Assembly: GCA_947624015.1 (NCBI GenBank) | Contig: CANQIA010000003.1 | Span: forward strand, 101,541 to 133,540 | DNA length: 32,000 nucleotides | Reading direction: 5' to 3' | DNA from: an uncultured Clostridia bacterium | Lineage (GTDB): Bacteria > Bacillota > Clostridia > Lachnospirales > CAG-274 | Part shown: one piece after another, positions 1 to 32,000 of the stretch | Position numbering within the stretch: the stretch's first letter is position 1 | Layout of the letters: the number at the start of each line of letters is the position of its first letter | Position numbers and translations under genes: made by a program | Notes under the pieces: generated by a model | What the model was told of the DNA's origin: nothing | What the model saw: the letters and a program-made list of their open reading frames with translations, nothing else | Databases searched by the model: none

Positions 1-1
1 A

Positions 2-973
2 GCAACCGTAAAAAGCGGTAAACAAGATTACGTATTTACAATTTCTCAACCACCTATACTTGGCGGACTACTTGGTGTCATTGGTAAATGGATCAAACAT
101 GCTAAAATGATTTATTGTATACAAGATTTTAATCCAGAGCAAATAATGGCGGTTGGCTACAGTAATAATAACTTGTTATTGAAGTTTTTAATGTTTATTG
201 ACAAGTTTTGTTGCCGTCGTTCTAATTTAGTCATAACAGTTGGAAGAGACCTGGTTGAAACTTTGAAACAGCGTTTTAACAATAAGAACGTACCTAAACA
301 CATAATGATAAACAACTGGATAGATGAGAAGCAAATTTATCCATTAGATATTATGGATAAAGGAGTACAGGAATTCAAAGCAAAATATGGTCTGCTTGAT
401 AAATATGTAATTATGTATTCGGGTAATTTGGGCTTGTTTTATGACCTAATTAATCTTCTAAAAGTAATTGAAAAATTTAAACCGAAAACCAAAACATCGG
501 ATGGTAGAGAGGTCGTATTTGCTTTTGTCGGAGCAGGAGCAGTAATGGAAGATATGAAGTTATATGTAAAGGAACACAACATGAATAACGTAGTATTTAT
601 TCCGTATCAAAGCAAGGATAGGTTAATTTATAGTCTGAATGCAGCCGATGTGCATTGGTGTGTTAATGCTAAAGGTATAAAAGGGGTGTCATGTCCTTCT
701 AAGTTTTATTCATTAATTGCTTGTAATAAGCCAATTTTAGGCGTATTAGAAAAAAATTCCGAAATAAGGTTACTTATAGAGGAAATTGGGTGTGGTCTGG
801 TATGCGAACCGGAAGATTATAATGTTATTGAAAAAAACATACAATGGCTTATTGATAATGCAGATAACGGTAAAGTACAGGCGTTAGGTAGTACAGGTCG
901 AAAATACCTTGAAAAAAATCTTTCTAAAAATAAAAGTATAAATAAATATATTGATACTATTAAAGCAATATAA
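2..973 (+). CDS. Glycosyltransferase, GT-B fold (GT4/WcaI-like); 5' end lies left of the window
   Basis: The reading frame is open from nt 2 through the listed ATG at 107 (ATVKSGKQDYVFTISQPPILGGLLGVIGKWIKHAKMIYCIQDFNPEQ), so the gene is truncated by the window edge. The C-terminal half shows GT-B retaining-transferase features (VVFAFVGAGA..., PSKFYSLIACNKPILG). Confidence 0.8.
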   Translation, partial: ATVKSGKQDYVFTISQPPILGGLLGVIGKWIKHAKMIYCIQDFNPEQIMAVGYSNNNLLLKFLMFIDKFCCRRSNLVITVGRDLVETLKQRFNNKNVPKHIMINNWIDEKQIYPLDIMDKGVQEFKAKYGLLDKYVIMYSGNLGLFYDLINLLKVIEKFKPKTKTSDGREVVFAFVGAGAVMEDMKLYVKEHNMNNVVFIPYQSKDRLIYSLNAADVHWCVNAKGIKGVSCPSKFYSLIACNKPILGVLEKNSEIRLLIEEIGCGLVCEPEDYNVIEKNIQWLIDNADNGKVQALGSTGRKYLEKNLSKNKSINKYIDTIKAI

Positions 974-1002
974 AACTATTTTGAAAAATTGCGGGAGTGC
1001 AT

Positions 1003-2091
1003 ATGGACAAGAAGAAAATATGCTTTATAGCACAATTTCCACCGCCTTTACATGGTTTATCAAAGGCGGTAGATACTTTATATAATTCAAAATTATTAAA
1101 TAAATTCACATTAGAGAAAATTAACATTGCTGATAATAAAAAGATACTAATGAATTTGCTGCTGATATATAAAAGTAATGCCGATTTATTTTATTTTACT
1201 ATAAGTCAAACAAGGCTTGGAAATCTAAGGGATTTATTGATATTAAATCTGTTAAATATACAACACAAAAAATGCCTTATTCATCTTCATGGCGGTTATT
1301 ATAGAAAGCTGATAGATAATGATATTCCTAAATGGCAAAGAAAGGCTAATATCAAAGCTTTAAAAAATCTGGAGGGAACAATAGTTTTGGGGGAATCTCT
1401 TAAATCTATATTTAAGGATTTGATACCTGATAATAAGATATATGTTGTACCTAATTGCGTAGATAATGAATATTTGATGTCTGACAAGGAATTTGATTTA
1501 AAAATAATCGATATGAAAAAAAAGAAAATAAAGCATATCCTTTATTTATCCAATTTTATAGCTTCAAAGGGTTATCCTGAAGTTCTCAGAATGGCTGCTA
1601 TTGAAAAAAACCGTTGTCAATTAGGCAAGGAGAAAGAATTTCATTTCGATTTTGCCGGTGCCTTTTTTGATAAAAATGAGGAAAAATTCTTTTTTTCTTA
1701 TATAAGAGAAAATAAGCTTGAAGATTATGTCACATACCATGGTATTGTTACAGGAGATAGAAAACGTCAACTTTTACATGATAGCGATATTTTTATATTA
1801 TTGACTCGGTATCCAAATGAAGGACAACCTATATCTATTCTTGAAGCGATGGGCAATGGGCTGGCTGTTATCACAACAGATCATGCAGGTATTCCCGATA
1901 TTGTTAGGGAAAATATTAATGGAATTGTAATTAAAAATAAAAAAGATATAGCGGAAAACGTATATAAAAGAATGAAGCAGATTGAATACAAACAATTTGC
2001 TAATAATAATAGAAAAAGTGTTCTAAAAAAATATACACAAGATATATATGTGAATAATATATATGATCTGTTTTTACAAATTATAAAATAA
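1003..2091 (+). CDS. Glycosyltransferase family 4 (GT-B, retaining type)
   Basis: N-terminus KKICFIAQFPPPLHGLS. C-terminal EX7E-like region NEGQPISILEAMGNGLAVITTDHAGIPDIV. SD GGGAG at 993-997 favours ATG 1003 over the GTG at 997 listed in the track. Confidence 0.85.
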   Translation: MDKKKICFIAQFPPPLHGLSKAVDTLYNSKLLNKFTLEKINIADNKKILMNLLLIYKSNADLFYFTISQTRLGNLRDLLILNLLNIQHKKCLIHLHGGYYRKLIDNDIPKWQRKANIKALKNLEGTIVLGESLKSIFKDLIPDNKIYVVPNCVDNEYLMSDKEFDLKIIDMKKKKIKHILYLSNFIASKGYPEVLRMAAIEKNRCQLGKEKEFHFDFAGAFFDKNEEKFFFSYIRENKLEDYVTYHGIVTGDRKRQLLHDSDIFILLTRYPNEGQPISILEAMGNGLAVITTDHAGIPDIVRENINGIVIKNKKDIAENVYKRMKQIEYKQFANNNRKSVLKKYTQDIYVNNIYDLFLQIIK

Positions 2092-2332
2092 ACTTTATAC
2101 TGCATAAATAAAGGAAATGTTTTTGCCAACATATATTTATCCTTGGGTTTATCCAAAATATTTCACTTAAATTATAAATGTAAATAAGGGATTTAATATA
2201 GGTAATGCAACAATACAGAATATCAAAGTTGCAAAAACTACATAAAGAAAGCCAAGCTTTAGGAAAACTGACACCTTATTGCACAAATTACGTTTAATGT
2301 TAAATAAGTTACTAAAATTAGGAGATGATTAC

Positions 2333-3673
2333 TTGAAAGTAAAAAAAAGCTCTTTAATATTCGTAGTTATTTTATTTTCAATGCTGATTTGGTGTAGTTT
2401 TTTTAAAACATCTGCCAGATATGTAAATATAATAGGATTATTAAGTGTAGCAGCAGCATTTTATACTGCATATATTTTGCGCTCAAATACAAGTCTATGT
2501 ATCTGCTTCTTTTTTATTGCCTATTCTATATATAGTATTGTTATTGCCGTATATTTATTTCCGGAATTGCGTCCTGCTTTTTATACACAGTTTCATGATT
2601 TTGATGTATATTGTGCCGGTATGCAATGCATTTTTGTATTTGTATTTGTACTTCTGATATTAATAAAAAATAGTAACTTAGAAAAAACTATATATTTGCA
2701 AACACATAAATTGACCCAAATAAATAACAACACAATACAAAATGATTCTATAGTTTTAGGCTGTGTGCTTGCTATAATTATAATTTCAGTAACTAATATT
2801 AAATTGGGAGATTTTAGTGAACGGTTTCGTATTACACCATTATATGAATACAGAATAATTTTTTTTATAATCGGAATGATTTATAGCGGAAAAAATTTGT
2901 TATGGAAAAGATTATGGCTGGTTTTAACAATTATCTCGTGTTTTATTGCATTTATAGGGGGCAATAGGGCAGATGCTATACCATTGCCTATTGCATATGT
3001 ATATTTTTACTACAACAGGCTTAATCCAAAAAATTTATTTATTGGATTGATTGGCGCAATTATTATAATGATTTCGGTAGGAACTTTTAGACAGAATATT
3101 CTTAGGGGCGATTTTGCTTTCTCGATTTTGTTTCAAAAGATTTTAAATGAAAAACTTACATTTGATACTTCATACTGGGCATATGTACCAGCTATGGCAG
3201 CAATATCCTTATCAAACAAAACGCCACTGGCAAAAAAAGTTCAGTTATTTTGGGGACAAATAAAATATATATTTGGCGGAAGTCGATATAACGATTTTAG
3301 ACTTGTTTTTTATACAAAATTATTTTTTGCCCATACAAATGGATTTGTCTCTCCTTTATATTTCTACTTTTGGTTCGGACTATGGGGCGCGGTAATTTTT
3401 GCTTTGTTAGTGTATGCGTATGTTAGATGTATATATGTAGTGCAATATAATAATGGAAAATTTAAAAAAGGAAATCAAAATATAAATAAAGCACTTTCCG
3501 CATATTTTGTGTCCTCAGTTCCCAGATGGTTTTTATATGAACCATTTGGGTTATTAAGAGGGGAAATGATAACTCTTATCGTTGCCCTTATAGCGGGGAT
3601 TATAAATTCATTGATGAGTCGCAATATTGTTGGTCAATCTGATTTGAAAACTTCCAATAGTGTCGATTTATAG
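2333..3673 (+). CDS. Polytopic membrane protein, probable Wzy-type repeat-unit polymerase
   Basis: About 10 or more hydrophobic segments, very AT-rich, no soluble domain, embedded among glycosyltransferases with a Wzx gene nearby. SD AGGAGA (2320-2325) precedes an in-frame TTG at 2333; in-frame alternatives are ATG 2297 and TTG 2279. The function is assigned from topology and context only. Confidence 0.55.
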   Translation: MKVKKSSLIFVVILFSMLIWCSFFKTSARYVNIIGLLSVAAAFYTAYILRSNTSLCICFFFIAYSIYSIVIAVYLFPELRPAFYTQFHDFDVYCAGMQCIFVFVFVLLILIKNSNLEKTIYLQTHKLTQINNNTIQNDSIVLGCVLAIIIISVTNIKLGDFSERFRITPLYEYRIIFFIIGMIYSGKNLLWKRLWLVLTIISCFIAFIGGNRADAIPLPIAYVYFYYNRLNPKNLFIGLIGAIIIMISVGTFRQNILRGDFAFSILFQKILNEKLTFDTSYWAYVPAMAAISLSNKTPLAKKVQLFWGQIKYIFGGSRYNDFRLVFYTKLFFAHTNGFVSPLYFYFWFGLWGAVIFALLVYAYVRCIYVVQYNNGKFKKGNQNINKALSAYFVSSVPRWFLYEPFGLLRGEMITLIVALIAGIINSLMSRNIVGQSDLKTSNSVDL

Positions 3674-3787
3674 ACAAAAATTTAATTAGTATCGGTTTAA
3701 CTGCCATACAAGGTTTTTCTATGTCTAATGTCAACACTAATATATTTTTGCTATATTGCAAATTTAATCGAAAGGATGATATTTAAA

Positions 3788-4780
3788 ATGAAAAGTATTT
3801 TGGTCACAGGCGGTTGTGGAATGATAGGATCTAATTTAGTTAAACGTCTTGTGAAAAATGGTTGGGATGTGTATGTAGCAGATAATTTATGGAGAGGAAA
3901 GATTGAGTATCTTAATGATGAAAATGGTAAACCCGTTATAGATATAAATACACATTTTTTTAAAAAAGACTTAACCATATATAAAGATACAAGTGAGGTT
4001 ATTGGAGTTACAGATTATATAGTTCATCTTGCAGATGTTGTAGCAGGAATTGATTATGTGTTTAAGAATCAAGGCGAATTATTCAGAATAAACAATTTAA
4101 TTAATTCCAATGTTTTTGATTGTTGCAGAAAAGCCGGAAAAGAAAAAATCAAAGGACTTATTTATGCAGGTACTGTTTGCAGCTTTCCGCTGACACGACA
4201 AAATATATTAAATCCGGAACCTCTTAGAGAAGATGAGTTATTCCCTGCTCTTCCCGAATCGGCTTATGGATGGAGCAAACTGATGGGACAATTAGAAATT
4301 GGGTATTTGGAAAAAGAAACCAACATACCATGTTGCACATTAATGTTTCATAATGTTTATGGTACACCAACAGATTTTGGTATAAGAAGCCAAGTAATAC
4401 CCGCCTTGATACGTAAGGCAGTTAATTATCCGAACGAAGAATTTGTTGTTTGGGGAAGTGGCAAACAAGGAAGGGCATTTATACATGTAAATGATGTTGT
4501 AAACGCTCTTGTATTAGCATTAGAAAAAGGATGGGGTCATGGATATATTCAAATTGGTCCCCCCAATTGTACATCTATAAAAGAAATTGCTGAAAAAATA
4601 ATTGAGATATCCAATAAAAAGATTACACCATTTTATGACGTTACAAAGCCTGAAGGGGACAAGGCTCGCTGTGCAGATTACAGTAAGGCAAAAACAATTT
4701 TAGGCTGGGAACCGATAATTTCTCTTGAAGATGGTTTGCGAGAATCATATAAATGGATTAGTAAACAAATAAAAAGGTAA
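3788..4780 (+). CDS. NAD-dependent nucleotide-sugar epimerase/dehydratase (extended SDR)
   Basis: Rossmann motif MKSILVTGGCGMIGSNL at the start and a catalytic YxxxK (SAYGWSKLMGQ). SD AAAGGA precedes ATG 3788; the track's upstream extension (3728) lacks an SD and the added residues are not SDR-like. Confidence 0.85.
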   Translation: MKSILVTGGCGMIGSNLVKRLVKNGWDVYVADNLWRGKIEYLNDENGKPVIDINTHFFKKDLTIYKDTSEVIGVTDYIVHLADVVAGIDYVFKNQGELFRINNLINSNVFDCCRKAGKEKIKGLIYAGTVCSFPLTRQNILNPEPLREDELFPALPESAYGWSKLMGQLEIGYLEKETNIPCCTLMFHNVYGTPTDFGIRSQVIPALIRKAVNYPNEEFVVWGSGKQGRAFIHVNDVVNALVLALEKGWGHGYIQIGPPNCTSIKEIAEKIIEISNKKITPFYDVTKPEGDKARCADYSKAKTILGWEPIISLEDGLRESYKWISKQIKR

Positions 4781-4784
4781 AAAT

Positions 4785-5852
4785 ATGAAAGTATTATATA
4801 TTGATATATCAATAACAGGTCATCATGTTCCTTATTTAAAGGCATTAAGCAATAAAGAAAACGAAAATATATATATAATACCAAAACATGTTGATGATTT
4901 ATTAGGCAAAATACATATTGTTCCATATGCGAAACAGGATATAGTTTCATTTTATAAGTGGTATTTCAAGATCCTGAAGATAATAAAACAGGAAAATCCC
5001 GATATTATTCACTTTGCTTTTGCAGATGTATTGATTAAAACTTTTGGTATTGGATTAGGATTGATAAAAAAATATAAAATAGTTTGTTCATTTCATAGGA
5101 TGGATAATAATACTTTCAAAAATTTTTCTCGAAATATAATAGCAAACAAAGTTGATATCGTGACTACGCATGTTCTAGGATCAGAGGAGCTTTTTACCGC
5201 AAGAAACCAAAAGAAATGTCACTTTGTTCCATATCCGTCTACACTTGAAGCATATTATTGCTCAACTAAAGAAGCAAGACAAAAGCTTAATATCAATACC
5301 AGCTATCCGGTTATTGCTGTTGTAGGAATAATGTCACAATATAAAAATCTCGATATTTTGTTTAAAGCACTTGAGAATGTGATATTACCATTTTATTTAA
5401 TAATAGCTGGAAAACCATCATATTATTCCGAAACATATTTGAATGATAAAGTTAGTAAATTAAAATCAATAAAAAAAGATAAATTTGATGCTACATTAAT
5501 ATTAAGGTATATTAGCGACGAGGAATTTGTGCAATGCATATCTGCTTCGGATATCATAGCTGTTAACTATTCCAAATCCTTCGAGGGAACCAGCGGACCA
5601 ATGACAGAAGGTATAAGGTTGAAAAAAACTATAATTGGCAGTAGTCACAGCAATATAGGGCATTACATAGCCAAGTATAATATAGGTTATAGTTGTGATG
5701 CAGATGATACAGATGCTCTTGCGGAAATTTTTGAAAAAGCATTGAAAAAACCAATTAAATATACAAATATTGCAGATGAATTAATTAAAATGCAGTCAGC
5801 AGAAGGTTTTAGGAAAGAAATTAGTGTTATATATAAATCGTTAAAAAATTGA
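4785..5852 (+). CDS. Glycosyltransferase, divergent GT-B (GT4-like)
   Basis: Two-lobed GT-B pattern: MKVLYIDISITGHH at the N-terminus, then PVIAVVGIMSQYKNLDILFKA, IIAGKP and FEGTSGPMTEGIRLKKTIIGS in the C-terminal lobe. The ATG lies 4 nt after the previous stop codon. Confidence 0.7.
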   Translation: MKVLYIDISITGHHVPYLKALSNKENENIYIIPKHVDDLLGKIHIVPYAKQDIVSFYKWYFKILKIIKQENPDIIHFAFADVLIKTFGIGLGLIKKYKIVCSFHRMDNNTFKNFSRNIIANKVDIVTTHVLGSEELFTARNQKKCHFVPYPSTLEAYYCSTKEARQKLNINTSYPVIAVVGIMSQYKNLDILFKALENVILPFYLIIAGKPSYYSETYLNDKVSKLKSIKKDKFDATLILRYISDEEFVQCISASDIIAVNYSKSFEGTSGPMTEGIRLKKTIIGSSHSNIGHYIAKYNIGYSCDADDTDALAEIFEKALKKPIKYTNIADELIKMQSAEGFRKEISVIYKSLKN

Positions 5853-6179
5853 TATTTTTGATTTTATCAAAGCTCATGTTTTGAAACATATTTATTTTTC
5901 CGAAATTTGTATAAAGAAGATGGTAATAAATAGGTTTGGCGTGTGATCAGGTAACTAAGAATTTTTTCCATTACATTATTATAAGCATATATTTGGTCAA
6001 TGTTGCCATAATTTCTATATTAAAACCGGTGCAAAATAATTTGCTATGATGGTTAATATCCGATCACGCTTGTATCTGCAACGCAAAAATATATATATCT
6101 TATACATATAATATAAAATTGCAATGTAAAAATAGATGTAAAACTTAAAATTTATAACATCTCACAAAGGAGTAAAAAC

Positions 6180-7121
6180 ATGGAAAAATATGACATATTA
6201 ATTATGGTAACAGAAAAAGACTTAAATGTTTTAAAAATGATGTTGCCATATTGCAAAAAAAATATAGATTCAAAACGGATATGTATTGTAGCAAACAAAA
6301 AAATAAAGCAAAAAGTATGCGAAATAGAAGACATAACATTTATAGATGAAGATACAGTATATGATGGTATGACATTGGATTCTGTAGCAGATATTATTGA
6401 AAACATATGCAATGAAAGAAAGCGTGCAGGATGGTATCTTCAGCAGTTCCTGAAATTAGCTTGGGCATATAAGTGTCAAGACAAAAGATACATTGTGTTG
6501 GATTCTGATACTTTTCCATTAAATAAAATTGAATTTATTGATGATAATGGGATTTGCTTATTTACAAAAAAAGTGGAATATCACAAACCGTATTTTGATA
6601 CACTAAAGAAACTTTTTGACGGAACTGTTTCTAGGGAAAGAGATTTTTCATTTGTGGCAGAACATATGATATTTGAATGTGAATATGTAAAAGAGCTTAT
6701 TAAAAAAATAGAGGGGAACAAGAATCTTATAGGTAATACATTTTATGAAAAAATATTAAGAGCAATAAATAAAGACGATTTGCTAAAATCGGGATTCAGC
6801 GAATTTGAAACATATGGTAATTATATGCTTGTATATCATCCTGAAAGTGTTCATATACGCAGCCTACGTACTCAGAGAGAAGCAATGGTACTCATAGGAA
6901 GTCATCCCACATTGGCTCAGCTTGAATGGGCTTCAAAAGATTATGATCTGATTTCAATAGAGGGGGATTATTGCAACAATAGCTTAATGATAAAACTTTC
7001 TTCTTCAGCCATTATAAGAAAAATATTCAAATTAAAAACCTTTGCTAGAATAAGAAGTAGAATTCGTACAGTATATAGAAAATTAACAAAAAAGCAAGAC
7101 TTCAAACTAGAAGACAATTAA
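6180..7121 (+). CDS. Putative nucleotide-diphospho-sugar (GT-A-like) transferase of an uncharacterised family
   Basis: Strong SD AAAGGAG before the ATG. Motif GWYLQQFLKLAW is followed by a DxD-like YIVLDSDTFP. I recall this pattern from uncharacterised polysaccharide-locus proteins but cannot name the family with certainty. Confidence 0.5.
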   Translation: MEKYDILIMVTEKDLNVLKMMLPYCKKNIDSKRICIVANKKIKQKVCEIEDITFIDEDTVYDGMTLDSVADIIENICNERKRAGWYLQQFLKLAWAYKCQDKRYIVLDSDTFPLNKIEFIDDNGICLFTKKVEYHKPYFDTLKKLFDGTVSRERDFSFVAEHMIFECEYVKELIKKIEGNKNLIGNTFYEKILRAINKDDLLKSGFSEFETYGNYMLVYHPESVHIRSLRTQREAMVLIGSHPTLAQLEWASKDYDLISIEGDYCNNSLMIKLSSSAIIRKIFKLKTFARIRSRIRTVYRKLTKKQDFKLEDN

Positions 7122-7137
7122 AAAAGGAGCTTATGCT

Positions 7138-8658
7138 ATGGAACGAAGCAAAAAAGCACTAAAAAATGTAACAACAGGCATTCTGAATAAGATGTTAATA
7201 ATGCTGTTTGCTTTTGCTTCACGAACGGTTTTTATAAAAACACTTGGGGCAGAATATACAGGTATAAGCAGTCTATATACAAATATTCTTTCAATGCTTT
7301 CCCTTGCGGAACTTGGTCTTGGAAATGTATTATCATTTTACTTGTATTCTGCTCTTAGAAAAAATGATAAGGAAGAAATACGGGGGCTTATTAAAGAATT
7401 TAGACACATATATTTTTTGATCATTCTACTTATTTTTATATTTGGTATTGCTATAATTCCATTTATAAGTATTATGGTCAAAAGTAATATTAGCAGTCGT
7501 GAATTAATATTGTACTATATCCTTTATCTTATTAATTCATTGGCATCATATTTTGTTGTATACAGAACAATGGTCATTTCTGCCGATCAGAAAAGTTATG
7601 TATCCAACATATGTCATACATTTACAACTATGGTCATGTATGTTCTGCAAGTCCTTTATTTGCTGATATTTCACGATTTTTTAGGATATTTGATAATACA
7701 GGTAATGTGTACCATAGGTCATAATTTAATAATGAATCACATTGCATGCGTAAAATATCCATATCTGGTCAATTTAAAGAACACAACTGCAATCCTTATA
7801 GATAAGCGAAGTTTATTTAAAAATATAAAAGCAACATTTATATTTAAAGTGTCGGACACAATATTGGATCAGACAGATAACATTATCATTTCAATTATGT
7901 TTGGAACCGTTTTTGTGGGATTTTATTCTAATTACTATATGATTATTGTTTATCTTTGTAACATTGCAGCTATTATTGCTAATGGTCTGGTTGCAGGATT
8001 TGGAAATCTAGTAGCAGAAGCAAATAAAGAAAAAAATTATTCCATGTTTAAAAGTTCCATGCTTTTGTTCTCTGTATTTGGTACTTTTTCTACAGTTTGT
8101 TATTTTTGTCTTATACAGGATTTTATAAGAATATGGATTGGACAGCAATACATTATGAATTATGGTCTTATAGTAGCAATACTGACAGTGTTTTATTTGC
8201 GCATGGTTACAAATACTGTATGGATATATCGTATTGCCATGGGATTATTTAAAGAAGTTCAATACATAAACTTTATTGCAGCATTATTAAATATTATATT
8301 ATCAATAGCTTTAGGTAGGCTAATAGGTATGTCCGGAGTAATTTTAGCGACTGCTGTATCCAGATTACTCACATCATTTTGGTATGAAGGACAAGTAGTT
8401 TTTAAAAAATTTAATAAACCAGTTAAAATATACTATTTTAAACAGGCTAAAGACTTGTTTATTGCAGCCATTATTATATCAATATCATTTTTTTTAACAT
8501 CCCAAATAACATACGAAGGATTTGCGGTGTTGATAATTAAATTATTAATATGCGTGATTGTTACATTTACCATAGAAATTCTATTTAACTACAATACAGA
8601 AGAGGGACAAACACTAAAAAATAAAATTTTAATCGGAATAAAATCGAAGCACAAATAA
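7138..8658 (+). CDS. wzx: Wzx-type oligosaccharide flippase (MOP superfamily polysaccharide biosynthesis protein)
   Basis: 506 aa with about 12-14 hydrophobic helices and a typical N-terminus (KKALKNVTTGILNKMLIMLFAFASRTVFIKTLGAEYTGISSLYTNIL). SD AAGGAG lies 8 nt upstream. Confidence 0.8.
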   Translation: MERSKKALKNVTTGILNKMLIMLFAFASRTVFIKTLGAEYTGISSLYTNILSMLSLAELGLGNVLSFYLYSALRKNDKEEIRGLIKEFRHIYFLIILLIFIFGIAIIPFISIMVKSNISSRELILYYILYLINSLASYFVVYRTMVISADQKSYVSNICHTFTTMVMYVLQVLYLLIFHDFLGYLIIQVMCTIGHNLIMNHIACVKYPYLVNLKNTTAILIDKRSLFKNIKATFIFKVSDTILDQTDNIIISIMFGTVFVGFYSNYYMIIVYLCNIAAIIANGLVAGFGNLVAEANKEKNYSMFKSSMLLFSVFGTFSTVCYFCLIQDFIRIWIGQQYIMNYGLIVAILTVFYLRMVTNTVWIYRIAMGLFKEVQYINFIAALLNIILSIALGRLIGMSGVILATAVSRLLTSFWYEGQVVFKKFNKPVKIYYFKQAKDLFIAAIIISISFFLTSQITYEGFAVLIIKLLICVIVTFTIEILFNYNTEEGQTLKNKILIGIKSKHK

Positions 8659-8749
8659 GAAAAATTTATATAAGTAATGTTTTCGATCAGTAATTAAGAA
8701 AAATATATATTTTACTATCAATATAAAGTCCGAAAAAGGAGAATTACAT

Positions 8750-9799
8750 ATGAAAAAAGCACTGATAACCGGCATTACCGGTCAGGACGGCTCTTATTTA
8801 GCCGAATTTTTAATAGAAAAAGGCTATGATGTACATGGTGTTACTCGCCGTGCATCTATTTCAAATACAGCAAGGATAGATCATCTTATTGCGGATAATT
8901 TAATTACTCTCCATGATGGCGATCTGTCCGATTCATCGTCATTGATGCGTATCATCGCTCTTGTTCAACCTGACGAGATATACAATCTGGCAGCTCAGAG
9001 TCATGTTCAGGTCTCATTTGATGTCCCTGAATATTCGGGAGATATAGACGCATTGGGCTGTCTGAGGATCCTTGAGGCTGTGCGTATACTTGGTATGACT
9101 AAAAAGACTAAAATATATCAGGCTTCCACATCCGAGCTGTACGGCAAAGTTGAGGAAATTCCTCAGAATGAGAATACACACTTTCATCCATACAGCCCCT
9201 ATGCTGTAGCAAAGCAGTATGGCTTCTGGATAACAAAGGAGTACAGAGAAGCTTACGGCGTGTTTGCTGTAAACGGTATTTTGTTTAATCACGAATCCGA
9301 GAGACGTGGCGAAAATTTTGTTACAAGGAAAATAACTCTTGCCGCAGGTCGTATTGCAGAAGGCTTACAAGATTATCTTGAGCTTGGCAATCTTGATTCA
9401 CTTCGGGATTGGGGCTATGCAAAGGATTATGTTGAGTGTATGTGGCTTATTATGCAACAGGACAAGCCCGAGGATTTTGTTATTGCTACCGGCGTACAGC
9501 ATACCGTAAGAGATTTTACGGAAAAAGCTTTTGCCGCTAATGGTATAGCACTTCGCTGGGAAGGTAATGGCATCGATGAAAAGGGTTATGATTCACAAAC
9601 AGGCAAAATGCTTGTATGCGTAAACCCACAATGGTTCAGACCCACCGATGTGGACAACCTTTTGGGCGATCCCACTAAAGCAAGAACTGTTTTGGGTTGG
9701 GATCCGCAAAAAACAAGCTATGAAGAACTTATCAAAATAATGGCTGAACATGACAGAATGCTTGCCAAACGTGAAAAAGCTATGAAAAAATTACAGTAA
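8750..9799 (+). CDS. gmd: GDP-mannose 4,6-dehydratase
   Basis: Diagnostic N-terminus [30 protein letters not shown], plus [15 protein letters not shown] and [29 protein letters not shown]. Confidence 0.97.
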
Positions 9800-9819
9800 T
9801 ACATAAAGAAGGTAAAATT

Positions 9820-10764
9820 ATGATGGATAAAAATTCTAAGATATATGTAGCAGGTCATAGAGGAATGGTAGGTTCGGCTATTGTAAGAGAGCTTGAAAGA
9901 CAGGGATATACAAATATTATTACGAGGACTCATGCCGAGCTTGATTTATGCAGACAAGCCGATGTCGAGAAATTCTTTTCTGAAGAAAAGCCCGAATATG
10001 TTTTTCTGGCTGCCGCAAAGGTAGGCGGAATTGTTGCCAACCAAAACGCATTGGCAGACTTTATGTACGACAATATGATACTTGAAATGAATGTGATACA
10101 TTCAGCATGGCAGAATGGGTGTAAAAAGCTGGAGTTTTTAGGCTCCTCTTGCATTTATCCTCGTATGGCTCCACAGCCTATGCAGGAAAGCTGTTTGCTC
10201 ACATCGGAGTTGGAAAAGACCAATGAAGCATATGCCCTTGCGAAAATTTCCGGTCTTAAATATTGCGAATTTCTCAACAGACAGTATGGCACCGATTACA
10301 TAAGCGTTATGCCTACTAATCTGTACGGTCCAAATGATAATTATCATCCTGTTCACAGCCATGTACTTCCGGCGCTTATACGTCGCTTCCACGAAGCTAA
10401 GGAACAGGGACTTGGATCTGTGACCTGTTGGGGTGACGGTTCGCCGTTAAGAGAATTTTTGTATGTGGATGACCTTGCTGACCTCTGCGTATTCCTTATG
10501 AATAACTACAGCGGAAATGAAACTGTAAATGCAGGTACAGGCGAGGAGCTTACAATAAAGGAGCTTACAGAGCTTGTGGCTGATGTTATAGGGTATAAAG
10601 GCGAGATCAAGTGGGATACTTCAAAGCCTAACGGTACTCCAAGAAAGCTCCTGGATGTTTCCAAAGCCACAAAATTAGGATGGACATACAAGACGGAATT
10701 AAAAGATGGAATAAAGATGTCCTATGAGGATTTTCTCAATAATCCCATGAGGGCAGAAAGATAA
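9820..10764 (+). CDS. fcl: GDP-L-fucose synthase (GDP-4-keto-6-deoxymannose 3,5-epimerase/4-reductase)
   Basis: KIYVAGHRGMVGSAIVRELERQGY, AAAKVGGIVANQ, YALAKISGLKYCE and PTNLYGPNDN. Lies immediately downstream of gmd. Confidence 0.95.
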   Translation: MMDKNSKIYVAGHRGMVGSAIVRELERQGYTNIITRTHAELDLCRQADVEKFFSEEKPEYVFLAAAKVGGIVANQNALADFMYDNMILEMNVIHSAWQNGCKKLEFLGSSCIYPRMAPQPMQESCLLTSELEKTNEAYALAKISGLKYCEFLNRQYGTDYISVMPTNLYGPNDNYHPVHSHVLPALIRRFHEAKEQGLGSVTCWGDGSPLREFLYVDDLADLCVFLMNNYSGNETVNAGTGEELTIKELTELVADVIGYKGEIKWDTSKPNGTPRKLLDVSKATKLGWTYKTELKDGIKMSYEDFLNNPMRAER

Positions 10765-10783
10765 ATACAGGGAGAGAATGTAT

Positions 10784-12100
10784 ATGAATATTATATTGCT
10801 ATCGGGAGGCTCAGGCAAAAGACTGTGGCCATTGTCAAACGATATACGTTCCAAGCAGTTCATAAAAATATTCAAAACAGATGACGGCACATATGAATCT
10901 ATGGTTCAACGAGTATATCGTCAGATAAAAAACATAGACAAAAATGCAAACATAACAATAGCAACCTCAAAAACACAGGTTTCGGCTATACATAATCAGC
11001 TTGGCGAAGATGTAGGCATATCTGTTGAGCCTGCAAGACGTGATACATTTCCGGCTATTGCTCTTGCGACGTCATATCTTTACGACGTGCGGGGAATCTC
11101 GGAAGATGAAGCTGTTGTTGTATGCCCTGTTGACCCTTATGTTGAGGATGATTACTTTAGGGCATTAAAAGCACTTTATGAACAGGCGAAAAAAGGCGAA
11201 GCCAATATTGTACTTATGGGTATAAAGCCTACATATCCAAGTGAAAAATATGGTTATATCATACCCGAAAGCAGCGACAGTATAAGCAAGGTTTCTACCT
11301 TTAAGGAAAAACCCGATGAAGCGACAGCCAAAAAGTATATAAACCAAGGAGCATTATGGAATGGCGGTGTGTTCGCATATAAGCTTAAATATGTGCTTGA
11401 CAAAGCCCATGAGCTTATAGATTTTACGGATTATGAGGATCTGTTTTCAAAGTACGATACTTTGGACAAAATAAGCTTTGACTATGCTGTTGCGGAGAAG
11501 GAAAAAATCATACAGGTAATGCGTTTTTCGGGACAGTGGAAGGACTTGGGTACCTGGAATACTTTAAGCGAGGCTATGGGCGAAAATACCGTTGGCAGCG
11601 CTATTATGAATGATAAATGCAATAACGTGCATATTATAAACGAGCTTGATGTACCTGTGCTTGCTATGGGTTTGAATGATGTTATTATATCAGCCAGTCC
11701 CGAAGGAATACTTGTATCCGATAAGGAACAGTCCAGTTATATCAAGCCCTATGTAGATGATATAGATCAGCAGATAATGTTTGCGGAAAAATCCTGGGGA
11801 AGTTTCAGAGTGCTTGATGTTGAGGAAGAAAGCCTTGCTATAAAGGTAACTCTTAACGCAGGCAATAGTATGAATTACCACAGTCATAGAAACAGAAACG
11901 AGGTTTGGGTAGTTATTTCGGGGGAAGGTCGTACAGTTGTAGACGGTATGGAGCAGGAGGTCAGCACAGGTGATGTTATAACAATGCAGGCAGGCTGTCG
12001 GCATACTGTTATTGCTACAACGGAGTTGAAGCTTATAGAAGTACAGTTGGGCAAGGAGATAAGTGTTCATGACAAGCAAAAATACCCACTTGAGCAATAA
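10784..12100 (+). CDS. manC: Mannose-1-phosphate guanylyltransferase with C-terminal cupin domain
   Basis: NTP-transferase loop MNIILLSGGSGKRLWPLS and a C-terminal cupin (GNSMNYHSHRNRNEVWVVISGEG...GDVITMQAGCRHTV). SD GGGAGAG favours ATG 10784 over 10778. Confidence 0.9.
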   Translation: MNIILLSGGSGKRLWPLSNDIRSKQFIKIFKTDDGTYESMVQRVYRQIKNIDKNANITIATSKTQVSAIHNQLGEDVGISVEPARRDTFPAIALATSYLYDVRGISEDEAVVVCPVDPYVEDDYFRALKALYEQAKKGEANIVLMGIKPTYPSEKYGYIIPESSDSISKVSTFKEKPDEATAKKYINQGALWNGGVFAYKLKYVLDKAHELIDFTDYEDLFSKYDTLDKISFDYAVAEKEKIIQVMRFSGQWKDLGTWNTLSEAMGENTVGSAIMNDKCNNVHIINELDVPVLAMGLNDVIISASPEGILVSDKEQSSYIKPYVDDIDQQIMFAEKSWGSFRVLDVEEESLAIKVTLNAGNSMNYHSHRNRNEVWVVISGEGRTVVDGMEQEVSTGDVITMQAGCRHTVIATTELKLIEVQLGKEISVHDKQKYPLEQ

Positions 12101-13076
12101 ACCATTTTTGCTTAAACCTGCAGGAAAAGACTATATATGGGGCGGTAGCAGATTAAACGATGATTTTGGCAAGGGAATACCTATGGAACCACTTGCCGAA
12201 ACATGGGAGTGTTCTACTCATCCCGATGGACCAAGCATTGCAATAAGTGGCGAATACAAGGGAATAACCTTAACACAAATTATTAAAGAGAATCCCGAAT
12301 ATTTGGGAACACATCCATCAACAAAAAATGAAATGCCAATACTTATAAAGCTTATAGATGCAAAAAAAGATCTGTCTGTACAAGTGCATCCCGATGATAA
12401 CTATGCAAGGAAAAATGAAAACGGACAGCTTGGCAAAACGGAAATGTGGTATGTTCTCGATGCGACAAAAGACGCAAAACTTATATATGGTTTAAAACAC
12501 GATACAACAGCCGACAAGCTAAGAAAAAGTATCGAAAACAGAACTATTGAAAAACATCTTCAAAAAATTTCCATAAAAAAGGACGATGTTTTTTATATAG
12601 AAGCAGGAACTATCCATGCAATAGGCGCAGGCGCTCTTATAGCGGAAATACAGGAAAATTCCAATATAACCTACAGGTTGTATGACTATGACCGCACAGA
12701 CAAAAGCGGAAATAAAAGGCAACTGCATATAAATAAGGCTCTTGAAGCTGCCAATTTAAAAAGCAGTAAAGAGCCTGTACAGCCAATGAGAGTGCTGAAA
12801 TATCGGCAAGGCTGCGCATCTGAATTATTGTGCAGATGTAAATATTTTGAGGTATACAGAATGCTTTTGAATACAGAGAGATGCAGAAAATATGTAGGAT
12901 ATCAGGCAGACAGCACCTCTTTCAGAGTTTTATTATGCATAAACGGATGCGGAACAATGCTTTTGGACAATAATGAGGTAATAAGCTTTTTTAAAGGAGA
13001 CTGTATATTTGTGCCTGCAGAGTCTGTAAAGATAAGGTTGCATGGTAAGGCGGAATTTTTAGATGTAAGGGGATAA
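12069..13076 (+). CDS. manA: Mannose-6-phosphate isomerase, class I
   Basis: PMI-I metal/active-site motifs LSVQVHPDD, KTEMWYVL and GTIHAIGAG. SD AAGGAGA (12053-12059) is 9 nt before ATG 12069. The gene overlaps the manC 3' end. Confidence 0.9.
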   Translation: MTSKNTHLSNKPFLLKPAGKDYIWGGSRLNDDFGKGIPMEPLAETWECSTHPDGPSIAISGEYKGITLTQIIKENPEYLGTHPSTKNEMPILIKLIDAKKDLSVQVHPDDNYARKNENGQLGKTEMWYVLDATKDAKLIYGLKHDTTADKLRKSIENRTIEKHLQKISIKKDDVFYIEAGTIHAIGAGALIAEIQENSNITYRLYDYDRTDKSGNKRQLHINKALEAANLKSSKEPVQPMRVLKYRQGCASELLCRCKYFEVYRMLLNTERCRKYVGYQADSTSFRVLLCINGCGTMLLDNNEVISFFKGDCIFVPAESVKIRLHGKAEFLDVRG

Positions 13077-13082
13077 TTGTTT

Positions 13083-14255
13083 ATGAAAACTAAAGAATAT
13101 TTTTTACATTTGCTTTCATCATACATAAACAATAATCCACCTATGGAAGAAAACTCAATTGATTGGAATGAAATACTTTATCTTGCACAGATACATTCTG
13201 TACAGAGTATTATATATATAAGTATAAATAAACTAAAAAATAAACCTCCTATATATGATAAGCTAAAAGAATTGTTCTACATATCTGTAAATTTATCCAT
13301 AACACAGGATGTATTGATGAAAAATGTAATCGATGCCCTTACTGAAAATGGTATTGATCATATGCTTATGAAAGGCTACATATTGAAAAATTATTATCCT
13401 GATAAAGAAGCAAGAACTTTTGGAGATATTGATTTTCTTATAGATGAAAGGGATCGAGAGAAGTGCGATGCAGTTCTTAAAAATATAGGATTTGAATTTG
13501 TTGAGGAAGAATATGTCAAAGAAGTATGGGTATATAGAAAAAGACAAGTTACGCTTGAAGTTCACACAGAAATAATATACGAAAAGCTGTTTTTTGATAT
13601 TGACTACAGAAATTTTTTCCATGATAAAGTAAAAAATAAGCAGCTTATAGCAGATAATACCTATGAACTTAAAAAGGAAGATCATTTCATTTATTTGCTT
13701 GTTCATCTGGCGAAACATTTCTATAATGCAGGTGTGGGAATAAGAATGTTTATGGATATAGCTGTTATGCTAAACAAATTTGGCAAAGAGCTTGACTGTA
13801 AATATATTTATACTGAAATTGAAAAGCTTAGACTTACAAAGTTTGCAAATATAGTTTATTTTATATGCAAAAAATATTTTAATTCCAATATTGATTGCCG
13901 TGATATAACTAGAAATGAAGAAAATATAATTATGGCGTATATACTAGATCATGGAATTTTTGGATTTGAAAATAAAGATTACTTTGATATTCTATATCAT
14001 AAAAATGATGATAGCAAATTATCTACTATAAGAAAAAGACTTTTTCCGGATTATGAATACATGAAAGGGCACAATAAGTGGTTTTATAATGGTAAACGGA
14101 TAATGCTTCCATATGCATGGAGCAGACGTTTACTTGGACATCTACTCAAAAAGAATAAGAGGAAAGAAATAATAGATAAATTGAACGTCGCCATAAAGTG
14201 TGGTAATGATTTTCAAAAACATAATAACATACTGAATATGGTTGGGTTAAAATAA
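13083..14255 (+). CDS. Uncharacterised nucleotidyltransferase-fold protein (pol-beta type, NTP_transf_5-like), paralog 1
   Basis: KGYILKNYYPDKEARTFGDIDFLIDERD fits the hG..(x)..DxD pol-beta nucleotidyltransferase signature. Clearly homologous along its whole length to the gene at 21868-23064. Starts 7 nt after the manA stop (ATG 13083; TTG 13077 is also possible). Confidence 0.65.
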   Translation: MKTKEYFLHLLSSYINNNPPMEENSIDWNEILYLAQIHSVQSIIYISINKLKNKPPIYDKLKELFYISVNLSITQDVLMKNVIDALTENGIDHMLMKGYILKNYYPDKEARTFGDIDFLIDERDREKCDAVLKNIGFEFVEEEYVKEVWVYRKRQVTLEVHTEIIYEKLFFDIDYRNFFHDKVKNKQLIADNTYELKKEDHFIYLLVHLAKHFYNAGVGIRMFMDIAVMLNKFGKELDCKYIYTEIEKLRLTKFANIVYFICKKYFNSNIDCRDITRNEENIIMAYILDHGIFGFENKDYFDILYHKNDDSKLSTIRKRLFPDYEYMKGHNKWFYNGKRIMLPYAWSRRLLGHLLKKNKRKEIIDKLNVAIKCGNDFQKHNNILNMVGLK

Positions 14256-14280
14256 GAAATATGTTTAATGAGGTGATGAT

Positions 14281-15402
14281 TTGAAAGTATTGTTTTTAAC
14301 AAACTATCCATCTCCATATAAAGTAGATTTTTTTAATGAATTAGGGAAAAAATGCGATTTGACAGTTACATTTGAAGAAACTCCGGAAGAACAAACACAC
14401 AGAAATAAAAATTGGTTTCATACAAATTATGATAATTTCAATGCCATTTTTTTAAACAAAATAAGATTAGGGAAACCACATAAACAGATAGCATATGGAA
14501 TATTTAAATATTTAAATGATGATTTTGATTATATTATCGTTGGTGTGTATTCTACAATAACATCCATTATGGCAATTTTATACATGAAGTTAAAAAGAAT
14601 ACGATTCATAATTGAAAGTGATGGAGGCATACCTAAAAATAAAAAAAATATCACTGAAAAATTCAAAAAATTTTTGATATCTTCTGCATATGCATGGTTT
14701 AGCCCAAGCGGAGAAACAGATAAATATTTAATTACTTATGGAGCACAAAAGTATAATATAATCCGATATCCATTTACTACTTTGCACAAAAATGATATTT
14801 TAAAAAATTTACCCGATAAGACATATGTAAATCAATGCAGACAAAAGATAAAACTGACAAAGAAATATGCAATTGTTACTATAGGACAATTTATACATAG
14901 AAAGGGATTTGATATTCTAATTGAAGCTATATCAAAAATGCGCAATAAAGATTGTGCTTTTTATATTATTGGTGGAAAACCAACGCAGGAATATTCCGAG
15001 CTTATTCAAAAATTAAATTTATATGATATTTATTTTATTGATTTTATGGAACAAGAAAAATTAAAGGATTATTTTATTGCGGCAGATATTTTTGTGTTAC
15101 CTACACGAGAAGATATTTGGGGATTGGTAATAAATGAGGCAATGGCATTTGGATTGCCTGTTATAACTACTAATAGATGTGTTGCAGGCTTAGAAATGAT
15201 AAAAAGCCATAGAGATATATGTCTTATTAATATTAATGATGCCGAAATGCTTGCACAATCTATGGATACGTTGCTTATTGATGATAGTTTAAGAATATCT
15301 TTAGCTATGGAAAATCTGAAAATATCCCTTAATTATACCATAGAAAGAATGGCAGATTCTCATATTGATTATTTTAAAGCTCATAGTCATTCTGTAAATT
15401 AG
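14281..15402 (+). CDS. Glycosyltransferase family 4 (GT-B)
   Basis: C-terminal lobe RKGFDILIEAISKM, FYIIGGKP and EDIWGLVINEAMAFGLPVITTNRCVAG. TTG start with SD GAGGTGA at 14270-14276. Confidence 0.85.
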   Translation: MKVLFLTNYPSPYKVDFFNELGKKCDLTVTFEETPEEQTHRNKNWFHTNYDNFNAIFLNKIRLGKPHKQIAYGIFKYLNDDFDYIIVGVYSTITSIMAILYMKLKRIRFIIESDGGIPKNKKNITEKFKKFLISSAYAWFSPSGETDKYLITYGAQKYNIIRYPFTTLHKNDILKNLPDKTYVNQCRQKIKLTKKYAIVTIGQFIHRKGFDILIEAISKMRNKDCAFYIIGGKPTQEYSELIQKLNLYDIYFIDFMEQEKLKDYFIAADIFVLPTREDIWGLVINEAMAFGLPVITTNRCVAGLEMIKSHRDICLININDAEMLAQSMDTLLIDDSLRISLAMENLKISLNYTIERMADSHIDYFKAHSHSVN

Positions 15403-15448
15403 CTTTATTTAATGCCAATATAATATAATTCATTAAGGAGGGAATAAA

Positions 15449-16492
15449 GTGAGTAATATAAAAAGGAATTCAGGTATAGAATTGCTTAGAATTATCTGCG
15501 TTATCTTGATTATTTGTCATCACTATTCTTTCCATGGGGGCTTCCTTCAATTTTCTTACGATGATATTGGCTTAAATATAATTTTTATTCAAATGTTAAA
15601 TATGTTTGGAAAGGCTTCTTGTTCTGTGTTTGCATTAATATCAGGATATTTTTTGATCAATGCAAAGAATGACATTAATTACTATAAGAAAATTGTTAAT
15701 TTAATATTTGAAATGTTCTTTTATTCGGTATTGATATTATTTATCGCTTTATTAACAAGAGCCGTTCCTATATCCGGAGTAGCTGTTGTTAAGGCTCTTT
15801 TTCCTATATTTTGGGGCAATTGGTATGTTATTTTTTATATAATTCTTTATTTAATTGTACCTTTTATAAATCCGGGACTCAAAGCTATGAATAAGAAAGA
15901 ATATACACTATTTTTAATGCTTTTATTATTTATATGGTGTATTGTTCCAACATTTACAGGTACAGCTTAGGAAATGTGTTCAATGGATTTCTTTATAGTT
16001 ATGTATCTTATTGGCGCATATATAAGATTATATATAAAAAGTATTTATAGTAATAGAAGAAAAATATTTTTGTGTTTGGTTTTGTCAACCCTTATAATGC
16101 TTTTAACCGTTCCCGTAATTGATTTTATTGGAAAAATATTAAAAGCAAACGTTATAATAAACCATGCAACATATTTTATGAAATATAATTCTATTATTTC
16201 TGTGGTGTGGGCAGTATCTGTATTTTTGTTCTTTTGTACTTTAAAATTCAAAAGCAATATAGTAAATTATATTGCAGGGTCAGTACTTGGAATATATCTT
16301 ATACATGACAATTTTATTTTAAGACAATATATATGGCAAGTAATTTACCCTAACAGTAATTATATAGAATTTCCATATATCCATGCTGCGACAAAAATAT
16401 TCTCGGTATTTGCTATATGTCTTATTATAGATATACTTAGAAGAATAACTATAGAAAAAGTATTCAATAGCTGTTTAAGAAATTTATTTTAA
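15449..16492 (+). pseudogene. Acyltransferase family 3 (polysaccharide O-acyltransferase) interrupted by a single in-frame TAG
   Basis: The two track ORFs (15449-15970 and 15974-16492) are in the same frame, separated only by TAG 15968-15970 plus one codon (...PTFTGTA*EMCSMDFFIVMYLIGAYIRLY). Together they give a ~345-aa, ~10-helix protein with the N-terminal acyltransferase-3 motif (IELLRIICVILIICHHY). GTG start with SD AAGGAGGG. The second half has no convincing SD of its own. Confidence 0.8.
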
Positions 16493-16746
16493 CTAAATTT
16501 CTTTAGTGTTGAAGTAAAGCATTCACATATCTTCTTACAAATAATTTAATTAAAAATTTGATTTAGTATATATAGGGATCAATATTATTACATATAAGAA
16601 AATAATTTTGTTCAAATTGGATATGTGTAAATTAAAACATATTCATGAGCAGTTATAAAGAAAAATTATTTTTACGGTTTTATGGATTGCAAACAAATGT
16701 AACCGATTTCCCGAATTTATTTGAAAATTTATATGGAGATTCGAGC

Positions 16747-17547
16747 ATGAAAAAAATAACATCTGAAGAAATGAAAGCCTTACAAGTCAATATACTTATT
16801 GATTTTGCAAAATTTTGTGATAAAAACAATCTGCATTATACATTAGGATACGGAACACTTTTAGGAGCTATAAGGCATAAAGGCTTCATACCGTGGGATG
16901 ATGATATTGATGTATTTATGCCACGACCTGACTACGAAAAGTTTATTAATATAATACGGGGAAATAAAATTTCTCCTTTTATAGATGTTATCTCATATAA
17001 ATTTGGCAATAGCACATACCCATTTATAAAACTTATAGATAATCGTACAGAAGTAGAAGAAAAATTTGTAAAGGATGTAAGAATTGGTGTATGGATTGAT
17101 ATATTTGCTATTGATGGAAATTTTAATAATAGTTTTCTTAGTATGCTCCATTACAAAACAGCAGCGCTCATAAGAAAAGTAGTTGAAATCAAAAGAAATA
17201 ATTTTGGCTCGGGAACAACAACGACAAAGAGAATTTTAAAAAGCTTTATATATCCTTTTACTATATTCTTTTCTTTTGATTTTTTATTAAAAACAATGGA
17301 TAGAGTATGTTGTTTAAGAAAATATGATAAAAGTAATTATATAGGATGCGTTGTTTGGGGATATGGCAGCAGAGGGCGAATTGAGAAGAAAGGTTTTTTT
17401 GAATGCATAGATGTGGAATTTGAAGGACATATTTTTAAAGTCACATCAAATTATGACAAATATTTAAAAAATATATACGGAAACTATATGCAGCTTCCAC
17501 CTGAGAATAAACGTATTAAACACAATTATGAAGCTTGGTGGAAATAA
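16747..17547 (+). CDS. licD: LicD-family phospho(no)-alcohol transferase
   Basis: LicD core LGYGTLLGAIRHKGFIPWDDDIDVFMPRPDYEKF with a typical N-terminal LQVNILIDFAKFCDKNNLHY. SD GGAGA precedes ATG 16747; the track's upstream extension from 16645 is not LicD-like. Confidence 0.85.
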   Translation: MKKITSEEMKALQVNILIDFAKFCDKNNLHYTLGYGTLLGAIRHKGFIPWDDDIDVFMPRPDYEKFINIIRGNKISPFIDVISYKFGNSTYPFIKLIDNRTEVEEKFVKDVRIGVWIDIFAIDGNFNNSFLSMLHYKTAALIRKVVEIKRNNFGSGTTTTKRILKSFIYPFTIFFSFDFLLKTMDRVCCLRKYDKSNYIGCVVWGYGSRGRIEKKGFFECIDVEFEGHIFKVTSNYDKYLKNIYGNYMQLPPENKRIKHNYEAWWK

Positions 17548-17571
17548 AATATAGCGTAAAGGAGTAAACCA

Positions 17572-19581
17572 ATGAAAGCATTAATATTAAACTCAGGCTT
17601 AGGTAGTCGCATGGGAGTCCTTACCTCAGAGCATCCCAAATGCATGACCGAGATTTCAAGCAGAGAAACGATTTTAAGCAGACAGCTTAAACAGCTTGCA
17701 GACGCAGGTATAAACGAAGTGATAATGACAACGGGACTTTTTGACGGTGTTCTTGTGGACTACTGCCACAGTCTTGACCTGCCTTTACATATCACATTCA
17801 TTAAAAATCCAAAATACAAGGCAACAAACTATATTTATTCCATTTACTGTGCAAAGGATCATCTTGACGATGACATTGTTCTTATGCACGGTGATATTGT
17901 ATTTGAGAATGAAGTTTTTGACAAGCTTATTGCCTGTGAAGAAAGCTGTATGGTTGTAAGCTCTACCCTTTCACTTCCCGAAAAGGATTTTAAAGCCGTT
18001 ATACAGAATGGTCTTATCAAAAAAATAGGTATTGAGTTCTTTAATGAGGCTATGGCTGCACAGCCCTTATATAAGCTGAATAAAGAGGATTGGAAGGTAT
18101 GGCTTGACAGTATTGTTTCCTACTGTGAAAGCGGTAAGACTGACTGCTATGCTGAAAATGCCTTTAACGATGTTTCAGGTAAATGCAAGTTATTCCCTCT
18201 TGATGTTAAAAATATGCTCTGTAATGAGATAGACAACCCGGAGGACTTGGCTGTCGTATCATCAAGGCTTAAAGAAATAGAAAACAGGACTGTGTATATG
18301 TGCTTTTCAACAGACATCATACACAGCGGTCACATTGATATAATCAAAAAGGCTGAAAGGCTTGGCAAGCTAATTATAGGCGTTTTATCCGATAAAGCTA
18401 TATCAAGCTACAAGAGATTTCCCCTTCTTCCCTTTGAGGAAAGAAAAACTATGTTCAAAAATATAGCAGGGGTTTACGATGTTGTGGAACAGAAAAATCT
18501 CAGCTATAAGGAAAATCTCGAAAAATATCAGCCCGATTATGTAGTGCATGGTGATGACTGGGTATCAGGTTTTCAGAAGCCTATAAGAGATGAGGTCGTA
18601 TCAATACTTGCTTCCTATGGCGGAATACTTGTAGAGTATCCCTATTCCAACGATGAAAAATACAAGGCTCTCGACGACAGAGCAAGAGCTGACTTATCTC
18701 TGCCCGATATAAGACGTGCAAGGCTTAAAAAAGCTCTTGATATGAAGGGGACTATTACGGCTATGGAGGCTCACAGTGGTATAACAGGACTTATAGTTGA
18801 AAAAACAAAGGTATACCAGAATGGCGAAACACACGAATTTGACGCTATGTGGATAAGCTCTCTCTGTGATTCTACGGCAAAGGGAAAACCCGATATCGAG
18901 CTTGTAGATATGACATCCCGTTTCCGTACCATTGACGACATCATGGAGGTCACTACAAAACCTATCATATTTGACGGAGATACAGGCGGACTTACGGAGC
19001 ACTTTGTATACACGGTAAAGAGCCTTGAGCGTATGGGCGTTTCAATGGTAATAATAGAGGACAAGACAGGTCTTAAAAAGAACTCCCTCTTTGGTACGGA
19101 AGTTGAACAGACTCAGGACAGTATAGAAAACTTCAGCGCTAAAATAGCCGCAGGCAAGAAAGCTCAGAAAACAAAGGACTTTATGATATGCGCCCGTATT
19201 GAGAGCCTTATACTTGAAAGAGGTATGGAGGACGCATTGGAAAGAGCCTTTGCATTTACCGTGGCGGGAGCAGACGCCATTATGATACACAGCAGGAAAA
19301 AGGACCCTGCTGAGATATTTGAATTTGTTGAAAAATTCAGAGAAAAGGACAAGACTACACCTATCGTTGTTGTCCCCACTTCCTTCAATACGGTTACGGA
19401 GGAGGAGTTCAAAGAACACGGTGTAAACATAATCATATATGCAAATCAGCTTACAAGGACAGGCTTCCCCGCTATGCAGAATGCAGCTAGGACTATACTT
19501 GAAAATCACAGGGCTAAGGAATGTGATGATATGTGTATGTCAATAAAGGACATAATAACGCTTATTCCCGAAGAAGGCTGA
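17572..19581 (+). CDS. Three-domain fusion: LicC/PntC-like nucleotidyltransferase + HxGH cytidylyltransferase-like domain + phosphoenolpyruvate phosphomutase
   Basis: aa 1-~240 MKALILNSGLGSRMG... (LicC-type NTP-transferase). aa ~245-375 CFSTDIIHSGHIDIIKKAERLG (HSGH at nt 18322-18333; TagD/ECT-type fold). aa ~380-669 belong to the isocitrate lyase/PEP mutase superfamily and carry the Ppm-diagnostic EDKx5NS motif (EDKTGLKKNS, nt 19057-19086). SD AAAGGAG. Confidence 0.9.
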   Translation: MKALILNSGLGSRMGVLTSEHPKCMTEISSRETILSRQLKQLADAGINEVIMTTGLFDGVLVDYCHSLDLPLHITFIKNPKYKATNYIYSIYCAKDHLDDDIVLMHGDIVFENEVFDKLIACEESCMVVSSTLSLPEKDFKAVIQNGLIKKIGIEFFNEAMAAQPLYKLNKEDWKVWLDSIVSYCESGKTDCYAENAFNDVSGKCKLFPLDVKNMLCNEIDNPEDLAVVSSRLKEIENRTVYMCFSTDIIHSGHIDIIKKAERLGKLIIGVLSDKAISSYKRFPLLPFEERKTMFKNIAGVYDVVEQKNLSYKENLEKYQPDYVVHGDDWVSGFQKPIRDEVVSILASYGGILVEYPYSNDEKYKALDDRARADLSLPDIRRARLKKALDMKGTITAMEAHSGITGLIVEKTKVYQNGETHEFDAMWISSLCDSTAKGKPDIELVDMTSRFRTIDDIMEVTTKPIIFDGDTGGLTEHFVYTVKSLERMGVSMVIIEDKTGLKKNSLFGTEVEQTQDSIENFSAKIAAGKKAQKTKDFMICARIESLILERGMEDALERAFAFTVAGADAIMIHSRKKDPAEIFEFVEKFREKDKTTPIVVVPTSFNTVTEEEFKEHGVNIIIYANQLTRTGFPAMQNAARTILENHRAKECDDMCMSIKDIITLIPEEG

Positions 19582-19593
19582 CAAGGAGAAAAT

Positions 19594-20706
19594 ATGAGTG
19601 AGCAGATCATTATAAGGACAGACGGAAACTATGATGAATTGAATACATATCTTGAAAACAAGGGTATTAAGAGGATATTTCTTGTATGTGACAGCTCAAT
19701 AGGCTTTCTCGGAATAAACAGCTTTTTTGAAAGCCTTAAAAATATCTATGTTACAAGATTCAGTGACTTTGAGCCAAATCCATTGTATGAGTCTATTGTT
19801 AAGGGTGTTGACGCATTTAACAAAGAAAAATGCAATTGTATCATAGCTGTAGGCGGCGGAAGCGCAATAGATGTTGCCAAGTGCATAAAGCTATATTCTC
19901 CTATGGATAAAAGCAAAAATTATCTGGAACAGAAAATAGTACCCAATGACATACCGTTTATAGCTGTTCCCACGACTGCCGGAACAGGCAGCGAAGCAAC
20001 AAGGTTTGCCGTTATATATTACAAGGGAGAAAAGCAGTCTGTAACGGATATAAGCTGTATTCCCGATGCAGTTCTTATGGATAGTTCCGTACTTGACACA
20101 CTGCCAATATATCAAAGAAAAGCCACAATGCTTGACGCTCTCTGTCATTCCGTAGAATCCTTTTGGTCTGTAAATTCAAATGACGAAAGCAAGGAATATT
20201 CCAAGAAAGCTCTTGAAATGATCATAGGAAATATGGACTCATATCTGACGAATGACAAAGACGGCAATACAGCCATGATGGAGGCGGCGCACCTTGCAGG
20301 CAAGGCTATAAATATAACCCAGACAACGGCAGCACATGCTATGTGCTATAAGCTTACAAGTCTTTATAAAATAGCCCATGGTCACGCTGCGGCATTGTGC
20401 TTGCCTGTACTGTGGGAATATATGCTAAGCAACATGGATAAATGTATTGACAGCAGAGGCAAGGTCTATCTTAAAGCTGTTTTTGACGATATTGCCAAGG
20501 TTTTGGGCTGTGATACACCGATAAAGGCTGTGGAAAAGCTTAAAGCAATAATAAACAGCTTGGAATTGCCGATACCAACAGCAGATGAAAAGGACTTTGA
20601 AATATTAAGAACGTCCGTAAATCCCATTAGGCTAAAAAATAATCCTATTGCATTGGATACCGATGCCATTGACGAAATATATCACAGAATACTTAATACG
20701 AAATAA
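19594..20706 (+). CDS. Group III iron-containing alcohol dehydrogenase, probable phosphonoacetaldehyde reductase (2-hydroxyethylphosphonate-forming)
   Basis: Fe-ADH signatures AVGGGSAIDVAKCIK, VPTTAGTGSE and the His cluster AAHAMCYKLTSLYKIAHGHA. Sits between the Ppm and Ppd genes, where PhpC/FomC/DhpG-type reductases occur. The family call is strong; the substrate call rests on context. Confidence 0.75.
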   Translation: MSEQIIIRTDGNYDELNTYLENKGIKRIFLVCDSSIGFLGINSFFESLKNIYVTRFSDFEPNPLYESIVKGVDAFNKEKCNCIIAVGGGSAIDVAKCIKLYSPMDKSKNYLEQKIVPNDIPFIAVPTTAGTGSEATRFAVIYYKGEKQSVTDISCIPDAVLMDSSVLDTLPIYQRKATMLDALCHSVESFWSVNSNDESKEYSKKALEMIIGNMDSYLTNDKDGNTAMMEAAHLAGKAINITQTTAAHAMCYKLTSLYKIAHGHAAALCLPVLWEYMLSNMDKCIDSRGKVYLKAVFDDIAKVLGCDTPIKAVEKLKAIINSLELPIPTADEKDFEILRTSVNPIRLKNNPIALDTDAIDEIYHRILNTK

Positions 20707-20721
20707 TCGGAGGAGTTGTAT

Positions 20722-21849
20722 ATGAAAGCAGAAAGTTTAGTCAGAATAATAGGTTCGGATTTTTATACGGGCGTACCGGATTCACAGATAAAGGCGCTTT
20801 GCAATTATCTTATGAATACATACGGCATAGATCCTAAGCATCACTTAATAGCGGCAAATGAAGGCAACTGTACCGCTCTTGCGGCAGGCTATCATCTTGC
20901 CACGGGGAAAGTGCCTGTTGTATACATGCAGAACAGCGGCGAGGGAAATATAATAAACCCGGTCGCATCGCTTCTCAATGACAAGGTTTATGCCATACCC
21001 TGTATATTTATAATAGGATGGAGAGGAGAGCCGGGTATTCACGATGAGCCTCAGCACATATATCAGGGCGAAGTGACCGTAAAGCTCCTTGAGGATATGG
21101 ATATAAAGCCTTTCATAATTGGCACGGATACCACCGATGAAGAAGTTGAAAAGGCTATGTCCGATTTCAGAGAGATATTAGCAAAGGGCAAAAGCGTTGC
21201 CTTTGTAATACGCAAGAACGCTCTGACCTACGACGGAAAAGTCAAGTACGAAAACGATAATAAAATGGTCAGAGAGGAAATAATACAGCATATAGTCAAA
21301 TATACAGGCGAAGACCCTGTTGTTTCAACTACGGGAAAGGCAAGCAGAGAGCTTTTTGAAACCAGAGTTGCAAACGGTCAAAGCCATAAATACGACTTCC
21401 TTACGGTAGGTTCTATGGGACACAGTTCATCCATAGCTTTAGGTATTGCCATAAACAAGCCCGATACAAAAATATGGTGTATTGACGGGGACGGGGCTGT
21501 GCTTATGCATATGGGTTCTATGGCGCTTATGGGCGCAAATGCTCCCCAAAATATGGTGCATATAGTTATAAATAACGGCGCTCATGAAACCGTAGGCGGT
21601 ATGCCGACTGTGGCTGAAAAGATAAACCTTGTTGAGATCGCAAGAGCTTGCGGTTATCCCAATGCTATATGCGTTGACAACTTTAACGACCTTGACAAAG
21701 AGCTTGAAAAAGCAAAGGTCAAAAACGAACTGAGCTTCATTGAGGTAAAGTGTTCCATAGGTGCAAGGGATGATCTTGGCAGACCTACTACTACTGCATT
21801 GGAGAATAAAGAATATTTTGTTGGTTATCTTAAAGAGCTCAGCAATTAG
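20722..21849 (+). CDS. ppd: Phosphonopyruvate decarboxylase (ThDP-dependent)
   Basis: Single-chain Ppd/AepY-like protein: FYTGVPDSQIK and ANEGNCTALAAGYHLATGK in the N-terminal half, and ThDP motif GDGAVLMHMGSMALMG...VINNGAHE. SD GGAGGAG favours ATG 20722 over TTG 20716. Confidence 0.9.
   Translation: MKAESLVRIIGSDFYTGVPDSQIKALCNYLMNTYGIDPKHHLIAANEGNCTALAAGYHLATGKVPVVYMQNSGEGNIINPVASLLNDKVYAIPCIFIIGWRGEPGIHDEPQHIYQGEVTVKLLEDMDIKPFIIGTDTTDEEVEKAMSDFREILAKGKSVAFVIRKNALTYDGKVKYENDNKMVREEIIQHIVKYTGEDPVVSTTGKASRELFETRVANGQSHKYDFLTVGSMGHSSSIALGIAINKPDTKIWCIDGDGAVLMHMGSMALMGANAPQNMVHIVINNGAHETVGGMPTVAEKINLVEIARACGYPNAICVDNFNDLDKELEKAKVKNELSFIEVKCSIGARDDLGRPTTTALENKEYFVGYLKELSN
21671..21813 (+). repeat. 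143-nt near-identical direct repeat, copy A (inside the intact ppd 3' end)
   Basis: Manual alignment to 23991-24133 (offset 2320) gives 141/143 identical. The differences are at 21727 (G vs A) and 21760 (G vs A). Confidence 0.9.
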
Positions 21850-21867
21850 AATTATTTTTCGGGGTTT

Positions 21868-23064
21868 ATGATGAATAATAAAATTTATTTTTTGAAGCTG
21901 CTTAAATCATATATATATAATAAAAAAATAGAATATGATGAAAATGTTGACTGGTTCGAAATTCTAAGACTTGCGAATATTCATTCTGTTCAGTGTATGA
22001 TATATCTAGCTATTGATAAATTGGATAAAAGACCTCCTATCTATGATGAGTTAAAAAAACTTTTTTTAAAAACTGTACAGATCTCAACTCTTCAGGAAAT
22101 AGGTATGAAGCAAACAATAGCAACGCTTAACGATAATTGCATTGAACATATACTTATAAAAGGATATGTACTTAGAAACTATTATCCTAATAAGGAAGTT
22201 AGGAGTTTTGGCGATATTGATATTCTGGTCGATGAAAGCGATATAAAAAAAGCCAATAATGCTCTTTTAAATATTGGTTTTGAATTCAATGAGGATAAAT
22301 CGGAAAATGCTGTGCAAACATATACAAAAGGTATCTTATGTTTGGAAATGCATACAGACCTAATATATGAACGACTGTTCAACGATTTTGATTATATCAA
22401 CTATTTTCGAGAGAAAATAAAAAATAAAGAGCATGTCAAAAATTATACTTATACATATGAACTCAAAAAAGAGGATCATTTTATATATATTCTTGTTCAT
22501 CTTGCCAAGCATTTTTATAACATCGGTGCAGGAATAAGAATGGTTCTGGATATAGTTGTATTTTTAAATAAATTTGGCAAAGTAATTGATTTTAAATATA
22601 TAGAAAACGAGCTTGACTCTATACAGCTCAAATATTTTTCTAATGTTATTTTTTATATTTGCAAAAAATACTTTGATACGGATATTGAATGTACACCGAT
22701 CGATGATAAGAAATTAGAACAGATAATTGATTATATTTTGGAACATGGTGTATTTGGCTTTGACAATATAGCGGTGCAGAGCGTTATGCTTAGGAACAAC
22801 GGAGATAAAGGTATCAAGTTATTTTTAAAAATGATGTTTCCTGATATGGCAGTTATGACAAGGATCTATCCATGGTTCAAAAACGGCAATAAATATATGC
22901 TTCCTTATGCATGGTTAAGGAGATGGTTATATCTGCTTACTAACAAAAATAAACGAAATGAAATTGGAACAAAGCTATCTGCTATTATGGATGATGATAT
23001 AGATGTAAATAAACATACTGAAATGATAAAATCTTTTGGACTAAAGCAAGATCGTCATACATAA
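21868..23064 (+). CDS. Uncharacterised nucleotidyltransferase-fold protein (pol-beta type, NTP_transf_5-like), paralog 2
   Basis: KGYVLRNYYPNKEVRSFGDIDILVDESD. Collinear with paralog 1 (shared blocks IHSVQ, KPPIYD/RPPIYD, YELKKEDHFIY.LVHLAKHFYN.G.GIRM, MLPYAW). Starts 18 nt after the ppd stop. Confidence 0.65.
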   Translation: MMNNKIYFLKLLKSYIYNKKIEYDENVDWFEILRLANIHSVQCMIYLAIDKLDKRPPIYDELKKLFLKTVQISTLQEIGMKQTIATLNDNCIEHILIKGYVLRNYYPNKEVRSFGDIDILVDESDIKKANNALLNIGFEFNEDKSENAVQTYTKGILCLEMHTDLIYERLFNDFDYINYFREKIKNKEHVKNYTYTYELKKEDHFIYILVHLAKHFYNIGAGIRMVLDIVVFLNKFGKVIDFKYIENELDSIQLKYFSNVIFYICKKYFDTDIECTPIDDKKLEQIIDYILEHGVFGFDNIAVQSVMLRNNGDKGIKLFLKMMFPDMAVMTRIYPWFKNGNKYMLPYAWLRRWLYLLTNKNKRNEIGTKLSAIMDDDIDVNKHTEMIKSFGLKQDRHT

Positions 23065-23261
23065 ACCGAAATTATATAAATATATATTGCAGGTTTCGAT
23101 GGATATAAAAATAGCAGAAATTTTGTTATACCACAGTTAGAAGTAAGGGTAACAAAACAAATAAGAAAATCTCAATTTATGATGACTCAGATCCCGGTAT
23201 CTATTAAAAAGATAATCAGATTTATTTTGTTATGCCTTCTTTTTTATGAGGAGAATAAATA

Positions 23262-23780
23262 ATGGATTTAAAAAAACTGAACTATTTAGTCATAGATGTT
23301 GATGGAACAATGACCGACGGTGGGATTTATTATGATGAGAACGGAAGCGAAATAAAAAAATTTAATACCAGGGATGCGGCAGGCTTTTTTGCTGCAAAAG
23401 CGGCAGGAATAAAAATAATTGTACTGACGGGCAGAGAGTGTGCGGCTACGACCCGAAGAATGAATGAGTTAAAGGTTGATTTTATTTTTCAGAACATAAA
23501 AAACAAAAAAGAATTCTTGTCAGTGTTTATGGAAGAAAAGAATATCGTCAGAAAAGAAATTGGTTATATAGGCGATGATCTCAATGACCTTGCGCCAATG
23601 AAGCTAACGGGATATATAGCTTGTCCATCCGACAGTTGTCGGGAAATAAAAGATATAGCTGATTATATAAGCTCCAATAAAGGCGGTCATGGCGCAGTAC
23701 GGGATATAATAGAACACATATTGCGCGAGCGTGGAATATGGAATAAAGTTGTATCAGAAATTTATATGAGCGGTATATAA
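23262..23780 (+). CDS. HAD-IIIA phosphatase of the KdsC/YrbI family (3-deoxy-ulosonate phosphate phosphatase-like)
   Basis: Motif I VIDVDGTMTDG, then NTRDAAG, the motif III/IV region IGDDLNDL, and the C-terminal GGHGAVRD typical of KdsC/KDN-9-P phosphatases. SD GAGGAG. Confidence 0.8.
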   Translation: MDLKKLNYLVIDVDGTMTDGGIYYDENGSEIKKFNTRDAAGFFAAKAAGIKIIVLTGRECAATTRRMNELKVDFIFQNIKNKKEFLSVFMEEKNIVRKEIGYIGDDLNDLAPMKLTGYIACPSDSCREIKDIADYISSNKGGHGAVRDIIEHILRERGIWNKVVSEIYMSGI

Positions 23781-23932
23781 GAATTAATAAAAAGGATAAA
23801 TTATGTTTTAGAAATATAAACAGAAATTAACAATTTAAGTCTTAATGTGATTAAAAATAAAGTTTTTTATATACTTGGAGAAGTGTAACTGACATTGATG
23901 TAGAAAAGGGGTTAATATCAACAAAATCGCCC

Positions 23933-24166
23933 AAAGTAGATTATAGCAATGTGATAATAGCAAAAGCCTGCGGTTGTCTAAATGTAGTGTGCGTTGACAA
24001 CTTTAACGACCTTGACAAAGAGCTTGAAAAAGCAAAGGTCAAAAACAAACTGAGCTTCATTGAGGTAAAGTGTTCCATAAGTGCAAGGGATGATCTTGGC
24101 AGACCTACTACTACTGCATTGGAGAATAAAGAAAACTTTATGGATTACATAGAAAAATTGAAATAA
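23933..24166 (+). pseudogene. 3' remnant of a second phosphonopyruvate decarboxylase gene
   Basis: Translation (...KVDYSNVIIAKACGCLNVVCVDNFNDLDKELEKAKVKNKLSFIEVKCSISARDDLGRPTTTALENKENF...) matches only the last ~75 residues of the intact Ppd (EKINLVEIARACGYPNAICVDNFNDLDKELEKAKVKNELSFIEVKCSIGARDDLGRPTTTALENKEYF). There is no N-terminal or ThDP-binding part and no SD. Confidence 0.8.
23991..24133 (+). repeat. 143-nt near-identical direct repeat, copy B (inside the ppd remnant)
   Basis: 141/143 identical to 21671-21813. The flanks diverge abruptly (24 of 34 nt identical immediately upstream; poor similarity downstream). Confidence 0.9.
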
Positions 24167-24304
24167 TAAAAATGTAATATAAGCATGGTATGTTCTTCAA
24201 GGGGTTGTACTTTGGGATTTTTAGAATATTTTTTGCAAACCACCGAGCTTGTGCTTAATATTGTTTACAAGGTAAAGTATAGATATTTTTTGATGAATTT
24301 AACT

Positions 24305-24336
24305 ACGGCATCCGATTTAGATATATCGAATGCCGT
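24305..24336. terminator. Strong hairpin between convergent units (possible bidirectional terminator or RNA stabiliser)
   Basis: acggcatccgat (24305-24316) pairs with atcgaatgccgt (24325-24336): 11 bp plus one C/A mismatch, 8-nt loop. It lies between the + strand ppd remnant and the stop of the - strand gene (24396). Neither side has a clear U-tract, hence the low confidence. Confidence 0.35.
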
Positions 24337-24395
24337 AAAGCTATATAATATTAATATTGAGTATTTATACAAATTTAATTATTTATAATTTCAAC

Positions 24396-25730
24396 TCAGC
24401 AATAATTAACTTGATCTTTCCAGCTCTGCCACAATATAAGAGAGGAAGCACTACTTGGTACCATATCAAACCATCTAAACTTATTTTCAAAGCTTATGCG
24501 GCTATTGTCGTTATATTTATAATTTAAAAATCTTCCGGAAATACCATCAGGTAATATGCATATAAAATTAGAATCAAAATCTGCTGTGTTTAAAAAATAA
24601 ATATAGTCTCCATCTCTTGTAAGATTAGGATTTTCATGCTTATATTCTACTAGAGTATTAAATTTCATATATACTTGTTCGGATGTAATATTTAATTTTA
24701 TATAAATAAGTAATTGTGGTTTACCTCCTTCTACTAAATTCCTGTAAATATATATTATTTTGCACTTATCAATATTATTATTGTCTATATTTAGTTCATC
24801 CTTGGCTTCTTTTTTTATTGCATTATAAATTCCATCCTTTATATCCTTAGCTTCCTTTATATATTTATATTTAAAAGATGCTTGAACACCTAGCCCTAAA
24901 TTATCTTTTTCTACGGAAAGATTTTTGGAGCGTTTTACAAATACTATTTTTTCATCAATTGTTTCTACTACTGCATTAAAGCCCAAATGATTTGATAATT
25001 TAGAATCGCTTAATGAACCTACTGAATTATCTAAAACAAATAGCTTTCTAAGATTAATGTTTCCATTAATTCTAAAATCCATAGCCCTGTTTGTAATAAG
25101 GGAATAAAAATATTGGGTTTCTCCCAAGTATACTTTTATAAAGTTTTTGTCTTTATCTATATGATTTACCCGATATAATTTGTTGTTATATTTTGTACTT
25201 TGTGAATGAGCTGAGAATAAAAAATTATGATTTTCAATTGAAAAGATAGGCGGCTTGTATTTTTTATCACTTTCAAATTCAAATAATAATATATTCTCGT
25301 CTATAATAATATATTCAGGTATAAGAGGACTTTTAATTTCTGCCCCATATGTACAATTTGAGACATTATTTGTGTGCTTTTTTGCTAATTTAAGATTTCT
25401 TTTGCTTACGCATTTCTGGGTATATTTCATTAAATTATCTTTGCTATAAATTTCACATAGTTTAGCATAATCTTCTGAAAGCTTATCGCTATCTTCTAAT
25501 ATTTTTTTAAAAAAATTAAAACAAAAGATATATACTATCAATGCAGCAAACAAAGTTGCCAAAATGTTAATAGTAAATGTGTACGCTATGCTATTTTTAT
25601 AGGCACGAAAAAAATACATTGCAGATGCTATAATTATGATAATTATAGTTACAAGAGCATATGTATATTGCCCCTTTTCACTAAATTTCCTAAGAAATCT
25701 ATATATTCTGTTTTTATTTTTTCTTCTCAT
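24396..25730 (-). CDS. Hypothetical membrane-anchored protein (N-terminal 2 TM helices + ~350-aa soluble region with a degenerate Nudix-like motif)
   Basis: SD AAGGAGG (25738-25744) lies 7 nt before ATG 25730 (MRRKNKNRIYRF...). Two hydrophobic helices (YALVTIIIIIIASAMYFF; FTINILATLFAALIVYIFCFNFF). The C-terminal region LGFNAVVETIDEKIVFVKRSKN...GLGVQASF...AIKKEAKDELNI resembles the Nudix fold entry and box (Gx5Ex7REUxEExGU) with substitutions at conserved positions. No family is confidently recognised. Confidence 0.8.
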   Translation of the reverse strand: MRRKNKNRIYRFLRKFSEKGQYTYALVTIIIIIIASAMYFFRAYKNSIAYTFTINILATLFAALIVYIFCFNFFKKILEDSDKLSEDYAKLCEIYSKDNLMKYTQKCVSKRNLKLAKKHTNNVSNCTYGAEIKSPLIPEYIIIDENILLFEFESDKKYKPPIFSIENHNFLFSAHSQSTKYNNKLYRVNHIDKDKNFIKVYLGETQYFYSLITNRAMDFRINGNINLRKLFVLDNSVGSLSDSKLSNHLGFNAVVETIDEKIVFVKRSKNLSVEKDNLGLGVQASFKYKYIKEAKDIKDGIYNAIKKEAKDELNIDNNNIDKCKIIYIYRNLVEGGKPQLLIYIKLNITSEQVYMKFNTLVEYKHENPNLTRDGDYIYFLNTADFDSNFICILPDGISGRFLNYKYNDNSRISFENKFRWFDMVPSSASSLILWQSWKDQVNYC

Positions 25731-25752
25731 GACATATCCTCCTTTAACTAAC

Positions 25753-25780
25753 ATTATAACACATTTTTTTATTAAATCAA
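25753..25780 (-). promoter_or_regulatory. Sigma-A-type promoter for the 2-TM gene
   Basis: On the - strand: -35 TTGATT (25780-25775), 16-nt spacer, extended -10 TGT-TATAAT (TATAAT = 25758-25753). This predicts a very short leader ending in the AAGGAGG SD. Confidence 0.5.
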
Positions 25781-26238
25781 TACATAATTTAAAAATACTT
25801 AAAGACTTATTTTAAACGCTGAAGGAATTTTTGGATTTGACATTTTTATTTTGAGAATATTAATTTATTGTTCCTTAAAATAATATGTTTGTCAGAGATT
25901 GATCCAATGAATAATTTGATAATTTTTTTATAAAAATATTCTCGGGATAATTATTGTATTCTTTTAGATCTTGAACAGTTTTTCGTGTAGCAATCTTTTT
26001 TTATATTATTATATTGAATTGATATGTTAAAAACTGTTTAATGTATTTGATTATGTATCTGGCATTTATGATATTGAAATACAATAATTGTTTATTGTTT
26101 TATCTTGTCCTAAAAATCTACGCCAGTGATTATATTACAGGAACTCCAAAGGATCTTTATATATTGCTCTATAAAAGCTAAGTACTATAAATAGTTCTGT
26201 TATTGTTTTCATAAAGATATACTGTATAAATTTACATT

Positions 26239-26275
26239 AAAAAAGCACCCTTGAATTTTTCAAAAGTGCTTTTTT
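26239..26275. terminator. Rho-independent terminator (bidirectional shape) ending the thi operon
   Basis: aaaagcac (26241-26248) pairs with gtgctttt (26266-26273), with an inner ttgaa/ttcaa stem. T6 follows the GC core when read on the - strand, and also on the + strand. It lies ~115 nt past the thiE stop. Confidence 0.55.
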
Positions 26276-26393
26276 AATGCCGCATTATTTTGCTCTTCTT
26301 GGAAACAAAATATAAATTTGTAAGTTCCATAAGCTTTTTTGTGTGCAGGGGCGCTGTTTCGCTGTAACTTTTTGCAGATATATTATATCGGAT

Positions 26394-26939
26394 CTATTCC
26401 TCTTTCATTTTCATGCTTTCGGACATCATACACACGCCAAAAGCCCCGACGTTTATGCAGCTTAAGGCGTTTTGGGGATCTATGCCGCCAAGGGCATACA
26501 CGGGTATATCTACAGCCTTGCATATTTTTTCAAGCTCTGCAAGTCCCTTTGGAGCAAGACCCTTTTTGCAGTCGGTTTCAAAAATATGGCTGAAGGTAAT
26601 ATAGCTTGCTCCGTAATTTTGGCAGGTCAAAGCCTCATTGATGCTGTGGGTGGATACGCCCTTTAATTCAAAATCCCTTATGAGGTCCCTATTTTCGATA
26701 AAAAGAGAGTAGGGCAAGTGTATTTTTTTGTATCCAAGCTCAAGCGCCGTGTTGATAAATGTATGGAGTATTATTTTATCGCTTATATCAATTGCTCTTT
26801 TGGCAAGAAAAGTATACTCCGCTTGAGGCAGATCCTTTTCCCTGAGTATTATATACCGATAATCGGATCTGTGGAGTATTTCGATCTGCTTAAGCAGATC
26901 ATCTGTTAAATTCCTGTTTGTTATAGCTATTTTAAACAT
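26394..26939 (-). CDS. thiE: Thiamine-phosphate synthase family protein (ThiE; a TenI-like alternative is not excluded)
   Basis: TIM-barrel ThiE/TenI pattern: GVSTHSINEA, GASYITFSHIFETDCK and IPVYALGGI. Short (181 aa). Its start overlaps the thiH stop by 8 nt (ATGTTTAA). Confidence 0.75.
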   Translation of the reverse strand: MFKIAITNRNLTDDLLKQIEILHRSDYRYIILREKDLPQAEYTFLAKRAIDISDKIILHTFINTALELGYKKIHLPYSLFIENRDLIRDFELKGVSTHSINEALTCQNYGASYITFSHIFETDCKKGLAPKGLAELEKICKAVDIPVYALGGIDPQNALSCINVGAFGVCMMSESMKMKEE

Positions 26940-28092
26940 ATATGTATTCGCTCATTACAGGCTGTAAGCCCTGTTCCTTAATAGCCTTATATACTTCTTC
27001 CACATTCCTGCCGTCGGAGATCTCAAACTGCTCGTCCCCCTTGCGCTTTCCGTCATCGCCATGACCGCCTATGCCTACATCCACGCCGGCTGATATTTTT
27101 GTAGCCGCAATTTTTATAATATTGTCCCTGAATCTCTGACATTCCCTTGTAGAGATAGTAATGCTTGCAAAAGGCATAAATATCCTGTATGCGCATATTA
27201 CCTGCAAAAGCTGAGGCTCATGTACGTCCTTGGGATTTATTTTATCGTTATTTATAATAGGTCTGAGCCTTGGGCAAGAAAAAGCAATATCGGCATGAGG
27301 ATATTTTTTCTGTATGAGATATGCGTGCATACCTGTTGCAAAGGCGTCTTTTCTGAAATCGTCAAGTCCCAGAAGAGCGGCAAAGCCAACACCGCGCATT
27401 CCGCCTCTTATAGCTCTTTCTTGGGCGTTAAGGCGATAGGGGAATATTCTCTTGTGTCCCTCCAGATGAAGAGTTTCATATTTATCGGAATTGTATGTTT
27501 CCTGAAATACCGTTACATAATCTGCGCCGCATTCGTGAAGATATCTGTATTCATCCGTGTTCATAGGATAAACTTCAAGTCCCACTACCTTGAAATATTT
27601 GCTAGCCAGCTTACATGCCATGCCTATGTATTTCACATCGGACATATTTCTGCTTTCGCCCGTAAGTATAAGTACTTCTTCAAGCCCCGTATCGGCAATG
27701 GCTTTCATTTCTTTTTCGATCTCTTCCTCATTGAGCTTTGCTCTGTTTATTTTGTTATGACAGTTGAAGCCGCAGTATATACAATAGTTTTCACAGTAGT
27801 TGGCTATGTAAAGGGGAGTAAACATATTTATGCTGTTGCCGAAATGCTTTCTGGTCTCAGCCATAGCCCTCTTAGCCATTTCTTCCAAGAAATTACCTGC
27901 GGCGGGAGAGAGCAGCGCTCCGAAATCATAGGGCGTAAGCACATCCGCTTTCAGAGCCTCCTCTACGTCAGATACTGTATATTTATCGGGATCGTAGTCA
28001 TTTCTTGCCTTTATGACCTTGTCCTGTATCTCCGAGCCTATGTTCTCCATATCCGGTAGATATGTCATGTGATCTATTCTTTTCTGTTCCAT
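26932..28092 (-). CDS. thiH: 2-iminoacetate synthase ThiH (radical SAM tyrosine lyase)
   Basis: Radical-SAM cluster motif CENYCIYCGF and ThiH-like length and C-terminal region. SD GAGGTG. Follows thiG in the operon. Confidence 0.93.
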   Translation of the reverse strand: MEQKRIDHMTYLPDMENIGSEIQDKVIKARNDYDPDKYTVSDVEEALKADVLTPYDFGALLSPAAGNFLEEMAKRAMAETRKHFGNSINMFTPLYIANYCENYCIYCGFNCHNKINRAKLNEEEIEKEMKAIADTGLEEVLILTGESRNMSDVKYIGMACKLASKYFKVVGLEVYPMNTDEYRYLHECGADYVTVFQETYNSDKYETLHLEGHKRIFPYRLNAQERAIRGGMRGVGFAALLGLDDFRKDAFATGMHAYLIQKKYPHADIAFSCPRLRPIINNDKINPKDVHEPQLLQVICAYRIFMPFASITISTRECQRFRDNIIKIAATKISAGVDVGIGGHGDDGKRKGDEQFEISDGRNVEEVYKAIKEQGLQPVMSEYIYV

Positions 28093-28102
28093 AGTACACC
28101 TC

Positions 28103-28864
28103 TTAATCCTGTAAAAATCCTGTTAAAGGAGATGATGCGCTTGCCTTTTCTATAACTCTGCCCATACCTGAAAGATATGCGGTACGTCCGGCTTCAATGG
28201 CTTTCTTGAATGCTTCCGCCATTGCAGGTATATCCCCGGCTGTGGCAATAGCCGTATTTGCCATAACAGCCGCCGCTCCCATTTCCATAGCCTCGCACGC
28301 CTGAGACGGCTTGCCTATGCCTGCGTCTACTATTATAGGCAGATCGATCTCTTCAATAAGTATTTTAATAAAGTCCTTTGTGCAAATGCCCTTGTTGGAG
28401 CCAATAGGCGCTCCGAGAGGCATTATGGATGCCGCTCCCGCATTTACAAGATCTCTGGCGGCATTTAAGTCGGGATACATATAGGGCATTACAATAAAGC
28501 CCTCTTTGGCAAGTATTTCGGTAGCCTTTATTGTTTCATAGTTGTCGGGCAGCAGATATTTGGAATCGTGTATTACCTCTATCTTTACAAAATCGCCGCA
28601 GCCAACCTCTCTTGAAAGCCTGGCTATCCTTACTGCTTCTTCGGCATTTCTTGCGCCCGATGTATTTGGCAGCAGAGTAATGCCCTTTGGTATGTAGTCC
28701 AGTATATTGTCGGCGTTTGAATTTGCACGTCTTAATGCAAGAGTTATTATTTCGGCTCCGGCATTTTCAACGGCTGCCTTAATAAGCTCAAGAGAGTATT
28801 TGCCTGAGCCGAGTATGAATCTTGAATTGAATTCGTGTCCTGCTATTATTAATTTGTCCTTCAT
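28103..28864 (-). CDS. thiG: Thiazole synthase ThiG
   Basis: [45 protein letters not shown]...[17 protein letters not shown] and VDAGIG. SD AAGGAGA. Confidence 0.95.
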
Positions 28865-28887
28865 TGTTATTCTCCTTTTATTATATA

Positions 28888-29514
28888 TTAATTTAGATCA
28901 CACAACAGCAACCGCAATACCGTATTAGCCTGATGCATGGCACATATGCCTACTCTGGGAGCCATAAGTCCCATGCCGTTTTCTATGCCGGATACCATAT
29001 CGCCGCAAATATAAAGGCGATCGTTTATTTTACGGCTCTGTATCGTATTGCCTGTGTCAAAGCCTGCCATGCCGGATGCGGATACTACCGTAAAGTCCTC
29101 GGGGGATGTAAGCAAGGTGTTTATGAGCATTGCCTTGCTTTCAGCCTTGTCAAAGCATTCGCATACGATGCTGTGATCCTTAAAGAGTTCAACGGCGTTG
29201 CTTTCGGTTATCTTTATTTTTTTGCGCTTAATCTTTATTATGGGATTGACTGCCCTTATTTTATTTGCAAGCGCCACAGTTTTTGCCTTTCCTATGTCGG
29301 AGATATCATACTGCTGTCTGTTAAGGTTTGTAATGTCTACCCTGTCAAAATCCACAATAAAAAGCTCTCCGATTCCCGCTCTTGCCAGAGCTAAGGCAAC
29401 ATTGGAACCAAGACCGCCCAAGCCCGCTACGGCAACCTTTGAATTTATTAGCTTGTGGTATATATCGCTGCCGTGCCGCATTATAAGGGCATTTATAAAT
29501 TCGTTATTTGTCAT
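28888..29514 (-). CDS. thiF: ThiS adenylyltransferase ThiF (E1-like)
   Basis: Nucleotide-binding [44 protein letters not shown] 29514 (or GTG 29523) overlaps the thiS stop, which suggests translational coupling. Confidence 0.9.
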
Positions 29515-29515
29515 A

Positions 29516-29713
29516 TCAACCACCGCCTACAAAGTTGACTATCTCTATAATATCCTCATCGTTTATTATATAGCTGTCGTACTCCTTCTTTGAGAGTATA
29601 CTGCCGTTTACTTCAACGGCAATGCGGGTCTTATTGTAGCCGTTTTCGTCAAGATATTGCCCCAGGGTATTGCCTTTTGCTTCGGGAGCTGCCTTTCCGT
29701 TTATTTTTATCAT
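29516..29713 (-). CDS. thiS: Sulfur-carrier protein ThiS
   Basis: 65-aa ubiquitin-like protein ending in ...NFVGGG (C-terminal Gly-Gly). INGK start and VEVNG core. SD GGAGA at 29719-29723. Confidence 0.9.
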   Translation of the reverse strand: MIKINGKAAPEAKGNTLGQYLDENGYNKTRIAVEVNGSILSKKEYDSYIINDEDIIEIVNFVGGG

Positions 29714-29721
29714 ATTTTTCT

Positions 29722-29848
29722 CCTTTCAAAATAAAAAATCACACAAAGGATCGCACCATAAATTCGGCTCCTTACGGAAGCCTACGCCCTTTCAAGGTGG
29801 TGTACCCCTTTGTGTGATCTTTATTTACATGATCATCACTTTTTATTT
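29722..29848 (-). promoter_or_regulatory. thiS leader with terminator-embedded structured element; candidate thiS-motif (HMP-PP) riboswitch, not a THI-box
   Basis: On the - strand, a 12-bp basal stem (29818-29807 pairs with 29749-29738; GAUCACACAAAGG.../...CCUUUGUGUGAU) encloses ~57 nt. The enclosed part contains a GGCUUCCGUAAGGAGCC hairpin (29782-29766) and CACCA/UGGUG pairing. UUUUUUAUUUU follows directly, then the SD and the thiS AUG. The THI-box hallmark CUGAGA is absent. Confidence 0.5.
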
Positions 29849-29854
29849 TAAGTT

Positions 29855-29883
29855 ATTTTAACATAATATTTTATGACTGTCAA
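29855..29883 (-). promoter_or_regulatory. Sigma-A-type promoter of the thi operon
   Basis: On the - strand: consensus -35 TTGACA (29883-29878, overlapping the feoB stop codon), 17-nt spacer, extended -10 TGT-TAAAAT (TAAAAT = 29860-29855). Confidence 0.6.
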
Positions 29884-31682
29884 CTCAGAATAAAAGAGCC
29901 TGTCTGATACACCGCCGCCGAAACAAGCCATGCGGCGGCTGTTTGGTAAAGCGCAGCAAATACAGCCCATTTCAGGCTTTTCATTTCCTTGTATGAAGCG
30001 GTAAAGGCAGCGGCGCAGGGCATATAAAGTAATATAAACACAAGATATGAAAAGGCGGAAAGTCCCGTAAAATGCCGGGAAAGGAATCCGTCTGCATACA
30101 GTATGCCCAGAGTCGATATAATTGCCTCTTTTGCTCCCAGACCCGATATAATTGCGGCTGTTTTCCGCCAGTCGCTGCCAAAACCGCAAGGGATGAATAT
30201 GGGGGCTATTGCTTTTCCCAGACAGGCAAATATGCTCTCGCTGTTGTCTTTGACTATGTTCAGTCTTATATCAAAGCTTTGCATGAGCCATATTATCACA
30301 GAGGCAACAAGCAGTGTCGTAAATACCTTTTTTATAAAATCCTCTGCTCTTTCGCACATATGTATCATAACAGAGTACAATGAGGGCAACCTGTACGGCG
30401 GCAGCTCAGTTATAAAACCCTCATCTTCCCCTTTAATAAAAGTATTGCCGAGTATCAAGCCGCTTAAAAGAGCGACGCCTATGCCTATAACATAAAGAGC
30501 GGCAGTTACGACCCTTCCTTTGTCTGCGAAAATTTCGTTGCCAAAGGCGGCAAATACCGCCATTCTTGCGCCGCAGGTCATAAACGGTATGAGAATTACA
30601 GTTTTATTTCTTTCTGTGCGGCTTTTAAGTGTTCTTGTTGCCATAATGGCAGGGACGGAACAGCCGAATCCCATGAGCATTGGCACAAAGCTTCTTCCCG
30701 ATAAGCCAAAGCTTCTTAGAAGTCTGTCGGTTATAAATGACGCTCTTGCCATATATCCCGTATCCTCCAATATTGACAAAAAGAGAAAAAGAAGCACTAT
30801 TTGGGGCAAGAATACTATTACCATACCTATACCTTTTATTATGCCGTCAATAATAAGAGCCGTAATAAGCTCCGAAACATTAAGTTCACAGAGTATATTT
30901 GCCGTTAGCGCCCCTATCTTTTCATTTACCAGTATATCCATGCCGTTGCTCAGGGCTTTTCCCACGTTGCCGAAGGTAACAGAAAAAACAAAATACATTA
31001 TCGTCATAAATATGGGGAATGCCAAAAATCTGTTTGTTACGACAGTATCTATTCTATTGCTTAAACTGTGCTCCGTCTTTCCCTTATGCACGCACAGAGC
31101 CGTTATTTTTTCTATATATTTGTAGCGTCTGTTGGCTTCTTTTTCATACATTTCATCGTTTTCTTCAAAATAAAGGGCGTAGGGTCCTTTCCTTTTGCGG
31201 GAGATCGATGCAGCCTTTATAATAAGCTTATCTATGCCTTTTTTCTTAAGGGCTGAAATAGGTATTACGGGGATGCCCATAAGCTCTTCCATTTTTTTTA
31301 TATCTATAACATCCCCTCTGTTTTCCGCCTCGTCTATCATATTCAGCGCCATTACAACGGGGATACCCGTTTGCATAAGCTGAGTGGTAAGGTACATATT
31401 TCTTTCCATATTTGTGGCATCGACAACATTTATTATACAGTCGGGCTTGTCCTTAAGTATATACTCGCAGGCGATCGTCTCATCCTGAGAATAGGGATAA
31501 AGGGAGTATATACCCGGAAGATCCGATATTATTGCCGAAATATTTCCCACAGAGCATATACCCCTCTTTACATCTACGGTCACACCGGGACGGTTGCCTG
31601 TGTGTTCCCGACTGTCCGTAAGCAAATTAAAAAGCGTTGTCTTGCCGCAGTTGGGATTTCCCGCAAGAGCAAATTCGAGCAT
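29880..31682 (-). CDS. feoB: Ferrous iron transporter FeoB
   Basis: N-terminal G-domain (GNPNCGKTTLFN, DLPG, NMID) followed by a polytopic permease domain. ATG 31682 is preferred (AAGGA 11 nt upstream); the GTG at 31691 in the track abuts the SD. Confidence 0.93.
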   Translation of the reverse strand: MLEFALAGNPNCGKTTLFNLLTDSREHTGNRPGVTVDVKRGICSVGNISAIISDLPGIYSLYPYSQDETIACEYILKDKPDCIINVVDATNMERNMYLTTQLMQTGIPVVMALNMIDEAENRGDVIDIKKMEELMGIPVIPISALKKKGIDKLIIKAASISRKRKGPYALYFEENDEMYEKEANRRYKYIEKITALCVHKGKTEHSLSNRIDTVVTNRFLAFPIFMTIMYFVFSVTFGNVGKALSNGMDILVNEKIGALTANILCELNVSELITALIIDGIIKGIGMVIVFLPQIVLLFLFLSILEDTGYMARASFITDRLLRSFGLSGRSFVPMLMGFGCSVPAIMATRTLKSRTERNKTVILIPFMTCGARMAVFAAFGNEIFADKGRVVTAALYVIGIGVALLSGLILGNTFIKGEDEGFITELPPYRLPSLYSVMIHMCERAEDFIKKVFTTLLVASVIIWLMQSFDIRLNIVKDNSESIFACLGKAIAPIFIPCGFGSDWRKTAAIISGLGAKEAIISTLGILYADGFLSRHFTGLSAFSYLVFILLYMPCAAAFTASYKEMKSLKWAVFAALYQTAAAWLVSAAVYQTGSFILS

Positions 31683-31783
31683 AGATATCACTGTCCTTTA
31701 AAAAACGTAAGAATATATGACAAATATTACAAAACACTTGTCTTTGACCGTTTATTATTGTATACTGCTATAAGGTGAGTTTT

Positions 31784-32000
31784 ATGAAAAAAACAGTTAC
31801 AATAACAGGCGTTCTTATTATAATATATATGCTCTTGTCCTGTTTAATGACCAATTTTGCTTTGGGACAACTGCTTGCTCTTATTCTTGGAGTTGTTATG
31901 GCAATGTGGTTCCATGTGCCGTCTAATGCTTTTGTAAAAATAATAAAAATATTTTTTATTGCGACAGCGCTGTTTTTCTCCGTTGTGATAGGGATAATTT
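31784..32000 (+). CDS. Hypothetical membrane protein, 3' end beyond the window
   Basis: Not in the ORF track because it runs off the window edge. SD AAGGTGAG (31771-31778) lies 5 nt before ATG 31784. The frame is open to the edge: MKKTVTITGVLIIIYMLLSCLMTNFALGQLLALILGVVMAMWFHVPSNAFVKIIKIFFIATALFFSVVIGII (2-3 hydrophobic helices). Divergent from feoB. Confidence 0.55.
   Translation, partial: MKKTVTITGVLIIIYMLLSCLMTNFALGQLLALILGVVMAMWFHVPSNAFVKIIKIFFIATALFFSVVIGII

Follow-up and report, generated by a model that had tools for sequence, protein, structure and literature searches.

The locus and its phosphonate cassette

The window (the whole 32-kb stretch of DNA analysed, from a gut Clostridia bacterium) carries four tightly spaced plus-strand genes that encode, in order, a LicD-family phosphotransferase, a PEP mutase (Ppm) fusion protein, a group III iron/zinc-type alcohol dehydrogenase (Fe-ADH, hereafter ADH), and a phosphonopyruvate decarboxylase (Ppd/AepY). 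The gaps between them are 24, 12, and 9–15 nt, in line with the first-pass annotation, which had described four co-directional genes no more than 25 nt apart. The LicD gene (16747..17547) matches Pfam PF04991 (148.9 bits) and encodes a DDDID motif; its ORF opens at 16645 (16645–17547), and the true start is likely the ATG at 16747, the coordinate originally given, which has GGAGA 8 nt upstream. The fusion gene (17572–19581) encodes 669 aa in three domains: an N-terminal LicC/PntC-like nucleotidyltransferase (NTase) domain (17572..18276, residues 1–235; NTP_transf_3; PF12804 and PF00483), a Fom1-like cytidylyltransferase (CyTase) domain (18283..18651, residues 238–360; PF01467, CTP_transf_like) with HSGH at 18322–18333, and the PEP mutase domain (18715..19581, residues 382–669; TIGR02320). 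The first-pass annotation had recognized the fusion but counted a single NTase domain, whereas residues 1–235 and 238–360 are both NTases. The ADH, a putative phosphonoacetaldehyde reductase (19594..20706), matches Pfam Fe-ADH and ADH_Fe_C, in agreement with its earlier assignment to group III, and the Ppd gene occupies 20722..21849. The ORF call for Ppd opens at TTG 20716 rather than 20722.

At the sequence level Ppm and Ppd can be identified firmly, both scoring above curated equivalog cut-offs: 402.6 bits for TIGR02320 PEP_mutase (cut-off 319.55) and 458.4 bits for TIGR03297 (cut-off 312.5). The mutase domain also matches the PDB PEP mutases 5unc and 1m1b (E ~ 1e-37); EDKTGLKKNS lies at residues 496–505 of the fusion protein (window 19057–19086), and the GDG-x25-NN ThDP motif of Ppd lies at 21487–21576. 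The earlier calls of a PEP mutase with EDKTGLKKNS and a ThDP-dependent Ppd with GDG...NN are thus upheld, and the other profiles suggested along with them, Pfam LicD and Fe-ADH, also matched.

The cassette follows the upstream portion of the same co-directional polysaccharide locus (107..16492, plus strand). By Pfam, this portion encodes GT4 glycosyltransferases (107–973, 997–2091, 4785–5852, and 14281–15402), an epimerase (3728–4780), a DUF6492 protein (6180–7121), ManC (10778–12100), PMI (12063–13076), an NTP_transf_5 protein (13077–14255), and a split Acyl_transf_3 (15449–16492). Gmd (8750–9799) scores 514 bits on TIGR01472 (cut-off 415), and Fcl (9820–10764) scores 480 bits on NF047922, slightly below the cut-off of 500. 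A Wzy-like membrane protein (2279–3673, 9 hydrophobic segments) is called on hydrophobicity alone, and the Wzx-like flippase (7138–8658, 10 hydrophobic segments) is a weak call. No initiating transferase was found in the 32-kb window. Directly downstream of Ppd, family matches on the plus strand indicate a second NTP_transf_5 paralogue (21868–23064) and, beyond it, a KdsC/YrbI-type HAD phosphatase (23262–23780). Of 80 loci, just 10 have an NTP_transf_5 homologue, and the phosphatase is confined to the window; since neither gene consistently accompanies the cassette in other loci, a role for them in phosphonate metabolism is doubtful.

A proposed reductase in a conserved cassette

Aminotransferase families gave zero matches in a Pfam scan of every ORF of ≥300 aa in the 32-kb window, as the first-pass annotation had claimed. 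The ADH carries substrate residues of the PhpC type. In 76 orthologues, K147, T244, H248, Y252, and H262 never vary, and R346 is kept in 97%. Also retained are the metal ligands D181, H185, H248, and H262, of which D181 and H185 were identified in the window's own sequence. K147, T244, Y252, and R346 align with Lys157, Thr256, Tyr264, and Arg349, the phosphonate clamp modelled for PhpC, whose Tyr is reported to be strictly conserved in PhpC and to be Phe in sulfoacetaldehyde reductase (PMC13576164). The ADH is 50% and 38% identical, respectively, to the RefSeq ‘phosphonoacetaldehyde reductase’ of Segatella copri DSM 18205 and of Fulvitalea axinellae, the genes of which adjoin aepX/aepY and a TagF- or LicD-family gene. 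It reaches no NCBIfam equivalog: TIGR03405 (Phn_Fe-ADH) gives 149 bits against a cut-off of 424, about the same as its scores on other ADH models. We propose that the ADH is a PhpC-type phosphonoacetaldehyde reductase that would form 2-hydroxyethylphosphonate (HEP).

Comparison of pepM neighbourhoods in Clostridia, a check put forward with the initial annotation, revealed a fixed order of triple fusion, ADH, and Ppd in 79 species-level gut and rumen loci. The three genes were detected in 79, 76, and 72 loci, respectively, most of the undetected ADH and Ppd genes belonging to loci on short contigs or at contig ends, and in 76 of the 79 the ADH separates Ppm from Ppd. Conservation of the cassette in these loci does not extend to any aminotransferase; the lone aminotransferase-like neighbour cluster, DegT-like by eye, appears in four. 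LicD is the next commonest neighbour (24 loci), every other family occurring in 17 or fewer. Of 47 well-flanked related loci, 15 have LicD no more than 8 kb from the cassette and 28 have a LicD- or TagF-family phosphotransferase in that range; BLAST detected neither in the remaining 19. Enzymes of both families draw on CDP/CMP-activated donors. Species-representative genomes, cultured strains among them, contain at least 586 matching loci; Hungatella hathewayi DSM 13479 is one carrier of the cassette.

A catabolic cluster, in which the ADH would help to scavenge phosphorus by oxidizing HEP from the environment to phosphonoacetaldehyde, has a precedent in the PhpC homologues that serve HEP catabolism in some Bacillota (PMC13576164). 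We find this scarcely credible because it is already at odds with the gene content: the neighbours of the ADH are Ppm and Ppd, both biosynthetic, in a glycan locus, and PhnX, PhnA/PhnY, and a transporter are absent.

Two nucleotidyltransferase domains and the proposed pathway

The N-terminal NTase domain matches the LicC structure 1jyk (E=9e-10) and, distantly, Tde-PntC (E=7e-5). The middle domain matches PDB 5x3d, the Fom1 CyTase domain (E=2e-37, 49% identity over 121 aa), with ECT as the second-best match (E=1e-15). Both are strongly conserved with intact catalytic motifs in 78 orthologues, the N-terminal domain keeping GxGxR, HPK, MHGD, and EIDxPEDL. The Fom1 CyTase domain is a characterized HEP cytidylyltransferase (PMC6697681), but the likeness is no proof of HEP specificity, because PF01467-Ppm fusions also occur in AEP clusters, as in the aminotransferase cluster of Bacteroides fragilis (PMC8942020).

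Further evidence comes from the best 150 relatives of the N-terminal NTase, where 40 of the 42 long proteins carry a PhpC-like ADH with the same signature residues and none is fused to an aminotransferase. The fusion variants include NTase-CyTase-ADH, NTase-ADH-LicD, and NTase-ADH-LicD-LicD, with LicD joined to NTase-ADH in P0190 and P0257. CyTase-Ppm is present in five of the six fusion contexts examined, and Ppd too in four of these. Because the N-terminal NTase has its closest relatives joined to ADH, with or without LicD, within Ppm/Ppd loci, the reductase, nucleotide activation, and transferase steps appear to be tied together.

These fusions bear on the question of whether the final phosphonate might instead be AEP, made via an aminotransferase encoded outside the window and leaving the ADH with a secondary or salvage function. 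Among surface phosphonates AEP is the most frequent (56% of ppm neighbourhoods; PMC8942020), AEP clusters include PF01467-Ppm fusions, and our aminotransferase search covered the 32-kb window only. Yet the long matches to the N-terminal NTase include ADH fusions but none with an aminotransferase, an ADH with PhpC-type residues sits inside a cassette that has no co-conserved aminotransferase, and the N-terminal NTase has an invariant His at the position aligned with Glu104, the AEP amine contact of Treponema denticola PntC. We therefore judge AEP quite improbable as the end product.

It is also highly improbable that the ADH and LicC-like NTase constitute a separate polyol-phosphate activation route feeding LicD, like pneumococcal gtp1-3, with the phosphonate genes serving another product. 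The pneumococcal Gtp1 reductase is presumably an Fe-ADH, and Gtp2 LicC-like. The CDP-2-glycerol logic of reductase, cytidylyltransferase, and phosphotransferase (PMC1391919) does resemble the present gene set, and in one case (L088) an NTase-ADH-LicD fusion is on a contig where Ppm is not seen. That contig, however, is just 6 kb and is the sixth of the NTase-ADH contexts, the other five having CyTase-Ppm; moreover, the ADH domains retain the PhpC clamp residues, the window has no Gtp3-like glycerol phosphotransferase, and no enzyme would be left to consume phosphonoacetaldehyde.

We consider it likely that the module instead decorates a fucose-containing surface polysaccharide with HEP. In the triple fusion, the C-terminal domain would convert PEP to phosphonopyruvate, Ppd would irreversibly decarboxylate this to phosphonoacetaldehyde, and the ADH, with this aldehyde as its presumed substrate, would reduce it to HEP. 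HEP would be joined to CMP, the presumed nucleotide, by the Fom1-like CyTase domain, the LicC/PntC-like N-terminal domain, or both. From CMP-HEP, LicD would then transfer the phosphonyl moiety of HEP onto its presumed acceptor, a sugar hydroxyl of the repeat unit, which may be made by the neighbouring glycosyltransferases and exported via the Wzx/Wzy-like proteins; we infer the polymer to be a capsule, exopolysaccharide, or wall polysaccharide. This route from PEP through CMP-HEP to LicD was that of the first-pass annotation, and the cassette, the ADH residues, the Fom1 likeness, and the NTase fusions, all of them genomic evidence, favour it. Against it, a simple pathway needs one NTase domain whereas two are conserved, and the CyTase alone seems to suffice in F. 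axinellae.

In a rival reading, the synthesis and activation of HEP proceed as above while the head group or its linkage is more elaborate than a terminal HEP ester, the two NTases acting on two substrates or with two nucleotides. A candidate second substrate is a polyol phosphate such as glycerol phosphate, which might lead to HEP-glycerol units or to a teichoic-acid-like chain bridged by phosphonate. Yu et al. in 2014 reportedly obtained the HEP mono(2,3-dihydroxypropyl) ester by partial hydrolysis of actinomycete phosphonoglycans. Besides the conservation of both domains in the 78 orthologues, the two NTase types occur together, whatever the fusion, in every examined HEP-type module with a LicC-like NTase, and many related loci have TagF-family polymerase-like enzymes or multiple LicD genes. 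The window, though, has one LicD and no TagF, glycerol-3-phosphate pathway gene, or kinase; in F. axinellae pFA2, CyTase-Ppm, Ppd, ADH, and LicD occur together and the 8 kb around them contains no LicC-like NTase; and both NTase classes have phosphonate-acting precedents, Fom1 on HEP and PntC on AEP (PMC6697681). We give this elaboration a fairly low probability and favour the simple HEP ester.

Prior descriptions and related systems

The novelty of the locus is modest. The first-pass annotation had credited HEP glycans to a myxobacterium and an actinomycete, but the published ones, as named in PMC8942020 (ref. 43) and PMC13576164, are from the actinomycetes Glycomyces and Stackebrandtia. Our literature search, whose incomplete coverage makes it no proof, found no chemically described HEP glycan from Clostridia. 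To that extent the earlier claim of novelty holds; it was otherwise overrated, triple fusions having been catalogued in 2019 (PMC6697681) and HEP-type neighbourhoods in 2022. In RefSeq, too, the genes of equivalent loci are already labelled aepX, aepY, phosphonoacetaldehyde reductase, and LicD or TagF family. As such loci are common in gut bacteria and related examples are named alike in public annotation, the find is sound but fairly ordinary.

The Glycomyces-type HEP phosphonoglycan clusters (2014; MIBiG ‘phosphonoglycans’, BGC0000806) likewise, by their published description, have a pepM-ppd-Fe-ADH core in a polysaccharide locus, and belong to another phylum and another glycan. For these actinomycetes, esterification of HEP to exopolysaccharide is described as chemically proven (PMC8942020, PMC13576164). 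Streptomyces fosfomycin biosynthesis performs the same chemistry through CMP-HEP with Fom1 (CyTase-Ppm), Fom2 (Ppd), and FomC (ADH), and the Fom1 CyTase domain, like its 49% identical counterpart here, is fused N-terminally to Ppm. There, however, CMP-HEP is transient, being methylated by Fom3 and hydrolysed by FomD; the window lacks a radical-SAM methylase and FomD and has instead an adjoining LicD and the extra LicC-like domain. The phosphonyl tailoring (Pnt) pathway of oral anaerobes, exemplified by T. denticola (NTase-Ppm, Ppd, and PntC-AEPT; PMC6697681), shares the logic of Ppm, Ppd, a phosphonoacetaldehyde-converting enzyme, CMP activation, and LicD-like transfer onto a surface glycan, and also has two nucleotidyltransferases per cluster, one fused or linked to the enzyme making its substrate, but uses an aminotransferase (AEP) in place of the PhpC-like reductase (HEP).

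The triple fusions of Rice et al. 2019 (PF12804 + PF01467 + PF13714), 42 proteins or 2.8% of RefSeq Ppm (PMC6697681), share the architecture; that study only counted them, and they are here tied to a fixed ADH-Ppd cassette in the matching loci. The S. copri DSM 18205 aepX (NZ_CP085933) is the same triple fusion, 78% identical to that of the window. As in the window, S. copri and F. axinellae pFA2 have aepX, aepY, ‘phosphonoacetaldehyde reductase’, and TagF/LicD genes in or beside glycan genes; these Bacteroidota differ in having the order Ppm-Ppd-ADH rather than Ppm-ADH-Ppd, and pFA2 also in having the fusion without its LicC-like domain.

The phosphonate module and the surrounding polysaccharide locus

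The window carries a single long co-directional locus on the plus strand (107 to ~23780), within which four genes separated by gaps of 24, 12, and 9–15 nt form a phosphonate module: a LicD-family transferase, a PEP mutase (Ppm) fusion, a group III Fe-dependent alcohol dehydrogenase (ADH), and a phosphonopyruvate decarboxylase (Ppd, or AepY). All four had been proposed in a first-pass annotation, and profile matches (Pfam LicD and Fe-ADH, TIGR02320, and TIGR03297), motifs, and gaps of at most 24 nt show them to be real. The LicD gene scores 148.9 bits, compared to a Pfam cut-off of 22.6, and encodes the DxD motif as WDDDIDV; it belongs to the family, with predicted donor and acceptor specificity. 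The ORF tool placed its start at 16645, but we agree with the earlier preference for the alternative start at 16747, which has a GGAGA 8 nt upstream and yields a protein of the usual LicD length. The C-terminal part of the 669-aa Ppm fusion exceeds the TIGR02320 equivalog cut-off (402.6 versus 319.55 bits) and bears the Ppm signature EDKxxxxxNS (EDKTGLKKNS, residues 496–505), and Ppd similarly exceeds that of TIGR03297 (458.4 versus 312.5 bits) and has the ThDP motif GDG-x25-NN (residues 256–285). The ADH (370 aa) matches Pfam Fe-ADH and ADH_Fe_C. As claimed earlier, no aminotransferase was found in a Pfam scan of all window ORFs of at least 300 aa, including the type (AEPT/PhnW) that defines the 2-aminoethylphosphonate (AEP) branch. 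Promoter and terminator scans of 15300–24600 gave counts not above those for shuffled sequence, and are uninformative on operon structure.

Upstream of the phosphonate genes are GT4 glycosyltransferase genes and those for a Wzy-like membrane protein (9 hydrophobic segments, no family match) and a Wzx-like protein (Polysacc_synt match below cut-off, 21.8 versus 28.2 bits); the window contains no initiating phosphoglycosyltransferase. A GDP-L-fucose block comprises gmd (TIGR01472, 514 bits versus cut-off 415), fcl (NF047922, 480 bits, just below the cut-off of 500), manC, and PMI. An Acyl_transf_3 (O-acyltransferase) gene at 15449–16492 (plus strand) is interrupted by an in-frame TAG at 15968–15970, with an ATG two codons on, and thus reads as two ORFs; the matching contigs L001 and L002 from metagenomes share the split, and the gene is probably a nonsense-inactivated O-acetyltransferase. 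Two NTP_transf_5 paralogs (PF14907, “uncharacterised nucleotidyltransferase”; 13077–14255 and 21868–23064, both plus strand) are 50% identical, and each directly follows a precursor block, the GDP-fucose genes for the first and the phosphonate genes for the second. Neither has a PDB relative by sequence or an NCBIfam match, and just 10 of 80 related loci have a homolog.

Farther downstream is a KdsC/YrbI-type HAD phosphatase gene (23262–23780, plus strand; TIGR01670, 137.6 bits versus cut-off 107); despite its presence the window has no Kdo or nonulosonate synthase, and no related locus has such a phosphatase beside the cassette. Beyond it, thiamine (thi) and feoB genes lie on the opposite strand. 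A 452-aa protein with two N-terminal hydrophobic segments (24396–25754, minus strand) has no Pfam or NCBIfam match, and its exact sequence is absent from the protein collection. GC content forms a mosaic that is usual for polysaccharide loci, at 25–30% for the glycosyltransferase, Wzx, Wzy, and acyltransferase genes and 38–44% for the GDP-fucose, phosphonate, and thi/feoB genes (~40% for phosphonate and fucose genes, 42–44% for thi/feoB). We rejected a horizontally acquired island because the phosphonate genes match thi/feoB, while the low GC belongs to the glycosyltransferase/Wzx/Wzy genes.

Two nucleotidyltransferase domains and a candidate reductase

The mutase had been described as a nucleotidyltransferase fusion; the fusion is present, but carries two nucleotidyltransferase domains rather than one, a triple fusion that the first-pass annotation missed. 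The N-terminal domain (NTase, residues 1–235) is PF12804 and LicC/PntC-like (LicC structure 1jyk, E = 9e-10), the middle domain (CyTase, residues 238–360) is PF01467, and the mutase occupies residues 382–669. The best structure match for CyTase is the Fom1 CyTase crystal structure (5x3d, E = 2e-37, 49% identity over 121 aa), followed by ethanolamine-phosphate cytidylyltransferase (E = 1e-15). Its HxGH motif is HSGH (residues 251–254), and it is fused N-terminally to Ppm as in Fom1. By these features it is of the Fom1 phosphonate cytidylyltransferase type, and a candidate for specificity toward 2-hydroxyethylphosphonate (HEP). Conversion of HEP and CTP to CMP-HEP has been shown for the Fom1 CyTase (PMC6697681); PF01467-Ppm fusions are also found with AEPT (PMC8942020). 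NTase conserves the signatures GLGSR, HPK, MHGD, and EIDxPEDL of the PntC/LicC fold. In it an invariant His106 replaces Glu104 of Tde-PntC, the contact to the AEP amine (the Glu196 position is not alignable), and we therefore do not class it as an AEP-specific PntC.

Both domains are evidently constrained, with mean residue conservation of 0.72 (NTase) and 0.78 (CyTase) and intact motifs. A single nucleotidyltransferase would be enough for a simple HEP route, yet the fusion has two. Each class has a precedent in phosphonate activation, Fom1 for HEP and PntC for AEP; the pair might be redundant, might use different nucleotides, or might act on two substrates, the second perhaps a polyol phosphate that would give a bridged or HEP-glycerol unit. 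HEP might thus sit within a more complex mixed phosphonate/phosphate or polyol-linked unit (e.g. phosphono-teichoic-acid-like or HEP-glycerol), instead of being just a terminal cap. Retention of two different nucleotidyltransferases across all fusion patterns seen would fit an undescribed second activation step, and the two types indeed occur together in every examined module having a LicC-like NTase; yet Fulvitalea axinellae seems to have CyTase alone, without a LicC-like NTase, and we consider this elaborate structure unlikely. Triple fusions have been counted before, as 42 proteins or 2.8% of RefSeq Ppm proteins, with no role assigned (Rice et al. 2019, PMC6697681).

Family models do not discriminate among functions for the ADH: it has no NCBIfam equivalog, several ADH models score alike, and TIGR03405 (Phn_Fe-ADH/PsrA) gives 149 bits versus a cut-off of 424 that is also missed by the RefSeq-named reductases of Segatella copri and F. 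axinellae. We therefore relied on gene context and residue-level comparison, mapping PhpC residues as described in PMC13576164 through alignment to a sulfoacetaldehyde reductase structure (6jko). The metal ligands D181, H185, H248, and H262 align to those of 6jko, as befits a group III Fe-ADH. The modeled phosphonate clamp of PhpC consists of Lys157, Thr256, Tyr264, and Arg349, of which the Tyr is reported to be kept strictly throughout PhpC enzymes, with Phe in its place in sulfoacetaldehyde reductase (PMC13576164). Equivalents in the window ADH are K147, T244, Y252, and probably R346, the last assigned from conservation rather than structural alignment; methanol dehydrogenase 8zrl has His at the clamp-Tyr position in the same alignment. 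Across 76 cassette orthologs, K147, T244, Y252, and the two His ligands never vary, and R346 is conserved in 97%. The enzyme has features of the PhpC/FomC/DhpG type, with a Tyr at the fourth position past the first His ligand and clustering with ppm and ppd, and we predict it to be a PhpC-type reductase of phosphonoacetaldehyde to HEP. Homologs that RefSeq names “phosphonoacetaldehyde reductase” are 50% (S. copri DSM 18205) and 38% (F. axinellae pFA2) identical to it.

Fusion partners and distribution of the cassette

When 1.84 billion cluster representatives were searched with just the NTase domain, 210 matched at E ≤ 1e-30, and the best 150 fall mainly into 78 stand-alone proteins (200–300 aa) and 42 long proteins. 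Among the latter, 40 have a C-terminal ADH (32–49% identical to the window ADH) and none is fused to an aminotransferase. The Lys, Asp, Thr, His, Tyr, His, and Arg positions are kept in 40–41 of the 41 aligned ADHs (40 fused domains and that of the window), and Pfam architectures include NTase-ADH, NTase-CyTase-ADH, NTase-ADH-LicD, and NTase-ADH-LicD-LicD. The PntC-AEPT fusion of Treponema denticola is a parallel in the AEP branch. For six NTase-ADH fusions whose contigs we inspected, CyTase-Ppm adjoins in five, usually with LicD or TagF, and Ppd is also present in four of these; the sixth contig is just 6 kb. One such contig (L093) has the order CyTase-Ppm, Ppd, NTase-ADH, LicD, while around a stand-alone NTase relative (52% identity) the genes run Ppd, NTase, CyTase-Ppm, ADH, an unfused version of the window arrangement. 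From these fusions and contexts, the NTase subfamily is physically coupled to a PhpC-like reductase and to LicD.

The same gene content and fusion contexts bear on three other readings of the cluster: production of AEP through a remotely encoded aminotransferase becomes improbable, a CDP-2-glycerol-like role for NTase and ADH very improbable, and a catabolic role extremely so.

Some related phosphonate loci carry further genes. In an NTase-ADH type locus (L085), an APS-kinase-like P-loop gene (9911–10429) and a methyltransferase gene (11774–12817) sit between NTase-ADH, CyTase-Ppm, and Ppd, which hints at extra phosphonate tailoring in some lineages. Others encode a 1287-aa fusion of Fe-ADH, Glyphos_transf, and MptE-like domains (L094, 11681–15544) and a 932-aa LicD and Glyphos_transf protein (L092, 3580–6378).

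Scanning GTDB, with one genome per species, revealed at least 586 loci whose products are closely related to the triple fusion; the best 80 are 75–97% identical to it and come nearly all from gut or rumen Clostridia. The neighborhood comparison suggested in the first-pass annotation, made by ORF clustering of these 80, bears out a conserved cassette: the triple fusion is found in 79, followed by ADH in 76 and with Ppd detected in 72, and the missing cases are mostly short contigs or contig ends. The next commonest neighbor is LicD (24 loci); every other family occurs in at most 17, and the surroundings are otherwise variable glycan genes. No aminotransferase is co-conserved across the 79 loci, and the sole aminotransferase-like cluster (4 loci) looks, as judged by eye, like a DegT-type sugar aminotransferase. 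A LicD- or TagF-family (PF04464) phosphotransferase lies within 8 kb in 28 of 47 well-flanked loci; both families use CDP- or CMP-activated donors.

Cultured carriers include [Clostridium] symbiosum ATCC 14940, Hungatella hathewayi DSM 13479, and S. copri DSM 18205, all with ADH and Ppd beside the triple fusion, and protein search also returned a triple-fusion homolog from Ruminococcus flavefaciens 007c. In S. copri the reductase homolog is found beside the triple fusion (78% identical to that of the window) and aepY, together with Wzy, Wzx, and a gene of the TagF family; the F. axinellae reductase homolog on pFA2 adjoins CyTase-Ppm, aepY, and LicD. The S. copri locus (L083; NZ_CP085933, 113520–139526) lies on a 167 kb secondary replicon. 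S. copri belongs to the Bacteroidota, and this finding suggests that the mutase gene has moved from one phylum to another in the gut. The order of the locus, Ppm-Ppd-ADH, is unlike that of the window, and downstream are genes resembling a D-alanylation set, for an adenylation enzyme, a carrier protein, and an alanine racemase. The H. hathewayi locus (L029; NZ_CP102274, 247487–269490) has a split Ppd in its first cassette (ORFs 13234–13566 and 13609–14358) and a second Ppd and ADH pair ~6 kb beyond in opposite orientation. Two cassettes, at separate loci (L027 and L034), also occur in the MAG Lapin-003-2__bin46.

Proposed route and relation to known systems

The conserved cassette, PhpC-type residues, and fusion contexts support, on genomic grounds, the reductive HEP interpretation put forward earlier. 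The best-supported route, which we regard as probable, runs from PEP through phosphonopyruvate, phosphonoacetaldehyde, and HEP to CMP-HEP and LicD transfer. The Ppm domain would convert PEP to phosphonopyruvate, and Ppd would convert this to phosphonoacetaldehyde; the identities of these two enzymes, the architecture, and the conservation are observed directly. ADH would then reduce phosphonoacetaldehyde to HEP, one or both nucleotidyltransferase domains would form CMP-HEP, and LicD would move the phosphonyl group onto a hydroxyl of a sugar within the fucose-containing repeat unit. For this route we infer the substrates, nucleotide, acceptor, and polymer type.

Triple fusions and HEP-type neighborhoods are both already known, the latter (PhpC type) inventoried as 8.5% of ppm neighborhoods (PMC8942020), and the “phosphonoglycans” reference cluster BGC0000806 is among the BGCs shared across mammalian orders in gut metagenome surveys (PMC11448209). 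What may be new is the great abundance of the cassette among Clostridia of gut and rumen, its occurrence in Segatella as well, and the tie, from the fusion data, of the LicC-like subfamily of NTase to the HEP branch in particular. In keeping with the earlier statement that no HEP-decorated glycan is described from such hosts, the accessible literature holds no chemical characterization of the product of a HEP module in Clostridia, and nothing pertinent came from literature searches on phosphonates of Clostridia or Lachnospiraceae or on more recent PntC studies.

If the proposed route is correct, HEP surface glycans would be common, not rare, in mammalian gut and rumen Clostridia (at least 586 loci), and commensal surfaces in the gut would gain a stable, negatively charged, phosphatase-resistant epitope. 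Dedicated catabolic pathways of Bacillota, Fibrobacterota, and other phyla appear to target HEP (PMC13576164), and these would acquire a concrete biological source of their substrate. Should HEP instead belong to the more complex unit, much environmental HEP could have an unrecognized source in such polymers of Clostridia, which are abundant in gut and rumen. Why a HEP module needs two nucleotidyltransferases is now a defined biochemical question.

The Clostridioides difficile flagellin type A glycan system is unrelated, since C. difficile lacks pepM. The module is comparable to the HEP phosphonoglycan clusters of actinomycetes, to the early steps of fosfomycin biosynthesis, and to the Pnt pathway of oral anaerobes, which employs an aminotransferase where the window has a reductase.

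Follow-up and report, generated by a model that had tools for sequence, protein, structure and literature searches.

The open reading frame at 17572..19581 on the forward strand of the window (the whole 32,000-nt stretch analysed, from contig CANQIA010000003.1 of an uncultured Clostridia bacterium) starts with ATG, has no internal stops over its 669 codons for amino acids and encodes three intact domains: a LicC/PntC-like nucleotidyltransferase (NT1), a Fom1-type cytidylyltransferase (CyT) and a true PEP mutase (Ppm). The best explanation, to which we assign a probability of roughly 0.55, is that this tri-fusion, a trifunctional enzyme, belongs to a widespread five-domain cassette for 2-hydroxyethylphosphonate (HEP), in which NT1 and CyT divide the labour. 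The cassette would comprise NT1, CyT, Ppm, an iron-containing alcohol dehydrogenase (Fe-ADH) and a phosphonopyruvate decarboxylase (Ppd), and would act within a surface polysaccharide locus. The architecture itself is not new; the ORF is a fresh member of a catalogued, biochemically undescribed one.

Domain composition and active sites

All domains are encoded on the forward strand. NT1 (17572..18282, aa 1-237), an alpha/beta NTP-transferase domain assigned by Pfam, PDB sequence search and Foldseek, is covered by PF12804 (NTP_transf_3, aa 3-126, E 6e-9) and PF00483 (aa 2-117). CyT (18289..18651, aa 240-360) matches PF01467 (CTP_transf_like, aa 248-342, E 4e-16) and PDB 5x3d. It is joined by two linker helices (18655..18747, aa 362-392; residues 362-374 and 378-392 according to DSSP on the full-length AF2 model) with the TIM barrel of Ppm, which together with the stop codon occupies 18724..19581 (aa 385-669) and is recognised by TIGR02320, PF13714 (PEP_mutase, aa 389-643, E 4e-55) and PDB matches. 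The scores of these domain and structure matches are far beyond chance. The AF2 model of aa 1-380 (pLDDT 91.9, pTM 0.85) suggests, by its pTM, an interface between NT1 and CyT; for the full-length model the values were 84.6 and 0.73. The first-pass annotation, which had proposed three contiguous domains uninterrupted by stops, with two different nucleotidyltransferase folds and a real Ppm on one chain, is thus confirmed by Pfam, NCBIfam (TIGR02320 above its cutoff), AF2 and Foldseek, and had placed the GLGSRMG and HSGH motifs correctly. The profile and structure check that it proposed matched both N-terminal regions to nucleotidyltransferase families, with their active-site residues intact.

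In the PDB sequence search NT1 matched LicC of Streptococcus pneumoniae (1jyk, E 9e-10) and PntC (6pd1), and in Foldseek the PntC-AEPT protein Tde1415 of Treponema denticola (6pd2, E 1e-16; PDB entries 6pd1/6pd2) and again LicC 1jyk (TM 0.84, rmsd 2.8 A). Identity to Tde1415 PntC and LicC is only about 13-20%, although the fold and the GxG(S/T)R-x8-PK signature are common to all of them. The GLGSRMG loop lies at aa 9-15, and the family signature GxG(T/S)R-x4-8-PK is present as G9-L-G-S-R13 ... P22-K23. The key residues (the GxGSR loop at aa 9-13, K23, H106-G107-D108, K138-D139-F140-K141, Y193-A194-E195 and E219-x-D221) are invariant across 145 homologues from three fusion classes; those counted residue by residue as invariant or nearly so are G9, G11, R13, K23, H106, G107, D108, K138, K141, E195, E219 and D221. 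R13, K23 and E195 align with R15, K25 and E196 of Tde-PntC; the metal-binding acids D108, E219 and D221, as well as the second lysine (K138, K141), are invariant, and E219-x-D221 aligns with the 'EID' motif of LicC (LicC E216). His106 aligns with Tde E104 and, after a manual shift by one residue, with LicC D105, i.e., with the position which contacts the amine or choline and is acidic in both proteins. The acidic pair for amine or quaternary ammonium (Tde E104/E196; LicC D105/D192) is therefore absent from NT1, its second position being kept as E195, and Ala194 stands in place of the aromatic-box Trp of LicC. NT1 should share the PntC-like mechanism; however, since the first position of the pair is an invariant His106, it probably does not act on AEP or phosphocholine, and its expected substrate would be uncharged HEP, in contrast to the AEP and phosphocholine of PntC and LicC. 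Inositol-phosphate and sugar-phosphate transferases also belong to the NT1 fold.

CyT combines a Rossmann-like fold with the HxGH motif, found as H251-S-G-H254 at nt 18322-18333. Further conserved residues (Y280-K281-R282, H326-G-D-D-W330, P357-Y358) are invariant in the tri-fusions, and H251, G253, H254, R291, H326, G327 and W330 are invariant or nearly so. The first-pass annotation was right in calling this domain an HxGH cytidylyltransferase, while its generic TagD/ECT label should be replaced: CyT is specifically similar to the cytidylyltransferase (CyTase) of Fom1 from the fosfomycin producer Streptomyces wedmorensis (5x3d, E 3e-37, 59 of 121 residues, or 49%, identical; TM 0.94 and rmsd 1.1 A to the HEP-CMP-bound structure in Foldseek), with E-values of 1.5e-15 for ECT and 8e-10 for TagD, and is thus nearer to it than to TagD, ECT or CCT. 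According to the papers that cite this work, the Fom1 CyTase was shown experimentally to be a HEP cytidylyltransferase (Cho et al. 2017, as cited in PMC6697681 and PMC9088020). With 49% identity, the same substrate is plausible for CyT but not guaranteed. The domain order of Fom1 (CyTase-Ppm) is that of aa 240-669 of the ORF, to which the LicC/PntC-like domain is added at the N-terminus.

The C-terminal domain scores 402.6 bits against the PEP mutase equivalog model TIGR02320 (cutoff 319.55, aa 385-668) and matches 5unc and 1m1b (E 1e-37). It carries the sequence EDKTGLKKNS at aa 496-505 (nt 19057-19086), an instance of the catalytic motif EDKxxxxxNS which separates Ppm from its isocitrate-lyase relatives and served as a filter for Rice et al. 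2019 (PMC6697681). The motif is invariant among 120 homologues, and mean identity of the domain among 119 homologues is 89%. These features argue for a true Ppm, predicted to convert PEP into phosphonopyruvate.

Genomic surroundings and distribution of the cassette

The gene of a LicD-family phosphotransferase (16645..17547, forward strand; PF04991, E 3e-43) ends 24 nt upstream of the tri-fusion; its product is presumed to be the CMP-HEP:glycan phosphonyl transferase. Downstream, on the same strand, are located the genes of Fe-ADH (19594..20706; PF00465/PF25137) and Ppd (20716..21849; TIGR03297, 458.4 bits, cutoff 312.5). Fe-ADH matches the Phn_Fe-ADH model TIGR03405 with a score below its cutoff and is presumed to be the phosphonoacetaldehyde reductase yielding HEP. 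There is no AEP transaminase or other aminotransferase in the window, and with Fe-ADH and Ppd following the gene the phosphonate is predicted to be HEP, one of the two phosphonates named in the first-pass annotation. Two forward-strand genes encode NTP_transf_5 (PF14907) proteins: one directly 3' of Ppd (21868..23064, E 2e-43), an arrangement also present in locus L008, and one further upstream (13077..14255, E 1e-50), for which NCBIfam gave no match and which is possibly an additional phospho(no)transferase. Polysaccharide genes surround the cassette, which lies within a Wzx/Wzy-type locus for a fucose-containing surface polysaccharide. The GC content of the window is mosaic, as is typical for polysaccharide loci, and does not clearly mark the cassette as transferred; the Rfam scan of the window yielded no matches.

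The first-pass annotation considered it odd that both folds are carried on one chain with Ppm. This view is not upheld: Rice et al. 2019 (PMC6697681) counted 42 triple fusions (2.8% of non-redundant Ppm), and the architecture dominates in gut and rumen Clostridia. Their class, defined by PF12804, PF01467 and PF13714 on one chain and the Ppm motif EDKxxxxxNS, is identical in architecture to our ORF, but it was only counted, without function, taxonomy, neighbourhood or an account of the two transferases. Our search for characterisation of the tri-domain enzyme, for CMP-HEP transferases and for Clostridial phosphonoglycans found only Rice et al. 2019 and Li & Horsman 2022, and in this literature no biochemical characterisation of a triple-fusion enzyme. 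Hence the caveat that this might be the ordinary, already characterised form of clostridial Ppm applies in part: the form is ordinary and catalogued, but not characterised. According to the same inventory (Rice et al. 2019, PMC6697681), AEP clusters can contain a Ppm-fused transferase beside a separate PntC enzyme; Treponema, Olsenella and Atopobium likewise have doubled transferases in their AEP clusters.

The best 120 homologues are all full-length tri-fusions (79-100% identity), and at least 578 species-level genomes encode an NT1 relative. The locus scan used a 7-sequence NT1 alignment, the 27-sequence version being too diverse. Among the 80 best species-level genome loci, mostly of Clostridia, 73 contained the tri-fusion, a figure to be read as a tri-fusion census with few alternative contexts, as the genome scan yielded close relatives only (66-94% identity). 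In these 73 loci Fe-ADH follows the tri-fusion gene in 66, Ppd is present in 65, and LicD is found within 10 kb in 21. Split forms came from scanning metagenomes with stand-alone NT1 sequences as seeds: of 80 loci, 55 had the tri-fusion and 11 a separate NT1 gene whose stop abuts the start of a CyT-Ppm gene. The split proteins are 57-67% (NT1) and 66-75% (CyT-Ppm) identical to the corresponding domains of the window, except for one contig-truncated CyT fragment (49%). Since these 11 loci show the split form, the triple fusion appears to have arisen from two adjacent genes, NT1 and a Fom1-like CyT-Ppm. The tri-fusion is, judging from these comparisons, the dominant Ppm form in gut and rumen Clostridia with predicted HEP decoration of glycans. 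Cultured carriers are, for example, Hungatella hathewayi DSM 13479, Butyrivibrio proteoclasticus P18 and Ruminococcus flavefaciens 007c.

Other Clostridial proteins of the same NT1 clade (e.g., P0129, P0289, P0325; 35-65% identity) belong to the same HEP cassette, with CyT-Ppm, Ppd and LicD as partners, but have NT1, with or without CyT, on the reductase, while Ppm keeps its own CyT. Thus, CyT-Ppm adjoins NT1-FeADH in L088, L089 and L090, NT1-FeADH-LicD (P0289) in L173, and NT1-CyT-FeADH in L091, L092, L040 and L131. The pattern is broken by L021, L093 and L102, which have NT1 alone, and by L065, L066 and L161, where NT1-CyT-FeADH has no Ppm within 10 kb. Both folds are thus retained, one copy of each, in nearly all cassettes, and this speaks against simple redundancy. 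The second CyT copy, that of the NT1-CyT-FeADH proteins, has another residue in place of R282 in 22 of 62 sequences and D248N together with D329N in 12 of 62, all three positions being invariant in tri-fusions; such substitutions would be expected if a cassette needs a single canonical CyT. We also considered NT1-FeADH as a module similar to Gtp2/Gtp1, which make CDP-2-glycerol in S. pneumoniae 23F, and rejected this reading: all inspected NT1-FeADH loci carry CyT-Ppm and Ppd, there is no conserved kinase, and the downstream HAD protein is KdsC-like.

Division of labour between the two nucleotidyltransferases

In the pathway that we propose, Ppm would convert PEP into phosphonopyruvate (PnPy), Ppd would decarboxylate it to phosphonoacetaldehyde (PnAA), Fe-ADH would reduce the latter to HEP, and HEP with CTP would give CMP-HEP; the adjacent LicD, possibly also the two NTP_transf_5 proteins, would then put the phosphonyl group on the glycan. 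The route to HEP via Ppm, Ppd and Fe-ADH is common with that of Fom1, an actinomycete enzyme; however, in this Clostridial gut bacterium the ORF lies in a polysaccharide locus with LicD and without Fom3, Fom4 and FomD, and therefore CMP-HEP would here be the donor in a transfer reaction, not a transient pathway intermediate. The division of labour judged most likely is that CyT acts as a Fom1-type HEP cytidylyltransferase travelling with Ppm, while NT1 may be a PntC-like cytidylyltransferase whose substrate has become an uncharged hydroxy-phosphonate (His106 replacing the Glu/Asp of PntC and LicC) and which travels with Fe-ADH and LicD and feeds the transferase. The NT1-FeADH relatives mirror the logic of PntC-AEPT, where a transferase is fused to the maker of its own substrate. 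Because both transferases have intact active sites and each cassette retains both folds, they are probably not simply interchangeable; we infer here the substrates of both, the step assigned to LicD and whatever may distinguish their products. Against this explanation, if CMP-HEP is produced both by CyT (as homology to Fom1 suggests) and by NT1 (as the fusions to Fe-ADH and LicD suggest), the retention of two enzymes is left unaccounted for, and CyT alone suffices in the fosfomycin cluster of Streptomyces and in the AEP cluster of B. fragilis. The score of Fe-ADH under the cutoff of the phosphonate-specific NCBIfam model also counts against it.

Strict isofunctionality of NT1 and CyT, both making CMP-HEP from HEP and CTP, with the doubling being an accident of gene merger kept solely for flux or channelling, would agree with the closeness of CyT to the HEP-specific Fom1 CyTase, with the fusions of NT1 relatives to the HEP-forming Fe-ADH and to LicD, and with the lack of an obvious second substrate in the minimal cassette. 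We nevertheless consider it unlikely, as truly redundant domains should be lost frequently, whereas about 150 loci, in no fewer than four fusion arrangements, keep one copy of each fold under strong purifying selection, and signs of decay are confined to the extra CyT copy of the NT1-CyT-FeADH proteins. Quite unlikely, too, is the activation by one of the domains of a second, non-phosphonate substrate (glycerol phosphate or another polyol phosphate, phosphocholine, sugar 1-phosphate) for a second phosphotransferase of the locus, which corresponds to the linker idea of the first-pass annotation. Loci often do encode several phosphotransferases (one LicD and two NTP_transf_5 in the window, two to seven LicD genes or a TagF-like Glyphos_transf in related loci), the NT1 fold is shared by enzymes for inositol phosphate and sugar phosphates, and HEP mono(2,3-dihydroxypropyl) esters are said to have been described by Yu and co-workers in 2014 from actinomycete phosphonoglycans. 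But the fusions of NT1 to Fe-ADH and of CyT to Ppm are repeated and specific and tie both folds to the phosphonate branch itself; the conserved cassette contains no kinase or dehydrogenase supplying another substrate, and among solved structures CyT comes closest to the HEP enzyme and not to TagD.

That one of the nucleotidyltransferases is a degenerate, non-catalytic module, regulatory (as the first-pass annotation had offered) or purely structural, is very improbable. Nothing specific speaks for it, apart from the Ppm-fused transferases found beside a separate PntC in AEP clusters (Rice et al. 2019); the consensus catalytic residues of both folds are all invariant, the models of both domains are confident and superimpose on active enzymes, and dN/dS is 0.089 for NT1 and 0.016 for CyT (0.018 for Ppm), as calculated against L008 only, because dS is saturated in every other pair. 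Conservation and strong purifying selection thus indicate that neither domain is degenerate. A more far-reaching and rather doubtful possibility is that NT1 and CyT catalyse nucleotidyl transfers which differ and are obligatorily coupled to each other. One of them could, for instance, cytidylylate phosphonoacetaldehyde or phosphonopyruvate, intermediates that precede HEP, so that Fe-ADH acts on a CMP-bound substrate, as do later enzymes of the FR-900098 and fosfomycin pathways. Alternatively, two distinct activated donors could serve different phosphotransferases. Each of these two cases, if true, would establish a general rule for pathways to surface phosphonates, with one transferase fused to Ppm and another to the last enzyme.

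Phosphonate decorations of bacterial surfaces are poorly understood, and gut and rumen Clostridia very commonly carry the cassette discussed here. Our comparisons give a sharper form to a question that stems from the 2019 inventory, namely why phosphonate tailoring clusters retain two nucleotidyltransferases, and the split, tri-fused, reductase-fused and LicD-fused variants provide natural material for testing it. The division of labour, once worked out, would clarify how HEP is installed on the glycans of abundant commensals.

Architecture of the tri-domain protein

The ORF at 17572-19581 (+) comprises 669 codons without internal stops, and the three contiguous domains that the first-pass annotation had read in it were borne out by the ORF itself and by Pfam, NCBIfam, PDB and Foldseek matches. 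Pfam assigns PF12804/PF00483 (aa 2-126), PF01467 (aa 248-342) and PF13714 (aa 389-643) with no overlap, and the GLGSRMG loop (aa 9-15) and the HSGH motif (aa 251-254, nt 18322-18333) lie where that annotation had put them. The C-terminal part scores above the cutoff of the NCBIfam PEP-mutase equivalog model (402.6 vs. 319.55 bits) and carries the EDKxxxxxNS motif specific for PEP mutase (Ppm) at aa 496-505. Among PDB sequences, the HxGH cytidylyltransferase domain (CyT) matches that of Streptomyces wedmorensis Fom1 (5x3d; E 3e-37, 59/121 residues identical) and, far more weakly, ECT (1.5e-15) and TagD (8e-10), while the N-terminal NTP transferase domain (NT1) matches LicC of S. pneumoniae (1jyk, 9e-10) and the PntC domain of Treponema denticola Tde1415 (Tde-PntC; 6pd1, 7e-5).

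In the AlphaFold2 model of aa 1-380, made from 146 sequences (pLDDT 91.9, pTM 0.85), Foldseek aligns NT1 with PntC-AEPT (6pd2, E 1e-16) and LicC (TM 0.84, rmsd 2.8 A), and CyT with the HEP-CMP-bound Fom1 CyTase (TM 0.94, rmsd 1.1 A); thus, by profile and by structure, each N-terminal region matches a nucleotidyltransferase family. The full-length model (pLDDT 84.6, pTM 0.73) delimits NT1 (aa 1-237), CyT (aa 240-360), two linker helices (aa 362-392) and the Ppm barrel (aa 395-669). As judged from sequence and predicted structure, the protein has the tested defining features of a Ppm, a Fom1-type CyTase and the LicC/PntC catalytic core.

Distribution and origin of the triple fusion

The presence of both folds on one chain with Ppm had been regarded as odd; however, it is already catalogued and is abundant in current databases. 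In the RefSeq inventory of Ppm fusions by Rice et al. (2019, PMC6697681), Ppm is fused to PF12804 in 33% and to PF01467 in 23.6% of cases, and both are found together in 42 triple fusions (2.8% of all Ppm proteins), left without an assigned function. Li and Horsman (2022, PMC8942020) mention PntC-Ppm and PF01467-Ppm fusions and call HEP (2-hydroxyethylphosphonate) neighbourhoods poorly explored. In the literature searched on HEP/CMP-HEP cytidylyltransferase, LicD, PntC and Fom1, we found no paper characterising the triple fusion. The best 120 matches are all full-length tri-fusions (666-687 aa, 79-100% identity), with Lachnospiraceae, Ruminococcus flavefaciens 007c, Hungatella hathewayi, Acetatifactor and Oscillospiraceae among the named sources. 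Our scan of one genome per species retrieved at least 578 NT1 relatives; the best 80 loci, for the most part from Clostridia, include 73 tri-fusions, followed by iron-containing alcohol dehydrogenase (Fe-ADH) in 66 and phosphonopyruvate decarboxylase (Ppd) in 65. The protein, in which a PntC-like domain is added to a Fom1-like CyT-Ppm, belongs to the class that Rice et al. had counted; it is an ordinary form for its lineage, already catalogued though not yet characterised.

Tri-fusions with NT1 domains ~70% identical (tblastn, aa 1-235) are also present in MAGs that carry the labels Planctomycetaceae, Lentisphaeria, Flexilinea/Chloroflexi and Bacteroidales (loci L022, L029, L041, L061, L071, L072), which reflects either cross-phylum cassette transfer or binning errors.

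When stand-alone NT1 proteins were used to seed a scan of metagenomes, 55 tri-fusions came back, along with 11 loci in which the genes are split and arranged as [Ppd][NT1 gene][CyT-Ppm gene][Fe-ADH]. In the latter, the NT1 gene stops ~10 residues past the conserved EIDxPEDL helix and the second gene begins M-K-(x)-T-V-Y-M-x-F-S-T-D, at the point where the window protein has ...KEIENRTVYMCFSTD. Since stop and start fall at the same junction, the triple fusion would have arisen by joining of two adjacent genes; read in the other direction, the split forms would derive from it by fission.

The surrounding locus and other fusion arrangements

The tri-domain gene lies within a same-strand polysaccharide locus (~nt 100 to 23800) encoding several GT4 glycosyltransferases, a Wzx-like flippase, GDP-mannose dehydratase, a second epimerase/reductase, ManC, PMI and a KdsC-like HAD phosphatase, the last following the second NTP_transf_5 gene. 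It is directly preceded by LicD (16645-17547, +) and followed by Fe-ADH (19594-20706, +) and Ppd (20716-21849, +; TIGR03297, 458 bits vs. cutoff 312.5). There is no aminotransferase in the window, so HEP rather than its amine counterpart AEP is the phosphonate expected.

Two NTP_transf_5 (PF14907) paralogues (13077-14255 and 21868-23064, both +) flank the LicD/phosphonate block; this family, also noted beside a Ppm by Li and Horsman (2022, PMC8942020), is found near the cassette in L008, L020, L028, L030, L033, L076 and L143, and may comprise LicD-like phospho(no)transferases. An Acyl_transf_3 O-acyltransferase occupies two adjacent ORFs (15449-15970 and 15974-16492, +), the first corresponding to the N-terminal and the second to the C-terminal half of the model in Pfam; the split recurs in independent assemblies (L001, L002) and is either a true two-piece gene or an inherited frameshift. 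GC content is mosaic: it is ~28-31% in the genes for glycosyltransferases and the flippase, and ~40% in three other parts, namely the GDP-sugar genes (8.7-13 kb), the phosphonate cassette (17.5-21.8 kb) and the flank with the thiamine genes and feoB. Rfam found no family at gathering score in the whole window (1-32000), TPP riboswitch included, despite thiE-thiH-thiG-thiF at 26.4-29.5 kb (minus strand).

An NT1-only search of 1.84 billion representatives yielded 210 clusters at E < 1e-30, comprising, besides tri-fusions, stand-alone NT1 (~240 aa), dozens of NT1-FeADH fusions (~600 aa), NT1-FeADH-LicD (875-1228 aa) and NT1-CyT-FeADH (~750 aa). A Fom1-like CyT-Ppm (431-438 aa) is present in every inspected neighbourhood of NT1-FeADH (L088, L089, L090), NT1-FeADH-LicD (L173) and NT1-CyT-FeADH (L091, L092, L040, L131), and therefore, in at least four fusion arrangements, the cassette holds one NT1 together with one CyT or more. 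The partner of NT1 is the HEP-forming reductase, in some cases joined by LicD, and that of CyT is Ppm. A few loci depart from this pattern, with NT1 alone (L021, L093, L102) or NT1-CyT-FeADH with no Ppm within 10 kb (L065, L066, L161). L020 (9096-12892) encodes LicD, a complete 376-aa NT1-CyT protein and NTP_transf_5 but lacks Ppm, Fe-ADH and Ppd; it resembles a window locus from which the phosphonate-forming genes have been deleted and may be a decaying cluster or belong to a strain activating scavenged HEP.

Several loci show further variation. Single chains of 875-1228 aa (P0289 at L173 2495-5122; P0183, P0185, P0250) unite NT1 and Fe-ADH with a single LicD domain or two, so that the making, activating and transferring steps share one polypeptide, and adjoin CyT-Ppm and Ppd. 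In some loci a TagF-like CDP-glycerol glycerophosphotransferase (PF04464) replaces LicD beside the tri-fusion (L006/L007 6772-7986, L033, L165, L166, L088), so HEP might be transferred or polymerised there in a teichoic-acid-like manner. Some tri-fusion loci carry an Aminotran_5-type aminotransferase (L003 5530-7974, from R. flavefaciens 007c, with a CyT-GFO_IDH_MocA fusion besides; L098 2347-3063), and these may produce AEP as well as HEP. The NT1-CyT-FeADH/CyT-Ppm cassettes of L091 and L092 adjoin nonulosonic-acid genes (NeuB, CTP_transf_3, aminotransferase), in L091 along with a FliB_C-type gene, a context hinting at phosphonate modification of flagellin-type glycans.

Role of the two transferases

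The best-supported pathway would lead from PEP to a phosphonylated glycan in five steps: Ppm would form phosphonopyruvate, Ppd would convert it to phosphonoacetaldehyde, Fe-ADH would reduce the latter to HEP, cytidylylation would give CMP-HEP, and LicD, possibly joined by the NTP_transf_5 proteins and in other loci possibly replaced by the TagF-like Glyphos_transf, would transfer the phosphonyl group to the glycan. CyT is most probably a HEP cytidylyltransferase, because it is homologous to Fom1, whose activity of this kind was shown experimentally (as cited in PMC6697681 and PMC9088020). NT1 is most probably a cytidylyltransferase of the HEP branch as well, because in relatives it is fused to the reductase and LicD, in parallel to PntC-AEPT of Treponema. 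Like Tde-PntC, in which replacement of R15 or K25 by alanine leaves activity below 10%, NT1 has the aligned residues R13, K23 and E195 (Tde R15, K25, E196). In contrast, the acidic E104 of Tde-PntC, contacting the AEP amine, corresponds directly in the alignment to H106, invariant in the NT1 clade, as does the choline-contacting D105 of LicC after a one-residue manual shift. NT1 thus does not share the acidic amine-/choline-binding position of PntC and LicC, and H106 would suit an uncharged hydroxy-phosphonate.

It is improbable that one of the two domains is degenerate, as the first-pass annotation had considered in proposing a regulatory module: conserved catalytic residues and low dN/dS in both argue against it. 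Over 145 homologues of three fusion classes, G9, G11, R13, K23, H106-G107-D108, K138-D139-F140-K141, Y193-A194-E195, E219 and D221 of NT1 and H251, G253, H254, R291, H326, G327, W330, P357 and Y358 of CyT are (near-)invariant. On average, 119 tri-fusion homologues share 74% (NT1), 79% (CyT) and 89% (Ppm) identity with the window protein, and dN/dS against the closest relative (L008) is 0.089, 0.016 and 0.018, respectively. By these measures, neither NT1 nor CyT is degenerate. In NT1-CyT-FeADH proteins, whose cassettes have a second CyT on Ppm, R282 of their own CyT is replaced in 22/62 and D248N occurs together with D329N in 12/62; all three residues are invariant in tri-fusions. Such changes in the extra copy would fit relaxed or altered constraint and a need for one canonical CyT per cassette. 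Strict redundancy of NT1 and CyT is rather unlikely too, since both folds are co-retained. Action of one of them on an unrelated second substrate is likewise rather unlikely, given the fusion partners and the lack of supply genes.

New here are a five-domain HEP cassette defined by its gene neighbourhood, the derivation of the fusion from genes lying side by side, the range of other fusion arrangements and the near-universal co-retention of both folds. The finding would gain in interest if the two transferases prove to differ in chemistry.

Follow-up and report, generated by a model that had tools for sequence, protein, structure and literature searches.

The question raised by this locus is how the 3' end of a second ppd (phosphonopyruvate decarboxylase) gene came to lie downstream of an intact copy of the same gene, and how a short block within that fragment came to be nearly identical to the intact gene between flanks that are clearly more diverged. 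The window, i.e., the whole 32-kb stretch of DNA that was analysed, carries on its plus strand, from 107 to about 23780, a polysaccharide-biosynthesis locus with glycosyltransferases, a flippase-like protein, GDP-mannose enzymes, two NTP_transf_5 paralogues, an acyltransferase and a phosphonate-tailoring cassette. At the right-hand end of this locus, the order is ppd, NTP_transf_5 paralogue 2, a KdsC-family phosphatase, a spacer, the ppd relic, a hairpin and a convergent open reading frame (ORF) of 444 residues (Table 1), beyond which the minus strand carries thiamine-synthesis genes and feoB. The closest relatives are uncultured rabbit-gut Clostridia MAGs, labelled 'Lapin', and the variable gene content lies between conserved flanks across these relatives.

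Table 1. Features at the right-hand end of the polysaccharide locus, in window coordinates.
Feature	Position	Strand	Evidence
LicD	16645-17547	+	Pfam
PEP mutase triple fusion (NTP_transf_3 + CTP_transf_like + PEP mutase)	17572-19581	+	Pfam; TIGR02320, 402.6 bits (cut-off 319.55)
Fe-alcohol dehydrogenase	19594-20706	+	Pfam
Live ppd, 375 residues (P0001)	20722-21849	+	ATG seven bases after GGAGGA; TIGR03297, 458.5 bits (cut-off 312.5)
Repeat copy 1, putative donor block (B) inside the live ppd, codons 317-364	21670-21813	+	142/144 to 23990-24133; 20 sites private to the live lineage versus four sister alleles
Atypical tail of the live ppd, EYFVGYLKELSN*	21814-21849	+	Identity to sister alleles about 50% (15-17 of 30-36 aligned bases)
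NTP_transf_5 paralogue 2, between the repeats	21868-23064	+	PF14907, E = 2.4e-43; first 100 nt in L095
KdsC-family HAD phosphatase, between the repeats	23262-23780	+	TIGR01670, 137.6 bits (cut-off 106.95)
Spacer, 176 nt, without ppd homology; left non-homologous relic junction at about 23950-23957	23781-23956		Alignments no better than shuffled; Logan contig L093 covers 22491-24019 at 100%
ppd 3' relic, residues 306-375, stop at 24164-24166, with about 11 nt of old downstream sequence	23957-24177	+	tblastn, residues 306-373; blastn to L004, 23956-24177 at 86%; TIGR03297, positions 296-360 of 360 only
Repeat copy 2, putative converted patch inside the relic	23990-24133	+	Live-like at 20/20 informative sites; later G-to-A at 24047 and 24080
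Hairpin between the relic and the convergent gene, candidate terminator	24304-24337		Folding energy -16.4 kcal/mol, z-score -3.2; consensus terminator scan empty
Convergent 444-residue ORF, right flank of the polysaccharide locus (P0005)	24396-25730	-	88% nucleotide identity to L002; no Pfam/NCBIfam family

The base composition of the locus is uneven, with a G+C content of about 40% in 9000-13000 (the GDP-mannose block) and 17500-22000 (the phosphonate cassette), near that of the flanking housekeeping genes, and of 25-32% in the glycosyltransferase, flippase, NTP_transf_5 and phosphatase genes, a mosaic typical of exchanged glycan-locus modules. The Acyl_transf_3 gene (15449-16492, plus strand) is interrupted by one in-frame TAG at 15968-15970, which leaves two ORFs in the same frame, and is probably a nonsense pseudogene; a two-piece acyltransferase is also found in the sister locus L010. 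Another related locus (L007) contains two short fragments of a GLF gene, of 48 and 53 residues (3090-3390 and 10438-10827), together with a transposase fragment, and gene remnants are therefore common in such loci. The translation of the convergent 444-residue ORF has a hydrophobic N-terminal stretch, and this ORF is absent in the sister locus L003. The window has no DUF5688 gene, which relatives carry at the flank of the locus. For the thiS-thiF-thiG-thiH-thiE operon (26394-29880, minus strand), a search for an upstream TPP riboswitch was negative both at Rfam gathering scores and, within the gap of 166 nt that follows feoB, at E values of up to 1.

The intact gene, referred to here as the live ppd, aligns with positions 2-359 of the 360 of TIGR03297 and contains both PF02776 and PF02775, as a full-length member of the family. 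Its cassette is shared with the sister loci L003 and L004, to which 19500-21819, i.e., the Fe-alcohol dehydrogenase and ppd, is uniformly about 92% identical at the nucleotide level, and in which LicD and the PEP mutase (PepM) stand in the same order, a comparison that concerns gene order and not nucleotide identity. The triple-fusion architecture, with PF12804 and PF01467 on PepM, makes up 2.8% of Ppm proteins according to Rice et al. (PMC6697681). As in the Pnt clusters that combine a nucleotidyltransferase-fused PEP mutase with LicD (PMC6697681), the live ppd sits in a cassette with LicD beside PepM, whereas a Fe-alcohol dehydrogenase stands here at the usual place of the AEP transaminase; the likeness concerns the context of ppd, and not the relic or the conversion patch. 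Given that the Fe-alcohol dehydrogenase follows the PEP mutase and that no aminotransferase was found in the window, the gene content suggests a decoration with 2-hydroxyethylphosphonate rather than AEP.

The 3' end of the live ppd is unusual. Compared with four sister alleles from rabbit-gut Clostridia (L003, L004, L010 and L011), the live gene is 90-93% identical over most of its length and 72-86% identical in the last 200 nt, and the sister alleles diverge from it completely after 21819. In a comparison with 120 homologues, few or none share Y365 or V367 of the tail. The odd tail might have arisen by fusion to the start of an NTP_transf_5 gene, with which it shares a 13-nt string (TAAAGAATATTTT) and a KEYF motif; this origin was rejected and the likeness judged to be chance, because the ppd consensus (YLKEL) accounts for the tail just as well. 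The string is common to 13091-13103, at the start of NTP_transf_5 paralogue 1, and to 21807-21819, at the junction of the repeat block and the live tail, and the NTP_transf_5 N-termini (M..KEYFL.LL.SYI) resemble the ppd tails (ENK.NFM.YLK.L) more generally. This likeness is probably due to chance in AT-rich DNA, and the shared string could supply microhomology for recombination.

The initial annotation of this DNA described a decayed second ppd copy at 23933-24166. The 3' remnant is real, but it starts at about 23957 and has about 70 codons, rather than the approximately 75 proposed. The homology to ppd begins at 23957, which corresponds to residue 306, in tblastn searches and at about 23950 in blastn searches, and local DNA and protein alignments upstream of 23957 did not exceed the scores of shuffled sequences, for which reason a longer and more decayed relic reaching further upstream was rejected. 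Against TIGR03297, the relic scores 56 bits and matches positions 296-360 of 360 only, short of both full length and the cut-off of 312.5, and it is substituted at five residues that 115-120 of the 120 homologues share (Y312C, P313L, A315V, E336K and G347S). As only the end of the profile is matched and these near-invariant residues are lost, 23957-24166 is a pseudogene fragment, the dead 3' end of a ppd, and the decay that the initial annotation had proposed is supported.

An intact ORF of 71 residues runs over the relic from a GTG start (23951-24166), with no obvious ribosome-binding site, and annotators should treat it as a relic and not as a gene. The relic was also considered as a regulatory RNA, a promoter or a terminator, all of which were rejected, given that no Rfam match was found in or near it, that promoter-like sites were fewer there than in shuffled sequences, and that a scan for consensus terminators found nothing.

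The relic contains one copy of the strongest and by far the longest repeat of the window (family D1). The identity of 141/143 nt first noticed between 21671-21813 and 23991-24133, at an offset of 2320, was borne out by a comparison of the window with itself, which confirmed the edges of the block and showed that the exact match begins one base sooner, giving 142/144 nt (21670-21813 and 23990-24133). Both mismatches are G to A in the relic copy and have the effects already described, GAA becoming AAA at 21727/24047 (E336K) and GGT becoming AGT at 21760/24080 (G347S); between and beside them lie three stretches of exact identity, of 57, 32 and 53 nt, and both changes are among the five substitutions of the relic at near-invariant sites.

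The sharp drop in identity on both sides of the block likewise held, with 23/33 identical positions between the live gene and the relic upstream and 16/33 downstream. Rather than a uniform identity profile along the fragment, differences amount to 2/144 in the block and rise to 10/33 and 17/33 on its two sides (Fisher's test, p = 8e-14), i.e., a near-identical block between homologous but clearly more diverged flanks, as expected of an ectopic gene-conversion tract. A chance or low-complexity repeat is ruled out by the 142/144 identity and by the first rank of this repeat in the window.

As the source of the window is a metaSPAdes metagenome contig with about 10x coverage, and the longest exact run of the block (57 nt) is near the usual maximum k of metaSPAdes (55), the repeat or the relic might be a chimeric join of two strains made during assembly. 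This is extremely unlikely, given the Logan assemblies, which were made independently from the raw runs with k = 31. One contig (L093, the same in four samples) reproduces 22491-24019 at 100% and ends 30 nt (k-1) into the repeat; its final 30-mer occurs at two places, 21670 and 23990, and its final 31-mer is unique. A second contig of 10.2 kb (L097, the same in two samples) is 100% identical to 24104-28730, beginning 30 nt within the opposite end of the repeat. The boundary 31-mers physically link relic-specific bases to live-type bases of the block. Because the contigs stop exactly 30 nt inside each repeat end, the repeat is not a chimera; it is real in the DNA, and the reads contain both of its edges.

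The interior 84 nt of the relic block (24020-24103), with both mismatches, are carried by the metaSPAdes contigs only, and the live-copy bases at both mismatch sites are confirmed by a Logan contig from another study (L095, SRR11585414). In addition, a simple chimera through the block cannot yield a ppd fragment that is preceded by a spacer unrelated to ppd. An assembly chimera, which the initial annotation had named as a concern, is thus strongly argued against by the contig ends at both edges.

The origin of the block can be read from the sites at which the live gene differs from the majority of the four sister alleles, where the state of the relic was scored. The relic is sister-like at 6/6 of these informative sites in its left flank, live-like at 20/20 in the block and sister-like at 12/13 in its tail (Fisher p = 3e-10), so that live-like states outside the block amount to 0/6 and 1/13, respectively, and the phylogenetic signals of the parts conflict. 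The relic tail is identical to L004 at 31/33 positions and to L011 at 30/33, and the homology to L004 runs 11 nt past the stop. The relic thus reads as a sister-type ppd end, the middle of which was apparently overwritten by live-type sequence, and the partition of the sites supports the gene-conversion-like patch from the live gene that had been proposed.

Given that the 20 private sites of the block match the diverged 3' region of the live gene, and that the flanks of the relic are sister-like, the copying appears to have run from the live gene to the relic; conversion in the opposite direction was rejected for the same reasons. The relic-private changes (4/33 in the left flank versus 2/144 in the block, p = 0.012) indicate that the block is probably younger than the rest of the relic, whereas the tail has only 33 nt and is too short for its lack of decay, relative to the left flank, to inform statistically. 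The initial annotation had also derived the relic from a diverged ppd allele and placed a different phosphonate cassette here in the past. The relic is of another allele type than the live gene, but its flanks are of the ordinary sister type, and it is the last 11 codons of the live gene that are unusual; similarly, an older ppd certainly ended the locus, but the rest of the older cassette is not recoverable.

The live allele is also found in a different genetic background. The L095 contig matches 20719-21968 with one mismatch in 1250 nt, a segment that spans the whole of ppd, the odd tail and the first 100 nt of NTP_transf_5, at which point the contig ends. Directly upstream of ppd, this contig (L095:1-2195) carries a pepM-like gene that is 76% identical to that of the window, with no alcohol dehydrogenase between them. 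Because this segment is near-identical behind a different upstream gene, the live ppd, the odd tail and the start of NTP_transf_5 move as a block, and L095 points to a recent horizontal exchange with a breakpoint at the ribosome-binding site of ppd, at about 20711-20719. The contig passes unbroken through the repeat block, which is identical to that of the live gene, while the contigs from the window's own runs break there, which suggests that the L095 strain has no identical second copy of the block. This strain may have obtained its block from a window-like strain after the events described here, and so does not date them independently.

Among ppd alleles that are more than 94% identical at the protein level, roughly the final 10 codons vary freely, and so does the next gene, which is NTP_transf_5 in L003, a GT2 gene in L010 and a reverse-strand UbiA gene in L011; a hairpin follows ppd in L004 and L011. 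As both the tails and the following gene vary among such similar alleles, the 3' end of ppd is a module boundary.

Taken together, these observations are probably best explained by a recombination scar that formed in two steps and has no function of its own. In the first step, an older ppd of the sister type would have been the last gene of the locus, just before the convergent 444-residue gene, and recombination would have placed the live ppd with its odd tail, NTP_transf_5 and the KdsC-like phosphatase upstream of it. The right-hand junction, non-homologous and at about 23950-23957, would lie inside the old ppd, leaving only its final 70 codons and about 11 nt beyond the gene. Such a step would resemble homology-facilitated illegitimate recombination, or "C-terminal displacement", in that the displaced 3' piece of the old gene directly follows the newly placed module and shares its orientation, and the homology to ppd stops at the far-end junction. 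A homologous anchor exists in the upstream cassette, but the left crossover is not placeable, because the identity to the sister loci is uniform over 19500-21819. The only donor-like sequence is L095, and in a search for a donor of NTP_transf_5 paralogue 2 and the phosphatase, the nearest NTP_transf_5 was only 61% identical and in an unrelated context.

In the second step, the relic would decay, and the 144 nt at 21670-21813 of the live gene would later be copied into it without reciprocal exchange, the right stop of the tract falling where the homology of the two tails ends. After this, the relic would have gained the two G-to-A changes at invariant residues. The order and the molecular mechanism of the first step are those that we infer, as is the placing of the second step within one chromosome.

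The direct repeats could delete about 2.3 kb, as had been suggested; recombination between them is predicted to remove 2320 nt and to leave an intact ppd of 374 residues with a sister-type tail, but no deleted allele was found. A search of protein clusters, related loci and two JGI metagenome scans, which included the comparison of this junction with relatives proposed earlier, confirmed the mosaic through the four sister alleles and found neither the ancestral state, in which the 444-residue gene would adjoin an intact ppd of the sister type, nor an unconverted relic, nor the 2.3-kb deletion; the exact-protein clusters were singletons.

The topology is exactly that of a Campbell integrant, and both repeat copies may instead have arisen at once, if a circle with a ppd 3' fragment, NTP_transf_5, the phosphatase and the spacer had entered the resident ppd through a single crossover in the block, the insert contributing the left flank, the block and the odd tail, and the resident gene the sister-type tail, with no later conversion. 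The predicted excision of 2320 nt would then simply restore the resident gene, and the right edge of the repeat does coincide with the point at which the live gene loses its likeness to the sisters (21813/21819). This single-step history is nevertheless unlikely, as it needs about 99% identity between donor and resident in the block and only 65-70% and 48% in the adjoining 33 nt, and requires one allele to combine a left flank of the diverged type with a tail of the sister type, and the second allele to have the opposite combination, when the simpler partition sets live flank, block and odd tail against relic flank and relic tail. It also requires an equal pseudogene age throughout, and the left flank of the relic is more decayed than the block, so that neither the ages of the copies and flank nor the pairing of resident and insert are those of a single integration.

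The two-step history could also have run with a patch from outside the cell, i.e., with DNA from a kin cell that carried the live allele and recombined ectopically with the relic. The circulation of the live allele between backgrounds, as seen in L095, would allow this, and mosaic outcomes with short discontinuous donor segments are reported for Bacillus subtilis transformation (PMC13344027). Nothing in the sequence tells the two routes apart, but a donor copy 2.3 kb away on the same chromosome is the most available template, and an outside source has rather little probability. It is very doubtful that selection has kept the relic or the repeat pair, whether as a 71-residue protein, as a regulatory element or as a standing substrate for recombination, by which the ppd tail would be switched and NTP_transf_5 and the phosphatase lost. 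The intact ORF, the working ppd predicted after a deletion and the recurrence of ppd 3' relics at locus ends elsewhere, one type of which keeps all the invariant residues, would fit such a role. On the other hand, five near-invariant residues are substituted, including both of the changes that followed the conversion, the ORF lacks an obvious ribosome-binding site and any Rfam match, and the block, which in a comparison of strains ranks with the more variable stretches of ppd, is not a conserved DNA element. Furthermore, a second ppd fragment within 10 kb was found in none of 90 ppd-bearing or related loci (80 GTDB species representatives), the window alone having one.

The favoured history, of a displacement followed by a conversion, combines events of known kinds. 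Ectopic gene conversion in bacteria is familiar from duplicates such as tufA/tufB, the rRNA operons and the silent pilS copies with pilE, which share with this locus a short non-reciprocal tract between non-allelic copies, sharp edges and a conflicting phylogenetic signal; here, however, the flow is from an expressed gene into a dead fragment, with no phenotypic effect and no dedicated machinery. In pilS and vls, silent copies donate to expressed ones in a programmed manner, whereas the window has a single relic, a flow from live gene to relic and no further copies. The exchange of capsule and O-antigen cassettes also leaves gene remnants at junctions, e.g., in pneumococcal cps loci, and as in those loci, low-GC serotype-specific genes lie here beside higher-GC sugar and phosphonate modules, and other genes are broken. 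In contrast to the pneumococcal loci, there are no IS elements at the junction in the window, and the host is an uncultured rabbit-gut Clostridia lineage.

The orphan 3' fragments of rhs, CDI and T6SS effector loci have been explained by homology-facilitated illegitimate recombination (PMC5361080). In that process, as in the first step proposed here, a module enters by upstream homology and joins non-homologously, the old 3' end is pushed downstream, and the repeats common to the main gene and the orphan can recombine later (PMC5361080). Unlike those systems, the gene concerned is a metabolic enzyme in a glycan locus and not a polymorphic toxin, and there is one visibly decaying relic, with no array and no selected immunity gene. 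This is a known kind of event in a new example, and no new function or system is implied.

A search with the relic peptide returned many short C-terminal fragments of ppd, many of them at contig ends and hence uninformative, and two genuine relics. The first, of the Mediterraneibacter faecis type (L098-L101:10001-10246), is a fragment of 81 residues named by NCBI that covers residues 294-373 (80 codons), is represented in 551 index blocks and keeps every invariant residue. The second, from SRR11585416/7 (L102:10061-10243), belongs to a rabbit- or other-gut organism and is an ORF of 80 residues with ppd homology over residues 317-375 (59 codons). A further locus with an apparently wholly fragmented cassette (L104) was set aside, as its contig name suggests a long-read assembly, in which frameshift errors could mimic decay.

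Both relics are the last plus-strand element of a polysaccharide locus, directly before the convergent flank gene, and no phosphonate cassette was found within 10 kb of either. As this topology matches that of the window, the 3' end of ppd seems to have been left behind repeatedly; the window stands out in that a relic and a live ppd coexist, with a conversion patch. Given that ppd 3' relics of 59-80 codons end loci in at least three lineages, and that the tails and the following gene vary, a bolder but rather improbable reading is that the 3' end of ppd is a recurrent, perhaps favoured, junction or anchor for the exchange of polysaccharide modules in gut Clostridia, with the relics as its footprints and the repeat pair as a standing substrate for a one-way switch. 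If this were true, the switch would remove NTP_transf_5 and the phosphatase and restore a sister-type ppd.

Finally, this locus offers a clean example of module replacement at the edge of a surface-glycan locus, combined with short-tract ectopic conversion into a pseudogene, in which the proposed events are dated relative to each other and the last gene of the phosphonate cassette is shown to be a module boundary. The 3' relics of ppd across gut lineages could help to reconstruct the gain and loss of phosphonate decoration.

Follow-up and report, generated by a model that had tools for sequence, protein, structure and literature searches.

A predicted membrane-anchored, NUDT22-like Nudix protein of a Clostridia bacterium and its unannotated bacterial family, which tends to lie in or beside surface-polysaccharide loci

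The gene, its expression signals and its flanks

Between a polysaccharide locus and the thi operon of the 32-kb window (the whole stretch of DNA analysed, from an uncultured Clostridia bacterium), a minus-strand open reading frame was called at 24396..25754 (452 aa). The start codon is likely the ATG at 25730, giving a coding sequence of 444 aa plus stop (24396..25730, minus strand): this ATG lies 7 nt 3′ of the Shine-Dalgarno sequence AAGGAGG (25738..25744, minus strand), the alternative upstream ATG at 25754 falls within the -10 box, and an ortholog with 90% identity (locus L001) has the same MRRKNKN start. The gene is real, as its reading frame, homologs and AlphaFold model indicate, and it is under purifying selection, with a dN/dS of 0.14 relative to the ortholog. 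A sigma-70-type promoter is predicted from its match to the consensus at 25753..25780 on the minus strand (TTGATT-16-TGnTATAAT with an extended -10; TTGATT at 25780-25775, TGnTATAAT at 25761-25753). It scores 10/12 with the extended -10 and is the top site in the interval 23700-26500, where promoter-like sites are no commoner than in shuffled sequences (16 found versus 20.3 expected). The -35, -10 and TG elements are identical in the ortholog, which also retains the Shine-Dalgarno sequence; the near-consensus promoter and perfect ribosome-binding site described in the initial annotation are thus borne out.

The 663 nt upstream flank (24% GC) includes an intrinsic-terminator-like hairpin followed by a T-run after thiE (26235..26279, minus strand; inverted repeat I5 with 21-nt arms, 90% complementary, and a 3-nt loop), which, judged from its sequence, would isolate the gene from the thi operon as a separate transcription unit. 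On the other side, about 55 nt past the stop codon and between convergent genes, a stable hairpin lacking a U-tract (24300..24343, minus strand) is a candidate terminator, with a whole-segment minimum free energy of -28.8 kcal/mol and a z-score of -5.06 against shuffles in RNA folding. The downstream flank (615 nt, 29% GC) is AT-rich, as had been noted, but not simply non-coding, since it holds at 23951-24166 a remnant of the C-terminus of a phosphonopyruvate decarboxylase (ppd) gene, 81% identical. The gene had also been singled out as the sole minus-strand gene before the thi operon. The thi operon is itself on the minus strand, so that the gene is transcribed in the same direction as thi and converges on the polysaccharide locus. 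No Rfam family was matched in either flank or in the thi leader, and direct or inverted repeats of mobile-element type bordering the gene were looked for without result. At 26% GC and 20% GC3, its composition is atypical relative to the thi genes (40-45%) but equals that of the low-GC blocks in the adjacent polysaccharide locus. The initial description of a self-contained unit whose base composition is that of acquired DNA holds.

Architecture of the predicted protein

The AlphaFold model of the protein (pLDDT 91.2, pTM 0.89) and its hydropathy profile agree on the membrane anchor first proposed for it, and the model also bears out the proposed Nudix-like domain. A basic N-terminus, with 9 K/R among the first 19 residues, precedes two predicted transmembrane (TM) helices, at residues ~21-42 (25605..25670; hydropathy peak 23-41, model helix 21-42) and ~48-74 (25509..25589; hydropathy peak 56-74, model helix 48-83), these and all following features being encoded on the minus strand. 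The positive-inside rule points to an N-in topology. Next comes a juxtamembrane motif, E79-D80-x2-K83-L84-x3-Y88...Y95 (25446..25496), which is invariant family-wide in our alignment (A1) and also present in TM-less relatives, being retained in P0005, P0306 and P0401. The soluble part consists of an N-terminal beta-rich domain (residues ~96-245, 24996..25445), delimited by its Foldseek match to human NUDT22 and by invariant columns and closed by the invariant motifs TNRAMD and SNHLGFN, and of a Nudix-fold domain (residues ~246-444, 24399..24995).

Within the latter, the helix picked out earlier as Nudix-like, AIKKEAKDELNI (residues 304-315), does match Nudix structures in the model and belongs to a variant Nudix-box helix, G300...K307-E308-A-K-D311-E312-L-N-I315 (24786..24833), defined by alignment to NUDT22 QEICDEVNL. 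Farther on, the loop E334-G-G-K-P-Q339 (24714..24731) is invariant, E334, G336, P338 and Q339 each being found in 51/51 aligned sequences. It aligns beside the segment ARNETSAGR of NUDT22 and is a candidate for a third carboxylate or a substrate loop.

Relationship to human NUDT22

Human NUDT22 (PDB 5lf9, 5lor, 5lou, 5r50) is the outlier of the human Nudix family, with a fold described as unique. Both domains of the soluble part match it in Foldseek searches with the predicted model (E 1e-15, TM 0.70). The best six PDB matches are all NUDT22 chains (E 1e-15 to 2e-14), with TM scores of 0.65-0.71 normalised to the target and 275-328 aligned columns for chains of 282-301 residues; the remaining Nudix enzymes follow at E >= 4e-4. 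The shared unit, an N-terminal beta domain followed by a Nudix domain, spans ~320 columns, and residues ~246-444 taken by themselves match dozens of Nudix structures with a probability of ~1.0 (NUDT22, NUDT7, CoA pyrophosphatase, RppH, IDI, GDPMH). The initial annotation could assign the protein to no described family; the fold search places its whole soluble part beside NUDT22, an outcome that the annotation itself had listed among those speaking against its proposal. Sequence similarity is marginal, at ~15% identity with E-values that are not significant, and homology therefore rests mainly on predicted structure. NUDT22 is nevertheless the top PDB sequence match (E 0.074 when the single sequence is searched and a weaker 0.97 with the family profile), and phmmer aligns residues 245-359 with NUDT22 118-241. 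A Rep-protein match in the family-profile search of the PDB (E 0.24) was judged to be noise. No match to PF00293 was obtained in Pfam even at E<=10, and scans with Pfam, NCBIfam and PADLOC yielded only sub-threshold, TM-driven matches (DUF3810, SK_channel, type I toxin).

The protein departs from the canonical box G-x5-E-x7-R-E-U-x-E-E-x-G-U by the changes R->K, second-last E->D and G->N. These had been mapped correctly, but their reading as a degenerate core does not stand: KEAKDELNI aligns with NUDT22 QEICDEVNL, in which the same substitutions occur, the NUDT22-type pattern x-E-U-x-D-E-x-N-U is present, and the family consensus is xEIxDELxI. In the family alignment E308 is present in 48/51 sequences, D311 in 41/51, E312 in 50/51 and E334 in 51/51. 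The box is not decayed but is a NUDT22-type variant with conserved acidic residues. In NUDT22, two essential glutamates coordinate Mg2+ (PMC7729866, citing Carter 2018); their counterparts in the box helix, putatively metal-binding, are conserved family-wide by alignment.

Several differences set the bacterial protein apart. Unlike NUDT22, which is soluble and cytosolic, it carries the basic N-terminus, two N-terminal TM helices and the invariant ED..KL..Y juxtamembrane helix, and many members of its family are paired with a PP2C-fold phosphatase. The G-x5-E part of the box is absent and replaced by G-x-S-V-G-A-S-L-K, where NUDT22 has a GGHPE loop, which counts against the catalytic role proposed below.

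Distribution and variation of the family

Far from being an orphan, the protein has 113 homologs, with 1,528 representatives at 50% identity, all of them labelled hypothetical and none matching Pfam, NCBIfam or PADLOC. A second, alignment-based homolog search added few sequences and no names. The spread is patchy, across Bacillota, Desulfovibrionaceae, Psychrobacter, Alistipes, Actinomyces and Verrucomicrobia. Of the 81 positions conserved in at least 80% of members, the window protein keeps 66. Nearly all full-length members possess the TM hairpin; some relatives carry non-membrane domains in place of this N-terminal module, and the TM-less variants P0005, P0009, P0022 and P0306 keep the full catalytic module. 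A sequence search of the PDB matched the N-terminal domain of P0005 to HEAT/alphaRep-like repeats only and that of P0306 to nothing; a restriction-endonuclease-like domain considered for P0306 was unsupported and was dropped.

A PP2C-fold partner in a subset of relatives

Clustering of neighbouring genes revealed a sole recurrent partner, a PP2C-like gene. It lies directly downstream or is fused in 19/61 judgeable loci (~31%), three of these being fusions, and is often joined by ATGA overlaps. The partner has no Pfam match. Its model (pLDDT 96.5) matches the PP2C/PPM phosphatases PstP, tPphA, RsbX and Stp1 in Foldseek (E 3e-9), with which it shares the ordered motifs ED ... DG ... GDC ... SDG ... 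DDR, all invariant; weak caspase matches from an earlier profile search of the PDB were judged to be noise. It differs from these phosphatases in a TM score of only ~0.5, in an extra helical insert at residues ~131-177, in its coupling to a Nudix-like enzyme and in having no known phosphoprotein target. We found no description of such a TM-Nudix/PP2C module in the literature. The 32-kb window holds no PP2C-like sequence (best tblastn E 0.57), the downstream flank containing only the ppd remnant.

This coupling could mean that the family senses rather than degrades. The NUDT22-like domain would then bind a nucleotide-sugar or envelope precursor, cleaving it or not, and control, at the membrane, a partner in Ser/Thr phospho-signalling, usually the PP2C-like phosphatase and rarely a kinase, with the window copy as a stand-alone sensor or the remnant of a pair. 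The ATGA overlaps and the fusions fit such a scheme, as do the exchange of the N-terminal module for non-membrane domains and the single protein P0401, which unites Pkinase, a P-loop NTPase, Sel1 repeats and a NUDT22-like domain and so hints at signalling over metabolism. That kinase fusion is, however, just 1 among the 150 representatives listed, the catalytic carboxylates are nearly invariant, the PP2C-like partner carries no other domain, no conserved target or kinase gene lies alongside, and most members, the window's included, have no adjacent phosphatase. We regard a sensor or regulator as a rather unlikely reading.

Association with polysaccharide loci and proposed function

The window gene adjoins a polysaccharide locus encoding GT1, Acyl_transf_3, LicD, PEP-mutase/cytidylyltransferase, NTP_transf_5 and HAD proteins, and three close relatives are likewise found at the edge of such a locus. 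The 90% ortholog adjoins NTP_transf_5, UDP-galactopyranose mutase and PMI genes, with a different gene on its other side, and P0002, a 53% relative, follows a Wzx/CMP-sugar synthase locus. Farther afield, P0088 lies between Acyl_transf_3 and RmlB-RmlA-RmlC, P0084 between a block of four GT2 genes with ABC2 and GLF, 3 nt separate the gene of locus L050 from a Bac_transf phosphoglycosyl transferase, and two paralogs in locus L065 lie on either side of UDP-glucose dehydrogenase. Among 37 tight same-strand mates, the recurrent types are Polysacc_synt_2, GT2, Epimerase and NTP_transf_3, with DegT, Epimerase_2, Bac_transf, Wzx, Ugd and TagF-like found once each. Where operon mates are present, they are mostly nucleotide-sugar and surface-polysaccharide genes. 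The family thus tends to sit in or beside clusters for cell-surface sugar polymers.

On this basis we propose, at a probability of about 0.5, that the protein is a membrane-tethered pyrophosphohydrolase of NDP-sugar type serving envelope glycan synthesis. This had been the lesser option of the initial annotation, as a hydrolase tied to the neighbouring locus, and is the one that best fits the fold and the glycan-gene context. Held on the membrane by its N-terminal two-helix hairpin, the enzyme would face the cytoplasm and act at the inner membrane face, where surface glycans are assembled. As in NUDT22, which turns UDP-glucose into UMP plus glucose-1-phosphate and also splits UDP-galactose, it would use Mg2+ bound to two glutamates for hydrolysis of the pyrophosphate link in a nucleoside-diphosphate-X. 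The putative substrate would most likely be an NDP-sugar, with UDP or another nucleotide, or else a related precursor activated for envelope synthesis. Among the neighbours, UDP-glucose dehydrogenase, UDP-galactopyranose mutase and Bac_transf point to UDP-Glc or UDP-Gal, if only suggestively. The pools of precursors supplying the neighbouring polysaccharide locus, which is horizontally variable, would thereby be trimmed or cleared. The window copy would act without a PP2C-fold partner; where one is translationally coupled or fused, as in roughly one relative in three, breakdown may proceed in two steps, the pyrophosphate being cleaved first and the product then dephosphorylated.

Some observations weigh against this hydrolase role. 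PP2C enzymes usually target phosphoproteins, not sugar phosphates, and the P0401 fusion points elsewhere. Moreover, 44/65 family genes are solitary or accompanied by the PP2C-like gene only, most neighbourhoods consist of unrelated housekeeping genes, and the polysaccharide association is an enrichment by rough estimate. An insensitive phmmer census against a small reference set showed no increase in polysaccharide-gene density on approaching the gene.

Such solitary genes, whose neighbours (RumA methyltransferases, transporters and regulators, for example) are unrelated, would suit a house-cleaning or pyrimidine-salvage enzyme with no specific glycan tie, whose place at these loci is incidental to recombination hot spots; NUDT22 itself has been placed in pyrimidine salvage (PMC10101856). 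A membrane anchor would be unusual in a pool-sanitising enzyme, though, and chance is a poor explanation for the way in which Ugd, Rml, GT2 and Bac_transf genes recur in close linkage across unrelated phyla; we consider this reading quite improbable.

The anchor raises a further possibility, that it sets the Nudix site on a lipid-linked pyrophosphate such as undecaprenyl-PP-sugar or CDP-diacylglycerol and that the enzyme frees lipid phosphate from dead-end intermediates. The near-universal TM hairpin of full-length members is consistent with this, as are the gene's frequent place on the margins of variable glycan loci, the initiating phosphoglycosyl transferase beside it in L050 and the flippase-like genes that it adjoins elsewhere. 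Against it, the four TM-less variants retain the whole catalytic module, the closest structural relative uses a soluble UDP-sugar, and a literature search turned up no Nudix enzyme that takes polyprenyl-PP-sugars as substrate; a lipid-linked substrate is unlikely. It is tempting to speculate more broadly that the family clears stalled or unwanted diphosphate-linked envelope precursors at the assembly site, with the PP2C-fold enzyme recruited to a small-molecule phosphate. These precursors could be NDP-sugars or even undecaprenyl-PP-sugars, or, alternatively, the same chemistry could serve as a UDP-sugar-depleting measure against phages; we hold this idea to be a long shot.

Other Nudix enzymes offer partial parallels to the proposed hydrolase. 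The gene of GDP-mannose mannosyl hydrolase (Gmm/WcaH/NudD) lies in the colanic acid cluster of E. coli, a surface-polysaccharide cluster. This enzyme (PDB 1rya, 2i8t) is also a nucleotide-sugar hydrolase of Nudix fold, to which the window model has a weak fold match (Foldseek E 6e-3 to 3e-2); unlike the window protein, it is small, soluble and single-domain, has no membrane anchor and follows a different chemistry, cleaving the glycosidic C-O bond to give GDP and mannose (PMC7729866). The reaction type proposed here is that of NUDT14, AspP/NudF and the CDP-Chase of B. cereus, which carry out the Mg2+-dependent conversion of NDP-X to NMP and X-phosphate (PMC7729866), but these have a canonical box and other accessory domains, are soluble and are not among the top structural matches.

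Phage defence

The initial annotation had put forward a single-gene phage-defence or abortive-infection effector, or a nucleotide-sensing membrane effector. In an effector of the first kind, once the soluble domain senses infection, the TM helices would harm the membrane or the Nudix domain would deplete a nucleotide-sugar needed by the phage. A similar plan, with a TM hairpin at the N-terminus and a cytoplasmic domain behind it that binds nucleotides, is seen in the 2TM-cNMP-binding effectors of Pycsar, TM-Macro of type II Thoeris and TM-SAVED of CBASS. The patchy distribution from Bacillota to Verrucomicrobia, the low GC, the own promoter and the differing N-terminal modules are compatible with such a role. 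In locus L074 the gene lies between a 627-aa protein with a cytidine-deaminase domain and an AAA_15/21 ATPase, and a few neighbours elsewhere match TIR, PDC-S01, PDC-S06 and KAP NTPase models.

The results nonetheless speak against it. The protein matched 0 PADLOC families at E<=10 (PADLOC-DB v2.0.0, 2023, which does not cover newer systems). Among 184 first and second neighbours in 64 loci, a handful of defence-type matches was seen, roughly at background and isolated except for generic methyltransferase-type mad2 matches, so the expected residence in defence islands was not found. Unlike the TM effectors named above, the window protein has no signal generator adjacent, clustering of neighbours over 66 loci revealing no conserved cyclase, TIR or CD-NTase gene, and its hydrolase residues are conserved; the operon mates of its relatives serve glycan synthesis. 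A search of 2.9 million viral contigs turned up no relatives, and BFVD contains no family members, viral Nudix proteins being among the BFVD matches of the fold search. A defence effector is therefore very unlikely, and the finding would add no new defence system.

Significance

The predicted models point to a large unannotated bacterial family, of ~1,500 clusters at 50% identity, that would combine the two-domain fold of NUDT22 with its variant helix. The bacterial version appears to be membrane-bound and is often coupled to a likewise unannotated PP2C-fold phosphatase. Should the family act as a clearer of stalled precursors, it would be a built-in safety valve that moves together with exchangeable polysaccharide loci, giving the NUDT22 fold its first function in bacteria and a PP2C enzyme a substrate other than protein. 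If the enzyme trims precursors that are nucleotide sugars or lipid-linked, both families would gain a name and a testable function, and the enzyme would represent an overlooked control point of capsule, exopolysaccharide and teichoic-acid synthesis in gut Clostridia.

Fold and variant Nudix box

The product of the gene under study is predicted to be a membrane-anchored protein with a soluble domain resembling human NUDT22. Its two N-terminal transmembrane (TM) helices behind a very basic N-terminus, proposed in the initial annotation, are backed by both hydropathy and the AlphaFold model (built on a 51-sequence alignment; pLDDT 91.2, pTM 0.89), and by the positive-inside rule the soluble domain would face the cytoplasm. 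The protein had been considered unassignable to any described family, but a Foldseek search of the model against the PDB places it beside human NUDT22, which accounts for all six best matches (E 1e-15 to 2e-14; TM 0.65–0.71 normalised to NUDT22; 275–328 columns). The alignment takes in both NUDT22 domains, beyond the Nudix core alone, and all other Nudix hydrolases in the PDB list have E ≥ 4e-4. The best PDB sequence match is likewise NUDT22, but at an E value of only 0.074, which is not significant.

NUDT22 is the outlier of the human Nudix family, without a conventional box (PMC5688067), and is described in a review, on the authority of the structure paper, as needing two glutamates that hold Mg2+ (PMC7729866). 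These correspond to E308 and E312 of the bacterial family. The window protein fits neither the canonical Nudix box nor the Pfam Nudix model; in the sequence alignment its KEAKDELNI pairs with QEICDEVNL of NUDT22, the E to D and G to N substitutions being common to both. Within the family E308 is conserved in 48 of 51 sequences, D311 in 41, E312 in 50 and E334 in all 51, and the box is therefore read as a working variant. The substitutions and Nudix fold of the "degenerate" core noted initially thus stand, whereas decay is not indicated, the carboxylates being conserved.

Gene structure and expression signals

The open reading frame extends over 24396–25754 (minus strand). On this strand, a -35 element TTGATT (25780–25775) and an extended -10 element TGnTATAAT (25761–25753), with a 16-nt spacer, precede a Shine-Dalgarno sequence AAGGAGG (25744–25738) and an ATG at 25730. 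As an upstream ATG (25754) sits within the -10 hexamer, the product is most likely, from these sequence signals, the 444-aa protein starting MRRKNKN at 25730. The gene's own promoter and perfect Shine-Dalgarno sequence were correctly recognised at the outset, and both are kept, together with the start, in the ortholog at locus L001 (88% identical in DNA, 90% in protein). Comparison with this ortholog indicates purifying selection (dN/dS 0.14). The predicted promoter is the best-scoring promoter-like site across the AT-rich interval 23700–26500, in which such sites overall show no excess over shuffled sequence. Between the gene and thiE there is a hairpin with arms of 21 nt and a T-run after it (26235–26279, minus strand). 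A second, very stable hairpin of 12–16 bp (24300–24343, z -5.06), located 3′ of the stop codon between convergent gene ends, features no U-tract on either strand, and may either terminate transcription in both directions or stabilise a transcript.

The gene (26% GC, GC3 20%), which has the thi operon on one side and a polysaccharide locus on the other, is flanked by 663 nt upstream at 24% GC and by 615 nt downstream at 29% GC. GC content is 40–45% in the thi genes and feoB, and 25–33% in the polysaccharide locus's low-GC blocks. It had been described as the sole minus-strand gene up to the thi operon, but that operon itself lies on the same strand. No TPP riboswitch or other Rfam family was detected 5′ of thiS-thiF-thiG-thiH-thiE (approx. 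29525–29880, minus strand), even at E ≤ 1. Nor is the downstream flank purely non-coding, as first thought: a 71-aa ORF (23951–24166, plus strand) matches the last 68 residues encoded by the phosphonopyruvate decarboxylase-like gene at 20716–21849 with 81% identity. It is a gene remnant, marking past recombination where the polysaccharide locus ends.

The polysaccharide locus (1–23780, plus strand) holds glycosyltransferases, acyltransferases, LicD, a cytidylyltransferase-PEP mutase fusion, Fe-ADH, phosphonopyruvate decarboxylase, NTP_transf_5 and a HAD phosphatase. Genes at 8750–13076 and 17572–21849 have a thi-like GC content of 38–43%, the remainder 25–33% save for the terminal HAD gene (23262–23780, 37%), which suggests swapped-in modules. 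A phosphonate-decoration cassette (16645–21849, plus strand), comprising LicD, the 669-aa fusion, the Fe-dependent alcohol dehydrogenase and the TPP-dependent decarboxylase, implies a surface glycan with a C-P compound, e.g. hydroxyethyl- or aminoethyl-phosphonate. Two adjacent plus-strand ORFs of ∼170 aa (15449–15970 and 15974–16492) both match Acyl_transf_3, and look like one acyltransferase gene broken by a stop or frameshift.

A large family with a PP2C-like partner

Scans of the protein with Pfam, NCBIfam and PADLOC gave no significant match. Far from being an orphan, however, it has 113 relatives by word-indexed search, all "hypothetical" and without Pfam domains, and 1,528 by exhaustive profile search (representatives of 50%-identity clusters, E ≤ 1e-3; 466 at E ≤ 1e-30). 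Hosts are chiefly gut Clostridia, with further relatives in Bacilli, Erysipelotrichaceae, Desulfovibrionaceae, Psychrobacter, Alistipes, Actinomyces and Verrucomicrobia. The family alignment displays 20 invariant polar positions, including E79, K83, Y95, T213-N214-R215, D218, S246-N247-H248, K275, E334 and G336-P338-Q339, and the window protein retains 66 of the 81 positions conserved at ≥80%.

Clustering of neighbours over 66 genome loci revealed a single recurrent one, a ∼270-aa gene directly downstream on the same strand, commonly with a 4-nt overlap. It was found in 19 of 61 judgeable loci (e.g. L020, 11134–11943; proteins P0152–P0271), three of them with fusions, and additional fusions of ∼720 aa occur among database proteins. 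This partner has no Pfam match and belongs to a family of more than 360 homologs that bear only the label "hypothetical". It carries the invariant motifs ED, DG, GDC, SDG and DDR, in that order, and a helical insert, and its model (pLDDT 96.5) matches the bacterial PP2C phosphatases PstP, tPphA, RsbX and Stp1 (E 3e-9). No such gene is present within the 32-kb window. A search of the literature yielded no description of the family or of its PP2C-coupled module.

Other architectures involve the N-terminus. In rare relatives the TM hairpin is swapped for a HEAT-like region (P0005, P0009, P0022), for a 130-aa domain (P0306) or, in P0401, for a Ser/Thr kinase domain with a P-loop (GGGGKS) and Sel1 repeats. 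P0401, a protein of 1338 aa in the representative library, ends in a NUDT22-like domain in which the EGGKPQ loop is changed to ELKPQ. The ED..KL..Y helix is kept in all five. A ligand-sensing regulator of PP2C or kinase signalling, as such pairings might also be read, seems rather unlikely.

Genomic context of relatives

At L001 the gene again lies beside NTP_transf_5, UDP-galactopyranose mutase and PMI, with ∼11 kb of the window's polysaccharide locus replaced and a DUF5688 gene, not thi, on the opposite flank. A 53%-identical relative (P0002) comes after a glycan locus of another make-up (Wzx, MptE-like, CMP-sugar synthase, HMGL-like, HAD), separated from it by transposase fragments. At ∼30% identity, P0088 is found in an EPS locus between an acyltransferase and RmlB-RmlA-RmlC, P0084 between GLF and a GT2x4/ABC-2 block, and the L050 gene 3 nt away from a Bac_transf phosphoglycosyl transferase; at L065 (4363–8271), two family paralogs flank UDP-glucose dehydrogenase. 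Paralog pairs flanking or adjoining UDP-glucose 6-dehydrogenase were seen at both L065 and L022 (6244–11107), which belong to one Verrucomicrobiales MAG and one Bacillota MAG.

Glycan and nucleotide-sugar genes (GT2, NTP_transferase, Bac_transf, Ugd, RmlC, Epimerase_2, DegT) are the commonest theme among 184 first and second neighbours, at a share of about one-tenth as roughly estimated from aggregated top-25 family counts rather than per protein, and prevail among 37 tight same-strand mates. Several independent lineages do show this roughly estimated association, yet it is incomplete: 44 of 65 family genes lack a tight mate besides the PP2C-like gene, many neighbourhoods are unrelated to glycans, and in a rough census glycan genes are evenly distributed over ±10 kb with no peak at the family gene. 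A hydrolase of lipid-linked diphosphates, e.g. Und-PP-sugars, is an unlikely alternative, and a general salvage or house-cleaning enzyme quite an unlikely one.

With regard to the phage-defence role suggested initially, at L074 (4877–9358) the relative with the largest cluster (P0084, 208 members) lies between a 627-aa cytidine/dCMP deaminase-domain protein and an AAA_15/AAA_21 ATPase; the gene group as a whole is inside a GT2/ABC-2/GLF glycan locus. Both flanking proteins are of types met in defence systems. Against this, PADLOC models do not match the protein and, generic methyltransferase matches aside, give no more than isolated matches among neighbours; neighbours of family genes include no conserved signal-generating partner; the viral contig collection holds no relatives, and BFVD only generic Nudix matches. 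A defence effector is thus very improbable, and on present evidence this is not a defence gene.

Proposed function

The protein would be a membrane-tethered, cytoplasm-facing Nudix pyrophosphohydrolase of the NUDT22 type, most likely cleaving an NDP-sugar (UDP-linked or otherwise) or a related activated precursor where envelope glycans are assembled. A PP2C-fold phosphatase comes next in one-third of lineages and probably strips phosphate from the product. The analysis shows the fold, the conservation of motifs, the selection and the genomic context; reaction, substrate and physiological role are inferred. Predicted to work like human NUDT22, a UDP-glucose/UDP-galactose pyrophosphatase, the protein has the structural hallmarks of a NUDT22-like enzyme, namely both domains of the fold, the variant box and conserved glutamates, whereas sequence similarity is not significant, and it adds a membrane anchor and an invariant juxtamembrane helix, the family also adding PP2C coupling; in genomic logic it resembles Gmm/WcaH, the Nudix enzyme of the colanic acid cluster. 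It does not amount to a new kind of system. Its value lies in naming two large dark families, NUDT22-like and PP2C-like, and in the biology of glycan precursors.
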